Source of the DNA: a virus
Strand: one strand, 5' to 3'
Length of the DNA stretch: 64,000 bases
IMG/VR virus record: IMGVR_UViG_3300030380_006483
Shown: piece by piece, positions 1 to 64,000 of the stretch
How the letters are laid out: each line of letters starts with the position of its first letter
Position numbering within the stretch: the first letter of the stretch is position 1
Position numbers and translations under genes: made by a program
The notes under the pieces: model-generated
Seen by the model: the letters and a program-made list of their open reading frames with translations, nothing else
The model's database searches: none
What the model was told of the DNA's origin: nothing

Positions 1-1
1 T

Positions 2-748
2 GGAAATTTATGGGTATGGCAAATACCAGATTACTCTAAAGATTATATAGTAGTAGCAGATGTTGCTAGAGGTGATGGTAATGATTTTTCAGCATTCCAT
101 GTATTTGATATAGAAGAAGCAACACAAGTAGCTGAATTTAAGGCTCAAGTTCAAACAAAGGATTATGGTAATTTATTATTTGCTGTAGCTACAGAATACA
201 ATGATGCTTTACTTGTAGTAGAAAATGCAAACATAGGTTGGGCTGTAATCCAACAATTAATAGATAGAGGTTATAGAAATTTATATTATTCTCCTAAAAT
301 GGATGTGTCAATGACTAATGCTGACCAATATCTTTCTAGGTTTGAAAATGGACAAGGTATGGTTCCTGGATTTACTACATCAATGAAGACAAGACCACTT
401 GTAGTCTCCAAAATGGTTTCGTATCTTCACGACAAATCTGTTACTCTTCGTTCTAAAAGATTATTAGAAGAACTAAGAACGTTTGTGTGGAAAAATGGTA
501 AAGCACAAGCATTATCAGGTTATAATGATGATTTAACTATGGCATTAGGAATAGGAATGTTTTTACGAGACACAGCTTTACACTTTAGGCAACAGGGTGT
601 AGATATGGCAAGAGCGGCACTAGGAGGAATACACTCAACAAATCATCAAGCACCTAATATTTACCAAGGTGGAAAACCAAACATAAACCCATACGAAATG
701 GAAAATCCATATGGAGATAAAGAAGATATCTCTTGGTTATTGGGTTAA
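2..748 (+). CDS. terL: Terminase large subunit, C-terminal nuclease domain (5' truncated by window edge)
   Basis: Frame from base 2 is open into the listed 299..748 ORF: GNLWVWQIPDYSKDYIVVADVARGDGNDFSAFHVFD...VVENANIG...GYNDDLTMALGI. These are RNase H-like terminase nuclease motifs, directly upstream of the portal. Confidence 0.92.
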   Translation, partial: GNLWVWQIPDYSKDYIVVADVARGDGNDFSAFHVFDIEEATQVAEFKAQVQTKDYGNLLFAVATEYNDALLVVENANIGWAVIQQLIDRGYRNLYYSPKMDVSMTNADQYLSRFENGQGMVPGFTTSMKTRPLVVSKMVSYLHDKSVTLRSKRLLEELRTFVWKNGKAQALSGYNDDLTMALGIGMFLRDTALHFRQQGVDMARAALGGIHSTNHQAPNIYQGGKPNINPYEMENPYGDKEDISWLLG

Positions 749-772
749 TATTTATTATATATACTAGACACG

Positions 773-2698
773 ATGGCAGACACTTCATTATTTGGTAGAC
801 TAAGAAGATTATTTTCTACAGATGTAGTAATAAGAAACGTTGGGGGGAATCAACTTAAAGTAATAGATTCTAACCAAATACAATCCTTAGGTCAACTACA
901 AACAAACTCACTATACGATAGATTTAATAAGTTGTATAGCACTACAGGGGGGCTGAATTATAATACAATGCAGCAAACTAATTTCCCTTCTACTAGAATT
1001 CAATTATACACAGACTATGAATCAATGGATACTGATTCTATTGTTGCTTCTGCATTAGATATAGTATCTGATGAATCTTGTTTAAGAAATGATATGGGCG
1101 AAGTACTACAAATTCGTTCAGCTGATGAAACAATACAAAAAATATTATATAATTTATTTTATGATGTACTGAATATAGAATTTAATCTATGGTCTTGGAC
1201 ACGTAATATGTTAAAATATGGAGACTTTTATCTAAAATTAGAAATATCAGAAAAATTTGGTGTATTTAATGTAATTCCATTTTCTTCTTATACTATTATG
1301 AGAATGGAGGGTGCAGATCCAGCTAATCCGGCTGACGTAAAATTTAAATATGATCCTAGTTATTCAGTATCTGAAAGTCCATTAGGATTTCAACAAATAT
1401 CACCCGGAGTAGGTGTTAATACTGGTGAGGAAGTAGTGTTTGATAATTATGAAATGGCCCATTTTAGACTATTATCTGATTTTAATTACTTACCTTATGG
1501 TAGATCATATCTTGAACCAGGAAGAAAAATTTGGAAACAAATGACATTGATGGAAGACGCAATGTTAATCCATAGAATAGTTAGAGCACCAGAAAAAAGA
1601 ACTTTCTTTGTAAATGTTGGAAATATACCACCTAATGAAGTAGAAACTTATATGCAAAGAATGATCAATAAAATGAAAAAAACACCTTATGTTGATCCAA
1701 ATACAGGTGATTATAATTTAAAATTCAACATGCAAAACATATTGGAAGATTTTTATATTCCTGTAAGAGGTGGAGATGCAACAACTAGAATTGAAACAAC
1801 AAAAGGTTTAGATTATGCTGCTATTGAAGATGTAACTTATTTAAGAGATAAATTATTCTCTGCACTTAAAGTTCCAAAAGCTTATTTAGGGTATGAAGCT
1901 GATTTAGAGGGTAAAGCAACACTAGCTGCTGAAGATATTAGATTTGCTAGAACAGTTGAAAGAATTCAAAAAATATTAATATCTGAATTAACTAAAATTG
2001 CATTAGTACATTTATATGCACAAGGATATGATGATTCTGCATTAACTAATTTTGAATTATCATTAACTACACCTTCTATTATATATGACCAGGAAAGAAC
2101 GGCATTGTTAAAAGAAAAAGTTGACTTAGCTCAACAAATGATGGATACTAAGTTAATGCCTACAGATTGGATATATGATAATATCTTCCATTTTAGTGAA
2201 GATCAATATCAAGAATATAGAGATCTAATTATTGAAGATCAAAAACGTAAATTTAGAGAGGCACAAATTGAAACAGAAGGAAACGACCCTGCTGAATCAG
2301 GTGAAGCATATGGTACACCTCATTCATTAGCTTCATTATATGGTGCTGGAAGATATCCGGGAAGCAAAGGAGTTCCTACAGGGTATAGTATTAATGACCC
2401 AGAATACCCAGAACAAGCATTAGATCAGGGAAGACCGGCGGATTCTGTATCTGATTATGGTACACAAGATAGTAATTTAGGTAAAGATCCTCTTGGTTCT
2501 AATAGAATGACAGCAAAATCAGGAGAAGAAGAAAGACCAGGATTATCTAACGCAGGAATGGCTTTAGAAAATTTAAATACTAAATCAATATTTGCTCAAA
2601 ATGAAAAAATGTTGAAAGGTATGTTTAAACAAAAAGTTAATTTGTTTGAAGGAGAAAACCTCTTGGATGAAGATAATATTCGTGAGGAAGTTGAATAA
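773..2698 (+). CDS. gp20: Portal protein, T4 gp20-like, with acidic C-terminal extension
   Basis: YGRSYLEPGRKIWKQMTLMEDAMLIHRIVRAPEKRTFFVNVGNIP, EDFYIPVRGG and YLRDKLFSALKVPKAYL are gp20-family motifs; gene follows terminase. Confidence 0.95.
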   Translation: MADTSLFGRLRRLFSTDVVIRNVGGNQLKVIDSNQIQSLGQLQTNSLYDRFNKLYSTTGGLNYNTMQQTNFPSTRIQLYTDYESMDTDSIVASALDIVSDESCLRNDMGEVLQIRSADETIQKILYNLFYDVLNIEFNLWSWTRNMLKYGDFYLKLEISEKFGVFNVIPFSSYTIMRMEGADPANPADVKFKYDPSYSVSESPLGFQQISPGVGVNTGEEVVFDNYEMAHFRLLSDFNYLPYGRSYLEPGRKIWKQMTLMEDAMLIHRIVRAPEKRTFFVNVGNIPPNEVETYMQRMINKMKKTPYVDPNTGDYNLKFNMQNILEDFYIPVRGGDATTRIETTKGLDYAAIEDVTYLRDKLFSALKVPKAYLGYEADLEGKATLAAEDIRFARTVERIQKILISELTKIALVHLYAQGYDDSALTNFELSLTTPSIIYDQERTALLKEKVDLAQQMMDTKLMPTDWIYDNIFHFSEDQYQEYRDLIIEDQKRKFREAQIETEGNDPAESGEAYGTPHSLASLYGAGRYPGSKGVPTGYSINDPEYPEQALDQGRPADSVSDYGTQDSNLGKDPLGSNRMTAKSGEEERPGLSNAGMALENLNTKSIFAQNEKMLKGMFKQKVNLFEGENLLDEDNIREEVE

Positions 2699-2730
2699 TT
2701 TTAATATTTATTGACAGTAGCGCACTACTT

Positions 2731-3579
2731 ATGAAAGTAAAACACAACAAGTACAAGAATACTGGTATTCTGTTTGAACTTCTAGTAAGGAAGATTACTT
2801 CCGATGCTATGAATAACAGCAACTCTAAGGCAGCATCTTTAGTAAAAAAATATTTTACTAAAAGTGAACTAGCCAATGAAAATAAACTATACCAGACAAT
2901 AAACAATTCAATATCATTATCAGAAGGTAAAGCTGAATCAGTATTATCTACAATACTTGATTTATCTAGAAAATTAGATAAGGATAAATTATCAAAAGAG
3001 AAATATAACCTTATTAAAGAAATAAAAGAAAACTTTGATATGGTTGATTTTTTCCAAGCTAAAATTAAAAGTTATAAACTTTTAGCATCAACATATATTC
3101 TTTTAGAATCACATAATAATAGAAAATTTGCAAATCCCGAATCTATTATTACATCAAAAATTACTATTTTAGAGCATATTACTTCAAATCCTGATACTAA
3201 AATATCTTTAACACCTTTAGTTGAAGATTTAATGAAATTAGATAAAGGAACACGTGCGCTTACTTATAAATTAATGCTTGAAAAATATAATACTAAATTT
3301 GATGATTTAACTACTGATCAAAAAGAAGTATTAAAAGAATACATAAATAGTGCTGCAGATGCCCCAAAACTTAAAGAATTTTTAAATTCTAAATTTGAAG
3401 CAATATCTACTATATTAAGAGAAAATATAGATAAAATAACTGAACCTGCACTTAAAATTAAAATCCAAGAAGTTATAAACCTTATTGAACCTATTTTAGA
3501 ATCTAGAAAGATAAAAGATGATCACCTTGTAGCGCTACTACAATATCTTGAACTTTCTAAGGAAATAAAGGCAGTATGA
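2731..3579 (+). CDS. Hypothetical helical protein in head module
   Basis: 282 aa ORF between portal and prohead protease, preceded by the ATATTTAT motif; no family recognised. Confidence 0.6.
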   Translation: MKVKHNKYKNTGILFELLVRKITSDAMNNSNSKAASLVKKYFTKSELANENKLYQTINNSISLSEGKAESVLSTILDLSRKLDKDKLSKEKYNLIKEIKENFDMVDFFQAKIKSYKLLASTYILLESHNNRKFANPESIITSKITILEHITSNPDTKISLTPLVEDLMKLDKGTRALTYKLMLEKYNTKFDDLTTDQKEVLKEYINSAADAPKLKEFLNSKFEAISTILRENIDKITEPALKIKIQEVINLIEPILESRKIKDDHLVALLQYLELSKEIKAV

Positions 3580-4655
3580 CAAAAATTAGGATAAAAGGAT
3601 TAAATAAAGAAATGAGCACCACAGGAACTGGTGCTTCCTTTGCACCTGGTACGGGTGCGCAATATGCTTCACCTAAATCATTCAAAAAAAAAGATGAAAT
3701 AGGAGAACCATTCACTAAACCTAATTCTTCTGTTCCTAATAGAAAATCTAAATTTATAGATTACAAGCAATTATTTGAAAAAGCTAAAAAAGCAATAAAA
3801 TTTAACCCTATTGATGATTTTACAGATTCACAAGCATGGGCTGGTGATAACACTGGGTATGATATGGACACTCAGGATGCTGCTTCAGTATTAGAATTAG
3901 CTAAAACATCTAAGGACGGTGAATTTAAAGTAGGTGATGTTCAAATTGAAAAGGGAACTAGATATGTTGTAACAGATGTAGACCCAGTTACAGGTGGAAT
4001 TTCTTGGGATGTAGAAAATGTACCCGCTTTTGATTCAGTATATAAAGAATTTGATGAATTAAGAAAGGCAATAGCAACTTTAGATAGAAAAACTGATGAT
4101 ACCGTTGTAGATGATATAGCTACTAAAATTAAAGCTGAGTTTAATAGATATAGAACTCATATTAGAAAAAATTATCCTGATGAATACAAAAGATTCCAGA
4201 CCAATGAAAATATAAATGAAGCAAGTGGAGGACCATCAAGAAGTATTCTTATAAAATTAATTCATGATATAGGAGCACAAAGATTTGCTGATATTATTGC
4301 TGATTTAAGAGATGAAAATTTACAGGATCAAATAGTAGCAGCATTTGGTCTATATAAAGATGAAGAAGGATCAGAATTTATGAAACCTGATATATTAAGG
4401 GAAGCAAGATATTCACAATTTAAAAAAGAATCACAATTCCGTACACCAACCCAACAATTACATATAGCTGTGCGTGAAATTAGACGTAAAATAGATGAAA
4501 TGTCTAAAGTAGTATCATTTACAGAGAGAATGAGAACTGAATTAAAATCAAGTAATGAAGGTATGACTTATTTAAATCGTACACGTAATGCTATATCAAA
4601 AATTAATGAAAAATTACAAGATTTAAATAACAGAATTAAAGGATTAACCGAGTAG
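3576..4655 (+). CDS. Probable prohead core/internal head protein with capsid N-arm-like peptide
   Basis: Head-module position; residues 12-31 match MCP residues 61-80 at 15/20; several [LI]xE motifs (LFEK, INEA, LREA). Confidence 0.5.
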   Translation: MTKIRIKGLNKEMSTTGTGASFAPGTGAQYASPKSFKKKDEIGEPFTKPNSSVPNRKSKFIDYKQLFEKAKKAIKFNPIDDFTDSQAWAGDNTGYDMDTQDAASVLELAKTSKDGEFKVGDVQIEKGTRYVVTDVDPVTGGISWDVENVPAFDSVYKEFDELRKAIATLDRKTDDTVVDDIATKIKAEFNRYRTHIRKNYPDEYKRFQTNENINEASGGPSRSILIKLIHDIGAQRFADIIADLRDENLQDQIVAAFGLYKDEEGSEFMKPDILREARYSQFKKESQFRTPTQQLHIAVREIRRKIDEMSKVVSFTERMRTELKSSNEGMTYLNRTRNAISKINEKLQDLNNRIKGLTE

Positions 4656-4688
4656 TACAGAGGACAAAGACGATAAATATTTATATAC

Positions 4689-5855
4689 ATGACAACACAA
4701 GAACTATATAACAAGGTATTAGCTGAGGAGGTAACACAGCAAAAATTCTTATACGAAGTTCGTAGAGATATAAATTTACCTTTCATAACTTCAAGCAATA
4801 ATTTCAAAGATACTGTACAGATCTTAAAGAATAAAGGCATAATATCTGAAAAAAAATTATCAACTGGTAAACAAGATGTTGAAATTTACGCTAAAACTAT
4901 TGATATGGTTAATCCATATGAGTATAGTAGGGGTATGAATTTTGAATTAGGTGTTGTTATGGACGCAATAGGAAATAGAATTTCTGATAATGCCGGTGAT
5001 AGTATGCACATTGAAGATCTTACTAAAGATGACGTATTAAAGGCACAGAAAAAAGTATTAAAAAATCTTACTAAAAACCCTCAATACTATCAACAAAAGT
5101 TAATCCCACAAATGGAAGGTGAAACTGAACACCCAGTTGAAGTAAATGCTAAATCAATAGAGGCCTTAAAAAAAAAAGCAGGGAAAGTAATTCGTGAACA
5201 TGGTGAAGATTATGAGAAAGTATCCAAAGTTATGGGTAGTATTTCTCCCTTAGAAGAGGATAGCTATACTCTTACTGGTAAAGAATCAGAAACTTTTAAA
5301 GAAAAAGTAAAAAAATTTACAAGAGCTAAAAGTTATGCAGAAGAACTTGTAGCTTTAAAGGAATTAGATAAGTTATATGCTCAGTTAGATTTAAAAAAGA
5401 TGGATGTAAATGACTATGAAGAAATAGTAACTGATCCTCAATTAAAACTTGATTTAGACGAATTTAAAACTTCGGAAACAAATACTGATTACATATTGGC
5501 TTTACAGGCTTGGAAACAAACCGGAAGTGATATAGCTTATAGAAACTTAGTAAAAGCTTCTAAAGCTAATAATATGCCATTACCCCCACCAAAAAGTGAA
5601 ATGAATCCATTAAGAGAATATGGAACTGGAATTGGTAAAGAAGAGCAAATTGCAGCTAAAGAAATAGCAGCTAAACGTGAACAGATTTATAAAAAATATG
5701 CCGAAGAATATAATGTGGATGTTAATGAAATTAAAGATAGATTAGAAGCATATAAAATATCCCAAGAAGAAGCTATTGAGGTTGAAGATGAAGATACAGC
5801 AATATCAGTACAAAAAAAATCACCTAACGCTGACGTAAGAATAATCGGAAAATAA
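4689..5855 (+). CDS. Hypothetical acidic protein, probable internal head/prohead core protein
   Basis: 388 aa ORF whose stop overlaps the protease start (TAATG); contains IREH, LEED and LREY motifs. Confidence 0.5.
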   Translation: MTTQELYNKVLAEEVTQQKFLYEVRRDINLPFITSSNNFKDTVQILKNKGIISEKKLSTGKQDVEIYAKTIDMVNPYEYSRGMNFELGVVMDAIGNRISDNAGDSMHIEDLTKDDVLKAQKKVLKNLTKNPQYYQQKLIPQMEGETEHPVEVNAKSIEALKKKAGKVIREHGEDYEKVSKVMGSISPLEEDSYTLTGKESETFKEKVKKFTRAKSYAEELVALKELDKLYAQLDLKKMDVNDYEEIVTDPQLKLDLDEFKTSETNTDYILALQAWKQTGSDIAYRNLVKASKANNMPLPPPKSEMNPLREYGTGIGKEEQIAAKEIAAKREQIYKKYAEEYNVDVNEIKDRLEAYKISQEEAIEVEDEDTAISVQKKSPNADVRIIGK

Positions 5856-6472
5856 TGGCTCAAACACTATTAATAGAGTATTCGGTATTTACTCCAAAGA
5901 ATACCCAAATTACTGAAGGTATTTCGGGTAATAAAAATATGATTGTTAACGGTGTCGTTCAACGTGCCGAAGAATTCAATCACAATGGTAGAAGATATCC
6001 ATTTGAAATTTTAAAAAGAGAAGTAGATAAATATATTGAAGGCCCTATTAGAGAAAATAGAGCTTTAGGTGAATTAGACCATCCAGAATCATCTGTAATT
6101 AATTTAAAAAATGCTTCTCATAATATAAAAGAATTATATTTTGAAGGAAATGATTTAATGGGTAGTATAGAAATTTTACCTACTCCTTCAGGTAATATCT
6201 TAAAAGAATTATTTAAAAATAATATTACGGTTGGAATTTCTTCTAGAGGTATGGGTTCTGTAAAACCTTTAGGTGAAGGTAAGGTAGAAGTAGAAGATGA
6301 TTTTGAATTATTATGTTGGGATTTTGTATCAACACCATCTACACATGGGGCTTTTGTAAAACCCGTAGGGTTAAACGAAGGACGAAATCATAATTCTAAT
6401 CCATATATTAAATTAAACAAAATTATATCTGATATTATTTGTACTCAATCAGGTATTTGTTGTTTAAAATAA
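5855..6472 (+). CDS. gp21: Prohead core protease, T4 gp21-like
   Basis: NHNGRRYP, RALGELDHP, GISSRGMGS and WDFVSTPSTHGA are gp21 (U9) motifs. Confidence 0.95.
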   Translation: MAQTLLIEYSVFTPKNTQITEGISGNKNMIVNGVVQRAEEFNHNGRRYPFEILKREVDKYIEGPIRENRALGELDHPESSVINLKNASHNIKELYFEGNDLMGSIEILPTPSGNILKELFKNNITVGISSRGMGSVKPLGEGKVEVEDDFELLCWDFVSTPSTHGAFVKPVGLNEGRNHNSNPYIKLNKIISDIICTQSGICCLK

Positions 6473-6521
6473 AAACCCATTTTTGTTTTTATCCTCCTTA
6501 TATATTTATCTATGATAAGAT

Positions 6522-6583
6522 AGATATTCCCAATAATATCTCACTCTAATAAAACACACTTATATTACTTCCTAATAAGTAAT
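6522..6583 (+). promoter_or_regulatory. Two 7-bp hairpins with CCYAAU loops in the scaffold/capsid leader
   Basis: AGATATT-cccaat-AATATCT (6522-6541) and ATTACTT-cctaat-AAGTAAT (6564-6583), between ATATTTAT (6502) and the ATG (6600). Confidence 0.55.
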
Positions 6584-6599
6584 CCCAAAAATTTTTATA

Positions 6600-7835
6600 A
6601 TGTCAAATACAAAGTTTTTCAACGATGCTATCGCTGAAGCTAAGGCTATTAGAGAAACTGCTCTAGCCAATGCTAAACTTGCATTAGAAGAAGCTTTTAC
6701 TCCACAGATTCAATCTATGTTAGAGAAAAAGCTATCAGAAGAAGCTGATGATATGGATGAAGCTAAAGACATGGACGAGGCGAAAGCTAAGGATATGGAT
6801 GAAGCTAAAGACATGGACGAAGCTAAAAAAGATGTAGATGAAGCAAAAAAGGACATGGACGAAGCAAAATCCAAAGATATGGATGAAGCTAAGGATATGG
6901 ACGAAGCAAAGAAAGACGTTGACGAAGCCAAAAAAGACATGGATGAAGCTAAAAAAGACATGGACGAGAAAAAGGACATGGATGAAGCAAAATCTGATGT
7001 TGATGAGGCTAAGAAAGACGTAGACGAAGCAAAAGTTGACGAGAAAAAGGACATGGAAGAAACCGTAGAAGTATCTGAAGAAGTATCTGAAGAGAAAGAT
7101 ATGGATGAAGACATGTACGAAGAAGGTCAAATCGAAGAAATCGATCTTGACGAATTGCTAGCGGAATTAGAAGCAGCTGAAGAAGGCTATTCTAACGAAG
7201 GTGAAGCAAAAGAAGAAATCGCTGTTGAGGCGCCTGTATCAGAAGAAGAAGTAGCTGAAGAAGCTGCTGCTGATGATGAAGTAGGTGAAATCTCAGTAGA
7301 AGATCTTAAAGACATCATCAAAGACGTAATGGCAGATGTGCTAGGCGGTGGCGGTGGTGAAGACATGGAAGTTGACGTTGATGGAGATGGTGACATAGAT
7401 GTTGCTATTGACGGAGATGACGACGGAGATGTTGAAGTAGAGGATGACATGGCGGAAGCTAAGAAAGATGATAAAATGGATGAAACAAAAGCTGAGTTAA
7501 ATGAAGCTATTAAAGTAATCGAAACTTTAAAATCTGAACTTAACGAAGTTAACTTACTTAACGCTAAACTTCTTTACGTAAATAAATTATTTAGAACAAA
7601 GAACCTTACTGAAACTCAGAAAGTAAAAGTGATTAATTCATTTGATAAAGCTGAATCAGTTAAAGAGGTTAAAAACTTATTTGAAACAATTAAGGATGCA
7701 GTTACTACAACTAAAAAGCCAGTGAACGAATCTAAAGGATTTGCTTCTAAAGCAGCAGGTGTAGCACCAAAAGCCCCAATTGTAGAAAGTGATAACTTTG
7801 TAGCTAGAATGCAAAAGCTAGCAGGAATTATTTAA
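6600..7835 (+). CDS. Prohead scaffolding protein, T4 gp22-like
   Basis: Very acidic, coiled-coil-like protein between protease and MCP; C-terminus resembles gp22-like scaffolds. Confidence 0.85.
   Translation: MSNTKFFNDAIAEAKAIRETALANAKLALEEAFTPQIQSMLEKKLSEEADDMDEAKDMDEAKAKDMDEAKDMDEAKKDVDEAKKDMDEAKSKDMDEAKDMDEAKKDVDEAKKDMDEAKKDMDEKKDMDEAKSDVDEAKKDVDEAKVDEKKDMEETVEVSEEVSEEKDMDEDMYEEGQIEEIDLDELLAELEAAEEGYSNEGEAKEEIAVEAPVSEEEVAEEAAADDEVGEISVEDLKDIIKDVMADVLGGGGGEDMEVDVDGDGDIDVAIDGDDDGDVEVEDDMAEAKKDDKMDETKAELNEAIKVIETLKSELNEVNLLNAKLLYVNKLFRTKNLTETQKVKVINSFDKAESVKEVKNLFETIKDAVTTTKKPVNESKGFASKAAGVAPKAPIVESDNFVARMQKLAGII
6750..7062 (+). repeat. About 15 tandem D[MV]DEAK(K) peptide repeats in the scaffold
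   Basis: Read directly in the translation; imperfect 18-24 bp DNA units with synonymous variation. Confidence 0.95.
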
Positions 7836-7862
7836 TAACCCTAATTTTAAAATAAAATTAAA

Positions 7863-9515
7863 ATGTCAAACGTAGTAAATCAACTATTAGAAACTGCAAA
7901 CCCGTACAAATCAGTACAAAAAGATGCTGCTAAATTAGCGGGTAAGTGGGAAAAATCAGGTTTATTAGAAGGTATTTCTAATGAAACTGATAAGTCTAAC
8001 ATGTCGATCATGTTAGAAAACCAAGCTAAACAACTTGTTGTTGAAGCTAACACTACTGGGACAGGTGCAACATTTACTCCAGGTACAGGTGAACAATACG
8101 CTGCTGTAGCGTTACCACTTGTAAGAAAGGTATTTGGACAAATCGCTGCTAAAGAATTCGTTTCTGTACAGCCAATGTCTTTACCTGCTGGTTTAGTATT
8201 TTACCTAGACTTCCAGTACGGAAATTCAAAAACTCCATTCACTGATGGGGATTCAACGTATGGTGATAGCTATGCGGATGGTCACTTTGGTAATACAAAC
8301 GAAGGTGGTCTTTACGGTGCTGGTAAATTCGGATATTCAATTAACCTATTTTCAGCTTCTGTTGCTGACGCTAACCACACTATATCTTCAGCTTCTTATG
8401 CTGATGTAAACTTTGATGCTGATTTATCAGCTTCAGTAGCTGCCGCTCCAGGTAGAATTACTAAAATTTCTGTTAAAACAGGATCTTTATCAGGTGCTGA
8501 TGTAGACGGAGTAAGAGGATGGAGAGTAACTGGTGCTAACGGAGCACTAGCTGCGATCACAGAGGCTTTAAACTTCCCAGCATTAACTAAGATAAACGGA
8601 GATAGTGTTGAATTCTTTGTAACATCATCAGGTGTTGAAAGTGATGAAGACATTACTGTTTTCTATAACAAGCAAACTGCAGATAACGCAAGAGGTGACT
8701 TCGAAGATGGTGCTGATTACTCTTCTCAGACTGGTACTGGTAGAGCAATTAACATCCCAGAAATTGATGTTCAATTAAGAAGTGAAACTATTGCTGCTAA
8801 AACAAGAAAGTTAAAAGCACAATGGACACCAGAATTCTCTCAGGACTTGAATGCATTCCATTCATTAGATGCTGAAGCAGAATTAACTAACATTTTAAGT
8901 GAGTACATTTCATTAGAAATCGATCTTGAAATTTTAGATATGTTAATTGAAAACGTACCTTCAACTCAGGTGGCTAACTGGTCAGCTAAAGTAGGTAATG
9001 AAATTAACGCAGGTGCCACAGCTTTCACATCTAACACAGATGGTGTATACTATACACAAATGAGCTGGTTCCAAACTCTTGGAATTAAATTACAGAAAAT
9101 CTCTAACTTAATCCACCAGAAAACTTTAAGAGGTGGTGCTAACTTTATGGTTGTTTCTCCAACAGTAGCTACAATATTAGAATCTATTCCAGGATTCGCT
9201 GCTGATACTGACGGGGATGCTGCTAAAATGCAATATGCATTTGGTGTACAGAAAATTGGTGCATTAAACAGCAGATATAAAGTTTACAAGAACCCATACA
9301 TGAAAGAAAACACGATCTTGATGGGATTCAGAGGTAATCAATTCCTAGAAAGTGGTGCTGTATATGCTCCATATATTCCATTAATCATGACACCATTAGT
9401 GTATGATCCTAATACTTTCACTCCAAGAAAAGGTATTATGACTAGATACGCTAAGAAAATGGTAAGACCTGAATTCTATGGAAAAGTACATGTTGCAGAC
9501 TTAAACATAATTTAA
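7863..9515 (+). CDS. gp23: Major capsid protein, T4 gp23-like
   Basis: FVSVQPMSLPAGLVFYLDF, AKTRKLKAQWTPEFSQDLNAFHSLDAEAELTNILSEYISLEIDLEI and YAPYIPL...FTPRKGIMTRY motifs. Confidence 0.97.
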   Translation: MSNVVNQLLETANPYKSVQKDAAKLAGKWEKSGLLEGISNETDKSNMSIMLENQAKQLVVEANTTGTGATFTPGTGEQYAAVALPLVRKVFGQIAAKEFVSVQPMSLPAGLVFYLDFQYGNSKTPFTDGDSTYGDSYADGHFGNTNEGGLYGAGKFGYSINLFSASVADANHTISSASYADVNFDADLSASVAAAPGRITKISVKTGSLSGADVDGVRGWRVTGANGALAAITEALNFPALTKINGDSVEFFVTSSGVESDEDITVFYNKQTADNARGDFEDGADYSSQTGTGRAINIPEIDVQLRSETIAAKTRKLKAQWTPEFSQDLNAFHSLDAEAELTNILSEYISLEIDLEILDMLIENVPSTQVANWSAKVGNEINAGATAFTSNTDGVYYTQMSWFQTLGIKLQKISNLIHQKTLRGGANFMVVSPTVATILESIPGFAADTDGDAAKMQYAFGVQKIGALNSRYKVYKNPYMKENTILMGFRGNQFLESGAVYAPYIPLIMTPLVYDPNTFTPRKGIMTRYAKKMVRPEFYGKVHVADLNII

Positions 9516-9540
9516 GAATAGCAAATATACTTTAAATTAA

Positions 9541-9568
9541 ATCCCGCCCATAAGGCGGGATTTTTTTT
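9541..9568 (+). terminator. Rho-independent terminator after MCP
   Basis: ATCCCGCC-cataa-GGCGGGAT followed by a T run. Confidence 0.9.
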
Positions 9569-9590
9569 AATATTTATAACAAAATATACT

Positions 9591-10742
9591 ATGTCTCAAG
9601 TACCTATAATTTGGCCTGGAACTTCAACATTCTCTCAGAGCCAAACACCTTTTGGTTTTTATGATACAGATACTGATTTTTCAACAGATGCTGATAAAGT
9701 AGCAAGCTTTTGTGCATCTCGTTTAGGATACCCTACAGTAGATGTTGAATTAGGTAGTGGTTCATTCTATGCTTGTTTTGAAGAAGCAGTTACTACATAT
9801 GGTAATGAACTTTACTTATATCAAATAAGGAATAATTTTATAAATTTAGAAGCATCTAGTACGGGATCTTCTCATAATCAAGATGTAATTAATCCTAATC
9901 TAGGAAATGTTATTAGATTAGCAGAAAATTACGGATCTGAAGCGGGATCAGGAGGTACAGTAACTTGGTATTCAGGATCGATTCCACTTACGGCATCTAT
10001 ACAAGAATATGATTTAAATGATTGGAAACAAACACAAGGCATTACAGGTTCAATTGAAATAAAACAGGTATTTTTCCAAAACACCCCAGCAATTGTAAGA
10101 TATTTTGATCCATATGCTGGTACGGGATATGGTTCTCAACAATTATTAGATGTATTTGGATTTGGAAATTATTCTCCTGCAATTAATTTTTTATTAATGC
10201 CTATTTACTATGATGTTTCTGTAATTCAAGCAATTGAATTAAATGATCAAATTAGAAAATCCGCATTTACATTTGAACTTGTAAATAATAATTTAAGAGT
10301 ATTTCCTATACCAAATGCTGAAGGACAATTATTTATTCAATACATTAAAGTAGATGAAAGAAATGCACCTACTACTGCTGCATATTCGGGAAGTAATTTA
10401 GTAACAGATATATCAAATGTCCCATATGAAAATCCTACTTATGCTTATGTTAATGCACCTGGTAGATATTGGATTTTTGAATATACATTAGCTTTAGCTA
10501 AAGAATTACTAGGATATGTAAGAGGAAAATATCAACAGGTACCTATACCTGGTGCTGAAGTTTCATTAAATCAAGCAGATTTAATATCAGCTGCTAGTGC
10601 TGAAAAAGCTGCTTTAATTGAAAAATTAAGAACGGACCTAGATGAAAACTCTAGAAAAATGCAACTACAAAGAAAAGCGGAAGAAGCCGAAGCAATGAAA
10701 GGTACATTGGATCAAGTACCATTACCTATTTACATAGCATAA
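9591..10742 (+). CDS. Neck/head-completion protein (gp13-like)
   Basis: First gene after MCP; RLGYPTVDVEL and ALAKELLGYVRGKY...IPGAEVSLN resemble gp13-like neck proteins. Confidence 0.7.
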   Translation: MSQVPIIWPGTSTFSQSQTPFGFYDTDTDFSTDADKVASFCASRLGYPTVDVELGSGSFYACFEEAVTTYGNELYLYQIRNNFINLEASSTGSSHNQDVINPNLGNVIRLAENYGSEAGSGGTVTWYSGSIPLTASIQEYDLNDWKQTQGITGSIEIKQVFFQNTPAIVRYFDPYAGTGYGSQQLLDVFGFGNYSPAINFLLMPIYYDVSVIQAIELNDQIRKSAFTFELVNNNLRVFPIPNAEGQLFIQYIKVDERNAPTTAAYSGSNLVTDISNVPYENPTYAYVNAPGRYWIFEYTLALAKELLGYVRGKYQQVPIPGAEVSLNQADLISAASAEKAALIEKLRTDLDENSRKMQLQRKAEEAEAMKGTLDQVPLPIYIA

Positions 10743-10743
10743 T

Positions 10744-11235
10744 ATGGCATTATACGGAAGAAATAAAGATGTATTACTATTTCAAGGGCTTAATACAGAG
10801 CTCTTACATAGAATTATAGAACAACAAGTTGGTTATTATAAACCTAAATTAGATAATACACCTTCCAACATTTATGGTGAAGCACAAAATAAAACTTGGA
10901 TTGGTCCTGTTTTATTAAAATGTTTATTAGATAGAGGAGAACAAACAGTAGCAAATGATGATTTTGGTGTTGATAGGAACAGAGTACTATCAGCTAGATT
11001 TTTAAGAAAAGATTTACTTGATTCTAATGTAGTTCCCGAAATAGGAGATGTAATATTATGGAATGAAGATTATTATGAAGTTGATAATTTAGTTGAAAAT
11101 CAATTATTTGTAGGTAAAGATCCATCATATCCTTATAGTGATACAGTAGATGATTTTGGAACTAGTTTATCAATAATAGTAGAATGTCACTATACAAGAC
11201 CAGAAAGAATAGGACTTAAAGAACAAAGATTATAA
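10744..11235 (+). CDS. Neck/head-closure protein (gp14-like)
   Basis: Synteny; IYGEA, PEIGDVILW and YEVDN motifs. Confidence 0.65.
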   Translation: MALYGRNKDVLLFQGLNTELLHRIIEQQVGYYKPKLDNTPSNIYGEAQNKTWIGPVLLKCLLDRGEQTVANDDFGVDRNRVLSARFLRKDLLDSNVVPEIGDVILWNEDYYEVDNLVENQLFVGKDPSYPYSDTVDDFGTSLSIIVECHYTRPERIGLKEQRL

Positions 11236-12113
11236 TGGATTTTAAACCTAGACCATATACTAAAAGAGAATTTTTATCTAAATTTAACAAACCTTATGTT
11301 AATCCAGATACTAATGAAATTGTTGCTCCCTTAACTGAAACAGTAGCATCTGCTGAAGTGAATCCAGGACAACCCGAAATTAATAGGGCATTAGAGGTAT
11401 CATTAAAAGATGATACTAAACATAAAACTATGTCTATTGGTTTAAAAGATATAGATAGTTCAATTTTGTATTATTTAGAAAATGTAATTAAACCTACAGT
11501 AACCCAAAATGATAGAAGAATTTCTGTACCAATAATTTATGGTTCTCCTGAAAGATGGAAGTCTATGCAAGGAGATGGTTTTTATAGAGATAAAAATGGT
11601 AAAACAATGGTACCTCTTGTAATGTTTAAAAGAGATAGTTTTACTAAAAATAATACTATAGGAAATAAATTAGATGGTAATAAAGTAAATAATGTACAAT
11701 ACTTTGAAACAGGATATTCAAGAAGAAATGTGTATGATAATTTTAATGTTTTAAGAGGACAAAAACCACAAAAAGAATATATAGTAGGAATAATACCAGA
11801 TTATATAGATATAACTTATAGTTTATCTATTTTTACAGATTATGTAGATCAGGCTAATGAAATCACAGAAGCAATAGAATTTGCTGCTAGATCATATTGG
11901 GGGGATCCTGAAAGATTTATGTTTAGAGCAAATATAGATAATTTTGATACCCCTGTTTTATTAGAAAATGGAGTTGATAGGGCAAATAGAATTAATATGA
12001 ATGTTTTAGTTTATGGGTATCTAATACCATCTGGTATAAATGCCGCTATGGCTGGACCTAGTCCAAAATCATATAACGTTACTAAAACTGTATTTAAAGA
12101 AACAATAGCATAA
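11235..12113 (+). CDS. Tail terminator/completion protein (gp15-like)
   Basis: ISVPIIYGSPERW and IPDYIDITYSLSIFTDYVDQANEITEAI; expected position after neck genes. Confidence 0.7.
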   Translation: MDFKPRPYTKREFLSKFNKPYVNPDTNEIVAPLTETVASAEVNPGQPEINRALEVSLKDDTKHKTMSIGLKDIDSSILYYLENVIKPTVTQNDRRISVPIIYGSPERWKSMQGDGFYRDKNGKTMVPLVMFKRDSFTKNNTIGNKLDGNKVNNVQYFETGYSRRNVYDNFNVLRGQKPQKEYIVGIIPDYIDITYSLSIFTDYVDQANEITEAIEFAARSYWGDPERFMFRANIDNFDTPVLLENGVDRANRINMNVLVYGYLIPSGINAAMAGPSPKSYNVTKTVFKETIA

Positions 12114-12144
12114 TATATATTTATTATAGAAATAAAGAAATAAC

Positions 12145-14448
12145 ATGGCAGGAATAAGTACCCAAGGAATTGCTAGTGGAAGTATAATATTTCCAGAACA
12201 TATATTAAGATCAATTGATGCTTTAAATGGTGAAGCAGGACCATTTGATTTTAAACTATCGGGATCTGTAACAGTATCAGGAAGCACAAAAATATCTTCA
12301 GGTAGTGTTATTGAAAATAATAATGCACCTACTGCTTTAATGTATAATACTGCATCGGGTGATATATTTTTTAGTACAGGAAGTTTAGGTGGTGGTGGTG
12401 GATCAGGTACTAGTGGTACTTCAGGTACTTCAGGTACAAGTGGATCATCTGGTTCAAGTGGTACAAGCGGTACAAATGGTAGCTCAGGATCAAGTGGATC
12501 ATCTGGTTCAAGTGGTACAAGCGGTACAAATGGTAGTTCAGGAACTTCAGGTGCAGATGGTAATTTATTTACAACTACATCTTCTACATCTACAGCTATA
12601 GGTACAGGGTCTAAAGGATTTACAGTTGCCGCAGGATTAGCCTTTATAGTAGGACAATCCCTTGTTATAGTAGATGCCTTAAATGCTGCCAATTTTATGA
12701 ATGGTAAAATTACTGCTTATAATAGTGGTACAGGAGCATTAACAGTAAATGTAACATCAGTTACAGGTAGTGGTACTAAATCATCATGGAATATAAGTTT
12801 AGAAGCAGCCCCTGGTACAAATGGTACTAGTGGATCTTCAGGTAGTTCTGGATCAAGTGGATCATCTGGTTCAAGTGGTACAAGTGGGTCTAATGGTACA
12901 GACGGTAGCTCAGGATCAAGTGGTTCAAGTGGTAGTTCAGGAACTTCCGGTGCGGATGGTGATGAATTTACAACAACTTCCTCAACTTCATTAGCAATTG
13001 GAACTGGTGCTAAAACATTAACAGTTGAAGCAGGTTTAGCATATGTAGTAGGTCAATCAGTAGCTATTATTTATGCTTCTGATGCAGATGATAAAATGAT
13101 TGGTAAAATTACTGGTTATAATTCAGGTAATGGAGCCTTATCCGTAACTGTATTATCATCAGCAGGTAGTGGAACCTATTCAAGTTGGAATGTAACTTTA
13201 GAATCAGTCCCGGGTACATCAGGTACTAGTGGTTCTAGTGGATCCTCTGGTACAAGTGGATCTTCAGGTTCCTCAGGTACTAGTGGCTCAAGTGGCTCAA
13301 GTGGAACTAGTGGTACAAATGGTACTTCAGGTTCTTCAGGATCAAGTGGATCATCAGGTACGAGTGGTACAAATGGAACTAGTGGTACAAATGGTACATC
13401 AGGTACAGGAGTAGGATTCCCATTTTCGGGAAGTGCACTACTATCAGGTAGTTTATTAATACATGGAACGGGAGCAGCTTTAAATGTACTTGGTGGAATA
13501 TCTGGATCTTCAATTTCAGGATCATTAACAGGATCATTATTAGGTACAGCTTCAATAGCTAATACAGCTACTACTGCATCTCATATAGTAACAGCTTCAT
13601 TTGCTAATACTACAACAAGTGCTTCTATAGCAACAACTGCGGGTACAGCTTCGGTAGCTGTAAGAGCAACTGCTTTAAGTGCACAAGCTACAGCTTCAAT
13701 AGCAGATAGAGCAACAACAGCATCATTTGCAAGTACGGGTGATGGAACATTTAGTGGATCATTTAGTGGTTCATTCCAAGGAGATGGATCGGACTTAGTA
13801 GGAGCAGGAATTAATACAACCTTTAATAATGAAGTAAGATATTTAGCATCTGATTTAGGAAGTAGTGGTGCGGATGGAAGTGTTGAATTATTATCATCAG
13901 CAACTATGTTTGGTGGATTAACCTGGACAAGAAGTAGTACTACTTTATCAATTAGTAGTTCTGCTCATGGACTATCTAATGGTGATTATGTAGTTATTCA
14001 AAATATGAACCAAAATTACTTATATGCTTCAGCTTCTGCAGTTGGGACAAATACATTCCAAATTACGGGAGTAGCAAATTCAGGAGGTACATCAGGGAAA
14101 AAAGGTGCCTATATACCTGCATTTAAAGTATCATCTTTTACACAAGCAGGTGCAACCATATCATCACCAAGTGCAGGTAATGTTCAATTAATTTCAGCAA
14201 AAGTTACCACGCCAACTAAAACAACAACAACATTTGATTTTACAATGCCGACCTCTAGAGAAAATGGAGCTGGTGCAAATGGATCTTTATATTCACAAAA
14301 CCCACCAATAATACAAGCTTGGGCTTTAAGTAATGGAAACCAAAACACCTCAGCAGTAATAACACTTAACACAAGTTCAAACTTTAATATATTCCAAGTA
14401 GGAGGATTAAGTGCTTTAATAAAATCAATGATTAAAGTAACATTCTAA
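12145..14448 (+). CDS. Virion fibre/structural protein with three collagen-like (G-[ST]-[SN])n blocks
   Basis: Gly every third residue at about 12388-12561, 12814-12960 and 13213-13410, separated by a duplicated ~85 aa domain (FTTTSSTS...IGTG...SSWN). N-terminus is paralogous to 18826. Confidence 0.75.
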   Translation: MAGISTQGIASGSIIFPEHILRSIDALNGEAGPFDFKLSGSVTVSGSTKISSGSVIENNNAPTALMYNTASGDIFFSTGSLGGGGGSGTSGTSGTSGTSGSSGSSGTSGTNGSSGSSGSSGSSGTSGTNGSSGTSGADGNLFTTTSSTSTAIGTGSKGFTVAAGLAFIVGQSLVIVDALNAANFMNGKITAYNSGTGALTVNVTSVTGSGTKSSWNISLEAAPGTNGTSGSSGSSGSSGSSGSSGTSGSNGTDGSSGSSGSSGSSGTSGADGDEFTTTSSTSLAIGTGAKTLTVEAGLAYVVGQSVAIIYASDADDKMIGKITGYNSGNGALSVTVLSSAGSGTYSSWNVTLESVPGTSGTSGSSGSSGTSGSSGSSGTSGSSGSSGTSGTNGTSGSSGSSGSSGTSGTNGTSGTNGTSGTGVGFPFSGSALLSGSLLIHGTGAALNVLGGISGSSISGSLTGSLLGTASIANTATTASHIVTASFANTTTSASIATTAGTASVAVRATALSAQATASIADRATTASFASTGDGTFSGSFSGSFQGDGSDLVGAGINTTFNNEVRYLASDLGSSGADGSVELLSSATMFGGLTWTRSSTTLSISSSAHGLSNGDYVVIQNMNQNYLYASASAVGTNTFQITGVANSGGTSGKKGAYIPAFKVSSFTQAGATISSPSAGNVQLISAKVTTPTKTTTTFDFTMPTSRENGAGANGSLYSQNPPIIQAWALSNGNQNTSAVITLNTSSNFNIFQVGGLSALIKSMIKVTF

Positions 14449-14457
14449 TAGCTTGTT

Positions 14458-16470
14458 ATGGCATATAGAGATCAAAGATTTATAGGTGTTATTAATGCCG
14501 ATAGTATTGTTGATAGTAACTTTATTATCGGAACTGGTAATTTTGCAGATGGATCCACCTTAATTGCTGATGTTAATATATCTTCAGGAGATGAAGATTT
14601 AATTAGACCTGGTCAAATTGTATTTTCAGTAGCAGGTGCATTGCCTGCAAATACAAAAGTATCATCTGTTAATGCCGATCGTACACAAATTACTTTAGAT
14701 AAAGCCGCTACATCTACCGCGGCGGGTGATACATTTGGTTTATCAACTCCTTCAGGATCTTACTTTTTTCAATCTGCTAGTTTTAATGATCCAAATAATA
14801 ATTTAACTGTAAATAATATTAGTGGTAGTGATTCGGGATCTAGTTTTGCTATAGTAGGTGTAGCAAAAAAGAGTAATGCTACCATAAAAAATAGATTCCA
14901 TCTTTATACAGTATCTGAAGTAGTTCAAAGAAACATAGGATCTGCTGAAATTTCATTTTTTGTAGAATGGGGAGAACAAGGTGAAGAATCGGGTTCAGGT
15001 GATGAATTACAAACTGCAGAAAAAGAAGTTGCAATTATAGATTTAACTGATACTGGTTCTATAGCTCCGGGATTCTCATTAGGGGTTGCTGGAATGGAAA
15101 GTTTAAAGGCCGGTTCCGAATATGCTGGTTATAATATAGCAATTAATCAATACTTATCTGACTTATCAAGTTCAGTAGCTTCATCATTAACTGGATCATT
15201 ATCAGGATCAGTTACCGGTTCTTTAATTGGAACTGCTACATCTGCATCAACAGCAGTATTAGCCCAAACTGCTTCAGTTGCTACTAGGGCAAATACTTTA
15301 GCTCCAACTGCAACAGCTTCACGAGCAGATAGTGCAACCACAGCATCATTCCCTGAACGAGGAGTAATAGGTGGTAGTGCTACTCAAAATATTATTACCC
15401 TTAATAGAGGAGATGGTACTACTATAACTTTAGAAACATCAGTTTCTGGTTCTGTAGAATCTGCCTCAATTGCAACTGTAGCTAGTACTGTTAGAAATGG
15501 AGGTAGTGGTTCATTTAGTGGTTCATTCCAAGGAGATGGTTCAAGTTTAACAGGATTAGTTACTGCCTCACATGCTTTAACCGCTGTATCTGCTTCATTT
15601 GCTACTTCAGCATCAGTAGAGATAATAAAAGAATTAAGTTCATCATTTGCTGATACAGCTTCTGTAGCACAAAGTGGTACAGGATCATTTAGTGGCTCAT
15701 TTACAGGTTCAGGTGACTTTGATGATGTTAGAGTTAAACAATACATTTATCATAAAGGTGATGAAAATACATTTATAAACTTTACTGATAATAGGATTAG
15801 ATTTAATGCTGGTGGTATTAACTTTATGAGTTTGGAAGATGATGGTAGTGCTCCTTTTCCTTTTGTAATTAATAATGGTGGTAATAGAATTAACTTTAGG
15901 GTCATGGATAGAAATTCAGACCTTCTTTTAAAAACTGATTCTGAAGCACTTAATGTTGGATTATATTATGCAGGTGGTAAAAAATTCGAAACAATATCAA
16001 AGGGTGTTAATGTAACAGGTAGTATCGATGTATCAGGTAGTATAGATGTAACAGGTAGTGTCTCCGCATCTGAAGATATAGTTGTTTCAGGAAATGTATT
16101 TGTAGATGGAACTTTAGATGCTGCAACTAAAAACTTTAGAATTGATCATCCAACCATGGAAGGTTATTATTTAATTCACTCATCATTAGAAGGACCAGAA
16201 AGAGGAATATATTATAGAGGTAAATTAAAAACAAATAATATTATATACTTACCGGATTATTGGAATGAATTAACAGATGAAACAGATATTACAGTTCAAC
16301 TTACACCTATAGGAAATGCCTGTCAACATTTTGTTAAATCTGTAACTAAAAAAGAAATTGAAGTAGGTTGTGATTGTGGAAAACCACATTGCTATTATAT
16401 AGTTCATGCTCAAAGATTTAATGAAGGTAGATTAGATATTTTAAAACCAAAAATTTCAAAAAGGTTGTAA
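14458..16470 (+). CDS. Fibre-like structural protein
   Basis: TASxA and SGSFSGSF repeats shared with neighbouring fibres; C-terminal KNFRIDHP...HSSLEGPE domain typical of phage fibre termini. Confidence 0.65.
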   Translation: MAYRDQRFIGVINADSIVDSNFIIGTGNFADGSTLIADVNISSGDEDLIRPGQIVFSVAGALPANTKVSSVNADRTQITLDKAATSTAAGDTFGLSTPSGSYFFQSASFNDPNNNLTVNNISGSDSGSSFAIVGVAKKSNATIKNRFHLYTVSEVVQRNIGSAEISFFVEWGEQGEESGSGDELQTAEKEVAIIDLTDTGSIAPGFSLGVAGMESLKAGSEYAGYNIAINQYLSDLSSSVASSLTGSLSGSVTGSLIGTATSASTAVLAQTASVATRANTLAPTATASRADSATTASFPERGVIGGSATQNIITLNRGDGTTITLETSVSGSVESASIATVASTVRNGGSGSFSGSFQGDGSSLTGLVTASHALTAVSASFATSASVEIIKELSSSFADTASVAQSGTGSFSGSFTGSGDFDDVRVKQYIYHKGDENTFINFTDNRIRFNAGGINFMSLEDDGSAPFPFVINNGGNRINFRVMDRNSDLLLKTDSEALNVGLYYAGGKKFETISKGVNVTGSIDVSGSIDVTGSVSASEDIVVSGNVFVDGTLDAATKNFRIDHPTMEGYYLIHSSLEGPERGIYYRGKLKTNNIIYLPDYWNELTDETDITVQLTPIGNACQHFVKSVTKKEIEVGCDCGKPHCYYIVHAQRFNEGRLDILKPKISKRL

Positions 16471-16495
16471 ATTTAAATAAAGGTTATTATATTAT
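16464..16495 (+). promoter_or_regulatory. Putative Bacteroidota-type promoter for the glycosyltransferase
   Basis: GTTG-N20-TATATTAT, same spacing as four other sites in the window. Confidence 0.45.
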
Positions 16496-16501
16496 ACGGT
16501 T

Positions 16502-18787
16502 ATGAAAATTCAAGCCCACACAAGTTTTATTGGTACTACTGGGTATGCTAACCATGCTCAATCTTTTTTTACTGAATTAGATAAACTAACACCTATTAAG
16601 GTTAGAAATGCTACAGTAGGAAAATCATGGAACTGGCCTAATAATACCCCTCATGACAAAGAACCTTACATAACCCCTCAAATGAAAAAAATGCTTCATT
16701 TACAAACATTATTTGAAGCAGATAAAAGTAGAAATGATTATCCTATATACCATCATAAAGAAAATTTCCAATCTGATATAGATATAATTTTAGAGGAACA
16801 TGATCACCATTATTTTTATGATTCTTATAATGGTTATAAAATAGGATATAATGTTTGGGAATCAACTAAATATTCTAATCAATTTTTTAATCAGTTACTT
16901 ACCTTAGATGAATTATGGGTTCCTACTGAATGGCAAAAAGAAATATCCATCAAACAAGGATACCCAGAAAATAAAATATTTGTAATTCCAGAAGGAGTAG
17001 ATGGTAAAATATTTAAACCAAATCCAAAATTAAAAAAACCTAATAAATTTCAATTTATTATAGTAGGTAGGTGGGATTATAGAAAAGGTATAAAAGAAAG
17101 TATTGAAGGTTTTTTAAAAGCATTCCCCGATAATCAAGATGTTGAATTATTATTAAACGTAGAAAACCCATATCCTACAGATGGTATGAATTCAACAGAA
17201 GAACGTTTAAAACACTATAATTTAGAAGATAATAGAATAAAAATATTAAAATTTTTAAATAGAAAACAATATATTAAACTATTACAAAATGCTAATGTAT
17301 TAATTTCTTGTGCTAAAGCAGAAGGATGGAATTTACCTTTAATAGAATCATTAGCTTGTGGTACTCCTTCAATTTATACTAAATGTTCAGGGCAATTAGA
17401 ATTTACTAAAAGTAAAGGATTAGGAGTTGAAATATTAGGAGAAGAAAAAGCAGGAGAAAACATACCTGGTAATTTTTATACTCCTGATTTAAATGATTTA
17501 ATTAAAAAAATAAAAGATTCTTATAATAACTATAATATATGGAAAGAATGGCATTTAAATCGTTCTAAAGAAATAAGAGAAGAGTATTCATGGAAAAATC
17601 AAGCAATAAAAGCATATAATCGTTTACAACAAATAAAAATTACTCCTAAAATTAAAACACCTATATTAGATGTAAATTTTGTAGATGGTCCTTATGCTTG
17701 TTTAAGAAATTCTAATCAAGAATATTTAGTAGATTTTATAAATCAAGACACTAACCAAAGTGAATATTCAGTTAATTTAAAAAATGACCATTGGGGTAAA
17801 ACATTTCATAAATTTTTTATAAATTGGGATATACAAATAAAAGATAATTTTGGAGAAATAATTTATTCCCACAAATATAATGCATCTGGTAAAAGAGTCT
17901 ATATAGCTTTTGGTTCCAAAGCTTTAGGTGATACTTTAGCTTGGTTTCCTTATGCTTTAGAGTTTAAGAAAAAACACAATTGTCATGTAATTGTATCTAC
18001 CTTTTGGAATAAGTTTTTTAAAGAAAAATATCCTGAATTAGAATTTGTATCTCCCGGAGCTACTGTTCCTAATTTATATGCTATGTATGAAATAGGTTGG
18101 TATTATGATGATAATGATCAATTAGATAGGTTTAAACAACCATATGACCCTAAACAATTTACTTTACAACAAACAGCAACTAATATACTAGGATTAGAAT
18201 ATAAAGAAATTATACCTAAAATAAATTATGAAGTAAAGGATCGTCCTTTTAAAGAAAAATATATATGTATATCTCCACATGCTTCTGCAAGCGCTAAATA
18301 TTGGCACCATCCTACTGGGTGGCAAACTATTATTAATTATATTAATAATGTTTTAGGGTATAAAGTAGTAATGATTTCTAAAGAAAAATATAATGATAAT
18401 TGGGAAACTGATAAATTACCTTTACAAAAGAAATTTCAAAATATAATAGATGCTACAGGTGATCACCCTATAGAAGATATAATTAATATGTTACACCATT
18501 CAGAAATGTATATAGGTGTATCTAGTGGTTTAGCTTGGTTATCTTGGTCAATTAAAAATCCTGTAGTGTTAATATCTGGATTTAGTTCTGATTGGACTGA
18601 ATTTTCCTCAAATATTGAAAGAATTATTAATAAAAATGTATGCAATTCTTGTTTTAATAATTTTAAATTAGATGCAGGTGATTGGAATTGGTGTCCTGTC
18701 CACAAAGATACTCCAAGACAATTTGAATGCACTAAAAAAATATTACCTGAAACCGTAATAGAAGGTATTACTCGTAGACTTAGTTAA
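16502..18787 (+). CDS. Fusion of GT4-type glycosyltransferase and Aah/TibC-like autotransporter O-heptosyltransferase
   Basis: N-half has GRWDYRKG and AEGWNLPLIESLACGTP (GT-B/GT4). C-half has LGDTLAWFPY, YIGVSSGLAWLSW and the four-Cys motif CNSC...CPVH...RQFEC characteristic of TibC/Aah. Confidence 0.85.
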   Translation: MKIQAHTSFIGTTGYANHAQSFFTELDKLTPIKVRNATVGKSWNWPNNTPHDKEPYITPQMKKMLHLQTLFEADKSRNDYPIYHHKENFQSDIDIILEEHDHHYFYDSYNGYKIGYNVWESTKYSNQFFNQLLTLDELWVPTEWQKEISIKQGYPENKIFVIPEGVDGKIFKPNPKLKKPNKFQFIIVGRWDYRKGIKESIEGFLKAFPDNQDVELLLNVENPYPTDGMNSTEERLKHYNLEDNRIKILKFLNRKQYIKLLQNANVLISCAKAEGWNLPLIESLACGTPSIYTKCSGQLEFTKSKGLGVEILGEEKAGENIPGNFYTPDLNDLIKKIKDSYNNYNIWKEWHLNRSKEIREEYSWKNQAIKAYNRLQQIKITPKIKTPILDVNFVDGPYACLRNSNQEYLVDFINQDTNQSEYSVNLKNDHWGKTFHKFFINWDIQIKDNFGEIIYSHKYNASGKRVYIAFGSKALGDTLAWFPYALEFKKKHNCHVIVSTFWNKFFKEKYPELEFVSPGATVPNLYAMYEIGWYYDDNDQLDRFKQPYDPKQFTLQQTATNILGLEYKEIIPKINYEVKDRPFKEKYICISPHASASAKYWHHPTGWQTIINYINNVLGYKVVMISKEKYNDNWETDKLPLQKKFQNIIDATGDHPIEDIINMLHHSEMYIGVSSGLAWLSWSIKNPVVLISGFSSDWTEFSSNIERIINKNVCNSCFNNFKLDAGDWNWCPVHKDTPRQFECTKKILPETVIEGITRRLS

Positions 18788-18825
18788 TATTTATTAGGGA
18801 ATAACCCTAAGTAAAAAAAATATTA

Positions 18826-21072
18826 ATGGCTTCAACAATAAGTACATCAGGTATAGCGAGTGGTAGTGTCATTAAGGCCCAACATGCCTTAAGAATTATT
18901 AACTCTTTAAATGGAACGGCAAATAATGATATCTATGTAACTGGTTCTGTAGGAATTACAGGTAGTTTATCAATAAAAAGTGGTAGTTTAGCGGAAACTG
19001 GTTCCGGTTTTGATTTTTTATTAGCATATGATACAGGTAGTGGAGATGTAAAATTTACAAGAAGAAATTCAACTTCTGGTACATCAGGTACTTCAGGTAG
19101 TTCAGGTTCAAGTGGTACAAGTGGTTCATCTGGTTCAAGTGGAACAAGTGGTACAAATGGTTCATCTGGTTCCTCCGGTTCAAGTGGAACAAGTGGTACC
19201 AATGGTACTAATGGTTCATCAGGTACATCTGGTTCATCCGGTAGTTCAGGAACAAGTGGAGAAAAAGGAGGAGTAGAATATAACTTTGATAACAATACTA
19301 GTGATGCAGATCCAGGAAATGGAGAAATAAAATATAATAATGCATCTATTGCTTCTGTAACTTTTATTTATATAGATAATTTAGATCAAAGAGGGGCAGA
19401 TCAAACTGCATGGTATGCTACTTGGGATGATTCAACAAATAGTGCTGACCGTGGACAAATAATTGTAACCAGTAGGGATACAGGAACAGTTGTAAATTCA
19501 TTTAAAATAACAGGTGCAGTAACAGCAGCTACTGGGTATTATAAAATACCTGTAGCTTATATAACGGGTACTATACCATCTAATGGTAATAAACTATCAG
19601 TCCAATTTTCAAGATCTGGTAATGCAGGTACTTCTGGTACAAGCGGTACTAATGGTTCATCAGGTACTTCAGGTGGATTAAATATATCTAATAATGTTAC
19701 AGGATCTTTACTATTAGCTAGTGGTTCAACTAGTGATCTTAATGGTGCCGCAGGGTTAAAATATACAGGTAGTATTTTCCAAATTACAGGATCAGAAACT
19801 AGAATTTCAAGTTCAGTTAGTATAACTGGAAGTAATGCTCCCGCATTAAGAGTTAGTGGCAGTACAACTTTAACAGGATCAGTTACTATTAGTGGTAGTG
19901 TTTCAGCTTCTAATGTTTATTCTATTGGTGATGCTTTTTTGGGAACTGGAACTGGTAATGATGAGGTAAAATTAGTTCATGCTGGAGATACTGATACTTA
20001 TTTACTATTTGATACAAACCATGTAAATTTAGTTGCAGGTGATAAGTCAGTCATTAAATATGATCAGACACTATCAGATAAAAAAATAATGATTAACAAC
20101 ACCAATGCTGACCTTGACACGCAAATAATGGCGGACAATGGTAATGTAATTATTCATGTTGATGCTGGAGATAATAGAGTAGGAATAAATAAAACAACCC
20201 CAAATAACGCTTTAGACGTAAAAGGAGGTACAAGTATAACAGGTTCAACTACAATTACAGGATCATTACACGTAAGTAGTAGTAATATTTTTATCCCCGC
20301 ATTTAGAGTTACTGGTAGTACAACATTAACAGGTAGTTTATTTGTTAGTGGTGGAATGAAAGTTTCTGGAAGTAACGTTCATAGTGGAAGTACAATACAA
20401 CAAGGTAGTATAAGACTAAAAGGTAGCGCCCATATTTCAGGATCCGAGGCTATATCGGGCTCATTATTAATAACAGGTAGTAATGCCCCAGCATTAAGAA
20501 TTAGTGGTAGTACAGCATTAACAGGTAGTTTACTACAAAGTGGTAGTACACAAATTACAGGTTCTACTCTCTTATCAGGTTCATTACTTTTAACAGGTAG
20601 TTCTACCTTAGCATTAAGGATAACTGGTAGTACAGCATTAACGGGAAGTTTATTACAAAGTGGTAGTACTGTAACTACAGGTAGTGTAGAAATTTCTGGT
20701 AGTTTAGGAGTAGGAACAGCTGCATCAGGTGTTATAGGTGCAATTTTAGCTGCAAACGATGTTGTAGCATTTGCTTCTTCAGATGAAAGATTAAAGGAAA
20801 ATATAACATTAATAGAAAATCCATTAGATAAAATTATTAAAATATCTGGATATGAATATGATTGGGTCCCAATGGAAGGAGTACATGTACATTCAGGACA
20901 CGATATAGGAGTAATAGCACAAGAAGTAGAAAAAGTATTTCCAGAAATTGTAGCAGACAGAGATAATGGATATAAAGCAGTAAAATATGAAAAATTAGTA
21001 TCCGTGTTAATAGAAGGTATAAAGGAATTAAAACAAGAAGTAGATTTACTTAAGAAAAAAATAAATGGCTAA
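18826..21072 (+). CDS. Fibre protein with collagen-like blocks, [ST]GS hexapeptide repeats and C-terminal S74 intramolecular chaperone
   Basis: GTS/GSS triplets at 19078-19260 and 19627-19677; TGSLLQSGST-type repeats; SDERLKENI...DIGVIAQEVEKV...VKYEKL. Confidence 0.85.
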   Translation: MASTISTSGIASGSVIKAQHALRIINSLNGTANNDIYVTGSVGITGSLSIKSGSLAETGSGFDFLLAYDTGSGDVKFTRRNSTSGTSGTSGSSGSSGTSGSSGSSGTSGTNGSSGSSGSSGTSGTNGTNGSSGTSGSSGSSGTSGEKGGVEYNFDNNTSDADPGNGEIKYNNASIASVTFIYIDNLDQRGADQTAWYATWDDSTNSADRGQIIVTSRDTGTVVNSFKITGAVTAATGYYKIPVAYITGTIPSNGNKLSVQFSRSGNAGTSGTSGTNGSSGTSGGLNISNNVTGSLLLASGSTSDLNGAAGLKYTGSIFQITGSETRISSSVSITGSNAPALRVSGSTTLTGSVTISGSVSASNVYSIGDAFLGTGTGNDEVKLVHAGDTDTYLLFDTNHVNLVAGDKSVIKYDQTLSDKKIMINNTNADLDTQIMADNGNVIIHVDAGDNRVGINKTTPNNALDVKGGTSITGSTTITGSLHVSSSNIFIPAFRVTGSTTLTGSLFVSGGMKVSGSNVHSGSTIQQGSIRLKGSAHISGSEAISGSLLITGSNAPALRISGSTALTGSLLQSGSTQITGSTLLSGSLLLTGSSTLALRITGSTALTGSLLQSGSTVTTGSVEISGSLGVGTAASGVIGAILAANDVVAFASSDERLKENITLIENPLDKIIKISGYEYDWVPMEGVHVHSGHDIGVIAQEVEKVFPEIVADRDNGYKAVKYEKLVSVLIEGIKELKQEVDLLKKKING

Positions 21073-21442
21073 AAATGTAAGAATCGTTCCTGCATCAGGG
21101 TCAATATTCTTCACTGGTGATGGATTTGATGTTACTGGTTCTATTAAATTACAAACTGTAGGTAGTACTGAAAATGTACAATTTATAGATGGTACTTCAA
21201 ATGAATCAATAATTTTAATTCATAAAGCATCTAGGAGAGTTGGAATAGGTTTAGTATCCGCTTCTGCTAAATTAGAAGTATCTTCCTCTAATACTGAAGA
21301 TGCTTTAAAAGTTGGAACCCCAGATGGTGATTTAAAAGTAAATAATAAAGGAATTTTACAATTATCGGAATACCAAGGAAATGCTACCGCTGTTGAGGGT
21401 GGTATTTTATATAGTGGAAGTAATCTATTCATCGGAGATTAA
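21065..21442 (+). CDS. Small fibre-associated protein
   Basis: 125 aa ORF with RRVGIG and SAKLEV beta-repeat seen in fibres; overlaps the previous stop. Confidence 0.5.
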   Translation: MAKNVRIVPASGSIFFTGDGFDVTGSIKLQTVGSTENVQFIDGTSNESIILIHKASRRVGIGLVSASAKLEVSSSNTEDALKVGTPDGDLKVNNKGILQLSEYQGNATAVEGGILYSGSNLFIGD

Positions 21443-21471
21443 TATTTATTATAGAATAAAAAATCACATAA

Positions 21472-22434
21472 ATGCCAAGTTGGAAAAAAGTCATAGTCTC
21501 CGGATCCCATGCAGAACTAAGTTCAGTTACAGGTTCATTTACAGGTTCATTTAAAGGAGTAGTTGTAGGTACTATTGCCTCTTCTTCTACTGCATTATTA
21601 GCTGGAACAGCTTCTGTTGCTACTAGAGCAAATTCTTTAGCTCCAACTGCAACTGCTTCATTCGCAGACAGTGCTACAACAGCTTCTCATGCATTAAATG
21701 TACCTAATACTGCATCACATGCACTAACTACAGTATCAGCTTCAATAGCCGATGAAGCTTCAACATTAAGTTCAACTGCAACGGCTTCATTTGCTGATAT
21801 ATCCACATTAGCTAGAGCAGGTTCAGGATCATTTAGTGGTTCATTTCAAGGTGATGGTTCAAATTTATCAGGAATTGCTACTACTTTAACTGTAGATGGT
21901 GATTCAGGAGCACAAGATGTAGATTTACAAACTGATGATTTACAAATATTAGGTACTGCAAATGAAATAGTAACTGCCGTTACAAAAGCTGGTAACGACG
22001 TAAGAGCAACTATTAGTTTACCTGATGATGTTACTATTGGACAAGATTTAACAGTTACTAGAGATGCTACTATTACTAGGAATTTAACTGTTCAAGGTAC
22101 AGCTTCTTTTCAACATACAACTGATTTAGATGTTGCAGATAGATTCATTAGATTAGCATCAGGATCAAATGCTGCAGGGGATGGTGGTATAGCTGTTATT
22201 CAATCTGGATCCAAAAACTCCGAAGCATTAGCTTATGATTCAGCCGTAACTAGATGGGGTTTTACTGGTTCTTTTGATCCATCTCAAAATACTATAGTTC
22301 CAGAAGCATTTGTTGCAGCGGTAATAGAAGGTGGGAGTGGAGATAATGATCCTACTGATACAATTGCTAAATATGCTAAAAAAGGAAATATATTTGTAGC
22401 AGATAACGGAGAAATATATGTTTATTCTTCATAA
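21472..22434 (+). CDS. Fibre-like structural protein (MPSWKK family 1)
   Basis: N-terminus MPSWKKVIVSGS is paralogous to 22773; contains the TASVATRANSLAPTATAS repeat. Confidence 0.65.
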   Translation: MPSWKKVIVSGSHAELSSVTGSFTGSFKGVVVGTIASSSTALLAGTASVATRANSLAPTATASFADSATTASHALNVPNTASHALTTVSASIADEASTLSSTATASFADISTLARAGSGSFSGSFQGDGSNLSGIATTLTVDGDSGAQDVDLQTDDLQILGTANEIVTAVTKAGNDVRATISLPDDVTIGQDLTVTRDATITRNLTVQGTASFQHTTDLDVADRFIRLASGSNAAGDGGIAVIQSGSKNSEALAYDSAVTRWGFTGSFDPSQNTIVPEAFVAAVIEGGSGDNDPTDTIAKYAKKGNIFVADNGEIYVYSS

Positions 22435-22449
22435 TAAATTTTAATAGTT

Positions 22450-22668
22450 TTGGGTTTTATTGCAAGCAAAATAGAAGTAAAAGAGGGAAAAAGTAAGGTA
22501 ATTGATAATGCAGAATTACCTCAAGATTTGCTTTTAGATAAGGCAGAATTACAAGTTCTTTTAAAAATGATTAAAAATTCTTCATTTGAAGGAAAAGATA
22601 TTGAACTGGTTTTTAAAATGACCTGGAAATTACAAGAAGCTTATTTATCTCTACAAGAGAATGAATAA
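22450..22668 (+). CDS. Small hypothetical protein (TTG start)
   Basis: 72 aa ORF filling the gap between fibre genes. Confidence 0.5.
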   Translation: MGFIASKIEVKEGKSKVIDNAELPQDLLLDKAELQVLLKMIKNSSFEGKDIELVFKMTWKLQEAYLSLQENE

Positions 22669-22713
22669 ATATATTTTACTTCTCCTCCATAAATTTAAAA
22701 TATTTATACTTGA

Positions 22714-22766
22714 TATTATCGGCCCTTAAGGGAAGTGGGCAGGCAATCCTGTAACCAACCATAATA
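22714..22766 (+). ncRNA. Candidate structured 5' UTR RNA (three-way junction)
   Basis: GC-rich island: UAUUAU(C)GG/CCAUAAUA outer stem, CCC-UUAA-GGG hairpin, and GG/CC plus GCAGG/CCUGU hairpin with an AA bulge. Lies between ATATTTAT (22700) and the ATG (22773). Confidence 0.5.
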
Positions 22767-22772
22767 AATTAT

Positions 22773-23399
22773 ATGCCTAGTTGGAAAAAACTTATTACTA
22801 GTGGCTCTAATGCTACTCTATCCTCACTATCAGTTGATAACCAAATAACGGGTTCATCTTATACAGGTTCTTTTACTGGTTCTTATCAAGGTGATGGTTC
22901 GGATTTAACAGGTATAAATCCTTTCCCATTTACTGGATCCGCTTCAGTCCTAGGAGATTTAAGATTAGACTCTCCATCAAATGATTACGTAGATGATGCT
23001 TATGTAAATGATTATTTAGTTGGTGGAACTGCTTTAATAGTTGAGGATAATGCTATATTTAGTGGTTCTGTAACTGTATTAAATTTATCAGGTTCAGTTT
23101 CAGGTTCATTCCAAGGACAAGTAAATACAGAATTATTAAGAATTAGTTCTCCAAATGATTATGTTGCTGATTATGTTGAAGATTATATAGCGGGTATAGC
23201 ATTAATTACAACAGGGTCAGCTATCATAGAAGGTGGGGCAGATATAATAGGACCTTTAAATCATTCACAAGGAGCAGTTGTATTAACTAGAGTATCTGAA
23301 AGTCTTAACTTTACAAATGATACAGATGCAGCTACTGGTGGAGTTCCTTTAGGAGGATTATACAGAAATGGAAACGATATTAAAATTAGAATAACTTAA
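22773..23399 (+). CDS. Fibre-like structural protein (MPSWKK family 2)
   Basis: MPSWKKLITSGS N-terminus; duplicated LRxxSPxNDYV..DY segment; C-terminal GGVPLGGLYRNG. Confidence 0.6.
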   Translation: MPSWKKLITSGSNATLSSLSVDNQITGSSYTGSFTGSYQGDGSDLTGINPFPFTGSASVLGDLRLDSPSNDYVDDAYVNDYLVGGTALIVEDNAIFSGSVTVLNLSGSVSGSFQGQVNTELLRISSPNDYVADYVEDYIAGIALITTGSAIIEGGADIIGPLNHSQGAVVLTRVSESLNFTNDTDAATGGVPLGGLYRNGNDIKIRIT

Positions 23400-23427
23400 C
23401 AATATTTATAACATATATTAATTAACT

Positions 23428-25746
23428 ATGGCAATTACTTTAAGAACAGGTTTAGGTAGAAAGCTTACCATCGCAGAGATGGATGAAAACTTTACTTTTT
23501 TAAGTAGCTCCTATGTAGTAAACAGTGTGACGGCTTCAATGACGGCTGGTTCAGCTTCAGTTGCTACAAGAGCTAATGGTTTAGCTCCAACGGTAACAGC
23601 TTCATTTGCTGATACAACTACATCGGCTTCTATATCTACCACTGCTCAAACATCATCCGTTGCTACAAGAGCTAATACTTTAGCTCCAACTGCAACAGCT
23701 ACATCTGCATCAACAGCAGTATTAGCCCAAACTGCTTCCGTTGCTACTAGGGCAAATGGTTTAGCTCCTACAGTTACAGCAACATCAGCCTCTACTGCTA
23801 TTGCAGCTCAAACAGCCTCAGTGGCTACAAGAGCAAATGGCTTAGCACCAACAGTTACAGCAACTTCTGCTTCAACTGCTATTGCAGCTCAAACAGCCTC
23901 AGTCGCTACAAGAGCAAATGCTTTAGCCCCTACAGTAACTGCCACTTCAGCTTCCGTAGCTGCAAGAGCAACTACTTTAAGTGCACAAGCTACAGCTTCA
24001 TTTGCAGACGTAGCAGGCACGGTACATGATGGTAACATAACTGCTACAAAAATTGCAGCAGATGCCGTTATTACAACTAAAATATTAAATAGTAATGTAA
24101 CAAATGCTAAATTAGCAAATGATAGTGTTACTATAGGTTCAACAGAAGTAGATTTAGGAGCTACAGCAGCTTCATTAACAGGGTTGACAAGCATTTCTGC
24201 TCAAACTGGTAGTTTTGTATTACAAGTATTTGAATCCGCTTCTACTATAATAACATCTGGATCAAACATTCTTGGTGATAAAGCAACTGATATTCAACAA
24301 ATTACAGGTAGTTTACTACAAACAGGTAGTATGACTGTTATAGGTAATATATCAGCTAGTGTAGGAGGATTTAGTGGTTCATTCCAAGGAGATGGTACAT
24401 TATTAACAGGTGTAATAGCTTCAGGTTCGATTCAATCAGCCTCTGTTGCTGCAAGAGCAACTACTTTAAGCCCAGCGGCTACGGCTGCATCATCATCAAC
24501 GGCAATATTAGCCCAAACAGCTTCTGTTGCTACAAGAGCAAATGCTTTAGCCCCTACAGTAACTGCCACTTCAGCCTCTGTTGCTGCAAGAGCAACTACT
24601 TTAAGTGCTGCGGCAACAGCAAGTTTTGCAGATAAAGCAAACGTCGCTGTAACATCAAATGTAATTCCTGTAACAGTAGTTAATGATGGAGGAAACAAAT
24701 ATGCATTTAATGGAGTAACTGCTCCAAAAATATCACTTAATAGAGGAGAATTATACAGATTTGATCTATCAGATTCAAGTAATAATGGTCACCCACTTAG
24801 ATTTAGATTACTTAATGATACCTCATACACACCAGGAGTAAATGCAGTAGGTACACCAGGTCAAGCAGGTGCATATGTGGATTTTGATGTTAATTTTTCA
24901 ACATCAGCATCTTTAAAATATTACTGTACATCCCATGGAAATGGAATGGGTAATACAGCTCAAGTACCAGATTTTCTTAATAATAGTGGTTCATTTAGTG
25001 GTTCTTATCAAGGTGATGGTTCTAATATAACTGCAGTATCAGCAATTTCATCATCTACAGCAGTATTAGCTCAAACAGCCTCTGTTGCTACTAGAGCTAA
25101 TGGTTTAGCACCAACAGTTACAGCATCATTTGCAGATTTAGCAAGTAATGTACGTAACCTTTCCATTTCAGGATCTGGAGCTATATCAGGTTCATTATTA
25201 GTAACAGGAAGTTCTGCTCTAGCAATAAGAGTTAGTGGTAGTACAGCTTTAACAGGTAGTATTTTCCAAACAGGATCATTTAACGTCTCGGGTAGTAGTA
25301 TGTTATCTGGATCTGTAAGTATTACTGGTAGCACAAATATAATTGGTGCCGTAAGTTCAAGTGATACAGGTAGGTTTAAGAGTTTAGGTATTAATGTTGC
25401 CCCTTCAGGTGTAGCCGGAGCTATATTAGCTACTAATGATGTTGTTGCATTTGCCTCTTCAGATGAAAGATTAAAGGAAAATCTAGAACCAATTGGAAGT
25501 GCAGTTGAAAAAGTAGAACAAATAACAGGATATACTTATAATTGGATTCCTATGGAAGATATTCACGTATATGGTGATATGAAAGATATAGGTGTAATAG
25601 CACAAGAAGTAGAAAAAGTATTACCTGAAATAGTATCAGATAGAGAAAATGGATATAAAGCAATTAAATATGATAAATTGACAGCTGTATTAATCCAAGC
25701 AGTAAAAGAATTATCTGATAGAGTTAAAACTTTAGAAAATAAATAA
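23428..25746 (+). CDS. Fibre protein with TASVATRANxLAPT repeats, cupredoxin-like insert and C-terminal S74 chaperone
   Basis: About 8 copies of the Ala/Thr/Ser repeat; GHPLRF...YYCTSHGNGM; SDERLKENL...DIGVIAQEVEKVLPE. Confidence 0.85.
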   Translation: MAITLRTGLGRKLTIAEMDENFTFLSSSYVVNSVTASMTAGSASVATRANGLAPTVTASFADTTTSASISTTAQTSSVATRANTLAPTATATSASTAVLAQTASVATRANGLAPTVTATSASTAIAAQTASVATRANGLAPTVTATSASTAIAAQTASVATRANALAPTVTATSASVAARATTLSAQATASFADVAGTVHDGNITATKIAADAVITTKILNSNVTNAKLANDSVTIGSTEVDLGATAASLTGLTSISAQTGSFVLQVFESASTIITSGSNILGDKATDIQQITGSLLQTGSMTVIGNISASVGGFSGSFQGDGTLLTGVIASGSIQSASVAARATTLSPAATAASSSTAILAQTASVATRANALAPTVTATSASVAARATTLSAAATASFADKANVAVTSNVIPVTVVNDGGNKYAFNGVTAPKISLNRGELYRFDLSDSSNNGHPLRFRLLNDTSYTPGVNAVGTPGQAGAYVDFDVNFSTSASLKYYCTSHGNGMGNTAQVPDFLNNSGSFSGSYQGDGSNITAVSAISSSTAVLAQTASVATRANGLAPTVTASFADLASNVRNLSISGSGAISGSLLVTGSSALAIRVSGSTALTGSIFQTGSFNVSGSSMLSGSVSITGSTNIIGAVSSSDTGRFKSLGINVAPSGVAGAILATNDVVAFASSDERLKENLEPIGSAVEKVEQITGYTYNWIPMEDIHVYGDMKDIGVIAQEVEKVLPEIVSDRENGYKAIKYDKLTAVLIQAVKELSDRVKTLENK

Positions 25747-25774
25747 TATAGTTATTTAATTTTAGTTAAAAAAG

Positions 25775-25796
25775 GAGAACATTTGTTCTCTTTTTT
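25775..25796 (+). terminator. Rho-independent terminator after fibre cluster
   Basis: GAGAAC-attt-GTTCTC followed by T6. Confidence 0.65.
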
Positions 25797-25840
25797 GTTT
25801 TCATATACAAATTAAATATTTATATATAAATAAAAACGTT

Positions 25841-26095
25841 ATGGCAATTAAAGAAACAAAGGTAACAAACGAGGAGTTAAAGGAATTAGAAGATTTCCAA
25901 CAAAACATTAATGTTATAACCTATCAATTAGGACAATTAACATTAAAAAAATTAAATATTAATGAAGAAGAAGAAGTTTTAAAAACAAGATATAAACAAC
26001 TTCTTTTAGAAGAAAAAGAAATAGGAGATAAATTAAAAGAAAAATATGGTGATGCATCAATTGATTTAAAAACAGGTGCAATAACCAATAATTGA
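25841..26095 (+). CDS. Small coiled-coil hypothetical protein
   Basis: 84 aa heptad-like ORF upstream of the sheath gene. Confidence 0.6.
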   Translation: MAIKETKVTNEELKELEDFQQNINVITYQLGQLTLKKLNINEEEEVLKTRYKQLLLEEKEIGDKLKEKYGDASIDLKTGAITNN

Positions 26096-26150
26096 TAATA
26101 TTTTTAAAACTCTCTTATATATTTATTATTGATAAAAATAAATTATTACA

Positions 26151-27887
26151 ATGGCTGAAACATTATTATCCCCAGGAGTTTTAACACGTGAAAACGATCA
26201 ATCACTTGTTACACAAGGACCCGTAGTAGCAGGACTAGCAATTTTAGGTCCTACAGTAAAAGGTCCAGTAAATGTCCCAACAGTAGTTACTTCATATAGT
26301 GATTATAAAAATAAATTTGGTGGATCATTTACAAGTGCAAGTATAAAATTTGAATATTTAACTAACATTTCAATTAATAACTACTTCCAACAAGGAGGAC
26401 AAACTGCAGTTGTTACTAGAATTGTATCGGCTTCATATGCGCCCTCAAGTGCAGAAGTAAGAGCAATTATGCATGCTGATTCTGCATCATTTACATTAGA
26501 AACCTTATCAGAAGGTGCTATAATGAATAACTCAGGTAGTGTATCTACAAGTGGTTCATTAGTAAGTGGTTCATCAGAGAATTTAAGATATGAAATTGCA
26601 AATGTTGATTCAGGGAGTGGTACATTTAACTTATTAATTAGAAGAGGGGATGATACTACAAGTAGAAAAACAATATTAGAATCTTTTACAGATTTATCAT
26701 TAGATCCTAATTCACCAAATTATATAGAACAAGTAATTGGTAACCAAAGACAAAATTTTGATACTGATGCTGATGGAAATAGATTTATACAAACTACAGG
26801 ATCTTACACTAATAACAGCCGTTTCGTAAGAGTATCTTCAGTAGGTCAACCGACATTAGACTATTTGGATAGTGATGGTAACTTTAAAGCAGCACTTACT
26901 TCATCATTACCTCAAATAGGTAGTGGTTCAAATCAAGGAGCATTTACAGGAGGAGCAGGTAGCGTATTTGGAAGAGGTGCTAATGGAAATACAAGATTAA
27001 AAATGTATGATGAAATAGACGTTTCTTCTATTCAAGGATTAGAAGCAGCTTACTATACAGCATCATTAAACTTATTACAAAATACAGATGAGTATGATTT
27101 TGAAATACTAACTATACCAGGTGTAACAATTCAAAATGGAAACGTTGCTGTAAATTCGGCAATTGATTGTGTTACACAAAGAGGTGATGCTATAGCAATA
27201 GTTGATACTAGAGATTATGGTGCAACATTAAACCAAGCAATAACTTCAGCAACAACAATTGATTCAAGCTTTGGTGCTACTTATTGGCCTCATGTTCAAG
27301 TGAAAGGAGTAGAAACTGGTAAAAACGTTTTTGTACCAGCTTCAACAGTAATGCCAGGAGTATATGCTACTAATGATAGATTAGGTGCTGAATGGTTTGC
27401 TCCAGCAGGATTTAATAGAGGTGGTGTAGGTGGTGTAATTACCACTGAAAGAAAATTATCTCCAGCGGATAGAGATAAATTATACTTAGCAAAAGTTAAT
27501 CCAATAGCTCAATTCCCAGGAAATGGAACAGTAGTATTTGGTCAGAAAACATTACAAAATGCAGCTACTGCTTTAGATAGAGTAAATGTTAGAAGACTAT
27601 TAATAGAACTAAAAAGAGTAATTGGTGATATAGGAAATGGATTATTATTTGAGCAAAATACTGCTGCAACTAGAAATAGATTCCTAAACCAAGTAAACCC
27701 ATTTTTAGAAGGAATACAACAAAGACAAGGATTATTTGCTTATAGAGTAGTAATGGATGATACAAATAATACAGCTGATGTAATTGATAGAAATCAAATG
27801 GTAGGACAAATATTTATCCAACCAACTAAAACAGCTGAATTTATAATACTAGACTTTAATGTAACACCAACGGGAGTTGAATTCTAA
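26151..27887 (+). CDS. gp18: Tail sheath protein (gp18-like), contractile tail
   Basis: LSPGVLTRENDQS, WFAPAGFNRG and VFGQKTLQ...ALDRVNVRRLL motifs. Confidence 0.95.
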   Translation: MAETLLSPGVLTRENDQSLVTQGPVVAGLAILGPTVKGPVNVPTVVTSYSDYKNKFGGSFTSASIKFEYLTNISINNYFQQGGQTAVVTRIVSASYAPSSAEVRAIMHADSASFTLETLSEGAIMNNSGSVSTSGSLVSGSSENLRYEIANVDSGSGTFNLLIRRGDDTTSRKTILESFTDLSLDPNSPNYIEQVIGNQRQNFDTDADGNRFIQTTGSYTNNSRFVRVSSVGQPTLDYLDSDGNFKAALTSSLPQIGSGSNQGAFTGGAGSVFGRGANGNTRLKMYDEIDVSSIQGLEAAYYTASLNLLQNTDEYDFEILTIPGVTIQNGNVAVNSAIDCVTQRGDAIAIVDTRDYGATLNQAITSATTIDSSFGATYWPHVQVKGVETGKNVFVPASTVMPGVYATNDRLGAEWFAPAGFNRGGVGGVITTERKLSPADRDKLYLAKVNPIAQFPGNGTVVFGQKTLQNAATALDRVNVRRLLIELKRVIGDIGNGLLFEQNTAATRNRFLNQVNPFLEGIQQRQGLFAYRVVMDDTNNTADVIDRNQMVGQIFIQPTKTAEFIILDFNVTPTGVEF

Positions 27888-27925
27888 AAAATAAAAAAGG
27901 CAATATTTATAATAAACAATAGAAA

Positions 27926-28411
27926 ATGGCAGTATTAGACCCTAACGAAATAATGTATACCGCTTTTGAACCAAAAGTTCAAAATAGATTTATACTATAT
28001 GTAGACGGTATCCCAGCATATTTAATTAAAAATGTAACTGCACCTGGATTTGAAGCAGGTGAAATCATTCTTGACCACATGAATGTGTATAGAAAAGTGA
28101 AAGGAAAAGTTAGATGGAATGATATGACTTTAGGTCTATATGATCCTGTAACTCCATCAGGAGCTCAAGCTATAATGGAATGGGCTAGATTAGCACATGA
28201 AAGTGTAACTGGTAGAGATGGATATTCTGATTTCTATAAGAAAAATTTAACATTAGATATATTAGGTCCAGTAGGAGATGTAGTAAGCGAATGGGTTATC
28301 AAAGGAGCTTACTGTAAAACTGCTACATTTGGTGAATATGATTGGTCAGCTGACGCAGCAATCAATTTAGATATCACTATTGCAATGGATTATTGTATAT
28401 TAAACTTTTAA
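27926..28411 (+). CDS. gp19: Tail tube protein (gp19-like)
   Basis: Follows the sheath gene; FEPKVQNRF, KGKVRWNDMTL and EWVIKGAY motifs. Confidence 0.9.
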   Translation: MAVLDPNEIMYTAFEPKVQNRFILYVDGIPAYLIKNVTAPGFEAGEIILDHMNVYRKVKGKVRWNDMTLGLYDPVTPSGAQAIMEWARLAHESVTGRDGYSDFYKKNLTLDILGPVGDVVSEWVIKGAYCKTATFGEYDWSADAAINLDITIAMDYCILNF

Positions 28412-28436
28412 TTACCCAACCCTCCATACCTTTGAG

Positions 28437-28470
28437 AATGGTGCCTATTTTGGCACCATTTTTGTTTTTT
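28437..28470 (+). terminator. Rho-independent terminator after tail tube
   Basis: AATGGTGCC-tatttt-GGCACCATT followed by T-rich tract. Confidence 0.85.
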
Positions 28471-28508
28471 ATATATTTATATCCGTAAAAAAATAAGTTA
28501 TTAAAAGT

Positions 28509-29264
28509 ATGGAAGAAAACGTTACAAAATCAAAATTAAAATTCCCAACAGAAACAGTTGAATTACCATCTAAGGGATTAATATATCCTAAGGATAATCC
28601 ATTATCATCAGGTAAATTGGAAATGAAATATATGACTGCTAAAGAAGAAGATATTTTAACTAATACTAATTATATTCAAAAAGGTACTGTATTAGATAAA
28701 TTACTAGAATCTTTAATAGTATCTAAAATAAACTATAATGATTTAATTACTGGAGATAAAAATGCATTATTAATAGCAGCTAGAGTATTAGGTTATGGTA
28801 AAGATTATGAATTTTCCTATGCAGGTCAAACATTATCAGTTGATTTAACTACCTTAGAAGATAAAAATTTAAATACTAAAGATTTAATAGAGGAAGGTAT
28901 AAATGAATTTGAGTTTAGTTTACCAAGTTCTAAAACTACAGTTACCTTTAAATTATTAACTCATGGTGATGAAAGATCAATAGATAGAGAACTTCAAGGT
29001 TTAAAGAAAATTAGAAAAGATATAGTTCCTGAAGCAACTACAAGATTAAAATACATGATCACTTCAGTAGATGGTGATAGGGAAAAGAAAACAATTAGAG
29101 AATTTGTAGATAATTATTTATTAGCTATAGATGCTAGATCATTACGTGAAGAAATCCGTAGAGTTTCACCTGATGTTGAACTTAAATACTATGGAGATGA
29201 TGTAGAGGAGGCCATCACTATTCCAGTAGATCTTACCTTTTTTTGGCCTGACGCCCGAATATAG
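28509..29264 (+). CDS. Tail/baseplate hub assembly chaperone (gp26-like)
   Basis: ETVELPSKG...YMTAKEEDIL and GDKNALLIAARVLGYG; lies between tube and tape measure; ends TFFWPDARI. Confidence 0.75.
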   Translation: MEENVTKSKLKFPTETVELPSKGLIYPKDNPLSSGKLEMKYMTAKEEDILTNTNYIQKGTVLDKLLESLIVSKINYNDLITGDKNALLIAARVLGYGKDYEFSYAGQTLSVDLTTLEDKNLNTKDLIEEGINEFEFSLPSSKTTVTFKLLTHGDERSIDRELQGLKKIRKDIVPEATTRLKYMITSVDGDREKKTIREFVDNYLLAIDARSLREEIRRVSPDVELKYYGDDVEEAITIPVDLTFFWPDARI

Positions 29265-29511
29265 AAAAAATTTATTTTCTCAAATACATGAGATAATATT
29301 TCATGGGAATGGTGGTTATGATTGGCACACTGTTTATACTATGCCTGTTTGGCTCCGTAATTTTACTTACAAAAAATTAGAAGAACATTATAAAAAAATA
29401 CAGGATAAAGAAAATAAACAAGCAAATACCCTTAAAAACAAATCAGAAATACATAGACCCAATATAAATCCATCTAACGTATATAATAGTTCAATGCCTA
29501 CTAAAAAGTAG
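29245..29511 (+). CDS. Unlisted overlapping ORF, gp51/tail-chaperone extension-like, probably reached by frameshift
   Basis: Manual translation GLTPEYRKNLFSQIHEIIFHGNGGYDWHTVYTMPVWLRNFTYKKLEEHYKK...MPTKK*. In-frame TAG at 29227; first ATG only at 29341; T7 run at 29238-29244. Confidence 0.7.
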   Translation, partial: GLTPEYRKNLFSQIHEIIFHGNGGYDWHTVYTMPVWLRNFTYKKLEEHYKKIQDKENKQANTLKNKSEIHRPNINPSNVYNSSMPTKK

Positions 29512-29520
29512 GCATTTTTT
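29493..29520 (+). terminator. Terminator overlapping end of chaperone extension ORF
   Basis: AATGCCTACT-aaaa-AGTAGGCATT followed by Ts. Confidence 0.8.
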
Positions 29521-29543
29521 ATATTTATATACACAACTATAAT

Positions 29544-31646
29544 ATGGCTAGAAAAAAATCCAATCCAAACCAATTAGATCTTTTTAAGGATTCAGTTGAA
29601 AGTTTAGGACAAGAATTTGATAGAGTATCCGAAAGTATTGCCGATGCTATTTTTAATAAAATTAAAAAAGCAATTGATGCAACTGATGATAGCTCTAAAC
29701 AATTTTTACAAAGGTTTAAAAGAAACGTTAAAGCTATAGCAGATAGTAGTGGGGCTTTACTAGATATAGAACAAAAATTAGAAGCTGGATCAGCTAGAAC
29801 AAATGATTTCCAAAGAGCTGAACTAAAACTTTTAAAACAGAAATCTGTAATTAAGCAAGCTTTAAAAAAAGCACAGTCTGAACAAATTAACCTTTCAGAA
29901 ACTTTAGTAAAAGCAGCCAATGAGGAATTAGCAGTTTTAAATGCAGAAAAAGATTCACTAGGTGATTTAAAAACTATATTTGAAGAAACAAATAAGGAAT
30001 CAACTTTCTTTTCTACTTTATTATCAGGAGCGGGTAAAGCCTTAAATAATTTAGGTATAGATAATCCTTTTTCTACAATTAAGGATAATATGTCCTCTAT
30101 TAATCAAGAATTAGTTTTTCTTGAATATCAATTAGATACTAATAAGGAACTTTCTGAAGAAGATGTTGAGTTATATAACCAACGAATTCAAGCTTTAAAA
30201 GGACAAAGAGGTTTATTTAATCAATTTGTAATTGCTTTACAATCATCTCTTACCCCTGCTAATGTATTACAAGGACTGATCACGGGTACAGTAGCTTCAA
30301 TGGGAGCTATAAACGCAGAACAAGTTAAATTTCAAAGGCTTACTGGAGAAGGTGTAAAAAATTTATCATCTATTAGATTAGAAGCATCTACTCTTGTTGA
30401 TGTACTAGTGCAAGCTACCTCAGCTGCTGAACAATTTGGATTTAATATTCAAGATACTATAAGTGCCCAAAATATAGCAGCAGCTTCAGACTTAGTTGAA
30501 GGATTGGGACTATCAGCTGAAGAAGCAAATAAATTATTACTTCTTACTGAGGCACAAGGTCTCAATTTGATGGATGTTGCAAGTGCTGCTAATGATGTAT
30601 TAGATCCTTCTATTTCAACAAAGGCTGTATTTCAGGACATAGTAGCCAGTTCAGCTCAAACAAAAGTTTTATTTGCCTTTAATGCTGAGGCAATGGCTAA
30701 AACTGCTAGTGATGCAAGATTACTAGGGTTAAATTTATCTAATATTGAAAAAATATCTAAAAGTATTTTAGATATTGAATCTAGTATTGCAGCAGAATTT
30801 GAAGCAGAAGTATTAACAGGCCAGCAATTAGAGTTAAGTAGAGCAAGAATGTTTGCTTTACAAGGAGATCTTCAAGGTGTAACTGAAGAATTAGCTAAAA
30901 ATCAAAAATTATTTAATGATTTTAGTGGTATGAATGTTCTCCAACAAGAATCTATTGCTAATGCATTAGGACTAGGTGTTGATGAATTATCAGAATCCAT
31001 ATTATTACAAAAAGAATTAAGTAAGCTATCAGAAACAGAAAGAAAAAGAAAAAGAATTGATGAAAAAATAGCATTAACTGCAAGAGAAAATATAACAAAA
31101 TCTATTCAAAGTATAACTCAACAAATAGCTATATTAATAGAACCTCTTGTAAGAGGATTTGAAGGAGCTCTTAAATTTACTAATTTATTAATTGATGGGG
31201 TTAAAGAATTAAAAATCCCTTTAATAGCTCTTGGAACTTATTATGGTATTGTAGCTCTTAGAGCCCAGGCAGCTGCTATTAGTACTATGATTACAACATT
31301 TAGTTTAGCTAAATTTAACCCTTTATTTATTGGTCTTGGTATAGCGGGTGCTTTAGCAGCAGCCGGGGCTGTAAGACAAGCTAATCAAAGAGGAGTAGTT
31401 CCATTAGCTGAAGGTGGTGTAGTAACCTCTCCAACTTTTGCATTAATTGGAGAAGCGGGACCTGAGGCAGTTATACCATTAGATAGAGGTGGAAGAAATT
31501 CTATGTTATCATCTGCTGATATTAATGCTATCGCAAAAGCAGTAAGAGAAGGAGCATCACAAGCGCAAATTAACTTAGATGGTGGTAGGGTATCAAATAG
31601 ATTACAACCATCATTAGCAGTTAATACAAGGAAATACTCAATATAA
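29544..31646 (+). CDS. Tape measure protein
   Basis: Long helical Ala/Leu/Gln-rich protein after the chaperone pair; C-terminal LAEGGVVTSPTFALIGEAGPEAVIPL. Confidence 0.85.
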   Translation: MARKKSNPNQLDLFKDSVESLGQEFDRVSESIADAIFNKIKKAIDATDDSSKQFLQRFKRNVKAIADSSGALLDIEQKLEAGSARTNDFQRAELKLLKQKSVIKQALKKAQSEQINLSETLVKAANEELAVLNAEKDSLGDLKTIFEETNKESTFFSTLLSGAGKALNNLGIDNPFSTIKDNMSSINQELVFLEYQLDTNKELSEEDVELYNQRIQALKGQRGLFNQFVIALQSSLTPANVLQGLITGTVASMGAINAEQVKFQRLTGEGVKNLSSIRLEASTLVDVLVQATSAAEQFGFNIQDTISAQNIAAASDLVEGLGLSAEEANKLLLLTEAQGLNLMDVASAANDVLDPSISTKAVFQDIVASSAQTKVLFAFNAEAMAKTASDARLLGLNLSNIEKISKSILDIESSIAAEFEAEVLTGQQLELSRARMFALQGDLQGVTEELAKNQKLFNDFSGMNVLQQESIANALGLGVDELSESILLQKELSKLSETERKRKRIDEKIALTARENITKSIQSITQQIAILIEPLVRGFEGALKFTNLLIDGVKELKIPLIALGTYYGIVALRAQAAAISTMITTFSLAKFNPLFIGLGIAGALAAAGAVRQANQRGVVPLAEGGVVTSPTFALIGEAGPEAVIPLDRGGRNSMLSSADINAIAKAVREGASQAQINLDGGRVSNRLQPSLAVNTRKYSI

Positions 31647-31675
31647 AATATTTATAACAAACAAAAATTAATATT

Positions 31676-32101
31676 ATGGCAATTTTAAATGATTACAATA
31701 ACCCTAAAAGTGGTCTAGGATCACTAATTAGATTTAAACAGGGACAAGTAACCCCTGCTGGAAATACTTATATAGCTTATGGTAGAAATGATGAAACTGC
31801 CCTATATAGTTCAGCTTTACATAACGAGTATTCTACAATTGGGAATCCTAATGTAGATCTTACTAGTACCCTTTATAATTCATCACAGAAAAAACCATCC
31901 CAAAATTTAGATTTATCACCTAATCCTATTGGAGATGCTAAAAGTGGATTTCAACAAAAATATCTCCCTAATCAGGAAAAAACTTATGAAGAACAAGTAA
32001 GAGAAGCGGATAATGTAGGTAGAGCGGGTACAGTAAGTAGAACTTCTGCGGGCAATAGAAATAGTGGAGATGGAAAAAATGTAGGTGGTAATAGACAATA
32101 A
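31676..32101 (+). CDS. Hypothetical protein in baseplate module
   Basis: 141 aa ORF preceded by ATATTTAT. Confidence 0.5.
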   Translation: MAILNDYNNPKSGLGSLIRFKQGQVTPAGNTYIAYGRNDETALYSSALHNEYSTIGNPNVDLTSTLYNSSQKKPSQNLDLSPNPIGDAKSGFQQKYLPNQEKTYEEQVREADNVGRAGTVSRTSAGNRNSGDGKNVGGNRQ

Positions 32102-32115
32102 ACCAAAAATAAATA

Positions 32116-33966
32116 ATGTCTATAAGACAACTATATAATAACCCTGACAATTTTGTATTTAATTCTAAGGATAGCAAATATAGTAAAGATATTAGAGGTG
32201 GTGGTTTTACAGGACAACCTTTTGTAAAAAGGTCAGCCCCTGAAACTATAAACCAATTAAATTCTTTAACTACAGAGGCTCTTAGTTTAGATTTTCCTAT
32301 TCGTGGTGGTTCATACGAGGAACTTGCTGCTAGGGAAGATTTTGCTAGGATTGATAGATTCTTATTATCTTACCCCGAGGGTAAAGCCTTTTTAGACAAA
32401 CAAAAAGGATTAATGTTCTCTAACCCTAAAATGGAAACAGGCCAGTCAGGTGGGTTTGCTAATACTAGGGCGTATAGTGATGGAAGGAATTTAATGACAC
32501 AGATTGCTGAGGGAGGAACCGGTTTTCATCATCCAAACGCAGGATCAACTGTCAATGATTTAGAGTTTACACAAAACAAATATGAATATACTGTTGCCCA
32601 TAAACCTACAAAGTTAAATAGATTAGTTAGCTTAACTACTTTTAAAATTAATAATACAGCGGTTGGTGATAGTAATTTTGATACTGCTATAGCAAGGGAG
32701 CTAGGAATTAATACATTTAATGAGGGCGAATTGTTCTTCTACCCAGGTGGACCTAGTTCTGTTTATGGATTAGGACAAACAATAATTAAAAGAGCTACAG
32801 ATAGTTTAGGTGCCCCCATTAATACACAAAATGCTCCAACATTTATAGGGCCTAATTTTACAAAAGATGTAAAAGGAAACATTATTCAAGCTAGACCTAT
32901 AACAGAAATCAATTTCTCTAATTTATTAGGATTATCACCCACATTTAACATCACTGATAAGGATAACGCTATAGAAAATGGAGATATAGGTACTTTAGCT
33001 CAACAAGATTCGGGTGATTATATTAGAGCAAATAGAAACCCAAACGGAGATGTTGTATTATTTAATAATTTTATGGGTTATGATAGAATTAGGGAAAGAC
33101 AACAATTATTACCTGGAACTTTAGGAATTACTGATTTTAGAAATGATGTAATTAATTCAAGTGGTGTGGCTAAAAGTGATTATACTAGTAATAATATTAC
33201 TACTAGAGTTGGTGTAGGTGACCCTGGAGCTAGACCTGCTAACCTAAGAACAAAAATAAATGACCCATTTATCCCAGGTCAGGATTTTATTAATACTACT
33301 GATATTCAAACTAGAGATGATGCGGATGGTATTGGTGGTTTTCCTAAAGATTTAGTTAAATTTGCTTTTGAAACTATAAACAATGATAAAACTGATACTA
33401 CTACAGCAACATTTTTTAGAGCATTTTTAACAGGATATAGTGACAGTCATAATGCTGAATGGTCTCCAAGTCGTTATACAGGTAGAGGAGAAAATTTTTA
33501 CACATACCAAGGATTTGATAGAACAGTTAATTTCAATTTTAAAGTAGCTGCACAATCAAAACAAGAAATGAAATTTATATATAAAAAATTAAACTATCTA
33601 TTATCAACTTTACATCCAGATTATAATACGGCTGGATTTATGAGGGGTAATATTACTAAATTAACTATAGGAGATTTATTTGTTAGAACACCCGGTATAT
33701 TAGAATCGTTACAATTAAGTGTTGATGATCAATACGCTTGGGAAATAGCAATGGGTGATGAAAGTAAAGATATGTTAGAAACACCACAAATAATGGATGT
33801 AGGTGTTCAATTTAAACCAATACTTAATGTTTTACCAAGAACAGGTATAAGTTCACCTATATTAATAACAGATCCAAATAACAAATATCTTAATAATAGA
33901 GATAATTCAGGAACTTTAGTAGGATCAATAGGAGCAATAGGAAGAGCTTTTGCAACATTTAATTAA
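32116..33966 (+). CDS. Baseplate/tail tube initiator protein (gp48/gp54-like)
   Basis: C-terminal FRAFLTGYSDSHNAEW...GRGENFYTYQGFDRTVNFNFKV...LTIGDLF tube-like fold motifs. Confidence 0.65.
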   Translation: MSIRQLYNNPDNFVFNSKDSKYSKDIRGGGFTGQPFVKRSAPETINQLNSLTTEALSLDFPIRGGSYEELAAREDFARIDRFLLSYPEGKAFLDKQKGLMFSNPKMETGQSGGFANTRAYSDGRNLMTQIAEGGTGFHHPNAGSTVNDLEFTQNKYEYTVAHKPTKLNRLVSLTTFKINNTAVGDSNFDTAIARELGINTFNEGELFFYPGGPSSVYGLGQTIIKRATDSLGAPINTQNAPTFIGPNFTKDVKGNIIQARPITEINFSNLLGLSPTFNITDKDNAIENGDIGTLAQQDSGDYIRANRNPNGDVVLFNNFMGYDRIRERQQLLPGTLGITDFRNDVINSSGVAKSDYTSNNITTRVGVGDPGARPANLRTKINDPFIPGQDFINTTDIQTRDDADGIGGFPKDLVKFAFETINNDKTDTTTATFFRAFLTGYSDSHNAEWSPSRYTGRGENFYTYQGFDRTVNFNFKVAAQSKQEMKFIYKKLNYLLSTLHPDYNTAGFMRGNITKLTIGDLFVRTPGILESLQLSVDDQYAWEIAMGDESKDMLETPQIMDVGVQFKPILNVLPRTGISSPILITDPNNKYLNNRDNSGTLVGSIGAIGRAFATFN

Positions 33967-33967
33967 T

Positions 33968-34267
33968 ATGGCAAGAAGGTACGAAAATATAGGAACATAT
34001 ACTACAGATGATGGTAAAGTAATTTTTTTACCAACTAAATATCCTTCCGTTGAAACTTCAAATGATGATTTTTATATTATAACTCAAGCTACGGATAGAT
34101 TAGACTTAATAGCTTCTGATTTTTATGGTGATTCTACATTATGGTGGGTAATTGCTATGGCAAATGATTTACCCGGTGATTCATTATTTACAACACCTGG
34201 CTTTCAATTGAGAATACCTGGTAATTTAGATAATGCTATTCAAGAGTTTAACACTTTAAATTCTTAA
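33968..34267 (+). CDS. LysM-like baseplate wedge protein (gp53/tail X-like)
   Basis: DRLDLIASDFYGDSTLWWVIAMAN...GFQLRIP; start reassigned to ATG 33968. Confidence 0.8.
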   Translation: MARRYENIGTYTTDDGKVIFLPTKYPSVETSNDDFYIITQATDRLDLIASDFYGDSTLWWVIAMANDLPGDSLFTTPGFQLRIPGNLDNAIQEFNTLNS

Positions 34268-34273
34268 AATGTT

Positions 34274-36682
34274 ATGGCAAATTTTAAAAATATAATAGGT
34301 TCGGGTTTTCCAGAATACGTAAATAACCAATTAAAAAAAAGATCTGAAATATTAAATACTGCTAATCGTAGTAATAATATTCTTCAATATTTAACTAATC
34401 GTAATGTTTGGTTTAGGTTAAGTTCTAGTGTTGATGTAGGAGGTTCTAAGGAACTAGCTAGAAATAACGTTTTACAGGGAGGAACTTTAAATAAAAATGG
34501 GACTATAAAAAAAGGATTTAATGAAACCTATAAAAAAGGTACTGATGATGATTTAGGTTTTAAACCTATGCCTGGTATTACTAATATATCAATAGGTACA
34601 GGAGGTAAGTGGCAAACATTAATGCAGGCAGATATAGAGTTTGTTTGTTATGATTTAGAACAATTAGATATAATGACTAAACTTTATATGAGTTTAGGAT
34701 ATACTGTATTTTTAGAATGGGGCCATTCAAATTATTTTACAACTAATAATAGTGTTGAAAAATTTGAAGTAAATGCTTCTGCTATCTCTAATTTTTTTAA
34801 TTTAAATAATAAAGATGAATTATTAAAACGAGCAACCAAAGAAAGAGATAATAAAGATGGAAATTATGAATGTATGTTAGGTACAGTTAATAATTTTGAT
34901 TGGACGGCTAATAATGACGGTTCTTATAATTGCAAAATACAAGTAATGGGTGCGGGTGGTTTAGTTGAATCTTTAAAAATTAATACTTCTAGTGGTGTTA
35001 ATTTTAATAATTTAATAGATGATGAAGATACTAACGCAGATTTTGCTTCAGATTTAGAAAATATACTTACTACACTCAAAAAATTCTTTGAAGATAATTC
35101 AGGAATAGTACAAAAATCAACAACTTCATTTCAAGCTGGTACAGGAACAGTAACTGTTGATACAGTTGAAGGATTGTTTAAAGAAATTCCACTTAGTCAA
35201 GAAGGAACCATAATTGAAAATAATAGAGAAAGAATAATTACTTATAGTGCTCTTTTAAATCAAATATATGAATTTACTTCTTATCCTGGTCCACAATTTG
35301 GTAGAAGTATAGGTAGAACATCATCATCACTTGGAAATAATAATATTAATAAAGGAAATGCCCACCAAGTACTTTCGGGAATAGGTACTGCTTCTTCTAT
35401 TAAACCAAGCTTATACCATGGTTATATTTCTAATACAGTAATAGATAATGATAAAACTTATTTTCAAACTTATATTACATTAGGACATTTATTTACATTA
35501 ATTCAACATATAGGTATATTTACAGAAAATAGTGGAAATGTAGCAAAACCTGTAGTATATTTAGATTATAACCCTGATAATACTATAATAAAAGTAAATA
35601 AACTACAAGGAAGTATAGATCCTTCTAAATGTTTAATTCCTTTCAATCAAAAATTCGATGATTTTTTTAATCCAATTAAAGAAAATTTCCCATCAAAATT
35701 TAACCAAAGTTATTCTTTAAAAAAAGGTGTAATACCTAGCTTTGAAGGTAAATTATTTAATGTTTTAGTAAATTTAGATTTTATTATTGATTCTTTAAAA
35801 GGATTATCACAAGGTAGTGATGATAAAGAAGTAAATTTACTAGATTTTATAACTAAAATTTTAGATGGAATTAATGTTTCTTTAGGAAAAATAAATTCTT
35901 TTAGACCCTTTTATGATAAAGATAGTAATTGTTTAAGAATTATTGATGAACATGTTTTACCTGATTCTAAAGAAAATAAAATAATAACAATACCAAATCT
36001 GGGTACTAAATCTATAGTTTATGATTATAGTTTTAACACTAAAATTACTCCTAAATTTGCAAGCCAACTAATAATTGGAGCACAAGCTAGTGGAAAAGAT
36101 GTAAAAGAATTTTCAAGTGAGGTATTATCATATCAATACTTAAATATAGGTACAAAAGATAGATTTGCAACAATAAAAAAACCTAGCATAAATCCAAAAA
36201 TTGATCTTCCTGTTGAAAAAAGTGCATTAAAACCTTTCTTTAGATTATTTCAACTTCTTACAAGGATTTATAGTTTTGATAATGTAAGAAAAAGTAGTAT
36301 AGATAGTCTAACTACTTTATTTAATGATATTTTAAATAGAAATACAAAAATCCCAAAATATAACCCATATGATAATTTTGGTACTAGGACTAAACGTTTA
36401 TTACTAGGAATAACCCCTAGCCCGTTACTAAAAAATGAAAATGATGAAGCAACAGAAGATAAATTTGTAACTCCTACTTTAATATTACCTATAGAATATA
36501 GCATTAAAATAGACGGAATATCCGGTATTTTACCTTATAATTTATTTAGAATACCAGATAATAGATTACCTAAAAAATATAGGGGCAAAATTGATTTTGC
36601 AGTTTTTTCAATAAATCATGAAATAGAAAGTAATAAATGGTATACTATACTAAGAGGAATAGCAGTACCTAGAAATAAATAA
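34274..36682 (+). CDS. Probable baseplate hub protein
   Basis: 802 aa after the LysM gene; PMPGITNISI...LYMSLGYTVFLEWG...G.VNNFDW motifs of contractile-tail hub proteins. Confidence 0.55.
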   Translation: MANFKNIIGSGFPEYVNNQLKKRSEILNTANRSNNILQYLTNRNVWFRLSSSVDVGGSKELARNNVLQGGTLNKNGTIKKGFNETYKKGTDDDLGFKPMPGITNISIGTGGKWQTLMQADIEFVCYDLEQLDIMTKLYMSLGYTVFLEWGHSNYFTTNNSVEKFEVNASAISNFFNLNNKDELLKRATKERDNKDGNYECMLGTVNNFDWTANNDGSYNCKIQVMGAGGLVESLKINTSSGVNFNNLIDDEDTNADFASDLENILTTLKKFFEDNSGIVQKSTTSFQAGTGTVTVDTVEGLFKEIPLSQEGTIIENNRERIITYSALLNQIYEFTSYPGPQFGRSIGRTSSSLGNNNINKGNAHQVLSGIGTASSIKPSLYHGYISNTVIDNDKTYFQTYITLGHLFTLIQHIGIFTENSGNVAKPVVYLDYNPDNTIIKVNKLQGSIDPSKCLIPFNQKFDDFFNPIKENFPSKFNQSYSLKKGVIPSFEGKLFNVLVNLDFIIDSLKGLSQGSDDKEVNLLDFITKILDGINVSLGKINSFRPFYDKDSNCLRIIDEHVLPDSKENKIITIPNLGTKSIVYDYSFNTKITPKFASQLIIGAQASGKDVKEFSSEVLSYQYLNIGTKDRFATIKKPSINPKIDLPVEKSALKPFFRLFQLLTRIYSFDNVRKSSIDSLTTLFNDILNRNTKIPKYNPYDNFGTRTKRLLLGITPSPLLKNENDEATEDKFVTPTLILPIEYSIKIDGISGILPYNLFRIPDNRLPKKYRGKIDFAVFSINHEIESNKWYTILRGIAVPRNK

Positions 36683-37581
36683 TGGCTTATATACCTAAAT
36701 CTCTTACTAATAATAATTTATTCACTAATGGTGGGGAATTTATCGACTCTACTGGTAAACCATATAGTGGATTTTATCATTCACTATTTAATGGTCAAGT
36801 TTATAGTGGAAAAACACCACTAGATCCAACAAGACAACTTTTAAGTGTACCCCCTAAGGATGAATCTCCAAATCAAGTCCTAAATACATCTACTAATTTA
36901 GAATATTCTAATTTACGTCCTCAAAACCAAGAGTTATTTGAATATGGTAAAAATCCAACTTCTTTTATTCCACAACCTAAGGGTAAAGATTATCAAAGAG
37001 GACAAATTGAAAGATATTTTGCTAAAAAAAGAAATGAATCACCATCTCGTATATTAGAAATAAATCAATCAACCTATAATGATATAATTACACAGAGTGG
37101 AGAGTATAATTATGCTTTATGGCAGGTAGTAAAAATATTTTGGAAAATATCTGGCCCCCTTAATGATACAAGGAATCCAAATGGAGTAGTTACTGCAGGA
37201 ATTGTGGATACTAATGAAAGATTAGTTAACTTTACTAATAAAGAATTTAGAGGTATAAAAGAATATTTATCTAATTTAATTCAATTTGCAGTTAGACCAA
37301 ATTTAGAATTAATTTCTAACCAATATACTAGTGGAAATCAATTAACAGTTAGAAAAGATAATAGTAATTACATAGGTAATTACCACATAATGGCAGATGG
37401 AACAATAATGGATAAGGAAACACATGGAAAATCCAAAGGTACAATTCTTCTACCAGCTAATGTGGTTGTTCAAAAACAAATTAATACATTGATAAATGAA
37501 GCATTAGGAAATCTTGGTGCAACACCAAACCAATCTTTAGATACATTTAATATATCTAATTTAAGTTATGGTGCTACGTAA
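36682..37581 (+). CDS. Hypothetical baseplate-associated protein
   Basis: Translationally coupled to the hub gene; no family recognised. Confidence 0.45.
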   Translation: MAYIPKSLTNNNLFTNGGEFIDSTGKPYSGFYHSLFNGQVYSGKTPLDPTRQLLSVPPKDESPNQVLNTSTNLEYSNLRPQNQELFEYGKNPTSFIPQPKGKDYQRGQIERYFAKKRNESPSRILEINQSTYNDIITQSGEYNYALWQVVKIFWKISGPLNDTRNPNGVVTAGIVDTNERLVNFTNKEFRGIKEYLSNLIQFAVRPNLELISNQYTSGNQLTVRKDNSNYIGNYHIMADGTIMDKETHGKSKGTILLPANVVVQKQINTLINEALGNLGATPNQSLDTFNISNLSYGAT

Positions 37582-37599
37582 AGTTATGAATAAAAGGTT

Positions 37600-38898
37600 A
37601 TGTATTATATTGTTGAGACAGAGGAACAATTAAATAGATTATATTGTTCGGGTGATGAGTGTTATATAAAAATCATTCCTATGAATGATGAATATCACTC
37701 TGCTTTAACTTCACCATGTTTAATATATTTTAAAACTTTTAAAGGTAAAGGATATGTATTTCCAATTAATCATTCTGAAGCATTTAGATTAGATTTTAAT
37801 AAAGTAATAGAATGGATAGAAAGTAAATATGAAAAAATTTATATTACAAATAAAAAAGAATGTTTATATTTCTTTGATTCACCTAAATTAATAGACATAC
37901 CTTATGACAACAACAACTTGGATTATACTCCTATTAGGTCCCGTACTTATGATAAGTATGGACATTTACCGTTCTGTACTTCCTTGGTACCAATCTCAAA
38001 AATTTACGAGCAAGAAGAAAAAAACTTCGAAGAAATTAGAGAAAAAATCCCAACAAAAGTAAATAAATTTTATAATGATACTTTTCCAAAAGTATTTAAA
38101 TTAATAGAAGAACAAGGGTTAAGAATTCACCCGGATTATTTTGATAAACACTTTAAATATCATGAAAAAGAATGGTTTATTCATGGAGAAACAGTGTATA
38201 CTAAATATAACTTATACAACCTTACTACTCGTCCAACTAACTCCTTTAACGGTGTTAACTTCGCTGCTTTAAATAAAAATGATGGTTCAAGAACTGCATT
38301 TATCCCTAAAAATGATATGTTTTTTGAATTTGACTATGATGCTTACCATGTTAGAATATTAGCTAATTTAATAGGATTTAAACTGGATAAAAAATCAGTA
38401 CATAATCAGTTAGGTAAAATGTATTTTAATAAAGAAGAACTAACTGATAAAGAATATGCTAAATCTAAAGAATTAACCTTTAAACAATTATATGGGGGTG
38501 TATTTAAAGAATATAAAGAAATACCATTCTTTAAAGCAATGAATGAATATGTTGAAAAATTATGGGAATTATTTAATGCTACAGACAAATTAGAGTTAGT
38601 AGGAGGAAAAATACTAACTAAAGAACAAATACAAAACCCAACACCTAATAAAATATTGAATTACATGATACAATCAGCAGAAACACATAATAATGTTATT
38701 TCTGTAAGAAAAGTAATAGATTATTTGGATAATAAACAAAGTAAAGTTATATTATACACCTATGATTCATTCTTAGTTGATTATTCTTTAGTAGATGGTA
38801 AAGAGGTTTTAAAAGAAATTAAAAAATTATTAGAAAATAACAAATACGTTGTAAAAGTTGCATATGGTAATAATTACAATTCTCTAAAATATATATAA
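37600..38898 (+). CDS. Compact family A DNA polymerase
   Basis: LTTRPTNS..GVNFAAL, motif A FEFDYDAYHVRIL, motif B KELTFKQLYGG, NYMIQSAE and motif C-like YTYDSFL; only 432 aa. Confidence 0.8.
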   Translation: MYYIVETEEQLNRLYCSGDECYIKIIPMNDEYHSALTSPCLIYFKTFKGKGYVFPINHSEAFRLDFNKVIEWIESKYEKIYITNKKECLYFFDSPKLIDIPYDNNNLDYTPIRSRTYDKYGHLPFCTSLVPISKIYEQEEKNFEEIREKIPTKVNKFYNDTFPKVFKLIEEQGLRIHPDYFDKHFKYHEKEWFIHGETVYTKYNLYNLTTRPTNSFNGVNFAALNKNDGSRTAFIPKNDMFFEFDYDAYHVRILANLIGFKLDKKSVHNQLGKMYFNKEELTDKEYAKSKELTFKQLYGGVFKEYKEIPFFKAMNEYVEKLWELFNATDKLELVGGKILTKEQIQNPTPNKILNYMIQSAETHNNVISVRKVIDYLDNKQSKVILYTYDSFLVDYSLVDGKEVLKEIKKLLENNKYVVKVAYGNNYNSLKYI

Positions 38899-38906
38899 TA
38901 TTTATC

Positions 38907-39323
38907 ATGGATTACGAAATTAATTTTGAAGATTTGGCAAATAAACTATTTTGCACATTTACCACGGAGGAAAGCCTAGGATCAACTGTAGATACTATAA
39001 AAGACCAATATCAAATACTTTTTAATAAAATATTTGTATTATATGTAGAATCTACAAAAGAATATGTTTGTACATATAATGTTGATTCATTTAATATGTC
39101 TAGTAAAATACTAGATAATACAATTCTTTTACATAGAAAAAAAGAATCCAATACTTTATATACTATTAATGCACTTAATGATTTAATTCGTTCTTTAAAT
39201 AGTGGTGAATTAGATACTAATTATAGAGTAAATTGGCAAGACTACAGAAATTGCATCTTATTAACCACGGGTGGTGAGTTAAAAAAATTAGATACAAAAA
39301 TACATGAGATCCTTACATTTTAG
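38907..39323 (+). CDS. Hypothetical protein in replication module
   Basis: 138 aa ORF between polymerase and SSB. Confidence 0.6.
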   Translation: MDYEINFEDLANKLFCTFTTEESLGSTVDTIKDQYQILFNKIFVLYVESTKEYVCTYNVDSFNMSSKILDNTILLHRKKESNTLYTINALNDLIRSLNSGELDTNYRVNWQDYRNCILLTTGGELKKLDTKIHEILTF

Positions 39324-39355
39324 TTTGGATATCATAAATTAAGTTATTACATTAT
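39324..39355 (+). promoter_or_regulatory. Putative Bacteroidota-type promoter
   Basis: TTTG-N20-TACATTAT upstream of SSB. Confidence 0.5.
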
Positions 39356-39385
39356 CAACCGTTTCAAATTAAAAAAAGTTATATT

Positions 39386-40165
39386 ATGGATTTAAAATTA
39401 ATCTCAAGCAAGTTAGAACAATTACAGACCAAACCTGGTCAAAACAACAATCAGAAATTTGACAGAAGTCAATATTTTTGGAAAGCACCTATGGGTAAAT
39501 CACAAGTTAGATTTGTCCCTTATAAGGAAAATAAAGAAAACCCATTTACTGAAGTTTTCTTTCATTATGGAATAGGAAGTAGAACAATGATCTCACCAAT
39601 TAATTATGGTGATAAAGATCCTATTGTAGAATTTTCTAAAGAATTAAGAAAAACATCTGAACCTGAAAATTGGAGGTTAGCTAAGAAATTAGAACCAAAA
39701 ATGAGGGTATTTGCTCCTGTAATAGTTAGAGGGGAAGAAAATAAAGGTGTTAGATTTTGGGAATTTGGAAAACAAGTATACCAAGAATTACTAAGTTATG
39801 CAGCAGACGAAGATTACGGTGATTTTACTGATGTAGTCTCTGGTTTAGATATGACAGTAGAAGTAGTTCAAGGTAATCCTTACCCACAAACTTCACTTAG
39901 AGTAAAACCAAAACAATCAGTTTTATCTGATGATAATGCTGAAGTTGAAAAATGGTTATCTGATCAACCTGAATTATTAAAATATTATAAAAGGGTTTCT
40001 TATGATGATATGAAAACAGCACTTCAGGATTGGTTAAACCCAGAAGATACTACTACAGATACTCCAACTACAACAACTACAGAAGGAGATACTGGTTATA
40101 CTTTGAATGTTAAACAAAAAGAATCGTTCAACGAGGACGAATTCGACGATTTATTTAAAGATTAA
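39386..40165 (+). CDS. Single-stranded DNA-binding protein (gp32-like)
   Basis: FWK...VRFVPY...PF.EVFFHY...DPIVE, VRFWEFGKQVY and an acidic tail ending EDEFDDLFKD. Confidence 0.85.
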   Translation: MDLKLISSKLEQLQTKPGQNNNQKFDRSQYFWKAPMGKSQVRFVPYKENKENPFTEVFFHYGIGSRTMISPINYGDKDPIVEFSKELRKTSEPENWRLAKKLEPKMRVFAPVIVRGEENKGVRFWEFGKQVYQELLSYAADEDYGDFTDVVSGLDMTVEVVQGNPYPQTSLRVKPKQSVLSDDNAEVEKWLSDQPELLKYYKRVSYDDMKTALQDWLNPEDTTTDTPTTTTTEGDTGYTLNVKQKESFNEDEFDDLFKD

Positions 40166-40169
40166 TTAA

Positions 40170-41255
40170 ATGGCAAGAAAAAAAGTAAGCCTTGGGGGCG
40201 ATATCTCCAAGTCTGTTAAGGGAACGTTCTCCCTTGATAAATTTAAAGCAGCAAAAGGTTTAGGATCATCTAATAATACCTTTAAAGAACAATCATGGAT
40301 ACCTTTATCTCCAGCGTGGCAAGAAATGGTATCATTACCTGGTGTTCCTGCAGGTCATATTACTTTATTACGTGGACACTCTGATACTGGTAAAACTACC
40401 GCTTTATTAGAGGTAGCTGTTAATGCTCAAAAAATGGGAATATTACCTGTTTTTATAGTAACTGAGATGAAATGGTCTTGGGAACATGCTATGATGATGG
40501 GTCTAGAAGTAGATCTTGAAAAAGATGAAGATGGTAATACAATAGGAGTTGATGGTAATTTTATTTTTGCTGATAGAGGGCAATTACCAACAGTAGAAGC
40601 TGTAGCAGGTTTTATGGCTGATTTAATGAATGAACAGAAAAAAGGTAATTTACCTATGGATATGGTATTCTTATGGGATTCTATTGGGTCTGTTCCATGT
40701 CAAATGTCAGTTGAAAAAGCTAAAAATAATAATGAATGGAATGCTGGAGCAATGTCTACTCAATTTGGTAATTTTATAAACCAAGAAATCTTATTATCAA
40801 GAAAAGAATCTAGTCCTTACACTAATACATTAGTTGCTATTAATAAGATTTGGGTTGAAAAACCAATAGGTCCTATGCAACCACCAACTATGAAAAATAA
40901 GGGTGGTAACACAATGTTCTTTGATTCAACATTAATAGTAACATTTGGTAATATCTCTAATTCAGGTAATTTAAAAGTTAATGCAGTTAAAGATGGTAAA
41001 AAGGTAGAATGGGCTAAAAAGGTTAAAACCGCTGTTGAAAAAAACCATATTAATGGTGTTACAACTACGGGTAAAATCATAGTTACACCTCATGGCTTTA
41101 TATCTGATACTAAAAAAGATATAGACAATTATAAAAAAGCTCACCAATCAGAATGGGGTGCTATATTAGGTGAAGGTCCAATTGAAATAGTTTTAGAAGG
41201 ATCTGAAGATGAAGATTTTGCTAATGTAGAAGCGATGGATGAAAGAACTCTATAA
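40170..41255 (+). CDS. uvsX: RecA/UvsX-like recombinase
   Basis: Walker A GHSDTGKT, Walker B FLWDSIGS, and KGGNTMFFDS. Confidence 0.9.
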   Translation: MARKKVSLGGDISKSVKGTFSLDKFKAAKGLGSSNNTFKEQSWIPLSPAWQEMVSLPGVPAGHITLLRGHSDTGKTTALLEVAVNAQKMGILPVFIVTEMKWSWEHAMMMGLEVDLEKDEDGNTIGVDGNFIFADRGQLPTVEAVAGFMADLMNEQKKGNLPMDMVFLWDSIGSVPCQMSVEKAKNNNEWNAGAMSTQFGNFINQEILLSRKESSPYTNTLVAINKIWVEKPIGPMQPPTMKNKGGNTMFFDSTLIVTFGNISNSGNLKVNAVKDGKKVEWAKKVKTAVEKNHINGVTTTGKIIVTPHGFISDTKKDIDNYKKAHQSEWGAILGEGPIEIVLEGSEDEDFANVEAMDERTL

Positions 41256-42267
41256 AGATATACTCAACAACTTGCATGAGGAGTCCAATTTAGAGCCCCT
41301 ACACTTAAACAGTAGGGTGCTCTTAATTGATTCTATGAACACGTTTTTGCGTTCATTTGCTATGATTCCCGCTATTAATCCACAAGGAAATCATGTTGGT
41401 GGTTTAGTTGGTTTTTTAAAATCATTAGGATATGTTATTAAACTAATTAGACCAACTAGAGTTATCTTAGTTTTTGATGGTCAAGGTAATATTACAAATC
41501 GTAGAAATACCTATTCTGAATATAAAGCAAATCGTCAAATAAAAAGAATTACAAATTTTAAAGTTTTCTCAACATTAGCAGAAGAATCTGATTCAATTGC
41601 AACACAAATGTTAAGATTATTAGATTATTTAAAATCATTGCCCGTTAATATATCAATAATTGATAAAATAGAGGCAGATGATACTATAGCTTACCTATCA
41701 CAAAAATTAAAAGATGATATTATTATCTATTCTGCTGATCAGGATTTTTTACAATTAGTAGATGATAGAATAACTGTATATTCACCTATTAAAAAGAAAT
41801 TTTATAAACCAAATGATGTTTATGAGCAATATGGTATGCATCCCTATAATTTTATTACAATGAAATGTTTAATGGGTGATAAATCTGATAATTTACCAGG
41901 TGTTAAGGGATTAGGTCCTAAAAAATTAATGAAATATTTTCCTGAAATAGCAGGTGAAAAAAGATTTACTTTACAAGAGGCATATCAAAAAGCAACTGAT
42001 AAAGTAGAAGAACATGGAATATATGGTAATGTTCATTTATTTAAAAGTCAATTAGAAATTAATTATGAACTAATGTCTTTAAAAAATATTGAATTATTAG
42101 ATAAAGATCAAAAAGAACTAGATGAATTAATAGATTCTCCTCCTTATGATTTTAATAAAAAAAGATTTTTAGAGATGTATGAAAAAGATTTATTAGGTAG
42201 AGGAATTCCTAATACAGAATTTTGGTTAGCAGAAGTTTTTTCGTATCTTCAAAAATATAAAAAATGA
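41239..42267 (+). CDS. 5'-3' exonuclease / T4 RNase H / flap endonuclease
   Basis: LLIDSMN, VFDG, YKANR, EADDTIAY, SADQDFLQL and GDKSDNLPGVKGLGPK motifs. Confidence 0.93.
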   Translation: MKELYKDILNNLHEESNLEPLHLNSRVLLIDSMNTFLRSFAMIPAINPQGNHVGGLVGFLKSLGYVIKLIRPTRVILVFDGQGNITNRRNTYSEYKANRQIKRITNFKVFSTLAEESDSIATQMLRLLDYLKSLPVNISIIDKIEADDTIAYLSQKLKDDIIIYSADQDFLQLVDDRITVYSPIKKKFYKPNDVYEQYGMHPYNFITMKCLMGDKSDNLPGVKGLGPKKLMKYFPEIAGEKRFTLQEAYQKATDKVEEHGIYGNVHLFKSQLEINYELMSLKNIELLDKDQKELDELIDSPPYDFNKKRFLEMYEKDLLGRGIPNTEFWLAEVFSYLQKYKK

Positions 42268-42836
42268 ATATAAAAAATATTTTTCCTACTGGTATTATTA
42301 CCCATCAGGTATCACCTCAAATAGCAGATTATGTAGAGGATTTAGTAGTACCTAGGTTAAAGCATTTAGATTTTAATAATGAAAATTATTCTGATTTTTT
42401 TAATAAAGAAGAAATATTAAATATTAACGAAGTCCCTTTACTAAAGAAAGAAATTGAAAAGTGTATAAATTTTTTCGAAAAAACTTATTCAATTCCAAAT
42501 AAAACTAAAATAAATTCATATTGGGTTCAAGATTATAAATTTAATAATTTTCATGGTATTCATAATCATGGTAGGAATGAAATATCTATAGTATATTGGA
42601 TAAGAGCCAATGAAGATGCCGGTATGTTTTGTCTGAGTAACCCTTCTCCATTTACTAATCTTTGGTATTCACCATATGCATTTTATGATAATTCAAATAA
42701 CCCTTATATTAAAGATAAATATGTTATCCAACCAACTAAAGGTTCTCTTATAGCATTTCCAAGTTTTTTAAATCATGAGGTCCTCCCAGGGGGAAAAAAT
42801 TGTATAAGAACTACTTTAGCTTTAAATTCTCTATAA
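42264..42836 (+). CDS. 2OG-Fe(II) oxygenase-like protein 1
   Basis: WVQ...HGIHNH...SIVYWI...GSLIAFPSFLNHEV...RTTLALN jelly-roll motifs. Confidence 0.8.
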   Translation: MNIKNIFPTGIITHQVSPQIADYVEDLVVPRLKHLDFNNENYSDFFNKEEILNINEVPLLKKEIEKCINFFEKTYSIPNKTKINSYWVQDYKFNNFHGIHNHGRNEISIVYWIRANEDAGMFCLSNPSPFTNLWYSPYAFYDNSNNPYIKDKYVIQPTKGSLIAFPSFLNHEVLPGGKNCIRTTLALNSL

Positions 42837-44215
42837 TGACACTAAAAAGTTTATCTCAATATGGTCCCCATTTTCAAGTAAAAGTATTACATTCTTTACT
42901 TAAAAATAAGAAATTTACTCTTAATATTAGAGATGTTATTATGCCTTCTTATTTTGAAAATGAAGCACATAAATGGATTGTTAGAGAAGCATTACAATAT
43001 TTTGATAAATTTCATGCTAATCCAACTTTAGATTTTTTAAAAATTGAAGTTAAAAAGTTAGATAATGAAGTATTAAAAATTGCTATTGTAGAGCAATTAA
43101 AAGAAATATATAAATTAACCAATGATGATCAGGAATATGTTGAAGGTGAGTTTTCTAGTTTTTGTAAAAACCAATCATTAAAAGATGCATTACTTAAATC
43201 AGTAGATTTACTTGCTGGTGGAATGTTTGATGATATTAGATTTACAATTGATAATGCATTAAAAGCAGGACAAGACAAAGATATAGGACATGAGTATCTA
43301 AAAGATATGGAAGCCCGTTACAAAGAAGAAGATCGTCAAGTAATACCAACTCCTTGGGCTGTTATAAATGAAAGATTAATGGGTGGTTTAGGTGGAGGAG
43401 ATTTTGGTTTAATATTTGGTTCCCCAGGTGGTGGTAAATCTTGGAGTTTAGTTGCTTTAGGGGCACATGCTATAAAATTAGGATTAAATGTTATACATTA
43501 CACTCTAGAATTATCAGAAGGATATGTTGGAAAAAGATATGATGCACACTTTGTTAACCAACCAGTAAATACTATCCATTTACATAAAGAAAAAATAGAT
43601 GAATATGTTAAAGGTTTAAAAGGAACTTTAACAATTAAAGAATATTCACCAGGACAAGCGTCTATGTCTACAATAGAAGCACACATCTCAAAAGTCACAG
43701 ATTTAGGTTATGCTCCTGATTTAGTAATTATTGATTATGTAGATTTATTAAAAAGTACTAGTGGATCTAAAGATGAAAAAGAAAAATTAGATAACACTTA
43801 TATATCTACTAAAGCACTAGCCAGAACTTTAAATATTCCTATTTGGTCTGTATCACAAGTTAATAGAGCAGGTGCAAGAGATGAAACCATTGAAGGGGAT
43901 AAGGCGGCAGGATCATATAATAAAATGATGATTACTGATTTTTGTATGTCTTTATCAAGATTACCTCAAGATAAGGTTAATGGTACTGGTAGATTTTTTA
44001 TAATGAAAAATAGATATGGATTTGATGGTGTAACTTATCATGCTGACATAGATGCATCAACAGGCCACATAAAAATGGATGAAGAACCAAGAATTTTTAC
44101 TGAAAATGAGCCGGTTTCAACATCTAACAATTTTAACGAACCAACGAAGAATGATAAATTTGTATTAAATCAACTTTTTCAAGATTCTTCTTTAATTAAT
44201 GATAAGGATTCATAG
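42836..44215 (+). CDS. Replicative DNA helicase (DnaB/gp41-like)
   Basis: Walker A GSPGGGKS, HYTLELSE, IIDYVDLL, SQVNRAG and KNRYG; start reassigned to ATG 42836 (TAATG overlap). Confidence 0.93.
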   Translation: MTLKSLSQYGPHFQVKVLHSLLKNKKFTLNIRDVIMPSYFENEAHKWIVREALQYFDKFHANPTLDFLKIEVKKLDNEVLKIAIVEQLKEIYKLTNDDQEYVEGEFSSFCKNQSLKDALLKSVDLLAGGMFDDIRFTIDNALKAGQDKDIGHEYLKDMEARYKEEDRQVIPTPWAVINERLMGGLGGGDFGLIFGSPGGGKSWSLVALGAHAIKLGLNVIHYTLELSEGYVGKRYDAHFVNQPVNTIHLHKEKIDEYVKGLKGTLTIKEYSPGQASMSTIEAHISKVTDLGYAPDLVIIDYVDLLKSTSGSKDEKEKLDNTYISTKALARTLNIPIWSVSQVNRAGARDETIEGDKAAGSYNKMMITDFCMSLSRLPQDKVNGTGRFFIMKNRYGFDGVTYHADIDASTGHIKMDEEPRIFTENEPVSTSNNFNEPTKNDKFVLNQLFQDSSLINDKDS

Positions 44216-44259
44216 TATATATTGTATTTATGACCCCAAAATTTTAAAAAATAATTTAT

Positions 44260-45240
44260 ATGAGAGACATAACCCAAGAAAGAATAGTATATAAGCCATT
44301 TGAATATCCAGAAGCACATGATTATTGGATGAAACAACAACAAGCACATTGGTTACACACTGAAGTACCTATGATGTCAGATGTTAATGATTGGAAACAA
44401 AATTTAAATGAAAATGAAAAAAATATAATTGGTACTATTTTAAAGGGGTTTGCCCAAACAGAAACAGTAGTAAATGATTATTGGACTAACTTAGTAACAT
44501 CTTGGTTTAGAAAACCGGAAATTATCAAAATGGGTGTTACATTTGGTGCATTTGAAACTATTCATGCTGAGGCATATTCGTTATTAAATGAAGAATTAGG
44601 ATTAGATGATTTTAGTGAATTTTTAGAGGATGAAACTACAATGGCTAAAATTGAAACATTAATGGAGGTTAGAGATTCTCATGATGGTACTCCCGATTGG
44701 AGTGCTAGAGCAAAATCATTAGCTGTTTTTTCTGCTTTTACAGAAGGGGTTAACTTATTTTCATCATTTGCTATTTTATTATCTTTTAAATTAAGAAATT
44801 TACTAAAAGGTGTAGGACAAATAGTAGAATGGAGTATTAGAGATGAATCATTACATTCAAACGCAGGATGTTGGTTATTTAGACAATTAATGGAAGAAAA
44901 ACCAGAATTAAATACTCCTGAATTAAGAGAATCTATTAAAGAAGCAGCTTTATTATCTTTAAAGCTAGAGTTAGATTTTATAGATAAAGTTTATGAAATG
45001 GGAGATTTGGAAGGTTGTTCTAAATATGATTTAGTTTCATTTATTAAACATAGAGTTAATACTAAAATGGGTGATTTAGGATTAGAGCCCGTAGTTAATG
45101 GTATAGATAAGGAAGCAGTACAAAGAATGAAATGGTTTGATTCTTTATCTGCTGGAAAACAACATACAGATTTCTTTGCAAATCGAGTTACAAATTATTC
45201 AAAAGGAGCCCAAAAGTGGGACGCAAACGACTTATTTTAA
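44260..45240 (+). CDS. nrdB: Ribonucleotide reductase class I beta subunit
   Basis: FAQTETVVNDYW, ETIHAEAY, FTEGVNLFSSF, RDESLH and DFFANRVTNY motifs. Confidence 0.95.
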   Translation: MRDITQERIVYKPFEYPEAHDYWMKQQQAHWLHTEVPMMSDVNDWKQNLNENEKNIIGTILKGFAQTETVVNDYWTNLVTSWFRKPEIIKMGVTFGAFETIHAEAYSLLNEELGLDDFSEFLEDETTMAKIETLMEVRDSHDGTPDWSARAKSLAVFSAFTEGVNLFSSFAILLSFKLRNLLKGVGQIVEWSIRDESLHSNAGCWLFRQLMEEKPELNTPELRESIKEAALLSLKLELDFIDKVYEMGDLEGCSKYDLVSFIKHRVNTKMGDLGLEPVVNGIDKEAVQRMKWFDSLSAGKQHTDFFANRVTNYSKGAQKWDANDLF

Positions 45241-45241
45241 A

Positions 45242-46954
45242 ATGGACGGAAATATTAGTGTAGATACTTCAAATTGGGAAGTAGGAAAAGATTACCCTAC
45301 TTGGATGGATGAAATTTCTTTGGCAACTGTGTCTAAAGGTTATTTAATCCCTGGAGAAACCCCAAAAACAGCATATAAAAGAGTTGCAAGAGCTGCGGCT
45401 ATGAGATTAAGAAAACCTGAATTAGAAAATAAGTTCTATAAACTAATGTGGAATGGATGGTTAGGTCTTGCCTCACCAGTATTTTCTAATATGGGAACAG
45501 ATAGAGGTTTACCAATTTCATGTTTTGGTGTTGATACACCTGATTCAATTAGAGGAATTGGGTTAACAAATGCAGAAGTTATGAAATTAACTTCACAAGG
45601 TGGGGGTGTAGGAATTTCCGTTTCTAGAATTAGATCTAGAGGAACATCTATCACAGGTAATGGCAAATCAGAAGGAGTAGTTCCTTGGTGTAAAATCTAT
45701 GATTCTACTATTATTGCTACTAATCAAGGCAATGTTAGAAGAGGTGCTGCATCAGTAAATTTAGATATTAACCATCCTGATATTGAAGAATACTTACAAA
45801 TTAGAAGACCAAAAGGTGATCCAAATAGACAATGTTTAAATCTTCACCAATGTGTTGTTGTAGATGATGTGTTTATGAGAAAATTAGAATCAAGGGATCA
45901 AGAGGCAATGGCGTTATGGGCAGAGATTTTAAAATCAAGAATGGAAACTGGTGAACCTTATATAATGTATAAGGATAATGTAAATAAAAATAACCCTATT
46001 GCTTATATGATGAATAATTTAGATGTAAGTATGACAAATATCTGTACTGAAATCACCTTATTTACTGATGAAGAACATTCATTTATTTGTTGTTTATCTT
46101 CTTTAAATTTAGCTAAATATGATGAATGGAAAGATACAGATACTGTAGAAGTTGCTACTTGGTTCTTAGATGGTGTAATGCAAGAATTTATAGATAAATC
46201 AAATGGTAAAGATTCATTAAAAAGAACTCATGCCCATGCTAAAAAAGGTAGAGCATTAGGATTAGGGGTAATGGGATGGCATACTTATTTACAACAAAAA
46301 GAATTACCATTTAATTCAATTGCTTCAACTGCTCATACACACAATATTTTTTCAGATATTAAAAATAAAGCTGAAAGAGCATCAAGAGACTTAGCACAAG
46401 AATATGGAGAACCACTTTGGTGTAAGGGTACTGGTATGAGAAATACGCATTTACTTGCGATAGCTCCTACTGTATCGAATAGTGTAATTACTGGTGGTAT
46501 TTCCGCTGGTATTGAGCCGTTACCTGCTAATATTTACACATTTAATGGCGCTAAAGGTACATTTATTCGTAAAAATAAAGTATTAGAAATTTTACTAGAA
46601 TCTAAAAAAGAAAATAAAAATAAATGGTGGGATCAAATGCTAGCTGATGGAGGATCTGTTCAAAATTTACCTGATACTGTTTTATCTCCTGATGAAAAAG
46701 AATTATTCTTAACATTTCCAGAAATTAATCAATTAGAATTAGTTAGACAGGCTGCTATTAGACAAAGATATTTAGATCAAACTCAATCATTAAATTTAAG
46801 TTTTGATCCTAATGATTCTCCTAAATGGATAAATCAATGTCATATTGAGGCTTGGAAATTAGGAATTAAAACCCTTTATTATCTAAGAACAGATTCAGTA
46901 ATTAAAGGTGATTTAGGATCACGTATGGCTGATTGTGTTTCTTGTGAAGGATAA
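45242..46954 (+). CDS. nrdA: Ribonucleotide reductase class I alpha subunit
   Basis: PISCF, QGNVRRGA, TNICTEI, CCLSSLN, AIAPT and C-terminal CVSCEG; no ATP cone; start reassigned to ATG 45242. Confidence 0.95.
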   Translation: MDGNISVDTSNWEVGKDYPTWMDEISLATVSKGYLIPGETPKTAYKRVARAAAMRLRKPELENKFYKLMWNGWLGLASPVFSNMGTDRGLPISCFGVDTPDSIRGIGLTNAEVMKLTSQGGGVGISVSRIRSRGTSITGNGKSEGVVPWCKIYDSTIIATNQGNVRRGAASVNLDINHPDIEEYLQIRRPKGDPNRQCLNLHQCVVVDDVFMRKLESRDQEAMALWAEILKSRMETGEPYIMYKDNVNKNNPIAYMMNNLDVSMTNICTEITLFTDEEHSFICCLSSLNLAKYDEWKDTDTVEVATWFLDGVMQEFIDKSNGKDSLKRTHAHAKKGRALGLGVMGWHTYLQQKELPFNSIASTAHTHNIFSDIKNKAERASRDLAQEYGEPLWCKGTGMRNTHLLAIAPTVSNSVITGGISAGIEPLPANIYTFNGAKGTFIRKNKVLEILLESKKENKNKWWDQMLADGGSVQNLPDTVLSPDEKELFLTFPEINQLELVRQAAIRQRYLDQTQSLNLSFDPNDSPKWINQCHIEAWKLGIKTLYYLRTDSVIKGDLGSRMADCVSCEG

Positions 46955-46970
46955 ATTAATTATTTAAAAA

Positions 46971-47774
46971 ATGGATATTAGAAAAAAAGATGCTGAAATA
47001 AAAAATGAATTAAAAGATTTAGATAAGTCTATAACAAATTATTTACATACATCAAAAATTAAAAGAAAACAAAAATTTGAAAAAAAATGGTTTCGTTTAA
47101 TTAAAAAATATTTTTTACCTAATTTAAATAAAACTTTTATATTAGAACAAAGAAATCTAAAAATAATAATTAAAAATACCCAACAAAATATAATAGACAT
47201 TTCATTAGAAACTAAAAGAGAAATTAAAAATGAAAAAAGTTTTTTTACTAATATCTTAAGTACAAATTGTACTCATGGGAAAGAAAGTTTAGTATATAAA
47301 AGCTTTTCTTTATTAGGTAAAATTTCTGAATTGTTGTTAAAAAATGAAAATATATTTTTAAAAGAATTAAATATAATTTATAACCAAATTGAAGAAGAAT
47401 ATATAAATAAAGTCCAACCTAAGTATAAAAAACAAGTTAAAGTATGGATGGAAAAATATGAAAAATATATAGAATGGCATTATTCTCTTTTTTTAAAAGA
47501 ATTACAAGAAAATAATTTGTTAGAATTTGATGAACCTGAAGATTTTTCCCACAGGGGTTTTAATATTGATAAAAAATGTATAAATTCTATTAGTTTTTCT
47601 AATGTTAACCTTAAAAAAGATTATGGTGAAGTTAAATTACATACTATAGATAATAAGGTTTATCATTTAAAATATGATGATTTTAAACTCTCTATGTTAA
47701 ATGTTTTTATAACAGAAGGTAAAATACTTCGTTTTAAAAAATTTAAAGATCTTGATAAGTTTTGGTATAAATAA
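46971..47774 (+). CDS. Lys-rich hypothetical protein
   Basis: 267 aa, very AT-rich; no family recognised. Confidence 0.5.
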   Translation: MDIRKKDAEIKNELKDLDKSITNYLHTSKIKRKQKFEKKWFRLIKKYFLPNLNKTFILEQRNLKIIIKNTQQNIIDISLETKREIKNEKSFFTNILSTNCTHGKESLVYKSFSLLGKISELLLKNENIFLKELNIIYNQIEEEYINKVQPKYKKQVKVWMEKYEKYIEWHYSLFLKELQENNLLEFDEPEDFSHRGFNIDKKCINSISFSNVNLKKDYGEVKLHTIDNKVYHLKYDDFKLSMLNVFITEGKILRFKKFKDLDKFWYK

Positions 47775-47775
47775 A

Positions 47776-47807
47776 TTTGATTACCTGAAAAATTTTTCGT
47801 ACATTTA
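47776..47807 (+). promoter_or_regulatory. Putative Bacteroidota-type early promoter
   Basis: TTTG-N20-TACATTTA; spacer shares TACCTGAAA and TTCG with the 48584 copy. Confidence 0.65.
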
Positions 47808-47829
47808 CGGCCAATTTAAAATATAAAAT

Positions 47830-48234
47830 ATGGAAAAGGTTATAGTAGAATATGATAATGATGTTGTTTCAACTTACGATATCGTTACTTTTAGATCATA
47901 TAAAAAAGGTAAAAAAGAAGTATTATTTAATCACGTAGATGATTTAATTAATCACCCCTCTGTGAGATCTCATAAATTTGTAAATCCCACAAAAAAGAGA
48001 AGTGTAGGAGAAGGTACTACTTCAACTTACATACCAAAAAATAAAAAAGAAAATATTTCAATGCCTATAGAAATAGCTGATGAAATAGTCATGTTTGCTA
48101 AGGGTGATGGAGCTGGTTTTACTAAAGAAATAGTAGACAAATGGAATCAATATCTTGACTTTAATTTACATACTAAATTTGAAAGGTATGGTTTTACTGG
48201 TTCTTCAAGATTAAATACTATTTTTAAAATATAA
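47830..48234 (+). CDS. Hypothetical protein
   Basis: 134 aa ORF downstream of the promoter. Confidence 0.55.
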   Translation: MEKVIVEYDNDVVSTYDIVTFRSYKKGKKEVLFNHVDDLINHPSVRSHKFVNPTKKRSVGEGTTSTYIPKNKKENISMPIEIADEIVMFAKGDGAGFTKEIVDKWNQYLDFNLHTKFERYGFTGSSRLNTIFKI

Positions 48235-48582
48235 ATGGATCCAAAATTAATATTTTTAGGTTTTTTATACTTTATAATTGGTCAAGTAATTATTTGGTTC
48301 CAATCACATTTACAATTTTTTAATAATTGGTCTAAAGATAATCCTTTTATAATATCAATAGCTGGTATATTAGTATCATATGTTTCAATTTTAGCTACAA
48401 AACACTTAGCAGATGCCTTTGATGGTTTGGTTTGGCCTTCAAGACTTATAGGATTTGGAATAGGAATAGTTATATTTTCAGGTTTAACTTGGTGGTTATT
48501 AGGTGAAAAACTAGATATGAAATCAGCTATATGTGTTGTACTAGCATTTTGTATACTTCTAATTCAACTTTACTGGAAATAA
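48235..48582 (+). CDS. Small four-helix membrane protein (SMR/DMT-like)
   Basis: Four hydrophobic segments; WWLLGEKLDMKSAICVVL resembles DMT-family ends. Confidence 0.55.
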   Translation: MDPKLIFLGFLYFIIGQVIIWFQSHLQFFNNWSKDNPFIISIAGILVSYVSILATKHLADAFDGLVWPSRLIGFGIGIVIFSGLTWWLLGEKLDMKSAICVVLAFCILLIQLYWK

Positions 48583-48583
48583 A

Positions 48584-48615
48584 TTTGGCTACCTGAAATA
48601 GGGTTCGTATATTTA
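48584..48615 (+). promoter_or_regulatory. Putative Bacteroidota-type early promoter
   Basis: TTTG-N20-TATATTTA. Confidence 0.65.
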
Positions 48616-48643
48616 CGTGTTCAATTAAAAAGTTAAAGGTTAT

Positions 48644-48781
48644 ATGGATACATTAGTTTATATATTTGCAGGCATTGGAGTACTAGCTACTGTAATAGCC
48701 TTATATTATTTCATAAAAGATCAGTATGCGATCTGGGAGATGAATACTTACGAGAGATTAAAAAAGAAATTTGATTGGTAA
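48644..48781 (+). CDS. Unlisted 45 aa single-TM protein
   Basis: MDTLVYIFAGIGVLATVIALYYFIKDQY...KKKFDW*; directly after the promoter; TAATG overlap with the next gene. Confidence 0.55.
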   Translation: MDTLVYIFAGIGVLATVIALYYFIKDQYAIWEMNTYERLKKKFDW

Positions 48782-48963
48782 TGAGTACTCATCCTATTGT
48801 TCAGGAATTTATAGAATTTAAGAATAGACAACTATTAAAATTAGTTAATAGGGAGATTAAATTTAAAGATTTTATTCATCTTGTAGATGAAACTAAACAA
48901 GAAGCTATTAAAGAAAGTGGCTTATCTAAAAAAGAATTTTCAAAACAAGTAATAAATGGCTAA
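48781..48963 (+). CDS. Small hypothetical protein
   Basis: Start reassigned to ATG 48781. Confidence 0.5.
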   Translation: MSTHPIVQEFIEFKNRQLLKLVNREIKFKDFIHLVDETKQEAIKESGLSKKEFSKQVING

Positions 48964-49096
48964 ATCACCAAAATGGATATTATATAATGGCAAAAAGAAA
49001 AAATGTTTTGGCATTCACACTAATGATAATTATATTGTAAAAATGAACGGAACATTAGTTCAAATACCTAAAGAAAAAGTTGAAATATATGGCTAG
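48956..49096 (+). CDS. Unlisted 46 aa basic protein
   Basis: MAKSPKWILYNGKKKKCFGIH...KVEIYG*; tiles the gap with overlaps at both ends. Confidence 0.45.
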   Translation: MAKSPKWILYNGKKKKCFGIHTNDNYIVKMNGTLVQIPKEKVEIYG

Positions 49097-49319
49097 AGGA
49101 AGAACTTCAGAGTACGCTAAATTACCAATTAGTATTGTATTTGCTACTTCAAAAAGATCAAATGCAAAAATTAAAATTAAAACTATTAAAAATAGAAATA
49201 TTGATCAATTACTTGACTGTAATTTTAATATTCCTGGTATTCCTAAAATAGCAGTTATATTAGAGGTTGGAGTAGGTAAAGCTTTTCACGACATTTATAA
49301 GAAGAAATATGGTCTATAA
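49089..49319 (+). CDS. Small basic hypothetical protein
   Basis: Start reassigned to ATG 49089. Confidence 0.5.
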   Translation: MARGRTSEYAKLPISIVFATSKRSNAKIKIKTIKNRNIDQLLDCNFNIPGIPKIAVILEVGVGKAFHDIYKKKYGL

Positions 49320-49839
49320 ACCTGCATTTACTAGAGAAGAATTAAAAGAAAAATTCTCACATTTACAAAAACTAAATTATAATCAATTTAGATGGTGGAG
49401 AATGTATGATGTAAAAAAGAAACCATTAGCGGCATATTGTTCATTACGTGATCGTATAGCAAATGGTGATTATGATTTTTCCCATTATTGGTATCAGGCA
49501 GCGTGGGTAGAACATGATATAAATGACTTAGCAATTGAATGTAAAGATGATGCTGGATTATTCTCAGAAAAGGTTCAAGTGCTGAGTGCGCGCCGTAAAC
49601 GTTTATATGAGGATTATGAAAAAGATGAAAAATGGAAGTTAGATGATTTAGTTAAAGAATTTTCTCGTAATTTTTATATAACAAAAGATGAAGCTATGTT
49701 GGAGATGGAAGAATTTGGTGGTACATTACTTGAGTTACATGATTATATTTCAACACATTCAAAATATAAATTAAAAGCAAATAAATCCCCCAGGGTAACA
49801 TTTAAAAAAAGAGGTAGACCTAAAAAAATAGTAGCATGA
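49309..49839 (+). CDS. Hypothetical protein
   Basis: 176 aa; C-terminal KKRGRPKK (AT-hook-like). Confidence 0.55.
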   Translation: MVYKPAFTREELKEKFSHLQKLNYNQFRWWRMYDVKKKPLAAYCSLRDRIANGDYDFSHYWYQAAWVEHDINDLAIECKDDAGLFSEKVQVLSARRKRLYEDYEKDEKWKLDDLVKEFSRNFYITKDEAMLEMEEFGGTLLELHDYISTHSKYKLKANKSPRVTFKKRGRPKKIVA

Positions 49840-50000
49840 AAATAAATAAACACCCCGATCCAAAAAAACATTTAATAGCATCACTTATAAAATCAGTAGT
49901 TAGACTACTTGGATATTTTGCTCTTTGGTATGATATTAGTATAGCAGCTACTTTACTAATTTTATCTGAAATGATAGGTATAGGTGAAGAACTAGTTTAA
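49836..50000 (+). CDS. Unlisted 54 aa membrane protein
   Basis: MKINKHPDPKKHLIASLIKSVVRLLGYFALWYDISIAATLLILSEMIGIGEELV*; ATGA overlap. Confidence 0.55.
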   Translation: MKINKHPDPKKHLIASLIKSVVRLLGYFALWYDISIAATLLILSEMIGIGEELV

Positions 50001-50564
50001 ATGAATAAGATCATACATCCTTTTCAATTTCCTATATATAGTAAAAAATTATCAAGTTCTAATTTTTTAAAAATAAAAAATGATGTAGATATATTTCTTC
50101 AAAATAATACTTTAACAACACCTATTAATTGGGATTGCAATACTTTAAGTAGTATAAATATCCCCCCAGATAAAAATATTAATAGCCCTACTTTAATAAA
50201 TGAAATTCATAAATCATCATTAGAGTATTATAAAACATGGGAATTTGAAAATAATTTTAATTTAACCCTTTATCATATGTGGGTTAATATAGCCTCCCCA
50301 GGAGATTATCAAGAAGTTCATCACCATATTCCTTCACTATTTAGTGGTGTTTTATATATAGATTGTTCTGAAAAAAGTGGAAATATTTCTTTTAGAAATC
50401 CTTTAAAATCTGAATTTGGTTTAATGGGAATTGAAAAAAATATTACAATTACCCCTGAAATGGGATTATTAATTTTATTTCCTTCTTGGTTAGAACATTC
50501 TGTATTTGAAAATAAATCAAATAAAAATAGAATATCAGTTAGTTTTAATATAAATAAAAAATGA
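50001..50564 (+). CDS. 2OG-Fe(II) oxygenase-like protein 2
   Basis: MWVN...QEVHHH...FSGVLYI...GLLILFPSWLEHSV...RISVSFN. Confidence 0.85.
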   Translation: MNKIIHPFQFPIYSKKLSSSNFLKIKNDVDIFLQNNTLTTPINWDCNTLSSINIPPDKNINSPTLINEIHKSSLEYYKTWEFENNFNLTLYHMWVNIASPGDYQEVHHHIPSLFSGVLYIDCSEKSGNISFRNPLKSEFGLMGIEKNITITPEMGLLILFPSWLEHSVFENKSNKNRISVSFNINKK

Positions 50565-50806
50565 AAAAAATACTTTATTTTACAGCAGCATGGTGTGGTC
50601 CATGCCAAGCATTAGGTCCTATAATGGATTCATTACAAGGACAAATCAACTTTGATAAAATCGATGTTGATTCAAACACTGAACTATCAGCTCAATATGG
50701 AGTTAGAGGAGTTCCTTCATTAATTCTTTTAGAAAATGAAAAAGAAATTAATAGATTAGTAGGTGTACAATCAAAAGAGAATATACTTAAATTTTATAAT
50801 GGGTAA
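50561..50806 (+). CDS. trxA: Thioredoxin
   Basis: WCGPC active site and YGVRGVPSL. Confidence 0.95.
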   Translation: MKKILYFTAAWCGPCQALGPIMDSLQGQINFDKIDVDSNTELSAQYGVRGVPSLILLENEKEINRLVGVQSKENILKFYNG

Positions 50807-51467
50807 TTTAGATAAAATTTTTAAAAGTATTTATGTTGAAAAAAAATGGGGTTATAAAGATAATGATGTTTTTTACTCTGGTATGGGGTCACATTATAAA
50901 GATCTAGTAAACCCATATATAAATTCTATTAAAAATTTTACTGAAAATTTTAAAGAAAAACTTAACGTAATTGATATAGGTTGTGGTGATTTTAATGTAG
51001 GTAAACAACTATTACCTTATTTTAATAATTATACTGCTGTAGACGTTGTAGATTCTTTAATTAAATATAATAAAAATAAATTTAAAAACTTAAATGTTAA
51101 TTTTCAAACCCTAAATATAACTAATCAAACTATTCCCTTTACTGATGTAATTATATTAAAACAAGTTTTGCAACATCTATCAAATCAAGATATTTTTAAT
51201 ATTCTAAAAAATATATATTTAAAAAGCAAATACATAATTCTTACAGAAAGTATACCTTATGATTCTTTTACTCCAAATTTAGACATTAAATCTGGAGTTA
51301 AAACAAGAGTTGCAGAAAATAATAGTGGAGTAGATATACTTTCTTTACCATTTAATTTCCCTATTCAAGAAAAATTTATTACATTAACATTAGAAGAAAT
51401 GATTGAATCAGGAGAGGATAAATTAAAATATTTAACACAAACAATAATATATAAGCAATATGAGTAA
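50799..51467 (+). CDS. Class I SAM-dependent methyltransferase
   Basis: VIDIGCGDF, YTAVDVV and KQVLQHL; start reassigned to ATG 50799. Confidence 0.8.
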   Translation: MGNLDKIFKSIYVEKKWGYKDNDVFYSGMGSHYKDLVNPYINSIKNFTENFKEKLNVIDIGCGDFNVGKQLLPYFNNYTAVDVVDSLIKYNKNKFKNLNVNFQTLNITNQTIPFTDVIILKQVLQHLSNQDIFNILKNIYLKSKYIILTESIPYDSFTPNLDIKSGVKTRVAENNSGVDILSLPFNFPIQEKFITLTLEEMIESGEDKLKYLTQTIIYKQYE

Positions 51468-51924
51468 ATTTATATCAACAAAAATTTTTGATGGTTTTAG
51501 TTGTGTCTTTAGACAATGGAAAGCTGAAACTACACACTGTAGATACCTTCATGGTTATGGGGTATCATTTAAATTATGGTTCGAAGGTGAACTAGATGAA
51601 AGAAATTGGGTATGGGATTTCGGAGGAATGAAAAGAGCAAAAGGTCAAATAGATGGAATGTCTCCTAAAGCATGGATGGATAATATGTTTGATCATACCT
51701 TCTTAGTAGCAGAAGATGATCCCTTTAAGGAATCATTTATAAGAATGGATGAAGCAGGAGTAGCTCAAGTCAGAATAGTACCAGCTACTGGGGCAGAGAA
51801 GTTTGCCGAATTTATCTTTAATAAATTAAACCCATTTATCCAGGAAGAAACAGATGGTAGAGTAAAAGTAATAAAAGTAGAATTTAGAGAGCACGGAAAA
51901 AATAGTGCAATATATGAAGATTAG
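51460..51924 (+). CDS. queD: 6-carboxy-5,6,7,8-tetrahydropterin synthase
   Basis: HCRYLHGY, WVWDFG, FDHT, TGAEKFA and terminal REHGKNSA: T-fold PTPS/QueD motifs. Confidence 0.9.
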   Translation: MSKFISTKIFDGFSCVFRQWKAETTHCRYLHGYGVSFKLWFEGELDERNWVWDFGGMKRAKGQIDGMSPKAWMDNMFDHTFLVAEDDPFKESFIRMDEAGVAQVRIVPATGAEKFAEFIFNKLNPFIQEETDGRVKVIKVEFREHGKNSAIYED

Positions 51925-52678
51925 TCACGAGGTACCTAAGGTTTTATTAAATAATAGTCGAGAATGGAATGATTATGATTATTGTTTACCTCATCTTTTA
52001 GATGAAGATGAACAATATAAAAATTTTTTCTATGAATCTAAAAAACAAGGTCGTTATATTATTATGGATAATTCACTTCATGAATTAGGTAAAGCATATA
52101 ATCACGAAAGATTATTACACTGGATAACAGAATTACAACCAAATGAATTTATAGTACCTGATGTTTGGATGAAACAAGCCCAAACTTGTGCTCAGGCAAA
52201 ATATTGGTTACAATTTAAATATCCTAAAAATACTAAAATAGTAGCTGTAGTACAAGGTGAAGATAAAGTTAAAGCACATTTATGTGCTAGTTTAATTAGA
52301 GATTTAGGATATAATAAACTTTGTATATCTTATGGTGCGGGTTGGTATGGTGATAATCCTTTAAATAAAGCCCTAGGTAGAATAAATTTTGTTAAAGAGT
52401 TGTTAGAAGATAAAAGATATAAAGATACTAAATTTCATTTATTAGGTTGTGCTGTACCTCAAGAGTTTGGTTGGTATAGAAATGAATCTCAAATAGAATC
52501 AATTGATACCTCAAACCCAATAATGGCAGCTTTAGAAGGAATTTCGTACACAAAAAGTGGTTTAATAGAAAAACCAAAAGCAAATATGAATACTCATTTT
52601 GATATTGAACCTGAAAAAATTGATTATAATAAAATATTAAAAAACGTAAAAAGATTTAGAACAATAAATGGTTTATAA
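51914..52678 (+). CDS. TGT-fold protein, candidate DpdA-like 7-deazaguanine transglycosylase
   Basis: IIMDNSLHE, FIVPDV, VAVVQG, FHLLG and SIDTS line up with TGT/DpdA barrel motifs; lies between queD and queC. Confidence 0.55.
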   Translation: MKISHEVPKVLLNNSREWNDYDYCLPHLLDEDEQYKNFFYESKKQGRYIIMDNSLHELGKAYNHERLLHWITELQPNEFIVPDVWMKQAQTCAQAKYWLQFKYPKNTKIVAVVQGEDKVKAHLCASLIRDLGYNKLCISYGAGWYGDNPLNKALGRINFVKELLEDKRYKDTKFHLLGCAVPQEFGWYRNESQIESIDTSNPIMAALEGISYTKSGLIEKPKANMNTHFDIEPEKIDYNKILKNVKRFRTINGL

Positions 52679-52866
52679 TGGCAGAAATAATTAGACATAT
52701 TAGTGGAATGTGTGGTGAACATTTTCACCCAAACATTTGGCACCTTTTATTAGGTGGGGTTGGAATAACAACTATTTTATCGTATATTAGTTTATACTTA
52801 AAATGTAAATTTAAAGCGTTTGCCTATACGCTTAATAATACCTGGCAAAAATTTAAATTAAAATAG
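52678..52866 (+). CDS. Small protein with one hydrophobic segment
   Basis: 62 aa with CGEHFHP motif; coupled to the upstream gene. Confidence 0.45.
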   Translation: MAEIIRHISGMCGEHFHPNIWHLLLGGVGITTILSYISLYLKCKFKAFAYTLNNTWQKFKLK

Positions 52867-52868
52867 AA

Positions 52869-53663
52869 ATGGCAAAAAATGTCGTAGTATCCTTATCTGG
52901 AGGGATGGATTCCTCAACTTTATTACTTAGATGTTTATCTGAGTATGATAACGTAACTGCTTTATCTTTTGATTATGGTCAAAAACATAGAGTAGAATTA
53001 GAAAGGGCTCAATCATTAATTAACTATGTTAATGAAAATGGGCAAAATGTAAATTACCAAGTTATTAAATTAGATGGTTTAGTTAATTTATTAGAATCAA
53101 ATTTAGTAGATGGGGGTGATGATGTACCTGAAGGACATTATGAAGAAGAAAATATGGTTGCAACTGTAGTACCTAATAGAAATAAAATATTTGCTTCTAT
53201 TACCCAAGCAGTAGCATTATCTATAGCAAATAAAACAGAAGAATCTTGTGATATTGCTTTAGGTATTCATGCTGGCGACCACGCAATTTATCCTGATTGT
53301 AGACAAGAATTTAGAGATGCTGATGATGCAGCATTTAGAGTTGGTAATTGGAACTCAGAAACTGTGGGTTACTTTACACCGTATTTAGAAACAGATAAAT
53401 TTGGAATACTACAAGATGGACAAATCCTTGTTAAGAACCTTGGAATTGATTTTAATGAAGTATATAGACGTACTAATACTTCTTATAAACCTTTCCCTAG
53501 CGGTAATAGCGATTATAAATCAGCGAGTTCAGTGGAAAGGATTGAAGCATTCATTAAATTGGGTGTCAGTGACCCTGTACAATATGAGGACGAAACTGGG
53601 CCGGTAGATTATGAAGTTGCGAGAAAACATGTTGAAAAGTTATTAGCAGAATATTCGGAATAA
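52869..53663 (+). CDS. queC: 7-cyano-7-deazaguanine synthase (Zn-site cysteines absent)
   Basis: SLSGGMDS PP-loop, FDYGQKH, VPNRN and HAGDHAIYPDCRQEF. Confidence 0.9.
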   Translation: MAKNVVVSLSGGMDSSTLLLRCLSEYDNVTALSFDYGQKHRVELERAQSLINYVNENGQNVNYQVIKLDGLVNLLESNLVDGGDDVPEGHYEEENMVATVVPNRNKIFASITQAVALSIANKTEESCDIALGIHAGDHAIYPDCRQEFRDADDAAFRVGNWNSETVGYFTPYLETDKFGILQDGQILVKNLGIDFNEVYRRTNTSYKPFPSGNSDYKSASSVERIEAFIKLGVSDPVQYEDETGPVDYEVARKHVEKLLAEYSE

Positions 53664-53699
53664 TAATATTTATGGGTTATAAAATTAGAAAGTAAAAAA

Positions 53700-53843
53700 A
53701 TGCCAAAAATAAGTAAAGAAACAGGTAACCCACAAGTTAATACAGCTCGTGATAGTTTTAATAATAATGTACAAAAATTAAGTTTATTAGGGAAAACTAA
53801 AAAGGTGCAATGGGGTGATATGAGAAGATATCGCACCATTTAA
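53700..53843 (+). CDS. Unlisted 47 aa basic protein
   Basis: MPKISKETGNPQVNTARDSFNNNVQKLSLLGKTKKVQWGDMRRYRTI*; ATATTTAT at 53666. Confidence 0.5.
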   Translation: MPKISKETGNPQVNTARDSFNNNVQKLSLLGKTKKVQWGDMRRYRTI

Positions 53844-53847
53844 AAAT

Positions 53848-53920
53848 TGCGGGGTGGAGCAGAAGGTAGCTCGCTGGGCTCATAACCCAGAGGTCAGAGG
53901 TTCGAATCCTCTCCCCGCCA
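53848..53920 (+). tRNA. tRNA-Met(CAT), initiator type; CCA not encoded
   Basis: Cloverleaf with 1:72 mismatch (T/C), A11:U24, anticodon stem CTGGG/CCCAG with three G-C pairs, loop CTCATAA and T-loop TTCGAAT. Confidence 0.93.
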
Positions 53921-53927
53921 CTATTTT

Positions 53928-54446
53928 ATGGAAACAATAAATTTATTTCCCCAAATTTTAAAATCATTTAAGTATTCTAATAATACTAATTTTCTTTTAG
54001 AAGAAATAAATAAAATTAAAGCTTTATATCCAAATAAAGCTCCTTCTTTATTTAAAGATGCAATTTATACTTCTCCAAATTTTCTTTTTCAAAGTTATAA
54101 AAATTTTAAATTTTTAGAAAATGATATAAAATCATTAGTTTTAAAAAATTATAATAAAAATTGTAAAATTACTGATTCTTGGATTAATATATATTATAAA
54201 CATGGGTATAATGATTTCCATAACCATTTTAAAAATGATCTAGCAGGGGTATTATATTTAAAGGTTCCAAAATCTCATCCTGGGATTAATTTTCATAATA
54301 AACATAACCCTATTCAAATATTTAATTATAAACCTCCCTCTAATACAATAATCTTCTTTGATGGTGATCAATATCACAGTTCTTTTCCTAACCCTGAAAA
54401 TACTGAAAAAATAATTATAGCGTTTAATATATCTTTTAAAGATTAA
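53928..54446 (+). CDS. 2OG-Fe(II) oxygenase-like protein 3
   Basis: SWIN...NDFHNH...AGVLYL...IIFFDG..YHSS...IAFN. Confidence 0.75.
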   Translation: METINLFPQILKSFKYSNNTNFLLEEINKIKALYPNKAPSLFKDAIYTSPNFLFQSYKNFKFLENDIKSLVLKNYNKNCKITDSWINIYYKHGYNDFHNHFKNDLAGVLYLKVPKSHPGINFHNKHNPIQIFNYKPPSNTIIFFDGDQYHSSFPNPENTEKIIIAFNISFKD

Positions 54447-54498
54447 TATATTTAAACAAAAAGTTTACAATATTTATAGATATAAATTTATATATTAG

Positions 54499-56334
54499 AT
54501 GGCTACATTAACCAATAGGACTATAAGATCGACTTACGATCAACTTTTACAACTAGAAGATAATTTAATTCAAGACGGTTTTGGAACTCATTCTTTAAGT
54601 GGTTCCTATAATCTTACTGGAAGTCAATTTATATCTGGTAATCTTCATATTAATGGTACAGCTTCTATTGATTATTTAGTTTCTTCTTATGAATCATCAT
54701 CTATTATTTTTAGTTCAGGTTCAACAAAATTCGGAGATGACACTTCAGATACCCATGAATTTACGGGAAGTGTTCTAATAAGTGGTTCCGCTTTTAGTAC
54801 AAATTGGAGTGGATCCTTTACTGGTTCATTTATTGGTTTAGCAGATTCTTCATCTAATGCGACAAGAGCAGTTACTGCTTCACAAGCTGATAGAGCTACA
54901 ACATCTTCCCTTGCTAATAAGGCCTCTAATCTACAAATAGTTGGAGAAGATTCAAGTGCAGCCACTCATTATGTTCTTTTTGGCCCTAACTCATCAGGAG
55001 AATCTGATGTTAATGCAGATGGTAATTTAAATTATGTACCCAATACTGAAACTTTAACAGTTACTAAAGTAATAGGTAATTTAGAAGGAACAGCATCAAA
55101 TGCTGATACAGCATCTGTATTATTAGGTTCTGTAATTTCGGCTTCTCATTGTGAGACCGCTTCACTAGCAATTTCAACATCAGTAGTTAATGTTACTTCA
55201 ACTTCATTTGCAAACAGTGGTGATGGTCCATTTACTGGTTCATTTTCATCCAGTTTACCTTCATTATTATCCGGTTCATTTACAGGTTCCTTTACTGGCT
55301 CATTAGTTGGTAATACATCAGTTAGTAACATACTACAAACTGGTACTACTCAAACAACGGGATCTAATACTATTTCTGGGTCATTAACAATAACAGGAAG
55401 TTCAACTTTAGCAGTAAGAATAACTGGTAGTACAGCTTTAACAGGAAGTCTATTACAAAGTGGCAGTATTGTATCAACTGGAAGTTTATTACAAAAAGGT
55501 AGTACACAAATTTCAGGTTCTACTCTTTTATCAGGTTCATTACTTTTAACAGGTAGTAGTACCCTGGCATTAAGAGTTAGCGGTAGTACAGCTTTAACGG
55601 GTAGCTTACTACATAGTGGTAGTACAGCCCTAACGGGGAGTTTATTACAAAGTGGTAGTATTGCATTAACTGGAAGTTTATTACAGATTGGTACTACACA
55701 AACTACTGGATCTAATATTATATCTGGATCATTATTAATAACAGGTAGTTCTGCAATAGGACTTAGAATGTCTGGAAGTACGGCATTAACGGGTAGTGTT
55801 TTCCAAACAGGATCACTTAATGTAACTGGTAGTACTAATTTATCTGGATCTTTAGTAATAGTAGGAAATATTAATACGGGACAGGGTGTTACAGAAGTAT
55901 ATTTACAAAACCAAAATTTAAGAACAGCTGATTCAGTACAATTTAATGGACTAGGAGTTGGAACAGCACCATCAGGAGTAGCAGGAGCTATTTTAGCTAC
56001 TAATGATGTTGTAGCATTTGCTTCTTCAGATGAAAGATTAAAGGAAAATCTAGAACCAATTGGAAGTGCTACAGAAAAAATAGGACAATTAACTGGTTAT
56101 ACATTTGATTGGATTCCAATGGAAGGAATTCATGTACATTCAGGACATGATGTTGGAATTATTGCTCAAGAAGTAGAAAAGGTACTTCCTGAAGTTGTAG
56201 AAACAAGAAAAAATGGTTATAAAGCTGTTAAATATGAAAAACTTACAGCATTACTTATACAAGCCCTTAACGAACAACAAAAAGAAATTGATAACCTTAA
56301 AAGTAAGGTTGGATCGTTAGAAAATCGTTTGTAA
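54499..56334 (+). CDS. Orphan fibre protein with [ST]GS repeats and S74 chaperone
   Basis: Repeats and S74 domain nearly identical in places to 18826 and 23428; ATATTTAT at 54470. Confidence 0.85.
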   Translation: MATLTNRTIRSTYDQLLQLEDNLIQDGFGTHSLSGSYNLTGSQFISGNLHINGTASIDYLVSSYESSSIIFSSGSTKFGDDTSDTHEFTGSVLISGSAFSTNWSGSFTGSFIGLADSSSNATRAVTASQADRATTSSLANKASNLQIVGEDSSAATHYVLFGPNSSGESDVNADGNLNYVPNTETLTVTKVIGNLEGTASNADTASVLLGSVISASHCETASLAISTSVVNVTSTSFANSGDGPFTGSFSSSLPSLLSGSFTGSFTGSLVGNTSVSNILQTGTTQTTGSNTISGSLTITGSSTLAVRITGSTALTGSLLQSGSIVSTGSLLQKGSTQISGSTLLSGSLLLTGSSTLALRVSGSTALTGSLLHSGSTALTGSLLQSGSIALTGSLLQIGTTQTTGSNIISGSLLITGSSAIGLRMSGSTALTGSVFQTGSLNVTGSTNLSGSLVIVGNINTGQGVTEVYLQNQNLRTADSVQFNGLGVGTAPSGVAGAILATNDVVAFASSDERLKENLEPIGSATEKIGQLTGYTFDWIPMEGIHVHSGHDVGIIAQEVEKVLPEVVETRKNGYKAVKYEKLTALLIQALNEQQKEIDNLKSKVGSLENRL

Positions 56335-56344
56335 ATTACCTTTA

Positions 56345-57454
56345 ATGAGTTATAATATTTTAGGAATTAACAGCAGTCATAATGGCTCAGTTTGTGTTTT
56401 ATGTGATGGGGAAATTGATTTTTTTGTAGAAGAAGAAAGATTTTCTAGAAATAAACATGAAGATACACCTGTAGAAATTTTAAAATATGTTGCTTCTAAA
56501 TATAAAATTGATGAAATTGCTATTGGTGGTTTAGAAATTCTTTTTGAAGCAAATGCTTCAAAAATTTATCAAAATTATTTAAAACTTTTATTCAAAAATA
56601 CTCCACTTACTAATTTATTAGGATCCCATCATCTTTGCCATGCTTTTTCTAGCTTTAGCAGTTCAGGTTTTAATAAAGCTTTATGTGTAGTTATAGATGG
56701 GTCTGGAAGTTTATTATATAGAAAAGAGGATGAAAAATTAATAGGAGTAGAAACTGAAAGTATTTTTACTTTTAAATATCCTACAAATATAAGCACTATA
56801 TATAAATCTTATAAAACTTTTAATCCTAATGATGATAAAAGTACAGATAGTAAATTAATGAATTTTAATATTACTTTAGGAAAATTATATGAAAGTATTA
56901 CTACTAAATTATTTGGACATTGGGTGTATGCCGGTAAGACTATGGGTTTATCTTCTTATGGAAAATATGACAAAAATATTCCTTCATTAATAATAAACCA
57001 AAGAGCTAATCCTAAATTTTTAGCAGGAAAAACTACAACTAATATTAAAATGGATCTTAATGATGTTGAAGGTACCATAAATACAAAGTATGATTATTTA
57101 TTTAAAGAAGAATTAAAGTCTAATATATGTTATCATTTACAAAATGAGATACAAGAAGTTGTAGGAGATATAATAGAAAAATATGTAAAAAAAACAGGAT
57201 TAAAAAAAGTTTGTGGCTCCGGAGGTTATTTTTTAAACTGTGTATCAAACTATTATTTAAAAAAAAGATTTCCTGATATAGATTTTTATTTTGACCCAAT
57301 ATCAAATGATGCAGGTATAGCATTAGGTGCTGCTAAATTATTGTGGCATATGAGAAAAAATGATACAACCATAAGACCTCAAAAAACATTATATAATGGG
57401 CCAAAATATACTAATAAAGAAATTTATAAAAAAATTCAAGAATATTTGGATTAG
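56345..57454 (+). CDS. Carbamoyltransferase (NodU/CmcH) N-terminal Kae1-like domain only, copy 1
   Basis: HNGSVC...EEERFSR, HHLCHA, IDGSG, GKTMGLSSYG, GGYFLNCVSNY and NDAGIALGAA; stops after the LYNGPKY linker. Confidence 0.9.
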   Translation: MSYNILGINSSHNGSVCVLCDGEIDFFVEEERFSRNKHEDTPVEILKYVASKYKIDEIAIGGLEILFEANASKIYQNYLKLLFKNTPLTNLLGSHHLCHAFSSFSSSGFNKALCVVIDGSGSLLYRKEDEKLIGVETESIFTFKYPTNISTIYKSYKTFNPNDDKSTDSKLMNFNITLGKLYESITTKLFGHWVYAGKTMGLSSYGKYDKNIPSLIINQRANPKFLAGKTTTNIKMDLNDVEGTINTKYDYLFKEELKSNICYHLQNEIQEVVGDIIEKYVKKTGLKKVCGSGGYFLNCVSNYYLKKRFPDIDFYFDPISNDAGIALGAAKLLWHMRKNDTTIRPQKTLYNGPKYTNKEIYKKIQEYLD

Positions 57455-57476
57455 TTATATAGTTATATTATATTGG
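57445..57476 (+). promoter_or_regulatory. Putative Bacteroidota-type promoter for queE
   Basis: TTTG-N20-TATATTGG. Confidence 0.5.
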
Positions 57477-57492
57477 GACTAATATTAGTCCA

Positions 57493-57522
57493 AGTGACAG
57501 TAAAACCACTATAAAAAATTAA
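57493..57522 (+). promoter_or_regulatory. Candidate preQ1-I-like pseudoknot leader of queE
   Basis: AGUG/CACU stem, loop UAA able to pair with tail UUA, and AUAAAAAA tract, ending 3 nt before the queE ATG. Confidence 0.35.
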
Positions 57523-57525
57523 CAT

Positions 57526-58299
57526 ATGCTTAAAAGAATAGACGATTATTCTAAACGTCTCCCAGTATTAGAATTATACACAGCAGTACAATCGGAGGGA
57601 TCCAGACAAGGATATCCTACTATTGTAGTTAGAACAACAGGCTGTACACACAGATGTTATTTTGGAGAAGGTGGATGGTGTGATAGCTGGTATACATCAA
57701 TACATCCTGAAAAAGGAAAATATAATTTTCAAGATATTATTGATATGTACGATAAACATCCCCATATAAAGGAGATGATGTTAACAGGAGGATCACCAAC
57801 AATGCATCCTGCTTTAGTAAATGAATTAACACACCTAGCAAATGAAAGAAATATTTTCATTACCATCGAAACTGAGGGATCTCATTTCCTTCCCACTGAC
57901 TTTCCTATTGGTCTCCTTAGTATTAGCCCTAAATTCAGTAATTCAGTTCCTACTCTCGGTGCTACAACTCCTCAAGGACATACTGTGGAGCAGAAGATGA
58001 TTGATAGACATAACAAGTATAGATTAAATAAAGAAGCTATAAAAAAGTCTATTGAATATCATAATGATTACCATATTAAACCCGTATTAGATAAAGATTT
58101 AACTATGGTAGGTGAAGTAGAAGAATTCATTAAAGAACTAGACATTCCAGATCATAAAATTTGGGCAATGCCAGCAGGTGATGATAGGGAATCATTATTT
58201 GAAAGTTATGGTCCTGTAATGAACTTTGTAAGGGATAGAGGTTGGAGATATACCGGTAGATCCCATATAATGGCCTTTGATACAGAAAGAGAGGTTTAA
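57526..58299 (+). CDS. queE: 7-carboxy-7-deazaguanine synthase (radical SAM)
   Basis: ELYTAVQSEG, VRTTGCTHRC...WCDS (Cx3Cx7C), LTGGSP, TIETEG and SISPK. Confidence 0.9.
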   Translation: MLKRIDDYSKRLPVLELYTAVQSEGSRQGYPTIVVRTTGCTHRCYFGEGGWCDSWYTSIHPEKGKYNFQDIIDMYDKHPHIKEMMLTGGSPTMHPALVNELTHLANERNIFITIETEGSHFLPTDFPIGLLSISPKFSNSVPTLGATTPQGHTVEQKMIDRHNKYRLNKEAIKKSIEYHNDYHIKPVLDKDLTMVGEVEEFIKELDIPDHKIWAMPAGDDRESLFESYGPVMNFVRDRGWRYTGRSHIMAFDTEREV

Positions 58300-58434
58300 A
58301 TGGATAAGGAAGAAGCACTCCAAATTTTAGAAGAAATAAAAGAAAATGTAAATGTCTGCTGTGCCGTTACTATGGAACCAGAAGATGTATTAGAATTAAT
58401 AGATAAATTAGAAAGTTATATAAATGAACAATAG
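58300..58434 (+). CDS. Unlisted 44 aa acidic protein
   Basis: MDKEEALQILEEIKENVNVCCAVTMEPEDVLELIDKLESYINEQ*; fills the queE-folE gap. Confidence 0.5.
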   Translation: MDKEEALQILEEIKENVNVCCAVTMEPEDVLELIDKLESYINEQ

Positions 58435-59116
58435 AAAACAACAACACACAGATTTAGAATCTGTACCAGTAGGTTACGCAAATGGTGTAGCACCTGGATT
58501 TCCTTTAACAGATAAGGAAAAACAAAAAATGATAGATCGTGCTGCAAAAGCATATGGTAAATTCTTAACTGAATTAAAATGTGATTGGGAAAATGATCCT
58601 AATTCGGCTGATACACCAAGACGTGTAGCTAAAGCCTATGTAAATGATTTATGGGAAGGTAGATATACTGCTATGAGTGAAGTAACATCTTTCCCAAGTG
58701 ATGGTTATGATGGTATAGTAATAGAAAGAAATATACCAATTACATCAATGTGTTCTCACCACCACCAAACTATAAAAGGTTTAGTACATATAGGTTATAT
58801 CGCAGATGAAGATGGTAGAGTAGTTGGATTATCTAAATTAAATAGGATAGTAGAATTATTTGGTAGAAGAGGAGCAATACAAGAACAATTAACATCAGCG
58901 ATTCACAATGCTGTAAACACTATTTGTACGAATAATAAAGGTGTTATTGTTACAGTAGTAGCTACACATAATTGTGTTAGTTGTAGAGGAGTAAAACATC
59001 ATGGAGCTTCAATGGTTACAACAAAAGCATCTGGTGTATTTATGCAAAATGAAAACTTAGCTAGAAAGGAGTTTTTTGATTCAATTAAAGTTAATAATGG
59101 AAATCATCCTGTATAA
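58424..59116 (+). CDS. folE: GTP cyclohydrolase I
   Basis: DTPRRVAK, SMCSHHH, VGLSKLNR, QEQLT and HNCVSCRGV. Confidence 0.95.
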   Translation: MNNRKQQHTDLESVPVGYANGVAPGFPLTDKEKQKMIDRAAKAYGKFLTELKCDWENDPNSADTPRRVAKAYVNDLWEGRYTAMSEVTSFPSDGYDGIVIERNIPITSMCSHHHQTIKGLVHIGYIADEDGRVVGLSKLNRIVELFGRRGAIQEQLTSAIHNAVNTICTNNKGVIVTVVATHNCVSCRGVKHHGASMVTTKASGVFMQNENLARKEFFDSIKVNNGNHPV

Positions 59117-59553
59117 TGGTAATAGAATTAAATGATAAAGCATTCCTATCATGGGATGACATAGAAAAACAAGTTGATAAACTTGTAGAACAAATAAATA
59201 AAATGGATAAAAAACCATTTTACATTTATGGTGTGCCTCGTGGAGGAGCCATTCCAGCTGTATGGTTATCTCATAAAACTGGTATAAAATATCAACAAAT
59301 TAATTCATCCCAAATATCAAAATCAGCAGATTTATCTCATGTATTGATAGTAGATGATATTTGTGATTCAGGAGAAACAATACAAAAACTTAAAGAAGAT
59401 TTCCCTAAGTGTTTAACTGCAACTTTATATCATAAAGAATCAGCAATTGATAAACCAGATATTTATGGAGAAATATCCACGTATAATTGGTTATATTTTC
59501 CTTGGGAAAACCAACAATCCTCAGAAGTAAGAGATAACACATATGGGTTATAA
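59116..59553 (+). CDS. Type I phosphoribosyltransferase (Gpt/Hpt-like)
   Basis: GVPRGG, PRPP loop LIVDDICDSGET and WLYFPWE. Confidence 0.88.
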   Translation: MVIELNDKAFLSWDDIEKQVDKLVEQINKMDKKPFYIYGVPRGGAIPAVWLSHKTGIKYQQINSSQISKSADLSHVLIVDDICDSGETIQKLKEDFPKCLTATLYHKESAIDKPDIYGEISTYNWLYFPWENQQSSEVRDNTYGL

Positions 59554-60607
59554 TATTCTAGGAGTTACTCCTGGTCATAATGGTTCTATAGCTTTAGTTT
59601 CAAACGGAAAATTAGTTTTTTATTTAGAAGAAGAAAGATTATCTAAGGTAAAAAAAGATGCTAATCCATTAAAGACACTTTATTTTTCATTACAAAAATA
59701 TAAGATAGATGAAGTAGTATTATGTGGTGCCGGACGTCAATCACCAAACTTAGTCCGTAAAGGAGAGGATTTATATTATTCTATATCTAGAAAATTTTAT
59801 CCTAAAGTAAAATTCACTAGTTATGAAGATCATCATCATCTAACACATGCAGCTTCTTCATTTTATACTTCTGGTTTTCAAAAATCTTTAGGAGTAGTAA
59901 TTGATGCCCAAGGATCCAATTTTAATTATAAAGGAGAAAAAATATTTGAAAATGATTCTTTATTTTATTGTGAATATCCTAATAATATTAATCCAATCCA
60001 TAAAATATATCTTTCTGATTCTATTAGTCATTCAACTAAACAAGAAAAAATTACACCCTTTTTTTCAACAGCAAAGGTTTATGAAGCAGTAAGTGAATAT
60101 TTAAATTTTCATGAAGAAGAGGGTAAAACTATGGGTTTATCTTCTTATGGTAAGTCTAATTCTTTTATTTTAGATTTTTTAAAGGATGGAATAATAAACC
60201 CTAAATATTATACACATGAAAAAACTTATGGTTCTATATACCCAAAAATGAAGTTCCCTAAAAATATCCCTCCTAAAGATATAGCATGGGAAATTCAAAA
60301 TAAATCCCAACAAATAGTAGGTGATTATATAGAAAAAGGAATTAAAGAAACAGGATTAAAACAAGTTTGTTGCGCTGGAGGTTATTTTTTAAACTGTGTA
60401 TCAAACTATTATTTAAAAAAAAGATTTCCTGATATAGATTTCTATTTTGACCCAATATCCCATGATGGTGGAACCTCAATTGGAGCAGCTTTATATAGAT
60501 GGTACAACCACTCTCAGGATAAGAGTATAAGACCTAGAAAAAATTTGTATAATGGTTTTAAATATTCTAAAAAAGAATTAAAAAAAATAATTAAAAAATA
60601 TTTATAA
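59543..60607 (+). CDS. Carbamoyltransferase N-terminal domain only, copy 2
   Basis: Same motif set (HHLTHA, IDAQG, GKTMGLSSYG, GGYFLNCVSNY, HDGGTSIGAA); stops after LYNGFKY. Confidence 0.9.
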   Translation: MGYNILGVTPGHNGSIALVSNGKLVFYLEEERLSKVKKDANPLKTLYFSLQKYKIDEVVLCGAGRQSPNLVRKGEDLYYSISRKFYPKVKFTSYEDHHHLTHAASSFYTSGFQKSLGVVIDAQGSNFNYKGEKIFENDSLFYCEYPNNINPIHKIYLSDSISHSTKQEKITPFFSTAKVYEAVSEYLNFHEEEGKTMGLSSYGKSNSFILDFLKDGIINPKYYTHEKTYGSIYPKMKFPKNIPPKDIAWEIQNKSQQIVGDYIEKGIKETGLKQVCCAGGYFLNCVSNYYLKKRFPDIDFYFDPISHDGGTSIGAALYRWYNHSQDKSIRPRKNLYNGFKYSKKELKKIIKKYL

Positions 60608-60609
60608 TT

Positions 60610-60996
60610 ATGAAAGACTTTAATTCAAAAGATAAATCTAAAGGGTTAGGAGATACAATAGCAAAAATTACTAATGCTACTGGTTTAGATAAAATAGCCG
60701 ATGCTGTAGCTAAAGCAGCAGGCGCCGAAGATTGTGGTTGTAATAAAAGGAGAAAAACATTAAATGAACTTTTTCCTTACACTAAAAAAACAGAAATTAA
60801 AAAACCACATATTAATACTAAACCTTTAGATAAAATTACTGGAAAATATGAGGTTATTCAAAAAATTCATTGTACCTTACCAGAATTAGGAAGGATAACT
60901 TTTAATAAAGGTTCTGTTTTATTAATAGATAAAAAACACCCTTTATATAAAGATATTTCTTTTTACTATAAAAAAAATATTATTAAAAAAATATAA
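60610..60996 (+). CDS. Hypothetical phage protein (GLGDT...CGC motif)
   Basis: GLGDTIAKIT.ATG...EDCGCNKRRKTLN. Confidence 0.6.
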   Translation: MKDFNSKDKSKGLGDTIAKITNATGLDKIADAVAKAAGAEDCGCNKRRKTLNELFPYTKKTEIKKPHINTKPLDKITGKYEVIQKIHCTLPELGRITFNKGSVLLIDKKHPLYKDISFYYKKNIIKKI

Positions 60997-62736
60997 ATGG
61001 CATATAATATTCTAGGAATTAATCCTGGCCATAATGGTTCTGCCGCCGTAATTTCAGATGGTAAGTTAGTTTATTATTTAGAAGAAGAAAGATTAACAAA
61101 AGAAAAAAGAGATGGAAATCCTTTTAAAACTATAATCGATATTTGTTCTAAGTTTTCTATTAACGAACTAATAATAGGGGGAACAAACACCCCAGCTGAA
61201 AGGTCAACTTTATCTTATACTAAAGAAAATCCCTATTTTTCTCTTGTAAGAAAATTAAATTTAGGAATAGAAGACTATACAAATTTATCCAGCAGCCACC
61301 ATTTATTGCATGCTTTTAGTAGCTTACATAATTCCCCATTTCAATCTGCTGCTGTTATAGTAGTAGATGGATGTGGGTCTTGGCTACACTATAATGATAT
61401 TGCTCCTTTTTCTTCACTTGCAATAGAAGAAGGTAAAAATAATAATGTTCATGAAGCTGAAAGTATATATGAGATAAATACAAATAAATTTCCAATTGAA
61501 GAGGGGATAGAAAAACATTATGTTAATTATATTAGTAATAATATTAATGTTGAAACTAAATTTATTAATAGAAATCCTGGAATAGTTAAAGTATATGAAG
61601 GTATAACCGATTATTTAGGTTTTCATCCTTTAGATGCAGGAAAAGTAATGGGTTTATCTTCTTATGGTAAGTCAAATCCAAACATTCCTCCTTTATTTGT
61701 AAATCATAAAGGTAATTTAGATATATTTAAACCATCATACCCAGCAAAATGTGAATTATTAACTAACAACACCCCAGTACTACATGGTAATCAAAAAACC
61801 AAAGACTTTCATCATGATAAATCAAAACTTAATATGGTTTATGCTGATTTAGCTTATGAAGTACAAACCCAAACAGAAAAAGAAATACATCACTTAATTG
61901 AAAAAGCTATAAATTTAACAGGTAATAATAATATTTGTATTACTGGAGGGTATGGGTTAAATTGTGTAGCTAATTATAACATGAAAAAAAAATTCCCTAA
62001 GATAAACTTTTTTCATGATCCTGTATCTTTTGATGGGGGAATATCAATAGGTGCAGCATACTTAGGATGGTTAATAAAAAAAGAGAAAAACGATAAATCA
62101 AAATCATTTTCACTTTATTTAGGCCCTAAATATTCTTTAAAAAAATATAAAAAACAAATTAAAAATTATTCAAAAATGTTTAACACTTATAAAGTAAATT
62201 ATAAAGATGTAGCTAAAATAATTTCAGAAAGAAATATAGTTACAATATTCCAAGGCAGATCAGAGGCTGGTCCTCGTGCTTTAGGAAATAGGTCCATTTT
62301 ATACGATCCAACAGACCCTAATGGTAAGGATTTTGTAAATAAAGTTAAAAAAAGAGAATGGTTTAGACCATTTGCTGGTACTGTTTTATTAGAAAAAGCT
62401 AATGAATATTTTGATATGGCTGGTTTAAAAGAATCTCCGTTTATGATGTATGCAATGGATGTTTGGCCTGATAAACAAGATAAAATTCCTTGTATTACCC
62501 ACGTAGATGGTACTTGTAGAATCCAAACATTAACCGAAGAACAAAATCCACATTATTATAAATTAATTCAAGAATTTGAAAAAATAACAGGTGTACCTAT
62601 TTTATTTAATACTTCATTTAATTTAGCAGGTGATCCACTTGTAGAGACAATTGAAGATGCATTAGAAACAATGCTTAAAAGTGAAATGAAATATATGTAT
62701 GTTCCTGAATTAGAAATGCTTTTAGAGAAAAAATAA
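60997..62736 (+). CDS. Full-length carbamoyltransferase (NodU/CmcH/TobZ family)
   Basis: N-domain motifs plus C-terminal YrdC-like domain: FQGRSEAGPRALGNRSIL, VKKREWFRPFA, THVDGTCRIQT and LFNTSFN. Confidence 0.95.
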   Translation: MAYNILGINPGHNGSAAVISDGKLVYYLEEERLTKEKRDGNPFKTIIDICSKFSINELIIGGTNTPAERSTLSYTKENPYFSLVRKLNLGIEDYTNLSSSHHLLHAFSSLHNSPFQSAAVIVVDGCGSWLHYNDIAPFSSLAIEEGKNNNVHEAESIYEINTNKFPIEEGIEKHYVNYISNNINVETKFINRNPGIVKVYEGITDYLGFHPLDAGKVMGLSSYGKSNPNIPPLFVNHKGNLDIFKPSYPAKCELLTNNTPVLHGNQKTKDFHHDKSKLNMVYADLAYEVQTQTEKEIHHLIEKAINLTGNNNICITGGYGLNCVANYNMKKKFPKINFFHDPVSFDGGISIGAAYLGWLIKKEKNDKSKSFSLYLGPKYSLKKYKKQIKNYSKMFNTYKVNYKDVAKIISERNIVTIFQGRSEAGPRALGNRSILYDPTDPNGKDFVNKVKKREWFRPFAGTVLLEKANEYFDMAGLKESPFMMYAMDVWPDKQDKIPCITHVDGTCRIQTLTEEQNPHYYKLIQEFEKITGVPILFNTSFNLAGDPLVETIEDALETMLKSEMKYMYVPELEMLLEKK

Positions 62737-62740
62737 AATT

Positions 62741-63937
62741 ATGAAAATATTAGGATTTAATCCTTCTCATCATAGCTCTACTTGTATAGTAAATAATGGT
62801 GAAATAGAATACTTCATCCAAGAAGAAAGAATAAATAAAATGAAATATGTTTCTTTCCCAATGGAATCTTTTATAGAACTCCTAAAAAACAGAACCCCAG
62901 ATGTAGTATGTTTCGCTGGTGCTAGTATATCTTTTCCACTTTGTGGCCAATCAGATGACAACCTTTGGCATGTAATAACTGATATTTACTTAAAAGAAAA
63001 TTATGAATTTTTTGATTTTTCTTTTAGTTATGATCAAAAGAATAAACCTAATGATGGAGGATTCCATCATATTGCACATGCTTCTAGTGCTTTTTACAAT
63101 TCAGGCTTTAAAGAAGCTTTATGTTTAGTAGCAGATGGATTAGGATCTATTATTTTAAATAGTGGTACTGAAACTGAAACTCTTTTTAAATTTTCATATC
63201 CATCTTTTTTTGAAATACTACATAAAAAACTATATATGGACAACTTTCCTAAACATGTATCAGAATCTCTCCCAGATAATATGACAATAACAACAAAAGT
63301 AAACCTAAGTAGAGTTTATGAAACTGTAACAATGTGGTTAGGGTTTAGTAGGAATGATGCTGGTAAAACTATGGGTTTATCTTCTTATGGAAAATATAAT
63401 AAAAATATTCCTAATTTTTTAGATAAAGAAGGAGATGGAGACCCCAATGTAATTATTGTTGACCGTGATAGAAAAGGAGAATATGAAATTGAAAAAGGAT
63501 ATCAGTGTACTTTTATAGATAAAGAAAAGAATCCTTATTTAAAAAACCAAGATGCAACAAAATGGCACCATAATAAATCAAATATAACAGACTTAGAAAA
63601 AGACGTAGCTTGGAAAGTTCAAGATGAAACACAAAAAAGAATAGGTGATATAATAGAAAAAGGAATTAAAGAAACAGGATTAAAACAAGTTTGTTGTAGT
63701 GGGGGTTATTTTTTAAATTGTGTTGCAAACTATTATCTTGTAAAAAGATTTCCTGATATAGATTTTTATTTTGACCCAATAGCTAATGATGCTGGTACAG
63801 CTATGGGAATAGCTCAATTAGTTTATCATCACAAAACTAGAGATACTACTATAAGACCTTTAAAATCTTTATATTTAGGTCCAAAATATCCAAAAGAAGA
63901 ACTATTAAAAGAAATTAAAAAATATGTGGATAACTAA
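62741..63937 (+). CDS. Carbamoyltransferase N-terminal domain only, copy 3
   Basis: HHIAHA, ADGLG, GKTMGLSSYG, GGYFLNCVANY and NDAGTAMG; stops after LYLGPKY. Confidence 0.9.
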   Translation: MKILGFNPSHHSSTCIVNNGEIEYFIQEERINKMKYVSFPMESFIELLKNRTPDVVCFAGASISFPLCGQSDDNLWHVITDIYLKENYEFFDFSFSYDQKNKPNDGGFHHIAHASSAFYNSGFKEALCLVADGLGSIILNSGTETETLFKFSYPSFFEILHKKLYMDNFPKHVSESLPDNMTITTKVNLSRVYETVTMWLGFSRNDAGKTMGLSSYGKYNKNIPNFLDKEGDGDPNVIIVDRDRKGEYEIEKGYQCTFIDKEKNPYLKNQDATKWHHNKSNITDLEKDVAWKVQDETQKRIGDIIEKGIKETGLKQVCCSGGYFLNCVANYYLVKRFPDIDFYFDPIANDAGTAMGIAQLVYHHKTRDTTIRPLKSLYLGPKYPKEELLKEIKKYVDN

Positions 63938-63960
63938 TTTAAAAATATTATATTATCAAT

Positions 63961-64000
63961 ATGAAAAAATCAAACGTACCTTTTGTAAATGAAGTAGAAG
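63961..64000 (+). CDS. Start of next gene (truncated by window edge)
   Basis: ATG at 63961 (MKKSNVPFVNEVE), preceded by TGTG-N20-TATATTAT; too short to assign. Confidence 0.4.
   Translation, partial: MKKSNVPFVNEVE

What the first reader, a model, noticed from the sequence alone, without database searches (positions are those of the whole stretch)
16502..18787. Phage-encoded GT4 + TibC/Aah-type O-heptosyltransferase embedded among Ser/Thr-rich fibre genes
Seen: the C-half keeps LGDTLAWFPY (region of the catalytic Asp) and the four Fe-binding Cys (CNSC...CPVH...FEC), and is fused to a GT4 domain. It sits among at least six fibre genes dominated by SGS/TGS/TAS repeats. Established: Aah/TibC transfer heptose from ADP-heptose onto Ser residues of repetitive autotransporter beta-helices. 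Inference: a virion O-glycosylation system in which the TibC-like domain primes Ser/Thr repeats and GT4 extends the glycan, affecting stability, host range or shielding. The donor sugar may not be heptose, since no heptose synthesis genes are in the window.
Basis: partly seen in the sequence, partly recalled or inferred. Interest (0 to 1): 0.8.

Follow-up and report, generated by a model that had tools for sequence, protein, structure and literature searches.

The report
Phage fibre-glycosylating TibC-like fusion enzyme
An uncultured marine T4-like phage carries, between its tail-fibre genes, one gene that fuses a true relative of the bacterial adhesin-glycosylating enzyme TibC to a second sugar transferase; it most likely sugar-coats the phage's own serine/threonine-rich collagen-like fibres, though nobody has yet seen the sugar.

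Summary
ORF 16502-18787 (+, 761 aa) is an intact fusion of a GT4 glycosyltransferase with a TibC/Aah-family (BAHT) domain. The BAHT half scores 312 bits on TIGR04414 (cut-off 200), and TibC is the best fold match (TM 0.81-0.84). The catalytic Asp, the phosphate Lys, the sugar-contacting Trp and all four iron Cys are kept. TibC's adenine-contacting Arg286 is Ile here, and the dodecamer "thumb" tip is not kept.

The gene lies among seven Ser/Thr-rich fibre genes of an Immutovirus-like phage. General Ser/Thr richness is not specific, because a BAHT-less relative has it too. The specific partner is the proline-free Gly-Ser/Thr-Ser collagen-like tract, found in fibre genes on either side of the enzyme.

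- Viral records picked only by such tracts hold a BAHT gene in 12 of 44 cases. A proline-type collagen control gave 0 of 47.
- BAHT is fused or adjacent to a GT4 in 77 of 81 phage loci.
- There are no heptose-pathway genes. A complete relative instead encodes GDP/dTDP-deoxysugar synthesis, so the donor may not be ADP-heptose.

The best reading is cytoplasmic O-glycosylation of the phage's own fibres. This is inferred and untested. The scan has noted the same kind of system on other DNA. No held paper describes it.

The parts
16502..18787 (+). GT4 + BAHT (TibC/Aah-family) fusion glycosyltransferase, 761 aa
   Evidence: AlphaFold model with pLDDT 87.9. Foldseek top hit is TibC, E 8e-32.
16502..17656 (+). 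GT4 domain (about residues 1-385), with the EX7E motif at E274-E282
   Evidence: PF00534 and PF13692 above cut-off, phrog_2170. E274 and E282 are nearly invariant in 38 homologues. Fold matches to PglA, MshA and PimA.
17663..18787 (+). BAHT domain (about residues 388-761). It holds a beta-barrel (388-458), a GT-B core with D477, S595, K599 and W679, and an iron finger C714/C717/C731/C743. Ile660 stands in place of TibC Arg286.
   Evidence: TIGR04414 312 bits. Residue mapping. TibC residue functions from PMC4358343.
12145..14448 (+). Fibre protein (767 aa, 35% Ser+Thr) with three proline-free Gly-Ser/Thr-Ser collagen-like tracts (nt 12388-12558, 12814-12957, 13213-13410). Candidate acceptor.
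   Evidence: Pfam Collagen 67.7 bits, PHROG tail-fibre families. Tract coordinates, and zero Pro in the tracts.
14458..16470 (+). Fibre-like protein (670 aa, 22% Ser+Thr) directly upstream of the enzyme gene
   Evidence: The C-terminus is 46% identical to the immuto 'putative tail fiber-like protein'. phrog_17490.
18826..21072 (+). Fibre protein (748 aa) directly downstream, with collagen-like Gly-Ser/Thr-Ser tracts (nt 19078-19257, 19627-19671), TGS-type beta repeats and a C-terminal S74 chaperone domain. Candidate acceptor.
   Evidence: Pfam Collagen and Peptidase_S74, many PHROG tail-fibre families.
21065..21442 (+). Conserved 125-aa ORF. It follows the downstream fibre gene in nearly every locus of this lineage.
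   Evidence: A 124-125 aa ORF sits at position +2 in most loci of this lineage (L002-L007, L009, L010, L023) but is absent from the most divergent, L011 and L012. Function unknown.
21472..25746 (+). Three more Ser/Thr-rich fibre genes (21472-22434, 22773-23399, 23428-25746). The last carries an S74 chaperone domain.
54499..56334 (+). Seventh Ser/Thr-rich fibre gene (611 aa, 29% Ser+Thr), with the same S74-type C-terminus

Best explanation
The gene encodes a soluble, cytoplasmic, two-headed protein O-glycosyltransferase of a lytic marine T4-like phage. The TibC-like (BAHT) half probably attaches a first sugar to Ser (perhaps also Thr) hydroxyls of the phage's own fibre proteins while these are made and assembled in the cytoplasm. 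The fused GT4 half probably adds a second sugar.

The likeliest acceptors are the proline-free Gly-Ser/Thr-Ser collagen-like stalks of two nearby fibres, 12145-14448 upstream and 18826-21072 directly downstream. The TGS-type beta repeats of the other fibres are a second candidate.

The glycan would stabilise or stiffen a triple helix that has no proline or hydroxyproline, and would shield the fibres from proteases. The donor is a nucleotide-diphospho-sugar of unknown identity, ADP-heptose or a different one.

Shown here: family membership, intact catalytic and iron-binding residues, the fold, gene context, the pairing with GT4, and the statistical link to Gly-Ser/Thr-Ser tracts. Inferred: the acceptor, the order of the two steps, the sugar and the benefit.
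For: Enzyme:
- TIGR04414 scores 312 bits against a cut-off of 200. TibC matches at E 1e-51 by sequence and TM 0.81-0.84 by fold.
- D477, K599, W679, F741 and the four Cys are invariant in 80 viral homologues. PMC4358343 shows these residues are needed for TibC activity.
- The GT4 EX7E motif is conserved.
- BAHTs are cytoplasmic enzymes that act on repetitive Ser-rich proteins (PMC4358343). Virions assemble in the cytoplasm.

Context:
- The gene lies between fibre genes here and in all 13 relatives of this lineage. These include 58%-identical relatives that lie beside 1831-1868 aa fibres with 44-48% Ser+Thr.
- In a distant phage group the order is giant fibre, fibre chaperone, GT4+methyltransferase, BAHT.
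- BAHT is fused or adjacent to a GT4 in 77 of 81 loci.

Association:
- Records chosen only by a (Gly-Ser/Thr-Ser)x8 coding pattern hold BAHT in 12 of 44 cases. A proline-type collagen control gave 0 of 47, Fisher p = 7e-5.
- BAHT lies in the same locus in 8 of 107 cases against 0 of 129, p = 0.0015.
- Among capsid-anchored relatives, all 3 records with BAHT have such tracts, and 2 complete relatives without BAHT showed none within 10 kb downstream of the capsid gene.
- A complete 183-kb phage whose BAHT is not beside a fibre has a giant tract gene elsewhere in its genome.
- Close relatives are almost absent from cellular genomes: 6 hits, all on MAG contigs.

Precedent: glycosylated Thr stabilises Riftia cuticle collagen (PMC11766948).
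Against: - No glycan, glycoprotein or enzyme activity has been observed for any phage BAHT.
- About 70% of records with Gly-Ser/Thr-Ser tracts show no BAHT, though most of those records are fragments.
- The largest phage BAHT group has no such tract within 10 kb, nor in a 58%-complete record.
- The association tests are not corrected for relatedness, and the control set leans towards smaller phages.
- TibC Arg286, whose Ala mutant loses activity, is Ile here.
- The thumb tip that drives dodecamer assembly is not kept, and the thumb is not predicted as a hairpin.
- TibC and Aah modified Ser but not Thr.
- A relative has four other glycosyltransferases beside its sugar island. The glycan machinery may therefore serve another target.
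Confidence: 0.55

Rival explanations
1. The enzyme glycosylates other virion proteins, such as capsid, decoration, sheath or baseplate proteins, rather than the fibres. Its position in the fibre block only reflects late co-expression.
For: In mycobacteriophages the glycans sit on capsid and tail-tube subunits (Freeman 2023, as quoted in PMC12619734). The largest phage BAHT group lacks collagen-like tracts nearby and lies next to terminase and portal genes.
Against: The statistical link is to Gly-Ser/Thr-Ser tracts. Capsid and sheath proteins here have ordinary composition, 15-17% Ser+Thr. Known BAHT acceptors are long repetitive Ser-rich proteins.
Confidence: 0.13
2. The enzyme modifies host components during infection: envelope proteins or adhesins, LPS core or a surface polysaccharide. 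The purpose would be to block superinfection or remodel the cell.
For: Bacterial BAHTs act on surface adhesins. GT9 relatives act on LPS core (weak RfaQ and heptosyltransferase hits). A relative carries a large sugar island with four more glycosyltransferases far from the fibre genes.
Against: The enzyme has no membrane segment or signal sequence, so it would be confined to the cytoplasm. The gene is embedded in the late structural block of a lytic T4-like phage in every relative. No autotransporter partner is present. Close relatives are essentially confined to viral contigs.
Confidence: 0.12
3. One or both domains glycosylate phage DNA, as a hypermodification against restriction.
For: Phage glycosyltransferases often modify DNA (PMC12619734). 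PF20706, 'GT4 in conflict systems', matches at 34 bits. The same window carries a 7-deazaguanine (preQ0) gene set.
Against: The BAHT domain keeps the protein-binding iron finger and beta-barrel of a protein glycosyltransferase. No DNA-modifying member of this family is known. The gene lies among fibre genes, not replication genes.
Confidence: 0.05
4. The BAHT domain is a degenerate or non-catalytic module, for example a fibre-binding chaperone, and only the GT4 half is active.
For: The Arg286 equivalent is lost and the thumb tip is altered.
Against: The catalytic Asp, the Lys, the Trp and all four Cys are invariant across 80 viral and 154 representative sequences. This is the pattern of purifying selection on an active site.
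Confidence: 0.04

Closest known systems
TibC-TibA and Aah-AIDA-I of E. coli: bacterial autotransporter heptosyltransferases (BAHT; TIGR04414; PDB 4RAP, 4RB4; PMC4358343)
   Same: The C-half has the same family and fold: beta-barrel, GT-B core and 1Fe iron finger. The catalytic Asp, the phosphate-binding Lys and Thr/Ser, the sugar-contacting Trp and the four Cys are all conserved. Both are cytoplasmic. Both genes lie beside a gene for a long, repetitive, Ser-rich surface filament.
   Different: Identity to bacterial members is only 31-39%. The enzyme is fused to a GT4 domain. Arg286, the adenine contact, is Ile. The thumb tip F265/V266 is W634/E635, with a 5-residue insertion. The neighbours are phage fibres, not autotransporters. 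There are no heptose genes. A glycan longer than one sugar is implied.
Microcystis phage Mel-JY01 protein WWT39291.1 (annotated 'methyltransferase FkbM'; PP395634.1)
   Same: It is the only cultured-phage homologue found among 50,697 phage records: 43.6% identity over 96% of the query. The order GT4 then BAHT is the same. It lies two genes downstream of a 1016-aa protein with 12 Gly-Ser/Thr-Ser tracts. Its T4-like capsid is related (50.8% identity).
   Different: It is 1226 aa, with an FkbM methyltransferase domain inserted between the two transferases. A cytidylyltransferase-like gene follows, which the window lacks.
Mycobacteriophage virion glycosylation (Freeman et al. 2023, Cell Host Microbe; quoted in PMC12619734; the paper itself is not held)
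   Same: Phage-encoded glycosyltransferases decorate the phage's own structural proteins in the cytoplasm.
   Different: The targets are the C-termini of capsid and tail-tube subunits. As far as the held text says, the enzymes are not of the BAHT family. The hosts are Actinobacteria.
Glycosylated collagens without hydroxyproline: Riftia cuticle collagen (Mann et al. 1996, via PMC11766948) and Bacillus BclA (own knowledge)
   Same: Gly-X-Thr/Ser triplets whose O-glycans stabilise or decorate a triple helix.
   Different: The enzymes are unrelated. Here the tracts have no proline at all and belong to a virus.

Membership tests
BAHT (TibC/Aah, TIGR04414) | Sequence score above the curated family cut-off | tested here: met
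   312.4 bits against a cut-off of 200, covering model positions 26-372 of 374.
BAHT (TibC/Aah, TIGR04414) | Catalytic base Asp110, plus the beta-phosphate contacts Thr226 and Lys230 | tested here: met
   D477, S595 (conservative) and K599. The Asp and Lys are invariant in 80 viral homologues.
BAHT (TibC/Aah, TIGR04414) | Sugar O4 contact Trp305 | tested here: met
   W679, invariant in all 238 aligned domains.
BAHT (TibC/Aah, TIGR04414) | Adenine N1 contact Arg286, the stated basis of ADP-sugar specificity | tested here: not met
   I660 here. The 80 viral sequences have V54, T11, I10, R4 and A1; four bacterial Aah-type enzymes all have R. The sister lineage keeps R.
BAHT (TibC/Aah, TIGR04414) | 1Fe-0S iron finger with four Cys (339, 342, 358, 370) | tested here: met
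   C714, C717, C731 and C743 are all present and invariant in the viral set. Metal binding itself was not tested.
BAHT (TibC/Aah, TIGR04414) | N-terminal flattened beta-barrel plus a GT-B catalytic domain | tested here: met
   The model has seven strands at residues 388-458. Foldseek TM (normalised to the target) is 0.81-0.84 over 380-400 columns of TibC.
BAHT (TibC/Aah, TIGR04414) | Beta-hairpin thumb with a hydrophobic tip (F265, V266), and dodecamer assembly | tested here: inconclusive
   The tip is W634/E635, followed by a 5-residue insertion. The region is not a hairpin in the model, with pLDDT about 76. Most other viral members have Y-M at the tip. The oligomeric state cannot be tested here.
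BAHT (TibC/Aah, TIGR04414) | Transfers heptose from ADP-heptose to Ser | not testable with these tools
   No GmhA (SIS_2) or PfkB kinase in a complete relative. The only small nucleotidyltransferase there is generic.
BAHT (TibC/Aah, TIGR04414) | Adjacent AIDA-I/TibA-type autotransporter substrate gene | tested here: not met
   Bacterial examples have AIDA-I directly downstream. Here the neighbours are phage fibres with collagen and S74 domains.
GT4 retaining glycosyltransferases (PF00534) | Pfam score above cut-off, GT-B fold and the EX7E motif | tested here: met
   51.7 bits against 26.4. E274-x7-E282 is nearly invariant. Fold matches to PglA, MshA and PimA at E about 1e-12.

The most novel reading that the evidence does not exclude
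A widespread and undescribed kind of virion glycosylation in aquatic phages. TibC-like enzymes paired with GT4 partners would build short O-glycans on proline-free Gly-Ser/Thr-Ser collagen-like fibre stalks. The glycan would take the place of hydroxyproline in holding the triple helix together. In this lineage the donor would have moved from ADP-heptose to a phage-made GDP- or dTDP-deoxysugar; that is consistent with the Arg286 to Ile change and with the sugar island in the complete relative.
Probability: 0.3. Interest if true: 0.8.

Novelty: new variant of a known kind. Interest (0 to 1): 0.62.

Why it matters
Protein glycosylation of phage particles has been shown experimentally only for a few actinobacteriophages. 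If TibC-like enzymes coat the fibres of abundant marine and freshwater phages, fibre chemistry is not what the genes alone predict. That affects host recognition, particle stability and decay in the sea.

The case would also widen the BAHT family from a virulence-linked adhesin modifier to a general tool for decorating repetitive filaments. It would give a natural example of a glycan-stabilised collagen that has no proline.

The hypothesis can be tested directly: one relative, Microcystis phage Mel-JY01, is in culture, and the enzyme and fibre fragments can be co-expressed in E. coli.

Tried and rejected
- **The look-up of encoding contigs:** Contexts therefore came from IMG/VR loci instead.
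- **Window's own genome:** no whole genome is held.
- **Heptose pathway:** SIS_2 (GmhA) and PfkB are absent from the complete 166-kb relative. The best rfaE_dom_II hit is 40 bits against a cut-off of 181.
- **Cytidylyltransferase-like genes:** those next to BAHT in other phage groups, and the small ones in the relative, could not be assigned to a substrate. They have no homologue in the window.
- **Generic Ser/Thr richness as the partner feature:** rejected, because BAHT-less immuto fibres reach 34% Ser+Thr.
- **Arg286 loss as a signature of all phage BAHTs:** rejected. The position varies (R, T, V, I, L), and the sister lineage of the window's clade keeps Arg.
- **Home-made GT4 HMM:** too insensitive for the distant group, so BLAST with that group's own GT4 protein was used instead.
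- **Cellular genomes:** the scan gave only 6 MAG contigs and no isolate.
- **Carbamoyltransferase cluster as glycan tailoring:** considered, but it lies inside a preQ0 (7-deazaguanine) gene set and more likely concerns DNA.
- **Literature:** searches for phage plus TibC or autotransporter heptosyltransferase found nothing relevant.
Full report
**1. The observation**

The ORF at 16502-18787 (+) is intact: 761 aa, ATG start.

Its N-half is a GT4-type glycosyltransferase.
- PF00534 scores 51.7 bits against a cut-off of 26.4. PF13692 and PF20706 also match, and phrog_2170 covers residues 7-376.
- An EX7E motif lies at E274-E282. Both Glu are nearly invariant in 38 homologues.

Its C-half is a member of the TibC/Aah family of bacterial autotransporter heptosyltransferases (BAHT).
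- TIGR04414 scores 312.4 bits against a curated cut-off of 200 and covers almost the whole model.
- TibC structures 4RAP/4RB4 match at E 1e-51.
- An AlphaFold model built on a 38-sequence alignment has mean pLDDT 87.9.
- Foldseek ranks TibC first, with E 8e-32 and target-normalised TM 0.81-0.84 over 380-400 columns. That span includes the N-terminal beta-barrel, modelled at residues 388-458. The N-half matches retaining GT4 enzymes such as PglA, MshA and PimA.

**2. Key residues**

The roles of TibC residues come from PMC4358343. The table maps them to the phage protein.

| TibC residue | Role in TibC | Here |
|---|---|---|
| Asp110 | catalytic base | D477 |
| Thr226 | beta-phosphate contact | S595 |
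| Lys230 | beta-phosphate contact | K599 |
| Trp305 | sugar O4 contact | W679 |
| Cys339, 342, 358, 370 | iron finger | C714, C717, C731, C743 |
| Phe368 | hydrophobic cluster with the thumb tip | F741 |
| Pro300 | D,D/L,D-heptose selectivity | S674, as in Aah |
| Arg286 | adenine N1 contact | I660 |
| Phe265, Val266 | thumb tip, dodecamer contact | W634, E635 |

Two features are not kept.
- Arg286 hydrogen-bonds adenine N1, and the authors call that contact incompatible with guanine. Its Ala mutant abolished or largely diminished activity. Here the residue is Ile660.
- The thumb tip that holds the dodecamer together is W634/E635, followed by a 5-residue insertion. The model shows no hairpin there.

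Across 80 viral homologues the Asp, Lys, Trp, Phe and four Cys are invariant. The Arg286 position reads V54, T11, I10, R4 and A1, whereas four bacterial Aah-type enzymes taken from plasmids next to AIDA-I genes all have Arg. A tree shows that the sister lineage of the window's clade still has Arg. The loss is therefore lineage-specific, not a mark of all phage enzymes.

**3. The phage and the neighbourhood**

The window is a late-gene block plus a replication block of a T4-like phage with about 30% G+C.
- Its gp23-type capsid protein is 57.6% identical to Flavobacterium phage immuto and 50.8% identical to Microcystis phage Mel-JY01.
- Portal, protease, sheath, tube and hub are collinear with immuto.
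- Homologues of the enzyme come from marine metagenomes, on contigs up to 178 kb.

Seven ORFs have 21-35% Ser+Thr, and most match tail-fibre families. Two carry Pfam Collagen and two carry the S74 chaperone domain.

Only two fibre genes hold proline-free Gly-Ser/Thr-Ser collagen-like tracts. 12145-14448, one gene upstream of the enzyme gene, has 171 residues in three tracts. 18826-21072, directly downstream, has 75 residues in two tracts. Neither has any Pro in these tracts.

**4. Relatives**

The BAHT domain has 4129 hits among proteins of 418-1332 aa and 2904 among shorter ones. It matches 1513 clusters at 50% identity, many of them multidomain. At least 286 IMG/VR contigs carry it.

Among 50,697 phage records only Mel-JY01 and three uncultured huge phages have it. 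Among 185,579 species genomes only six MAG contigs do. This clade is therefore essentially viral and uncultured.

In the 81 loci studied, BAHT is fused to a GT4 in 26. In all but 4 of the others a GT4-type gene, confirmed by Pfam in one representative (L057), lies next to it, which makes 77 of 81. Two of the four exceptions lack upstream sequence.

- **The window's lineage** (58-97% identity) always has the fusion between fibre genes. Distant members lie beside 1831-1868 aa fibres with 44-48% Ser+Thr.
- **A large second group** has a stand-alone enzyme of about 385 aa. Its gene order is giant fibre (2311 aa), fibre assembly chaperone, GT4 plus TylF-like methyltransferase, BAHT, cytidylyltransferase-like protein, terminase, portal.
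- **Mel-JY01** joins GT4, an FkbM methyltransferase and BAHT in one 1226-aa protein. It lies two genes after a 1016-aa protein with 12 Gly-Ser/Thr-Ser tracts.

**5. What is the acceptor?**

Generic Ser/Thr richness does not discriminate. Immuto has no BAHT, yet its fibres reach 34% Ser+Thr. It has no Gly-Ser/Thr-Ser tracts.

I tested that idea here in four ways.

(a) *Capsid-anchored relatives.* BAHT occurs in 3 of 34 records. All three have such tracts close by. Two complete relatives without BAHT showed none within 10 kb downstream of the capsid gene. Three to four fragmentary records have giant tract-bearing fibres but no BAHT in the sequence available.

(b) *Reciprocal test.* Viral records were chosen only by the DNA pattern (GGN WSN WSN)x8. 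They hold a TIGR04414 match in 12 of 44 cases, 10 of them above the cut-off. The BAHT-bearing ORFs range from 113 to 1379 aa, which suggests several lineages. Records chosen by a proline-type collagen pattern hold none in 47. Fisher p = 6.7e-5.

(c) *Adjacency.* BAHT lies in the same locus of about 9 kb in 8 of 107 tract loci, against 0 of 129 control loci. p = 0.0015.

(d) *BAHT records without an adjacent fibre.* Of four such records, a complete 183-kb phage has a giant tract gene about 30-50 kb away, and another has one at its contig end. Two have none.

Caveats apply to all four tests. The records are not phylogenetically independent. The control set leans towards smaller phages. Most tract-bearing records show no BAHT, though most are fragments. 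The second-largest phage group has no such tract.

**6. The donor sugar**

No heptose-pathway gene is in the window ORFs that were scanned. The complete 166-kb relative, whose enzyme is 80% identical, lacks GmhA-type SIS and PfkB kinase genes.

That relative does carry a nucleotide-sugar island of about 17 kb:
- a GDP-mannose 4,6-dehydratase (391 bits);
- a GDP-fucose-synthase-like reductase;
- an RfbH-like 3-dehydratase;
- a dTDP-glucose-4,6-dehydratase-like enzyme;
- a methyltransferase;
- a phosphomutase-nucleotidylyltransferase fusion.

Two GT4 and two GT2 genes flank the island. I could not read that stretch.

Together with Ile at the adenine-contact position, this makes a donor other than ADP-heptose at least as likely as heptose. 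That is an inference.

**7. Mechanism proposed**

The enzyme is soluble and acts in the cytoplasm, where BAHTs work and where fibres fold. The BAHT half primes Ser (perhaps also Thr) of the fibre stalks. The GT4 half extends the glycan.

Relatives that insert a sugar-type O-methyltransferase between the two halves imply a glycan of more than one sugar, which differs from the single heptoses of AIDA-I and TibA.

A triple helix without proline or hydroxyproline is expected to be weak. Glycosylated Thr is what stabilises Riftia cuticle collagen (PMC11766948). Stabilisation plus protease shielding is therefore the likeliest benefit.

I put 0.55 on "glycosylates the phage's own fibres". The rivals are other virion proteins (0.13), host components (0.12), DNA (0.05) and a non-catalytic BAHT domain (0.04).

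**8. Novelty**

No held paper links BAHT enzymes to phages. Experimentally shown phage virion glycosylation is quoted only for mycobacteriophage capsid and tail-tube proteins.

The enzyme family is known. What is new is the fusion, the viral host, the fibre context and the altered donor pocket. I therefore class it as a new variant of a known kind.

This scan has noted similar systems on many other genomes. That neither raises nor lowers the score.

Noticed in passing
window 51460-63937: A 7-deazaguanine (preQ0) gene set is interleaved with a phosphoribosyltransferase and four NodU/CmcH-type carbamoyltransferase paralogues. The preQ0 genes are QueD-like PTPS (51460-51924), QueC (52869-53663), a radical-SAM QueE-like gene (57526-58299) and GTP cyclohydrolase I (58424-59116). 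The phosphoribosyltransferase is at 59116-59553. The carbamoyltransferases are at 56345-57454, 59543-60607, 60997-62736 (the only full-length one) and 62741-63937. This is probably a DNA hypermodification pathway rather than glycan tailoring.
   Followed up: partly
window 42264-42836, 50001-50564, 53928-54446: Three 2OG-Fe(II) oxygenase paralogues (PF13759). The collagen-like tracts contain no Pro or Lys, so these enzymes are unlikely to hydroxylate them. Their targets are unknown.
   Followed up: no
window 21065-21442: A 124-125 aa ORF follows the fibre gene downstream of the enzyme in most loci of this lineage. It matches no family and may be a fibre assembly factor.
   Followed up: no
L425 (G001:C1:29500-48500), a complete 166-kb relative: A nucleotide-sugar island with a Gmd, an Fcl-like reductase, an RfbH-like 3-dehydratase, an RmlB-like dehydratase, a methyltransferase and a beta-phosphoglucomutase/nucleotidylyltransferase fusion. 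Two GT4 and two GT2 genes flank it. The island lies about 85-100 kb from the fibre-embedded GT4+BAHT gene.
   Followed up: partly
L057 1-16240 (IMG/VR contig of the stand-alone BAHT group): A conserved module: giant fibre, fibre chaperone, GT4+TylF-like methyltransferase, BAHT, a 131-aa ORF, a 792-aa protein (cytidylyltransferase-like plus DUF5661), terminase, portal. The nucleotidyltransferase recurs 2-5 genes after BAHT in 49 loci and in Mel-JY01. Its substrate could not be assigned.
   Followed up: partly
L057 2-6937: The 2311-aa giant fibre has a weak Hint/intein-splicing-like match (PF14890, residues 1935-2058, below cut-off) and a CBM_5_12-like stretch.
   Followed up: no
L008 6848-9160: In one IMG/VR relative the fusion gene is split into ORFs of 487 and 234 aa. 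This is a frameshift or an assembly error; it is not seen in identical-context neighbours.
   Followed up: no
L171 5620-7077 (Pandoraea plasmid): A bacterial BAHT homologue of 485 aa with no adjacent autotransporter. An FkbM methyltransferase gene lies about 5 kb upstream. It is the closest plasmid hit to the phage enzyme, at 38.8% identity.
   Followed up: no

Follow-up and report, generated by a model that had tools for sequence, protein, structure and literature searches.

Genes and promoter-like sequences around the leader element

The element described here occupies positions 22714 to 22766 (+ strand) of a 64,000-nucleotide stretch of viral DNA, which is referred to below in its entirety as the window. 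All genes are on the + strand, and the neighbors of the element are tail fiber, baseplate wedge, and tail sheath genes. Among cultured phages, Flavobacterium phage vB_FspM_immuto is the closest relative; the sheath proteins of immuto and the window are 53% identical. Upstream of the element are a gene for a 320-amino-acid (aa) baseplate wedge-like protein (21472 to 22434, +; phrog_18186) and a gene for a 72-aa protein with a TTG start codon (22450 to 22668, +), here called X. Homologs of the wedge-like protein precede X in related contigs, as found by blastx. Alignment of X and its homologs (alignment A3) delineated a family of 55 to 100 aa with the N-terminus MG-x-x-x-K and a near-invariant glycine and lysine in the core. 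X was always located between the baseplate wedge-like gene and the fiber leader RNA, directly upstream of the element in both of the sub-lineages described below, and two diverged X paralogs are present in tandem in immuto-type phages.

Downstream of the element, an ATG at 22773 opens a 208-aa gene (22773 to 23399, +) whose product starts MPSWKKLITSGS and was recognized from an alignment of the N-terminal anchor of its family, in which M1, P2, W4, K6, and G11 are invariant. The 208-aa protein matched no Pfam or PHROG family, and its homolog in immuto is annotated as a "putative tail fiber-like protein." Judged from the aligned sequences, the MPxWKK start is the conserved N-terminal anchor of a tail fiber family. 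The proteins that carry it vary widely in length, from 98 aa in close relatives through 208 aa in the window to as many as 1912 aa elsewhere. The next gene in the window encodes a 772-aa distal tail fiber with a C-terminal Peptidase_S74 chaperone domain (23428 to 25746, +) and is preceded by a late box of its own at 23402; anchor and distal fiber thus seem to be split into two genes in the window.

Five contigs (L059, L061, L065, L073, and L080) carry a fiber paralog that starts MASWKK, at about position 1501, and is preceded by a TATTTATA box and AGGAG in place of the element. The MPSWKK copy in the same contigs, about 1.5 kb downstream (at approximately 3050 to 3130), has both X and the element. 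Since the element precedes the MPSWKK copy only, any control that it exerts would be specific to one of two fibers with the same anchor.

The promoter-like box upstream of the element, ATATTTATA (22700 to 22708, +), recurs before the starts of open reading frames (ORFs) in the window. Eleven of its 12 copies are on the + strand (at 4677, 9570, 22700, 23402, 25816, 27903, 28473, 29521, 31648, 54470, and 60598), always on the coding strand and before many structural genes. The initial annotation, made from the sequence of the window alone, had described a late motif at this position, and the 11 + strand copies near ORF starts bear this out. An A/T-swapped cousin of the T4 late box TATAAATA, ATATTTATA is probably the late promoter of the Flavobacterium-type myovirus lineage. 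The + strand copies are located 12 to 36 nucleotides (nt) before an ATG, implying very short late leaders, with the sole exception of the copy at the element, which is 73 nt from the ATG. On the basis of this distance, the element looks like an insert of ~50 nt in a late leader that would be very short without it. A transcript start at about position 22714, the first base of the first helix of the element, is predicted if the geometry resembles that of T4 late promoters.

Sequence and predicted fold of the element

The 53-nt element, with the sequence UAUUAUCGGCCCUUAAGGGAAGUGGGCAGGCAAUCCUGUAACCAACCAUAAUA, lies between the ATATTTATA box and the ATG at 22773. Its minimum-free-energy fold is a three-way junction of the helices P1, P2, and P3; together with the RNAalifold prediction described below, this result upholds the coordinates, sequence, and overall fold given in the initial annotation. 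The 5′ arm of P1, UAUUAU(C)GG (22714 to 22722, +), in which C22720 is bulged, was assigned from the minimum-free-energy fold, RNAalifold, and covariation. The 3′ arm of P1, CCAUAAUA (22759 to 22766, +), occupies the usual ribosome-binding position (−14 to −7) and is separated from the AUG at 22773 by a 6-nt spacer, AAUUAU (22767 to 22772, +). P2 (22723 to 22732, +) is the hairpin CCC-UUAA-GGG, with CCC (22723 to 22725) paired to GGG (22730 to 22732) around a UUAA loop. P3 (22736 to 22757, +) has its arms at 22736 to 22743 and 22748 to 22757 and consists, in order, of U-A, G-C, and G-C pairs, an AA bulge (22753 and 22754), a G·U pair (G22739·U22752), a C-G pair, and then a variable stem and loop (AGG-CAAU-CCU in the window). 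The junction strands are AAG between P2 and P3 (J2/3; 22733 to 22735, +) and a single A joining P3 to P1 (J3/1; 22758, +), and both correspond to invariant columns in the aligned set. The strand J2/3 had earlier been given as AAGU; AAG stands, but the U pairs with A22757 and belongs to P3.

The element is also the GC island that it had been taken for: its 53 nt have a G+C content of 45.3%, which rises to 57.5% in the 40-nt core, whereas the window as a whole has 30.6% and the flank upstream 23.7%. An argument from the stability of the single sequence fails, because folding energy showed no gain over shuffled sequence (z = +0.72; 153 of 200 shuffles folded equally well or better). The case for the element beyond chance is comparative, not energetic. 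An alternative fold was also considered. A hairpin that sequesters the AUG (CCAAC:GUUGG plus CAUA:UAUG) was seen for the window at 15°C and was rejected, as it was unsupported across the family. Family-wide, the alternative hairpin opposing P1 had a mean z of −0.16, with the AUG fully paired in 18%.

Comparative evidence for a conserved RNA structure

A strict core pattern matched 38 contigs in IMG/VR, and a looser pattern returned at least 120 matches; combination with the strict set yielded 142 distinct instances with flanks, of which two were false. The comparative set comprised 135 distinct elements, from more than 120 IMG/VR contigs, in an unguided MAFFT alignment. RNAalifold, applied to this alignment, independently gave P1, P2, and P3. 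In total, 96.4% of the pair cells were paired, compared with 85.2% after column shuffling (none of 500 shuffles reached 96.4%) and with 24 to 51% in a control in which the pairing partners were slid. The covariation score was 0.324, versus 0.04 to 0.09 with slid partners. Double compensatory changes were found in 9 of the 18 pairs among the 135 elements, although the instances are phylogenetically related and such counts overstate their independence.

All three helices contribute to this signal. P1, in which columns 28 to 36 pair with columns 103 to 110 of alignment A2, has two-sided changes in 6 of its 8 pairs, and one P1 pair is A-U in 112 sequences and G-C in 17. P2 ranges from 2 to 9 bp among the relatives, as parsed by script; at its third pair, C-G (67 sequences) alternates with U-A (50 sequences). 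Within P3, columns 70/94 are A-U in 50, U-A in 50, and C-G in 25 sequences, and columns 71/93 are C-G in 37, G-C in 35, U-A in 11, and A-U in 8. The outer P3 pair, otherwise invariant, is changed from G-C to A-U with compensation in L048 to L050. A pairwise comparison of the window and immuto likewise revealed compensatory changes from A-U to C-G in P3 and from GG/CC to GA/UC in P1. The contigs that bear the element share a virion module, with capsid and sheath proteins ~50% identical to those of the window. The element is conserved far better than the neighboring proteins: ~24 junction nucleotides are invariant, whereas the tail sheath is only ~53% identical between the window and immuto. Covariation among homologous leaders upstream of MPxWKK genes, which had been named in the initial annotation as a check on its proposal, is therefore present, and the contrary outcome, leaders with neither covariation nor conservation, is not what was found.

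The variation among members is also informative as to the molecule under selection. G·U pairs are common in several paired columns (124 of 135 sequences at G22739·U22752), which argues for an RNA of the sense strand rather than for the antisense strand or a DNA cruciform. Helix lengths differ among members by non-multiples of three, so the stretch is non-coding. An alternative is that conservation acts on the DNA, as a downstream promoter element, a protein binding site, or a hotspot of recombination or homing, and that the RNA fold is incidental. A promoter-like box does lie just upstream, and several contigs have homing endonuclease genes inserted at precisely this junction. However, compensatory double changes keep the pairing in three helices, and pairing is kept though helix lengths vary; the G·U columns would turn into A·C mismatches in a DNA cruciform or in the opposite strand; and the sub-lineage that uses Shine-Dalgarno (SD) sites keeps the element without the promoter box. 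We consider conservation at the DNA level highly improbable.

The inserted genes were of two kinds. A GIY-YIG plus NUMOD1 gene comes right after the element in L013 (2203 to 2916, +) and L130 (10525 to 11247, −), and an HNH gene does so in L090 (1553 to 1795, −) and L187 (1443 to 1643, +). Such insertions account for the few contigs in which the element is not followed by a fiber gene; in L187, the fiber gene is located ~200 nt after the HNH gene. The inserted homing endonuclease genes begin at the same distance from the element as the fiber gene does, and the HNH genes of L090 and L187 retain the first three fiber codons, ATG CCA AAT, thereby reusing the leader and start.

Distribution in phage and bacterial genomes

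A search seeded with the downstream MPxWKK protein only, and thus independent of the RNA pattern, recovered 45 loci. One covariance model match was present at 43 of these; the other two loci had no upstream DNA or only the paralog starting MASWKK. The exact core GGAAGU.G.C...G.AACCAA.C was kept in 40 of the 43. The model found a single copy in the window (80.4 bits, with the runner-up at 16.5 bits) and exactly one copy in each of five phage genomes of 105 to 177 kb. When 3 kb around the site was compared by blastn with 50,697 phage records, immuto phages matched at 22688 to 22828 (76%), which corresponds to the leader and the first codons of the fiber gene; the only other match in these records was a weak one, of a neighboring gene to Synechococcus phages. 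Searches of cultured phages by blastn and tblastn with the version of the element from the SD lineage returned immuto or nothing, and vB_FspM_immuto is the only cultured carrier found.

A pattern scan of bacterial genomes gave at least 120 matches. Among those listed, all but one were chance or coding matches, and the one true instance is on a phage-like contig of 15 kb that had been binned with a Pelagibacter MAG. The covariance model had no matches at E ≤ 1e-4 in 151 Flavobacteriaceae genomes. A match in an Arenibacter genome (35.7 bits) lies inside dnaN and was rejected as a false positive. In the genomes searched, the motif is specific to phages. Many Bacteroidota genomes (including the loci L243, L288, L290, and L322 from Bacteroidota MAGs) contain a conserved coding stretch of 26 nt, GGAAGTRGACNNNCAGGTAACCAAYC, that also matches the loose DNA pattern; this stretch has no relation to the RNA and can mislead searches by pattern only.

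Two sub-lineages with different translation initiation signals

The elements form two groups that differ in the length of P2 and in the signals around the element. In the short-P2 group, to which the window and immuto belong, a TATTTA box is present upstream in 81 of 97 members, and there is no SD site. In the long-P2 group, by comparison, the box was found in 0 of 43 members, an AAGGAG-like SD sequence is located inside the 3′ arm of P1 in 43/43, and the stop codon of the upstream X gene abuts P1. The P1 pairs 28/110 and 29/109 become C-G and U·G in the long-P2 group, pairing the guanines of the SD sequence; the two outer P1 pairs in the SD lineage were counted as C-G 25, U·G 23, and C-G 13. 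Of the long ORFs, 70% on the long-P2 contigs but 12% on the others are preceded by an SD-like motif, indicating that the same RNA core is kept where hosts initiate translation differently.

In 91% of the instances, the core ends 12 to 19 nt before the ATG, which places the 3′ arm of P1 over the ribosome-binding position. A structured RNA that abuts or overlaps the ribosome-binding site, as it does here for the fiber gene, is the arrangement expected of a translational operator. Several leaders of the SD lineage (L053, L069, L080, L139, L143, and L146) also have, between the element and the ATG, a two-codon mini-ORF, AUG AAU UAA, which ends directly before the fiber AUG (GGAGAAUGAAUUAAAUGCC) and may be a start-stop element or may be due to chance.

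The same geometry bears on a second alternative, namely, that the element is a constitutive structure that acts without a trans-acting partner, such as a stabilizer at the 5′ end of the late fiber mRNA, a fixed attenuator that keeps fiber stoichiometry low or couples translation to X, an RNase processing site, or an unrecognized self-cleaving ribozyme. Transcripts of the Flavobacterium-type lineage are predicted to start at the first base of P1, and a 5′-terminal structure can protect mRNA from decay that depends on the 5′ end, as in the ompA leader. The X stop codon that abuts P1 in the SD lineage is the classic geometry of translational coupling, and the small size and invariant core of the element resemble those of small ribozymes. 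A stabilizer or attenuator, however, needs pairing, not ~24 invariant nucleotides amid proteins that are ~50% identical. Moreover, the element of the SD lineage is internal to an operon rather than 5′-terminal, the fold is not selected for stability, and no ribozyme family matched at E ≤ 10. A constitutive role is, in our estimation, unlikely.

Complementarity between hairpin loops and the start region

Where the hairpins of the element are long, their loops tend to be complementary to the start of the fiber gene. All long P2 hairpins (6 to 9 bp, with covarying stems) have the loop UGGCA, UUGGCG, or UGGCU, which is complementary to (A)UGCCA(A), and codon 2 is CCA in 42/42 long-P2 members, compared with CCA, CCG, CCT, or CCC elsewhere. 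In separate lineages with a long P3, the loop is GGCAUA, the complement of U-AUGCC; in other members it is ACUCACU, the complement of an AGUGAGU that immediately precedes the ATG. In total, complementarity of at least 5 nt between loop and start was present in 35 of 51 long-loop instances, which stem from only three or four independent lineages, whereas 4.6 were expected and the maximum was 11 among 1,000 loop shuffles. The longest matches were found in members with long spacers (21 to 33 nt). The pairings between loop and AUG are beyond covariation analysis, because AUGCC is fixed by the protein. The minimal element of the window has no long loop, and the AUG is mostly unpaired in its ensemble at 37°C while the junction is folded; occlusion in the window would therefore rest on P1, 6 nt from the AUG.

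Comparison with known RNA families

In a cmscan search of the window against Rfam 15 (4,227 families) at the gathering score, no family matched the element; the only Rfam family in the window was a tRNA-Met with the anticodon CAT (53848 to 53921, +; 63.3 bits). At E ≤ 10, positions 22600 to 22850 of the window and positions 1120 to 1260 of L054, a divergent member, gave only chance matches, such as those to snoRNAs and lncRNA fragments. The initial annotation had proposed an undescribed cis-regulatory RNA in a fiber leader, and the conservation, covariation, fixed position relative to the ribosome-binding site, single copy per genome, and absence of an Rfam family all support this proposal.

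The suggested resemblance to c-di-GMP-II riboswitches found no support, since RF01786 matched neither of the two divergent members at E ≤ 10. The CAG...CUG compared with the c-di-GMP-II core sits in the freely varying stem of P3, and only GGGC...GUAACC is conserved; short strings of the latter type are presumably common to both RNAs. Both are G+C-rich structured elements in 5′ leaders, but the genes of c-di-GMP-II riboswitches are related to c-di-GMP, whereas the element precedes a fiber gene and has no kink-turn or pseudoknot. The lack of these two features had been observed for the single sequence and holds for the 135-sequence consensus, a plain three-way junction. The glutamine riboswitch (RF01739 and RF01704), considered because of what we took to be a similar GGAAGU(A/G)GG and an occurrence in marine myophages, did not match at E ≤ 10, and neither did the preQ1 and S15-leader families or the self-cleaving ribozymes (hammerhead, twister, twister-sister, pistol, hatchet, and HDV-like). 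The junction strands AAG and A also do not fit the hammerhead core.

Structural analogies can be drawn to several well-known RNAs. The purine (add adenine) riboswitch likewise has three helices, an A-U-rich covarying P1, an invariant junction, and the 3′ arm of P1 or adjoining sequence at the ribosome-binding site. Compared with it, the element has shorter junction strands (0, 3, and 1 nt), no conserved loop-loop kissing, and other invariant pairs; it is restricted to phages, precedes a structural gene, and lacks an Rfam match. The S15 leaders and the S15 site of 16S rRNA combine a three-helix junction with a conserved G·U/G-C step. The element has such a junction and step, a possible protein recognition surface, but the analogy is structural only, as the regulated gene is not rpsO and no S15-leader family of Rfam matches. 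In the T4 gene 32 pseudoknot, the T4 gp43 and RegA operators, the MS2/PP7 coat protein hairpin, and the autogenous control of the P22 scaffolding protein, a phage protein represses the translation of its own gene or of a partner. These operators follow the same logic as is proposed here, a structured RNA at the ribosome-binding site; they are simple hairpins or pseudoknots, each confined to one phage group, whereas the element is a three-way junction of invariant sequence across hosts with different initiation modes. The orphan Rfam motifs GP20-a/b, manA, wcaG, and PhotoRC are likewise conserved structures, identified through comparative genomics, that directly precede particular phage genes, and none matches the element.

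The motif was also sought in the literature. Fremin et al. reported 8,495 unnamed "csRNAs" from IMG/VR in 2023 (PMC10690425), and the motif may be among these candidates; the main text of that article mentions neither "tail" nor Flavobacteria. Among the full-text matches listed for the conserved strings, only primers were found. A literature search by topic returned no description of the motif, and the Minerva preprint has no mention of fibers.

Evidence for and against a metabolite riboswitch

A further alternative is that the element is a metabolite riboswitch of a new class, in which the junction forms the ligand pocket and stabilization of P1 by the ligand switches fiber translation. The ligand would need to be available in hosts of different phyla or be made by the phage. 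A conserved, covarying structure in a 5′ leader, as expected of a riboswitch, is present. The compact junction with invariant nucleotides, the covarying helices, and the marginal, A-U-rich P1 whose 3′ arm contains the SD sequence are all in keeping with this reading, and a lack of stability gain over shuffles is expected of a switchable fold. As for an expression platform, the SD sequence coincides with the 3′ arm of P1 in 43/43 members of the long-P2 group, loops show complementarity to the region of the AUG, and no conserved alternative fold was found. That the core is kept in phages of both SD-using and SD-less hosts would favor a universal ligand.

The lineage is also one that makes 7-deazaguanine precursors in bulk. 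In the DNA of phage immuto, which encodes the preQ1 pathway, every G is replaced by fdPreQ1, a derivative of preQ1 (PMC10516641). QueC homologs were found in 4/5 large element-bearing genomes (G002:C1:64127-64804, G003:C1:56638-57342, G004:C1:58974-59648, and MW353175.1:18622-19287). QueC was not found in the immuto-like genome G001, which is 96% complete, and a TGT model had no match in the five element-bearing genomes. Replacement of G may thus not be universal in the lineage, and we regard the link to 7-deazaguanines as a weak lead, not as support. The genome without QueC counts against the riboswitch, as do the nature of the regulated gene, which encodes a virion structural protein rather than a metabolic or transport function, and the bacterial scans, with one true instance among the matches listed (on a phage-like contig) and none in the 151 Flavobacteriaceae genomes. 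No Rfam riboswitch model matches, c-di-GMP-II included. Taken with these points, a metabolite riboswitch is a minority possibility.

A proposed role in translational control of the fiber gene

The position and conservation of the element suggest that it most likely controls the amount of fiber protein made. The specific reading that we prefer, in which a new, phage-specific structured RNA in the 5′ leader gates the initiation of translation on the fiber anchor gene, has in our view about an even chance of being correct. Under this model, a trans-acting factor would dock at the invariant junction. When the junction is folded and stabilized by its partner, the ribosome-binding site would be occluded and fiber synthesis held down; when the junction is open, the fiber gene would be translated, although the direction of control could be the reverse of that assumed here. 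The two sub-lineages would differ in context. In the Flavobacterium-type lineage, to which the window belongs, the element would form the extreme 5′ end of the late transcript. In the SD lineage, ribosomes that terminate on X could open the junction, because the X stop codon abuts P1.

The favored partner in this model is a phage-encoded protein, either X or a component of the fiber or baseplate, which would feed back on fiber production. AlphaFold2 predicted X to be a helical hairpin (helices at residues 31 to 43 and 48 to 71) with a core pLDDT above 90. X matched no Pfam or PHROG family, a Foldseek search against the PDB returned nothing below E = 2, and no RNA-binding family or fold could be assigned to it. 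X is a candidate partner by its position only.

Implications for fiber expression in aquatic myoviruses

The element is a real, new, and well-populated RNA motif that most probably controls the translation of a tail fiber gene. Tail fibers decide host range, and control of phage structural genes by structured leader RNAs is, to our knowledge, almost without precedent. More than 130 distinct sequences from uncultured aquatic myoviruses, together with the culturable pair of immuto and Flavobacterium sp. LMO8, make this an orphan motif with a tractable system. Its covariance model is a ready marker for the annotation of fiber modules in viromes.

What the motif would mean for phage biology depends on its partner. 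With a phage protein as its partner, it would represent a new circuit of autoregulation in virion assembly; with a metabolite, it would define a new class of riboswitch whose target is unprecedented. The most far-reaching version of the latter, a new class of riboswitch that senses the state of the infected cell and gates production of the receptor-binding fiber in phages of both Bacteroidota-type and SD-using hosts, is doubtful on the present comparative evidence. If true, it would be the first RNA sensor known to gate the receptor-binding fiber of a virion and would time or dose fiber synthesis in response to a signal such as a 7-deazaguanine precursor, the nucleotide pool, or a second messenger. 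In either case, one RNA device would serve two modes of translation initiation, with the SD sequence embedded in P1 in one lineage and an SD-less leader that begins at P1 in the other.

Follow-up and report, generated by a model that had tools for sequence, protein, structure and literature searches.

A candidate DpdA3-family DNA transglycosylase encoded between queD and queC in an immuto-like myovirus

The window analysed in this study, a 64,000-nucleotide stretch of viral DNA (IMG/VR record IMGVR_UViG_3300030380_006483), contains tail sheath and portal genes and encodes an MCP with 57.6% identity to that of Flavobacterium phage immuto; the source phage is an immuto-like myovirus. The following features of the window are referred to below:

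49309..49839, + strand: orf176, a helical protein with an AT-hook-like K-R-G-R-P-K-K tail, homologues of which are found by the DpdA3 module
51460..51924, + strand: QueD, 6-carboxytetrahydropterin synthase (PF01242, E 5.7e-16; phrog_2389, E 1e-40)
51914..52678, + strand: the target, a putative DpdA3-family 7-deazaguanine transglycosylase of 254 aa with a minimal TGT-fold barrel (AlphaFold2 fold, Foldseek, VIA, BLASTP, phrog_19058)
52067..52069, + strand: codon of Asp52 (MDN), predicted general acid/base (counterpart of Asp95 in bDpdA and of Asp102 in the Z. mobilis TGT)
52160..52162, + strand: codon of Asp83 (VPD), predicted base-recognition Asp (counterpart of Asp130 in bDpdA and of Asp156 in TGT)
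52505..52507, + strand: codon of Asp198 (SIDTS), predicted nucleophile (counterpart of Asp256 in bDpdA and of Asp280 in TGT)
52678..52866, + strand: ORF of 62 aa with a single hydrophobic helix, separating the target from queC
52869..53663, + strand: QueC, 7-cyano-7-deazaguanine synthase type (PF06508, E 3.6e-37; TIGR00364, E 9e-36)
57526..58299, + strand: QueE, 7-carboxy-7-deazaguanine synthase, radical SAM (phrog_2076, E 2e-47)
58424..59116, + strand: FolE, GTP cyclohydrolase I (phrog_2197, E 2.5e-60; TIGR00063, E 6.5e-42)
59116..59553, + strand: Gpt-like (xanthine/guanine) phosphoribosyltransferase, PRTase (PF00156, E 7e-10)

An earlier note, made from the letters alone, had pointed to a 254-aa protein with a TGT barrel between queD and queC. 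The corresponding ORF is intact and starts with ATG, and both flanking genes were confirmed by Pfam. A GTG at position 51905 represents an alternative start; the N-termini of homologues coincide with the MKISHE of the target. The first 11 nt of the gene overlap the end of queD, to which it is translationally coupled, while its own stop overlaps the ATG of the 62-aa ORF (TAATG). Stops are abundant on the reverse strand across the ORF. As metagenomes contain 2754 homologous clusters at 90% identity, a search of 50%-identity representatives yielded 1673 matches, and the motif residues are fixed or almost fixed among 114 diverse relatives, the ORF represents a genuine gene rather than a random frame.

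QueD, QueC, QueE and FolE are all encoded less than 7 kb from the target, with QueD, QueE and QueC sharing 70, 71 and 69.5% identity with their immuto counterparts, and the order QueD-DpdA3-QueC is found in 39 of 40 IMG/VR loci. The 62-aa ORF has homologues (57–90% identical) at the same position in close relatives and matched no family in Pfam or NCBIfam. The ORF of the Gpt-like PRTase overlaps that of folE by one base; its match to the xanthine PRTase model NF006613 (E 8e-17) lies under the model cut-off, and a PRTase is located downstream of FolE in about 20 related loci. In 26 related loci, a homologue of orf176 directly precedes QueD or DpdA3. The AlphaFold2 model of orf176 (pLDDT 88) matched no known fold: a Foldseek search against the PDB and a tblastn search against phages were both empty, a feature search in the Atlas gave no usable match, and its best VIA score (Z 5.8) was dismissed as helical noise. 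The complex prediction for the target and orf176 gave a score of 0.00, which counts neither for nor against an interaction. It is uncertain whether orf176 is part of the DpdA3 system.

The AlphaFold2 model of the target (pLDDT 97.6, pTM 0.93) found TGTs as all of its best 50 Foldseek matches in the PDB (probability 1.00, E about 1e-7). VIA returned Z scores of 17.3 for the archaeosine TGT (1IQ8), 17.1 for the Z. mobilis TGT and 16.9 for DpdA (7UI4), with about 230 of the 254 target residues being aligned in these superpositions. In BFVD, the model matched phiST DpdA3 with a TM of 0.87. The proposal of a TGT barrel was thus borne out, as Foldseek and VIA returned structures of the TGT superfamily exclusively. 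According to the model, the target is a (beta/alpha)8 barrel which has dropped the Zn subdomain along with the large insertions that TGTs and bacterial DpdA carry, while retaining the catalytic core. A phmmer search of the target against PDB sequences gave no match. With a profile of the target family, de novo TIM barrels were ranked first, which is due to a generic beta/alpha repeat signal, and 7UI4 appeared at E 0.021.

All motifs listed in the earlier note are present, namely MDNSLHE (residues 51–57), VPDV (81–84), VVQG (112–115), HLLG (175–178) and SIDTS (196–200). The suggestion that the Asp of MDN occupies the catalytic position of TGTs held as well: D52 pairs with the LDSG Asp of 9g DpdA1 and is conserved in 114/114 relatives, as is D198, while D83, which pairs with the "LD" of DpdA1, is found in 113/114. 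All three are invariant in the target and five cultured DpdA3 proteins. H175, L177 and G178 are likewise invariant among the 114 relatives. In the profile alignment to 7UI4, HLLG and SIDTS of the target stand opposite HLLG and SIDS, and after correction of the 7UI4 residue numbers for a 20-residue tag offset, L177 corresponds to Leu236 and D198 to the nucleophile Asp256 of the Salmonella enzyme. In that enzyme, exchange is abolished by either of the mutations Asp95Ala and Asp256Ala. Position 56 is F, H or Y across the family and His in the target; this aromatic/His gate four residues past D52 corresponds to Phe99 of bDpdA and Tyr106 of TGT. Position 114 is Q in 95 and H in 18 of the 114 relatives. 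The hhalign comparisons of the target profile with single sequences and with shallow home-made TGT and DpdA1 profiles had low probabilities (37%, 54%, 2% and 6%), yet kept the catalytic motifs in register, and were used solely for residue mapping.

The lack of a Zn-binding Cys cluster was also correctly seen. The five Cys residues of the target (24, 92, 124, 137 and 179) are scattered, none of them is invariant, they form no CxCxxC...H pattern, and the only conserved His residues of the family are H5, H27 and H175 (114 relatives). As there is no conserved Cys cluster, the target has no Zn site. This bears on the idea of a phage tRNA-guanine transglycosylase which would act on host or phage tRNA (queuosine or archaeosine type) instead of DNA. 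The TGT fold with its catalytic residues and the Gln at position 114, as in bacterial TGT, would fit such an enzyme, as would a tRNA gene 1.2 kb downstream of the target, the sole match in the window at Rfam gathering scores. However, this gene encodes a tRNA-Met (CAT) without a GUN anticodon, and the target has neither the Zn subdomain nor the C-terminal tRNA-binding domains. The Pfam TGT model (PF01702) gave no match for the target and one weak match (E 8e-4) among the 114 relatives. As, moreover, the modification resides on DNA and not on tRNA in the phages of its relatives (PMC10516641), a role in tRNA modification appears barely plausible.

The DpdA3 subfamily was named and defined from proteins of Cellulophaga phage phiST, Campylobacter phage CP220 and Flavobacterium phage immuto (Hutinet et al., 2023, NAR 51:9214, PMC10516641). 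In BLASTP searches, the target shared 38% identity with CP220 gp056 over residues 1–254 (E 2.5e-51), 34% with immuto DpdA over the full length (E 5e-48) and 21% with phiST CGPG_00065 (E 6e-12). One protein family, phrog_19058, covers CP220 (1.5e-181), immuto (3e-56) and the target (6e-44). These sequence relationships clearly assign the target to the already named DpdA3 family and speak against the earlier suggestion that it might represent a new subfamily. A subfamily separate from DpdA1–4 could be argued for, as no Pfam or NCBIfam model attains its cut-off on the target (e.g., 17.3 bits for the bacterial DpdA model NF041059, cut-off 200), the nearest cultured relative is just 38% identical, and the clade of the window is monophyletic (SH-aLRT 98), stands apart from CP220 and immuto, and has its own gene order without QueF. 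Yet this clade lies within the span of the tree set by phiST/BSP7 and CP220/immuto, and the target is closer to phiST (6e-12) than are CP220 and immuto (4e-6 and 8e-6). Its length, motifs and loss of the Zn site are also identical in kind to those of the founding DpdA3 proteins, which together with the BLASTP and PHROG matches makes a new subfamily very unlikely. The branch of the target within DpdA3 is a large, uncultured, marine clade, and the gene should be annotated as DpdA3 instead of hypothetical. Fusions of DpdA3 with a formyltransferase, found among the family members (P0164 and P0257), connect the family with the tailoring of deazaguanines.

By analogy with TGT and Salmonella DpdA, the target is probably a DpdA3 enzyme which exchanges guanine for a 7-deazaguanine in phage DNA; we assign this reading a probability of roughly 0.6. 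Asp198 would attack C1′ of a deoxyguanosine in the phage DNA and guanine would be expelled with Asp52 as general acid, giving a covalent enzyme-DNA intermediate. This intermediate would be resolved once Asp52 deprotonates N9 of the incoming 7-deazaguanine. Asp83 and Gln114 are predicted to recognise the guanine-like edge of the base, which would be sandwiched by Leu177 and the residue at position 56, His in the target and Phe or Tyr in relatives. The expelled guanine may be recycled by the Gpt-like PRTase. The product would be DNA in which much or all of the G is substituted and which resists restriction, by analogy with the cultured DpdA3 phages CP220, phiST and immuto, for which alone a replacement of 100% of G has been reported (Hutinet et al., 2023, PMC10516641). 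Enzyme activity has been demonstrated for no DpdA3 member, and attempts in E. coli were unsuccessful (Hutinet et al., 2023, PMC10516641); the view of the target as the inserting enzyme, and of DNA rather than nucleotides as its substrate, is therefore an inference. Features of the proteins themselves also count against this reading. The DpdA3 family is acidic (median pI 5.7) with R156 and K220 as its only conserved basic residues, and the target lacks the insertions and the Zn subdomain which bDpdA and TGT use partly for nucleic-acid binding.

An exchange before replication would be a different explanation. The minimal barrel would then replace the guanine of a free deoxynucleotide, possibly dGMP derived from dGTP via a MazG-like pyrophosphatase, by preQ0. 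Kinases would make the triphosphate from which the phage polymerase builds fully substituted DNA, and the Gpt-like PRTase would salvage or clear guanine or ribosylate the base. The 100% replacement of G in cultured DpdA3 phages, compared with 0.1–30% for DpdA1, DpdA2 and DpdA4 (PMC10516641), is consistent with this route, as routes through the dNTP pool, for example that of MazZ/PurZ/DatZ in Z-genome phages (PMC8342488), typically replace a base completely. It is also consistent with a target that consists of the core barrel alone. The PRTase gene directly 3′ of folE and a MazG-like NTP-PPase, which is encoded downstream in 11 relatives (67–77% identical to that of immuto) and also adjoins the phiST module, hint at nucleotide-pool chemistry. 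In CP220 and immuto, DpdA3 has P-loop kinase-like genes as neighbours. However, these genes, annotated as "thymidylate kinases", give no match to PF02223, homologues of them are missing from both the window and the marine loci, and a PRTase is absent in CP220, BSP7 and 9g. All characterised enzymes of the TGT superfamily use a polynucleotide as substrate, and DpdA1 (317 aa) is likewise compact and acidic and nevertheless acts on DNA. The conserved neighbour orf176 has an AT-hook-like tail of DNA-binding type, and Hutinet et al. argued for a post-replicative route (PMC10516641). Exchange on a free nucleotide thus appears rather unlikely. If true, it would be the first pre-replicative path to 7-deazaguanine DNA, carried out by the first mononucleotide-acting TGT-fold enzyme, and would explain the 100% replacement.

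For the preferred reading, exchange on DNA, the base to be inserted can be predicted from the pathway. QueC of immuto forms preQ0 and feeds QueF, and the QueC encoded beside the target is 69.5% identical to it. As this preQ0-type QueC is present, preQ0 or ADG is predicted as inserted base. Most likely, the incoming base is preQ0 from the phage's own pathway, with ADG being possible if QueC halts midway; preQ0 use by DpdA3 has been considered unlikely (Hutinet et al., 2023, PMC10516641). Searches for QueF were negative for the window (tblastn with immuto QueF), for distances of up to 10 kb in 39 loci and for three complete relatives, and the immuto QueF protein matched none of five related records. 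The QueF model PF14489 gave matches in these five records which were all below the cut-off; four proved to be FolE (a T-fold cross-match) and the fifth a non-QueF ORF. DpdN, TMK and NTP-PPase of immuto as well as HD/AAA and TMK of CP220 likewise had no tblastn match in the window. As QueF or a different tailoring enzyme may be encoded beyond the 64-kb window, the prediction of the base is tentative. As the target DpdA3 shares only 34% identity with its immuto counterpart whereas the neighbouring Que genes share 64–71%, its specificity may differ from that of every studied member.

DpdA3 is the least understood DpdA subfamily. The window reveals a very large uncultured marine branch of it (the 2754 clusters at 90% identity, many of them from Tara and JGI ocean samples) with a fixed QueD-DpdA3-QueC core, a complete preQ0 pathway and no QueF. 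This branch is a source of many natural variants for expression trials, and its companions (Gpt-like PRTase, MazG-like NTP-PPase and the AT-hook-tailed protein) may account for the inactivity of DpdA3 on its own in E. coli. The clade also predicts genomes of dPreQ0 or dADG type in immuto-like flavobacterial myoviruses.

Among known systems, DpdA1 of Enterobacteria phage 9g (gp03) resembles the target in being phage-encoded, compact (317 aa), acidic and TGT-derived, and its LDSG, LD and CDSS motifs align with the catalytic motifs of the target. It differs in showing no BLASTP similarity (9g gp03 or CAjan DpdA) and an hhalign probability of 6% with a shallow profile, and it replaces G in part only (Hutinet et al., 2023, PMC10516641). 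In tblastn searches against phages, 9g DpdA1 matched 245 records and the target 32, with no phage in common among the matches listed. DpdA4/DUF6610 (PF20314; Halovirus HVTV-1 gp69), which has been described as specific for archaeal viruses (Hutinet et al., 2023, PMC10516641), is the sole Pfam model with a signal in the target. This signal covers the HLLG...SIDTS region (residues 167–224 only, E 0.0027) and stays below the gathering threshold (17.8 vs 27 bits); weak matches were also seen in 18 of the 114 relatives.

With the TGTs of Z. mobilis (1PUD) and P. horikoshii (ArcTGT, 1IQ8), the target shares the (beta/alpha)8 catalytic barrel (Z 17.1–17.3) and equivalents of Asp102, Tyr106, Asp156, Gln203, Met260 and Asp280. 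Unlike them, it is about 120 residues shorter (12–14% identity) and has no CxCxxC...H zinc site, tRNA-binding domains or PF01702 match. The DNA preQ0 insertase DpdA of Salmonella Montevideo (7UI4) has the same fold (Z 16.9 over 230 residues, 16% identity) and agrees residue for residue in HLLG and SID(S/T), including the nucleophile Asp256 and the stacking residue Leu236. The target, however, lacks Ins1–3 and the 128-residue Ins8, carries Gln in place of His181 of bDpdA, and no DpdB ATPase partner was identified nearby.

Compared with the founding DpdA3 proteins, the target belongs to a separate uncultured marine clade with the order QueD-DpdA3-QueC, and its cluster has QueC but neither QueF, DpdN nor DpdL. 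The predicted base (preQ0 or ADG) is therefore unlike those of immuto (fdPreQ1) and phiST (dDG), and may be the same as or different from that of CP220 (dADG). The target and the founders are alike in being minimal TGT-fold barrels of 254–264 aa without a Zn site, with invariant D/D/D, HLLG and SxDTS motifs, and in being set among FolE, QueD and QueE genes.

The open reading frame at 51914-52678 (+) of the window (P0001, the target) is intact over 254 codons and the strand opposite to it is blocked by stop codons. As its ATG at 51914 lies within the 3′ end of queD (overlap of 11 nt) and the final A of its TAA is the first base of the ATG of a 62-codon ORF, it is translationally coupled both upstream and downstream. 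All five motifs listed in the earlier note were found in its product, namely MDNSLHE (residues 51-57), VPDV (81-84), VVQG (112-115), HLLG (175-178) and SIDTS (196-200). No Cys is invariant and the CxCxxC...H pattern is absent, so that the observation made there, including the lack of a Zn-binding Cys cluster, was confirmed as a whole. The phage itself is a myovirus, with genes for portal, major head, sheath and fibre proteins, DnaB, a UvsX-like protein and RNR, and its major capsid protein shares 57.6% identity with that of Flavobacterium phage immuto. The target and its neighbours are arranged as follows, with identities to immuto where determined:

49309-49839 (+), orf176 (P0272), a helical protein
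50001-50564 (+), PF13759 2OG-Fe(II) oxygenase
50763-51467 (+), class I SAM methyltransferase (PF08242/PF13649), between thioredoxin and queD, overlapping both
51460-51924, QueD, directly 5′ of the target, 70%
51914-52678 (+), target, DpdA3 family, 34%
52678-52866 (+), ORF of 62 aa containing one hydrophobic helix and linked by TAATG to the end of DpdA3 (translational coupling)
52869-53663, QueC, 3′ flank of the target, 69.5%
53848-53921 (+), tRNA-Met (CAT) (Rfam 63 bits; ARAGORN), between queC and the next gene
53928-54446 (+), second PF13759 2OG-Fe(II) oxygenase
54499-56334 (+), tail-fibre gene ending in a Peptidase_S74 intramolecular chaperone domain, between queC and queE
56345-57454 (+), NodU/CmcH-type carbamoyltransferase
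57526-58299, QueE, downstream of QueC, 71%
58424-59116, FolE, downstream of QueE, 64%
59116-59553 (+), Gpt-like PRTase, sharing its first base with the end of the folE ORF, 38%
59543-60607, 60997-62736 and 62741-63937 (all +), three further carbamoyltransferase paralogues

With 34% identity for DpdA3 vs. 64-71% for QueD, QueC, QueE and FolE, divergence is far greater in the transglycosylase than in the pathway feeding it. Homologues of the immuto QueF, DpdN, kinase and NTP-PPase were not found within the window, nor were any of the CP220 (Campylobacter phage) HD/AAA protein and kinase. An Rfam search of the whole 64 kb at gathering score yielded nothing besides the tRNA-Met, with no preQ1 riboswitch over threshold.

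The 62-aa ORF is kept at 57-90% identity only in the nearest relatives, and the tail-fibre position within the Que cluster is repeated in two related IMG/VR loci (L003 and L004). The two oxygenases lie on either side of the QueD-DpdA3-QueC core; relatives hold extra copies among queE, folE and the PRTase gene, and these enzymes could serve in base tailoring or be unrelated auxiliary genes. None of the 40 related loci has the SAM methyltransferase, not even L007 (94% identical), in which thioredoxin abuts QueD. It seems to have been inserted into the deazaguanine cluster recently, and it is not of the DpdM (DUF3109) type. Of the four carbamoyltransferases, one is complete (579 aa, with both N and C domains) and the other three consist of the N-terminal Kae1-like domain alone; all are interspersed with queE, folE and the PRTase gene. 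As relatives have fewer or none, they were apparently inserted into a conserved PRTase-orf128-MazG run.

Family searches of the target gave DUF6610 as sole Pfam signal (17.8 bits, cut-off 27) and DpdA as sole NCBIfam signal (17.3 bits, cut-off 200); there was no match among PDB sequences. In PHROGs, it matched phrog_19058 over its full length (E 6e-44), a family labelled 'unknown function' that is also matched by CP220 gp056 (1.5e-181) and immuto DpdA (3e-56). A tblastn search of 50,697 phage records matched 32, comprising Campylobacter Firehammervirus phages including CP220 (38% identity, residues 1-254), immuto (34%; annotated there as 'DNA guanine transglycosylase, DpdA'), Bacillus BSP7-like phages (27%) and Cellulophaga phiST-like phages (21%). 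Pairwise BLASTP agreed (CP220 2.5e-51, immuto 5e-48, BSP7 3e-16, phiST 6e-12), with no match to 9g DpdA1 or E. coli Tgt. A tblastn search with 9g DpdA1 matched 245 records, and among those listed no phage was shared with the 32 of the target. Hutinet et al. (2023, PMC10516641) gave the name DpdA3 to phiST CGPG_00065 and the homologues of it in Campylobacter phages. These matches, together with the lack of any to 9g DpdA1, make the target a further DpdA3 member and not the new subfamily suggested earlier. It belongs to a large marine clade that has a gene order of its own and counts 2754 clusters (90% identity), many of which come from Tara and JGI sampling.

Among 40 IMG/VR loci with a relative and a readable neighbourhood, 39 show the order QueD-DpdA3-QueC and have neither QueF nor DpdN nor a kinase within 10 kb; the arrangement of immuto, DpdA3-DpdN-kinase-QueF, occurs in L044 alone. 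No QueF was found in three complete relatives (161-174 kb), where PF14489 matched only below threshold, to FolE or to an ORF unrelated to QueF. A maximum-likelihood tree with phiST/BSP7 as root unites the 17 sampled sequences of the type 'QueD-DpdA3-QueC, no QueF', the window included, in one clade (SH-aLRT 98) apart from the CP220 and immuto clade. As the immuto QueC must supply preQ0 to QueF and the window QueC is 69.5% identical to it, sequence comparison points to preQ0 as the most likely incoming base, the other candidate being ADG, as in CP220. Four metagenome proteins are fused DpdA3 forms (P0164, P0257, P0123, P0157), two with a C-terminal formyltransferase (DpdN-like) domain and two with GIY-YIG and/or NUMOD3 homing-endonuclease modules, the latter suggesting endonuclease invasion of the gene.

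In 26 related loci, a homologue of orf176 lies directly 5′ of either QueD or DpdA3, also where the gene order differs. Searches with orf176 gave no family, fold or cultured-phage match. Its invariant residues are W29, R31, N52-G53-D54, R95, L99 and D102, and it could either help to target the DpdA3 module to DNA or regulate this module.

Full base replacement usually marks a dNTP-pool route. The replacement of 100% of G in DpdA3 phages (PMC10516641), the Gpt-like PRTase directly 3′ of folE (NF006613, E 8e-17, below cut-off) and MazG-like genes make it conceivable that the base is instead exchanged at the nucleotide level (dGTP to dGMP to dPreQ0-MP). In relatives, a MazG-like NTP pyrophosphatase with 67-77% identity to that of immuto follows PRTase-orf128 (L050:1830-3099, L003:16292-19768), this run being a conserved nucleotide-handling tail of the DpdA3 cluster, and the phiST module too holds a MazG-like gene; here, its position is past the window end, behind the inserted carbamoyltransferase genes. 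However, the PRTase is not present in CP220, BSP7 or 9g, the annotated thymidylate kinases have no PF02223 match and the marine clade has no thymidylate-kinase homologue. Moreover, DpdA1 is as compact and acidic as DpdA3 and nonetheless acts on DNA (PMC10516641), and the conserved neighbour orf176 ends in a conserved, AT-hook-like tail (KRGRPKK). Exchange at the nucleotide level therefore appears unlikely. The target would gain in significance should the companion genes described here unlock the activity of DpdA3, or should the nucleotide-level route prove correct.

Preferred is exchange in DNA, by analogy with TGT and DpdA enzymes. AlphaFold2, run on an alignment (A1) of 114 diverse homologues taken from a 50%-identity representative library and 90% clusters, gave eight beta/alpha units (pLDDT 97.6, pTM 0.93). 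The Foldseek search proposed in the earlier note returned tRNA-guanine transglycosylases for all of the best 50 PDB matches (E ~1e-7, probability 1.00). VIA-align gave Z 17.3 with archaeosine TGT (1IQ8), 17.1 with Z. mobilis TGT and 16.9 with the DNA preQ0 insertase DpdA (7UI4), covering about 230 of 254 residues, and in BFVD the phiST DpdA3 model ranked second (TM 0.87). The proposed barrel fold is thereby upheld, and the role as inserting enzyme is supported by analogy. A TGT/DpdA-type double displacement would replace dG in phage DNA by preQ0, with Asp198 as putative nucleophile, Asp52 as general acid/base, Asp83 and Gln114 probably recognising the base and His56 and Leu177 stacking against it. 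Hutinet et al. report that they tried to test DpdA3 in E. coli and failed (PMC10516641).

Invariant in the alignment are D52, E57, P82, H175, L177, G178, D198, P202 and N244, and D83 is kept in 113 of 114 sequences. When hhalign is run against a DpdA1 profile, D52 falls on the Asp of LDSG, D83 on 'LD', VVQG on 'CFH' and SIDTS on 'SCDSS'. The target lacks the Zn subdomain as well as Ins1-3 and Ins8 of the bacterial DpdA of Salmonella Montevideo (bDpdA, 7UI4) and is essentially a bare barrel. The A1 profile segment 'HLLGc..pqEf...iesiDTSnP' pairs with 'HLLGIARPESF...VTSIDSTTP' of 7UI4 and, with a 20-residue tag offset, L177 corresponds to the base-stacking Leu236 and D198 to the nucleophile Asp256. 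In bDpdA, Ala at Asp95 or at the nucleophile Asp abolishes guanine exchange (PMC10164549). Position 114 (Gln in 95 sequences, His in 18) parallels TGT Gln203 and bDpdA His181, and the aromatic residue four positions past D52 (position 56; Phe, His or Tyr) parallels TGT Tyr106 and bDpdA Phe99.

What the first reader, a model, noticed from the sequence alone, without database searches (positions are those of the whole stretch)
56345..63937. Split carbamoylation system: one full carbamoyltransferase plus three intact N-domain-only paralogs
Seen: four NodU/CmcH paralogs in 7.6 kb. Three end within about 15 aa of the same LYxGxKY linker and lack the C-terminal domain, yet keep every Kae1-like motif (HHxxH, DxxG, GKxMGLSSYG, GGYxLNCVxNY, D...G) with no internal stops. 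The segments between motifs are highly divergent. Established: in TobZ the YrdC-like C-domain makes carbamoyl-AMP and the Kae1-like N-domain transfers it to the acceptor; phage carbamoyltransferases that modify 5hmC are known, and NodU-type enzymes modify sugars. Inference: one activating module may serve several acceptor-specific transfer modules through hetero-oligomers. Possible targets are deazaguanine or hydroxylated bases in DNA, or fibre glycans. I know of no described system with this stoichiometry.
Basis: partly seen in the sequence, partly recalled or inferred. Interest (0 to 1): 0.85.

Follow-up and report, generated by a model that had tools for sequence, protein, structure and literature searches.

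The report
One donor domain, several carbamoyl-transfer half-enzymes
A marine phage carries one complete carbamoyl-adding enzyme plus three intact, conserved copies of only its transfer half, and related phages carry the donor-activating half as a separate small gene, so one activating module probably feeds several different transferases whose targets (modified DNA bases or sugars) are still unknown.

Summary
Window 56345-63937 holds four NodU/CmcH/TobZ-type genes. One is full length (579 aa, Kae1-like N plus YrdC-like C). Three are N-only (369, 354 and 398 aa) and keep the catalytic His, the four Fe ligands and the nucleotide motifs.

- **A real family.** At least 180 marine homologues end 13-15 aa after the LYxGxKY motif. 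They fall into at least five old clades and evolve under purifying selection (dN/dS 0.2-0.4), like the N part of full enzymes.
- **Shared donor.** The C-domain is about 90% conserved (dN/dS 0.04-0.14). In syntenic relatives the slot holds a free-standing 186-aa C-domain beside two N-only genes. A complete 166-kb relative has only a split C + N pair. This supports one activating module acting in trans.
- **Not shown.** Hetero-oligomers are untested, and the rest of this roughly 177-kb genome could not be searched.
- **Context.** The genes sit in a DpdA3/FolE/QueD/QueE/QueC/PRTase/MazG cluster shared with Flavobacterium phage immuto, in which I found no homologue of its QueF or DpdN in the stretches read. 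The acceptor is unknown; DNA or nucleotide tailoring is slightly favoured over glycans.

I found no published description. This scan noted similar split layouts on other DNA (e1-5358554, e1-5375803, e1-5774337).

The parts
56345..57454 (+). N1: stand-alone Kae1-like carbamoyltransferase N-domain protein (369 aa)
   Evidence: Pfam PF02543 at 1.6e-24 and no PF16861. It belongs to clade N1, 11 rows, all N-only, SH-aLRT 95. In relatives it always lies between the S74 fibre gene and QueE.
59543..60607 (+). N2: stand-alone Kae1-like N-domain protein (354 aa); its start overlaps the PRTase gene by 11 nt
   Evidence: Pfam PF02543 at 1.1e-22. It sits in its own N-only clade with L096, L098 and L099. 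Orthologue dN/dS is 0.20-0.39.
60610..60996 (+). unk128: conserved small basic protein of unknown function, packed between N2 and the full enzyme
   Evidence: No Pfam hit. Orthologues of 129-139 aa occupy the same slot in L087, L212 and L171. The Atlas lists only viral hypothetical clusters. No homologue was found in the 52 kb of phage immuto that I examined.
60997..62736 (+). NC: full-length class III carbamoyltransferase (579 aa); N-domain about 60997-62175, YrdC-like C-domain 62176-62733
   Evidence: Pfam PF02543 at 3.3e-23 plus PF16861 at 9.5e-62. The C part is 86-93% identical to at least 120 other protein clusters. The free 186-aa C-domain of L212 aligns from Met394 to the end at 90% identity.
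62741..63937 (+). N3: stand-alone Kae1-like N-domain protein (398 aa), 4 nt after the full enzyme
   Evidence: Pfam PF02543 at 1.4e-21. It belongs to clade N3, SH-aLRT 99, mostly genes lying directly after a full enzyme. The AlphaFold2 model has pLDDT 84 and its best PDB matches are TobZ, VtdB, GdmN and NovN.
51460..53663 (+). Context: QueD (51460-51924), DpdA3-like DNA transglycosylase (51905-52678), QueC (52869-53663)
   Evidence: PHROGs assigns QueD-like and QueC-like. The 257-aa protein matches the immuto DpdA at 6e-45 by phmmer.
53928..56334 (+). Context: 2OG-Fe(II) oxygenase (53928-54446) and tail-fibre protein with S74 chaperone domain (54499-56334)
   Evidence: PHROGs; Pfam Peptidase_S74 at 1.3e-16.
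57526..59553 (+). Context: QueE (57526-58299), FolE (58424-59116), phosphoribosyltransferase (59116-59553)
   Evidence: Pfam and PHROGs. All three have homologues in phage immuto.
63961..64000 (+). Context: start of the MazG-like (PRA-PH) pyrophosphohydrolase gene, cut by the window end
   Evidence: L001:11221-11724 is PF01503 at 2.3e-10. It matches the immuto 'hydrolase' at 1.6e-88.

Best explanation
This is a split carbamoyltransferase system with one shared donor module.

**Proposed mechanism.** The YrdC-like C-domain, here fused in the 579-aa enzyme, makes carbamoyl-AMP from carbamoyl phosphate and ATP. Four diverged Kae1-like transferases then each move the carbamoyl group to their own acceptor or position. 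These are the enzyme's own N-domain plus the stand-alone N1, N2 and N3. The three stand-alone proteins receive the adenylate in trans.

**What is shown.**
- The domain make-up of the four proteins.
- Conservation of the catalytic and nucleotide-binding residues.
- Purifying selection on the N-only copies.
- Free C-domain variants in the same genomic slot in relatives.

**What is inferred.**
- Supply in trans. Whether it happens by diffusion or by docking is open.
- The acceptor. My best guess is tailoring of DNA or nucleotides of the DpdA3 7-deazaguanine pathway in which the genes are embedded. In that reading these genes take the place of the QueF + DpdN step of the related Flavobacterium phage immuto.

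**Odds.** I put shared trans supply at about 0.65. Given that, I put a DNA or nucleotide acceptor at about 0.5.
For: 1. **Catalytic residues kept.** All four proteins keep the TobZ catalytic His and the His/His/Asp/Asp Fe site. In 180 N-only homologues these are 178-180/180 conserved, as are GKxMGL..YG and GG..LNCV.NY.
2. **Fold.** The N3 model matches TobZ, VtdB, GdmN and NovN best.
3. **Old, stable clades.** N-only proteins form at least five old clades. The window's three copies fall in three different ones, apart from the clade of full enzymes.
4. **Selection.** dN/dS is 0.19-0.44 for N-only orthologues, 0.15-0.37 for the N part of full enzymes and 0.04-0.14 for the C part.
5. **Free C-domain in the same slot.** L212 has unk129, then a 186-aa C-domain, then MazG, with N1 and N2 upstream. 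L171 has two N-only genes and one free C.
6. **Complete relative.** G003 has one free C and one N and no fused enzyme.
7. **Clean boundary.** The free C starts at the residue aligned with Met394 of the full enzyme, and the N-only proteins end just before it.
8. **One C-domain where counting is possible.** There is one in the window plus 10 kb. The 157,933-bp contig length is shared by one full enzyme and two N-only proteins, and L169 shows a third N-only gene on that contig. The 116,268-bp contig has one free C and two N-only genes.
9. **DNA context.** The cassette sits between PRTase/unk128 and MazG in a DpdA3-Que cluster in more than 15 contigs. Immuto shares the cluster but has QueF + DpdN and, in the 52 kb read, no carbamoyltransferase. 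A phage carbamoyltransferase acting on 5hmC in DNA co-occurs with PRA-PH.
Against: - Several related clusters show N-only genes but no C-domain within 10 kb (L087, L090, L098, L107, L133, L141). Only for one such genome did I find a full enzyme carrying that contig's length (157,933 bp) and lying far from the cluster.
- Only about 74 kb of this roughly 177-kb genome could be checked.
- In the solved enzymes the adenylate is made and used within one polypeptide. From memory, TobZ's two active sites face a shared chamber, which would not obviously release the adenylate.
- No chemically obvious acceptor exists on preQ0, ADG or CDG. I found no QueF homologue here or in G003.
- In other relatives the full enzyme + N3 pair sits beside a glycosyltransferase and a cupin (L169, L105, L132).
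- The genome is rich in sugar-pathway genes, according to earlier notes that I did not check.
Confidence: 0.45

Rival explanations
1. The donor is shared in the same way, but the acceptors are sugars. The four transferases carbamoylate different hydroxyls of virion (fibre) glycans or host surface polysaccharide, as NodU and NolO do on Nod factors. The position inside the deazaguanine cluster would then be only synteny in a variable slot.
For: - The full enzyme + N3 pair lies next to Gly_transf_sug and a mannose-6-P-isomerase-type cupin in L169, L105 and L132.
- A cupin and a PMM gene follow PolB in this genome.
- N1 always follows an S74 tail-fibre gene.
- The cassette's content varies between relatives like an accessory island.
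- Earlier follow-ups on other phages favoured sugar decoration (e1-5358554, e1-5375803; unchecked here).
Against: - N1 and N2 hold conserved positions inside the Que/PRTase/MazG operon, in the replication module.
- The fibre gene stays in place in L033, which has no N1, so that adjacency is only synteny.
- The one experimentally characterised phage carbamoyltransferase I found acts on DNA.
Confidence: 0.3
2. The N-only proteins do not use the phage C-domain. They would take another acyl-adenylate, for example host TsaC-made threonylcarbamoyl-AMP or a QueC-type 7-carboxy-7-deazaguanine adenylate, and transfer that group instead.
For: - Clusters with N-only genes but no C-domain nearby exist (L087, L090, L098, L141).
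- Kae1/TsaD relatives use TC-AMP made by a separate protein (PMC9654439 abstract).
- QueC lies in the same cluster.
Against: - The N-only proteins are closest in sequence and fold to class III O-carbamoyltransferases, not to TsaD.
- Wherever a long stretch or whole genome could be read, a phage C-domain is present.
- No evidence exists for the alternative donors.
Confidence: 0.1
3. The N-only copies are non-catalytic partners of the full enzyme, as TsaB is to TsaD. They would scaffold or regulate it rather than transfer anything.
For: - Kae1-family proteins form heterodimers with paralogues; YgjD-YeaZ structures appear among the fold matches.
- The genes are tightly packed, with 0-4 nt gaps between unk128, the full enzyme and N3.
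Against: - The catalytic His and all four metal ligands are kept in 178-180 of 180 N-only proteins.
- Some relatives carry N-only genes and a free C-domain but no full enzyme to partner with.
Confidence: 0.05
4. The N-only genes are decaying remnants of duplicated full-length genes.
For: One relative has a fragmented N copy of 232 + 87 aa (L088).
Against: - dN/dS is 0.19-0.44, equal to the N part of full enzymes.
- The clades are old and stable.
- 166 of 180 proteins end 13-15 aa after the KY of the LYxGxKY motif.
- The same gene structures are called in independent assemblies.
Confidence: 0.02

Closest known systems
Class III O-carbamoyltransferases TobZ, GdmN, NovN, VtdB (NodU/CmcH family; PDB 3VEN, 7VYJ, 9S2T, 7XB6)
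   Same: They share the Kae1-like N-domain with the His/His/Asp/Asp Fe site and a catalytic His, and the YrdC-like domain that makes carbamoyl-AMP from carbamoyl phosphate and ATP. The 579-aa protein has this full architecture.
   Different: The known enzymes are single chains with one N per C. Here three N-domains are separate proteins, and in relatives the C-domain is separate too, giving one C for two to four N. The GdmN-type dimerisation domain is absent.
t6A system: TsaC/Sua5 (YrdC-like) plus TsaD/Kae1/Qri7
   Same: A YrdC-like protein makes an acyl-adenylate (TC-AMP) that a separate Kae1-like metalloprotein uses (PMC9654439 and PMC3814370 abstracts). This is the precedent for the two folds working as separate proteins.
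   Different: It has one donor protein and one transferase, the group moved is threonylcarbamoyl, and the target is tRNA A37. The phage proteins are much closer to TobZ than to TsaD.
Phage 5-hydroxymethylcytosine carbamoyltransferase (MetaGPA study, PMC8670742)
   Same: It is a phage NodU/TobZ-type enzyme acting on DNA, and it co-occurs with a PRA-PH/MazG-like gene. A PRA-PH gene directly follows the cassette here.
   Different: That enzyme is one full-length 63-kDa protein linked to a thymidylate-synthase-family gene. No such gene is in this window or in the complete relative G003. No N-only forms were described in the passages I read.
[quoted passage not shown]
   Same: It is the nearest cultured relative (recombinase 59% identical). 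It shares homologous DpdA3, QueC, QueD, QueE, FolE, PRTase, MazG-like and unk436 genes.
   Different: Immuto has QueF and the formyltransferase DpdN and, in the 52 kb I read, no carbamoyltransferase. I found no QueF or DpdN homologue in the window, in L001 or in the relatives' loci searched (L087-L090, L169, L171); carbamoyltransferase genes, unk128 and extra 2OG oxygenases are present instead.
T4-like cyanophages with one to three full-length 'Nol-like' carbamoyltransferases (e.g. S-SSM7, P-SSM2)
   Same: They are marine myoviruses with several paralogous carbamoyltransferases per genome.
   Different: The listed hits lie under genes annotated as carbamoyltransferase, and N- and C-domain places per record agree where I compared them (P-SSM2, two each). 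I saw no sign of N-only forms in cultured phages.
HypF reduced to its Kae1-like domain (Cupriavidus necator HypF1), as cited in earlier notes of this scan
   Same: A Kae1-like carbamoyl-transfer domain exists without its activating domains (a lead only, not checked here).
   Different: It belongs to a different family (hydrogenase maturation), is a single copy, and its acceptor is the HypE cysteine.

Membership tests
Class III O-carbamoyltransferase (NodU/CmcH/TobZ) | Kae1-like N-domain (Pfam PF02543) above the gathering score | tested here: met
   All four proteins score 78-88 bits against a cut-off of 24.
Class III O-carbamoyltransferase (NodU/CmcH/TobZ) | YrdC-like C-domain (Pfam PF16861) in the same chain | tested here: not met
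   It is met only by the 579-aa protein (208 bits). It is absent from the 369-, 354- and 398-aa proteins. Those three are therefore half-members: they carry the transfer domain only.
Class III O-carbamoyltransferase (NodU/CmcH/TobZ) | Fe site of two His and two Asp, plus a catalytic His (TobZ H14, H114, H118, D137, D338) | tested here: met
   The alignment to TobZ and the paralogue alignment show all five residues. They are conserved in 178-180 of 180 N-only homologues.
Class III O-carbamoyltransferase (NodU/CmcH/TobZ) | Fold of the transfer domain | tested here: met
   The N3 model has pLDDT 84. Foldseek's best matches are TobZ at 1e-16, then VtdB, GdmN and NovN, ahead of Kae1, TsaD and HypF.
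Class III O-carbamoyltransferase (NodU/CmcH/TobZ) | Carbamoyl-AMP formation and carbamoyl transfer activity | not testable with these tools
   This needs enzyme assays.
TsaD/Kae1 t6A transferase | Closest sequence family is TsaD/Kae1 | tested here: not met
   No TsaD/Kae1 Pfam family appears at E <= 0.01. PDB profile hits are all class III carbamoyltransferases. Kae1 and TsaD appear only as weaker fold matches.
Phage 5hmC carbamoylation system (PMC8670742) | Thymidylate-synthase-family hydroxymethylase on the same contig | tested here: not met
   No homologue is in the window or in L001. There is none in the complete relative G003. The TS of L089 looks like a canonical ThyA (PCH and FNIASY motifs, read from the sequence against my memory of ThyA).
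Phage 5hmC carbamoylation system (PMC8670742) | Co-occurring PRA-PH/MazG-like gene | tested here: met
   PF01503 lies directly after N3. The same gene is also present in immuto, where I found no carbamoyltransferase in the 52 kb read.
Phage 7-deazaguanine DNA modification (Dpd) cluster | DpdA-family transglycosylase plus FolE, QueD, QueE and QueC | tested here: met
   There is a DpdA3 homologue at 6e-45 to the immuto DpdA. FolE, QueD, QueE and QueC are assigned by Pfam and PHROGs.
Phage 7-deazaguanine DNA modification (Dpd) cluster | A role of the carbamoyltransferases in making the modified base | not testable with these tools
   The evidence is gene linkage only. No QueF homologue was found in the window, in L001 or in the relatives' loci searched, and there is no QueF family match in G003 or three other related records.

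The most novel reading that the evidence does not exclude
In Immutovirus-like marine phages, one YrdC-like carbamoyl-AMP synthase and a variable set of stand-alone Kae1-like transferases may build one or more unknown carbamoylated DNA hypermodifications on a 7-deazaguanine-substituted genome. The 2OG oxygenases and methyltransferase of the cluster may contribute. This would take the place of the QueF/DpdN route to fdPreQ1. The number of N-only genes would set how many positions or bases are decorated.
Probability: 0.25. Interest if true: 0.85.

Novelty: new variant of a known kind. Interest (0 to 1): 0.62.

Why it matters
Carbamoyltransferases of this class are treated as two-domain, single-chain enzymes. 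In a large, uncultured group of marine phages the two halves behave as separable parts. One very conserved donor module serves several fast-diverging transfer modules.

At least 180 N-only proteins were aligned here, and 1,630 protein clusters matched in the first search (that count includes full-length enzymes). If supply in trans is real, it gives a natural mix-and-match system for carbamoylation. It also gives a simple way to find new acceptor specificities.

The genes sit inside a DpdA3 7-deazaguanine cluster whose cultured relative replaces every G with fdPreQ1. They are therefore good candidates for an undescribed DNA hypermodification. The prediction is directly testable, with enzymes in trans and by a +43 Da search in nucleosides.

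Tried and rejected
- **Complex prediction.** The full enzyme with N3, both given as alignments, returned no verdict (ipSAE 0.01 and 0.00). This is not evidence either way.
- **Whole-genome search.** No genome is held for this window, and the JGI and ENA records behind L001 and L087-L089 are not held either. The count of C-domains outside 74 kb is therefore unknown.
- **Nearby phage records.** Megablast of the region against phage records found nothing. An exact-pattern search and a single-protein search of IMG/VR found nothing.
- **IMG/VR coverage.** A degenerate pattern for the N-only motif KETGLKQVC found only one contig, the one behind L171. This phage group is barely represented there.
- **N-MazG fusion.** In L033 an N-domain is fused to the MazG-like domain (confirmed). 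I tested whether this fusion recurs. None of the best 150 representatives spans both parts, so it is a one-off and weak evidence for a functional link.
- **Gene conversion.** The paralogues share a 56-nt block at 93% identity and 300-nt 3' blocks at 61-76%. There is no long identical tract.
- **Promoters and terminators.** The scan found no more sites than chance.
- **Charge.** N-only proteins are basic (median pI 8.5) against 5.4 for the N parts of full enzymes. The window's own full-enzyme N part is also basic (8.6). The contrast is confounded by genome composition and I dropped it.
- **ThyA adjacency.** One N-only clade lies next to a thymidylate synthase in L089. That enzyme looks like a canonical ThyA, so it is not evidence for hydroxymethyl-pyrimidine chemistry.

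Full report
**What is there.** The 7.6-kb stretch carries, on the + strand and almost without gaps, N1 (56345-57454, 369 aa), QueE, FolE, a phosphoribosyltransferase, N2 (59543-60607, 354 aa), a conserved 128-aa protein, the full enzyme NC (60997-62736, 579 aa) and N3 (62741-63937, 398 aa). Pfam places Carbam_trans_N in all four carbamoyltransferase genes and Carbam_trans_C only in NC. The short proteins are 34-40% identical to NC. tblastn finds four N-domains and one C-domain in the window plus 10 kb downstream, and nothing else. Eighteen contigs carry the 398-aa protein. The six places shown give the same gene lengths wherever their contigs reach.

**Are the half-enzymes functional?**
- A profile of N-only proteins hits TobZ, GdmN, NovN and VtdB in the PDB. 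The alignment puts the invariant H12, H96, H99, D118 and D322 on TobZ's catalytic His14 and its Fe ligands H114, H118, D137 and D338. These roles are described for GdmN and TobZ in PMC9633730.
- In 180 N-only proteins these residues are conserved in 178-180 cases, together with the nucleotide-binding motifs. 166 of the 180 end 13-15 residues after the KY of the motif.
- An AlphaFold2 model of N3 (pLDDT 84) matches TobZ best.
- A tree of N-domains puts N1, N2 and N3 in three different old clades made of N-only proteins. These are separate from the clade of full enzymes, which holds NC.
- Pairwise dN/dS is 0.19-0.44 for N-only orthologues and 0.15-0.37 for the N part of full enzymes. It is 0.04-0.14 for the C part, at similar dS.
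- The copies are therefore old, stable and selected, not remnants.

**Evidence for a shared donor module.**
- The C-domain of NC is 86-93% identical to that of at least 120 other full-length protein clusters, while the closest N parts are about 48% identical.
- Free-standing C-domain proteins of 183-193 aa are common, and the best are 85-93% identical to NC's C part.
- One of them (P0250) lies on a 116-kb contig in a cluster syntenic with the window: fibre, N1, QueE, 2OG, FolE, PRTase, N2, unk129, C (186 aa), MazG, unk435, 2OG, PolB.
- IMG/VR contig L171 has the same layout, with two N-only genes and one free C.
- A CheckV-complete 166-kb relative (G003) has one free C and one N and no fused enzyme.
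- The free C starts at the residue aligned with Met394 of NC, and the N-only proteins end just before it. The break is therefore a clean domain boundary.
- A gene-order map of more than 15 contigs shows a variable cassette between unk128 and MazG. It holds NC + N (window, L120, L127, L129, and probably L106, whose contig starts inside NC), C alone (L212, L171), C + N (L033), N genes alone (L090, L098, L133, L141) or nothing (L087, L107).
- For one genome type without a C in the cluster, a full enzyme shares its contig length (157,933 bp) and lies at 125 kb on that contig, next to another N-only gene.
- Cultured cyanophages instead carry one to three full-length copies.
- Together this supports one activating module serving several transferases in trans. 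It does not show how. The complex prediction gave no verdict. Diffusion of the adenylate, as for TC-AMP between TsaC and TsaD, is an equal option.

**Context and acceptor.** The nearest cultured phage is Flavobacterium phage immuto (recombinase 59% identical). Its DNA has every G replaced by fdPreQ1, made by DpdA3, FolE, QueD, QueE, QueC, QueF and DpdN (PMC10516641). The window has homologues of the immuto DpdA3 (6e-45), QueC, QueD, QueE, FolE, PRTase, MazG-like hydrolase and unk436. I found no homologue of QueF or DpdN in the window, in L001 or in the relatives' loci searched. Conversely, no homologue of the carbamoyltransferases, unk128 or the 2OG oxygenases turned up in the 52 kb of immuto I read. 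The complete relative G003 also lacks QueF and any thymidylate-synthase-family gene.

That pattern, the position in the replication module and the known 5hmC carbamoyltransferase that co-occurs with PRA-PH (PMC8670742) favour a DNA or nucleotide target. Several points argue the other way. There is no obvious acceptor group on preQ0, ADG or CDG. The NC + N3 pair lies beside a glycosyltransferase and a cupin in other relatives. The genome is rich in sugar genes according to earlier notes. The N-MazG fusion in L033 is real but not recurrent. I rate DNA or nucleotide slightly above glycan, and neither is shown.

**Novelty.** Full-text searches found no paper on stand-alone N or C halves of these enzymes in phages. 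Earlier notes of this scan describe similar split layouts on other DNA. These include two follow-ups on cyanophage and aquatic-phage half-enzymes, and first-reader notes on N/C/N and C-N-N-C-N arrays. I used them as leads. I checked only the L033 fusion and the DpdA3 call myself. The finding is a new variant of a known enzyme kind. It is widespread, untested biochemically, and here linked to a DNA-modification cluster.

**Limits.** Only about 74 kb of a genome estimated at 177 kb (from the window offsets) was searchable. Contig-length matching was used to tie proteins to the same long contig and is indirect, except where loci were fetched. dS is near saturation, so the dN/dS values are approximate.

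Noticed in passing
window 51905-52678: The unannotated 257-aa protein between QueD and QueC is a homologue of the DpdA3 transglycosylase of Flavobacterium phage immuto (phmmer 6e-45). I found no homologue of immuto's QueF or DpdN in the stretches searched, so the DNA base is probably a preQ0, ADG or CDG type or a derivative of one.
   Followed up: partly
window 60610-60996: A conserved 128-aa basic protein (GLGDTIAK...CGCN...RRKTLNE motif) always sits just upstream of the variable carbamoyltransferase cassette in relatives. It has no known family and no homologue in the immuto stretches I read.
   Followed up: partly
L033:6477-8686 (IMG/VR 3300020182_000008, complete 166 kb): This is a permuted split carbamoyltransferase: a free C-domain (189 aa) followed by an N-domain fused in frame to a MazG-like PRA-PH domain (546 aa). 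Pfam confirms both domains. No other fused representative appeared among the best 150 hits.
   Followed up: yes
window 62176-62733 and homologues: The YrdC-like C-domain is 86-93% identical across at least 120 protein clusters whose N-domains are only about 45-50% identical, at similar synonymous divergence. The Met at the domain junction (Met394) is at least 90% conserved in full enzymes and is the start codon of the free C-domain genes.
   Followed up: partly
L144:8108-13571: Three full-length carbamoyltransferase genes lie in tandem on one metagenome contig. This is the opposite solution to the one-C, many-N layout.
   Followed up: no
L088:1693-4203: A TonB-dependent receptor gene (Plug plus beta-barrel, 836 aa) lies inside the replication module of a related phage contig. 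It hints at a Bacteroidota host.
   Followed up: no
L001:15383-16912 (about 5.4 kb beyond the window end): A flavin-dependent Trp-halogenase-family gene (509 aa) lies directly after the family B DNA polymerase, followed by a cupin and a phosphomannomutase. The same trio is present in L033.
   Followed up: no
window 42264-42836, 50001-50564, 53928-54446; L001:13009-13599: Several 2OG-Fe(II) oxygenase genes (PF13759, PF13640) are scattered through the replication and deazaguanine cluster. They recur in relatives but have no homologue in the 52 kb of immuto examined.
   Followed up: partly
L087:17875-19639 and L005:5935-7686: The family B DNA polymerase is called as two genes (exonuclease part and polymerase part) in some relatives, but as one 583-aa gene in this phage.
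   Followed up: no
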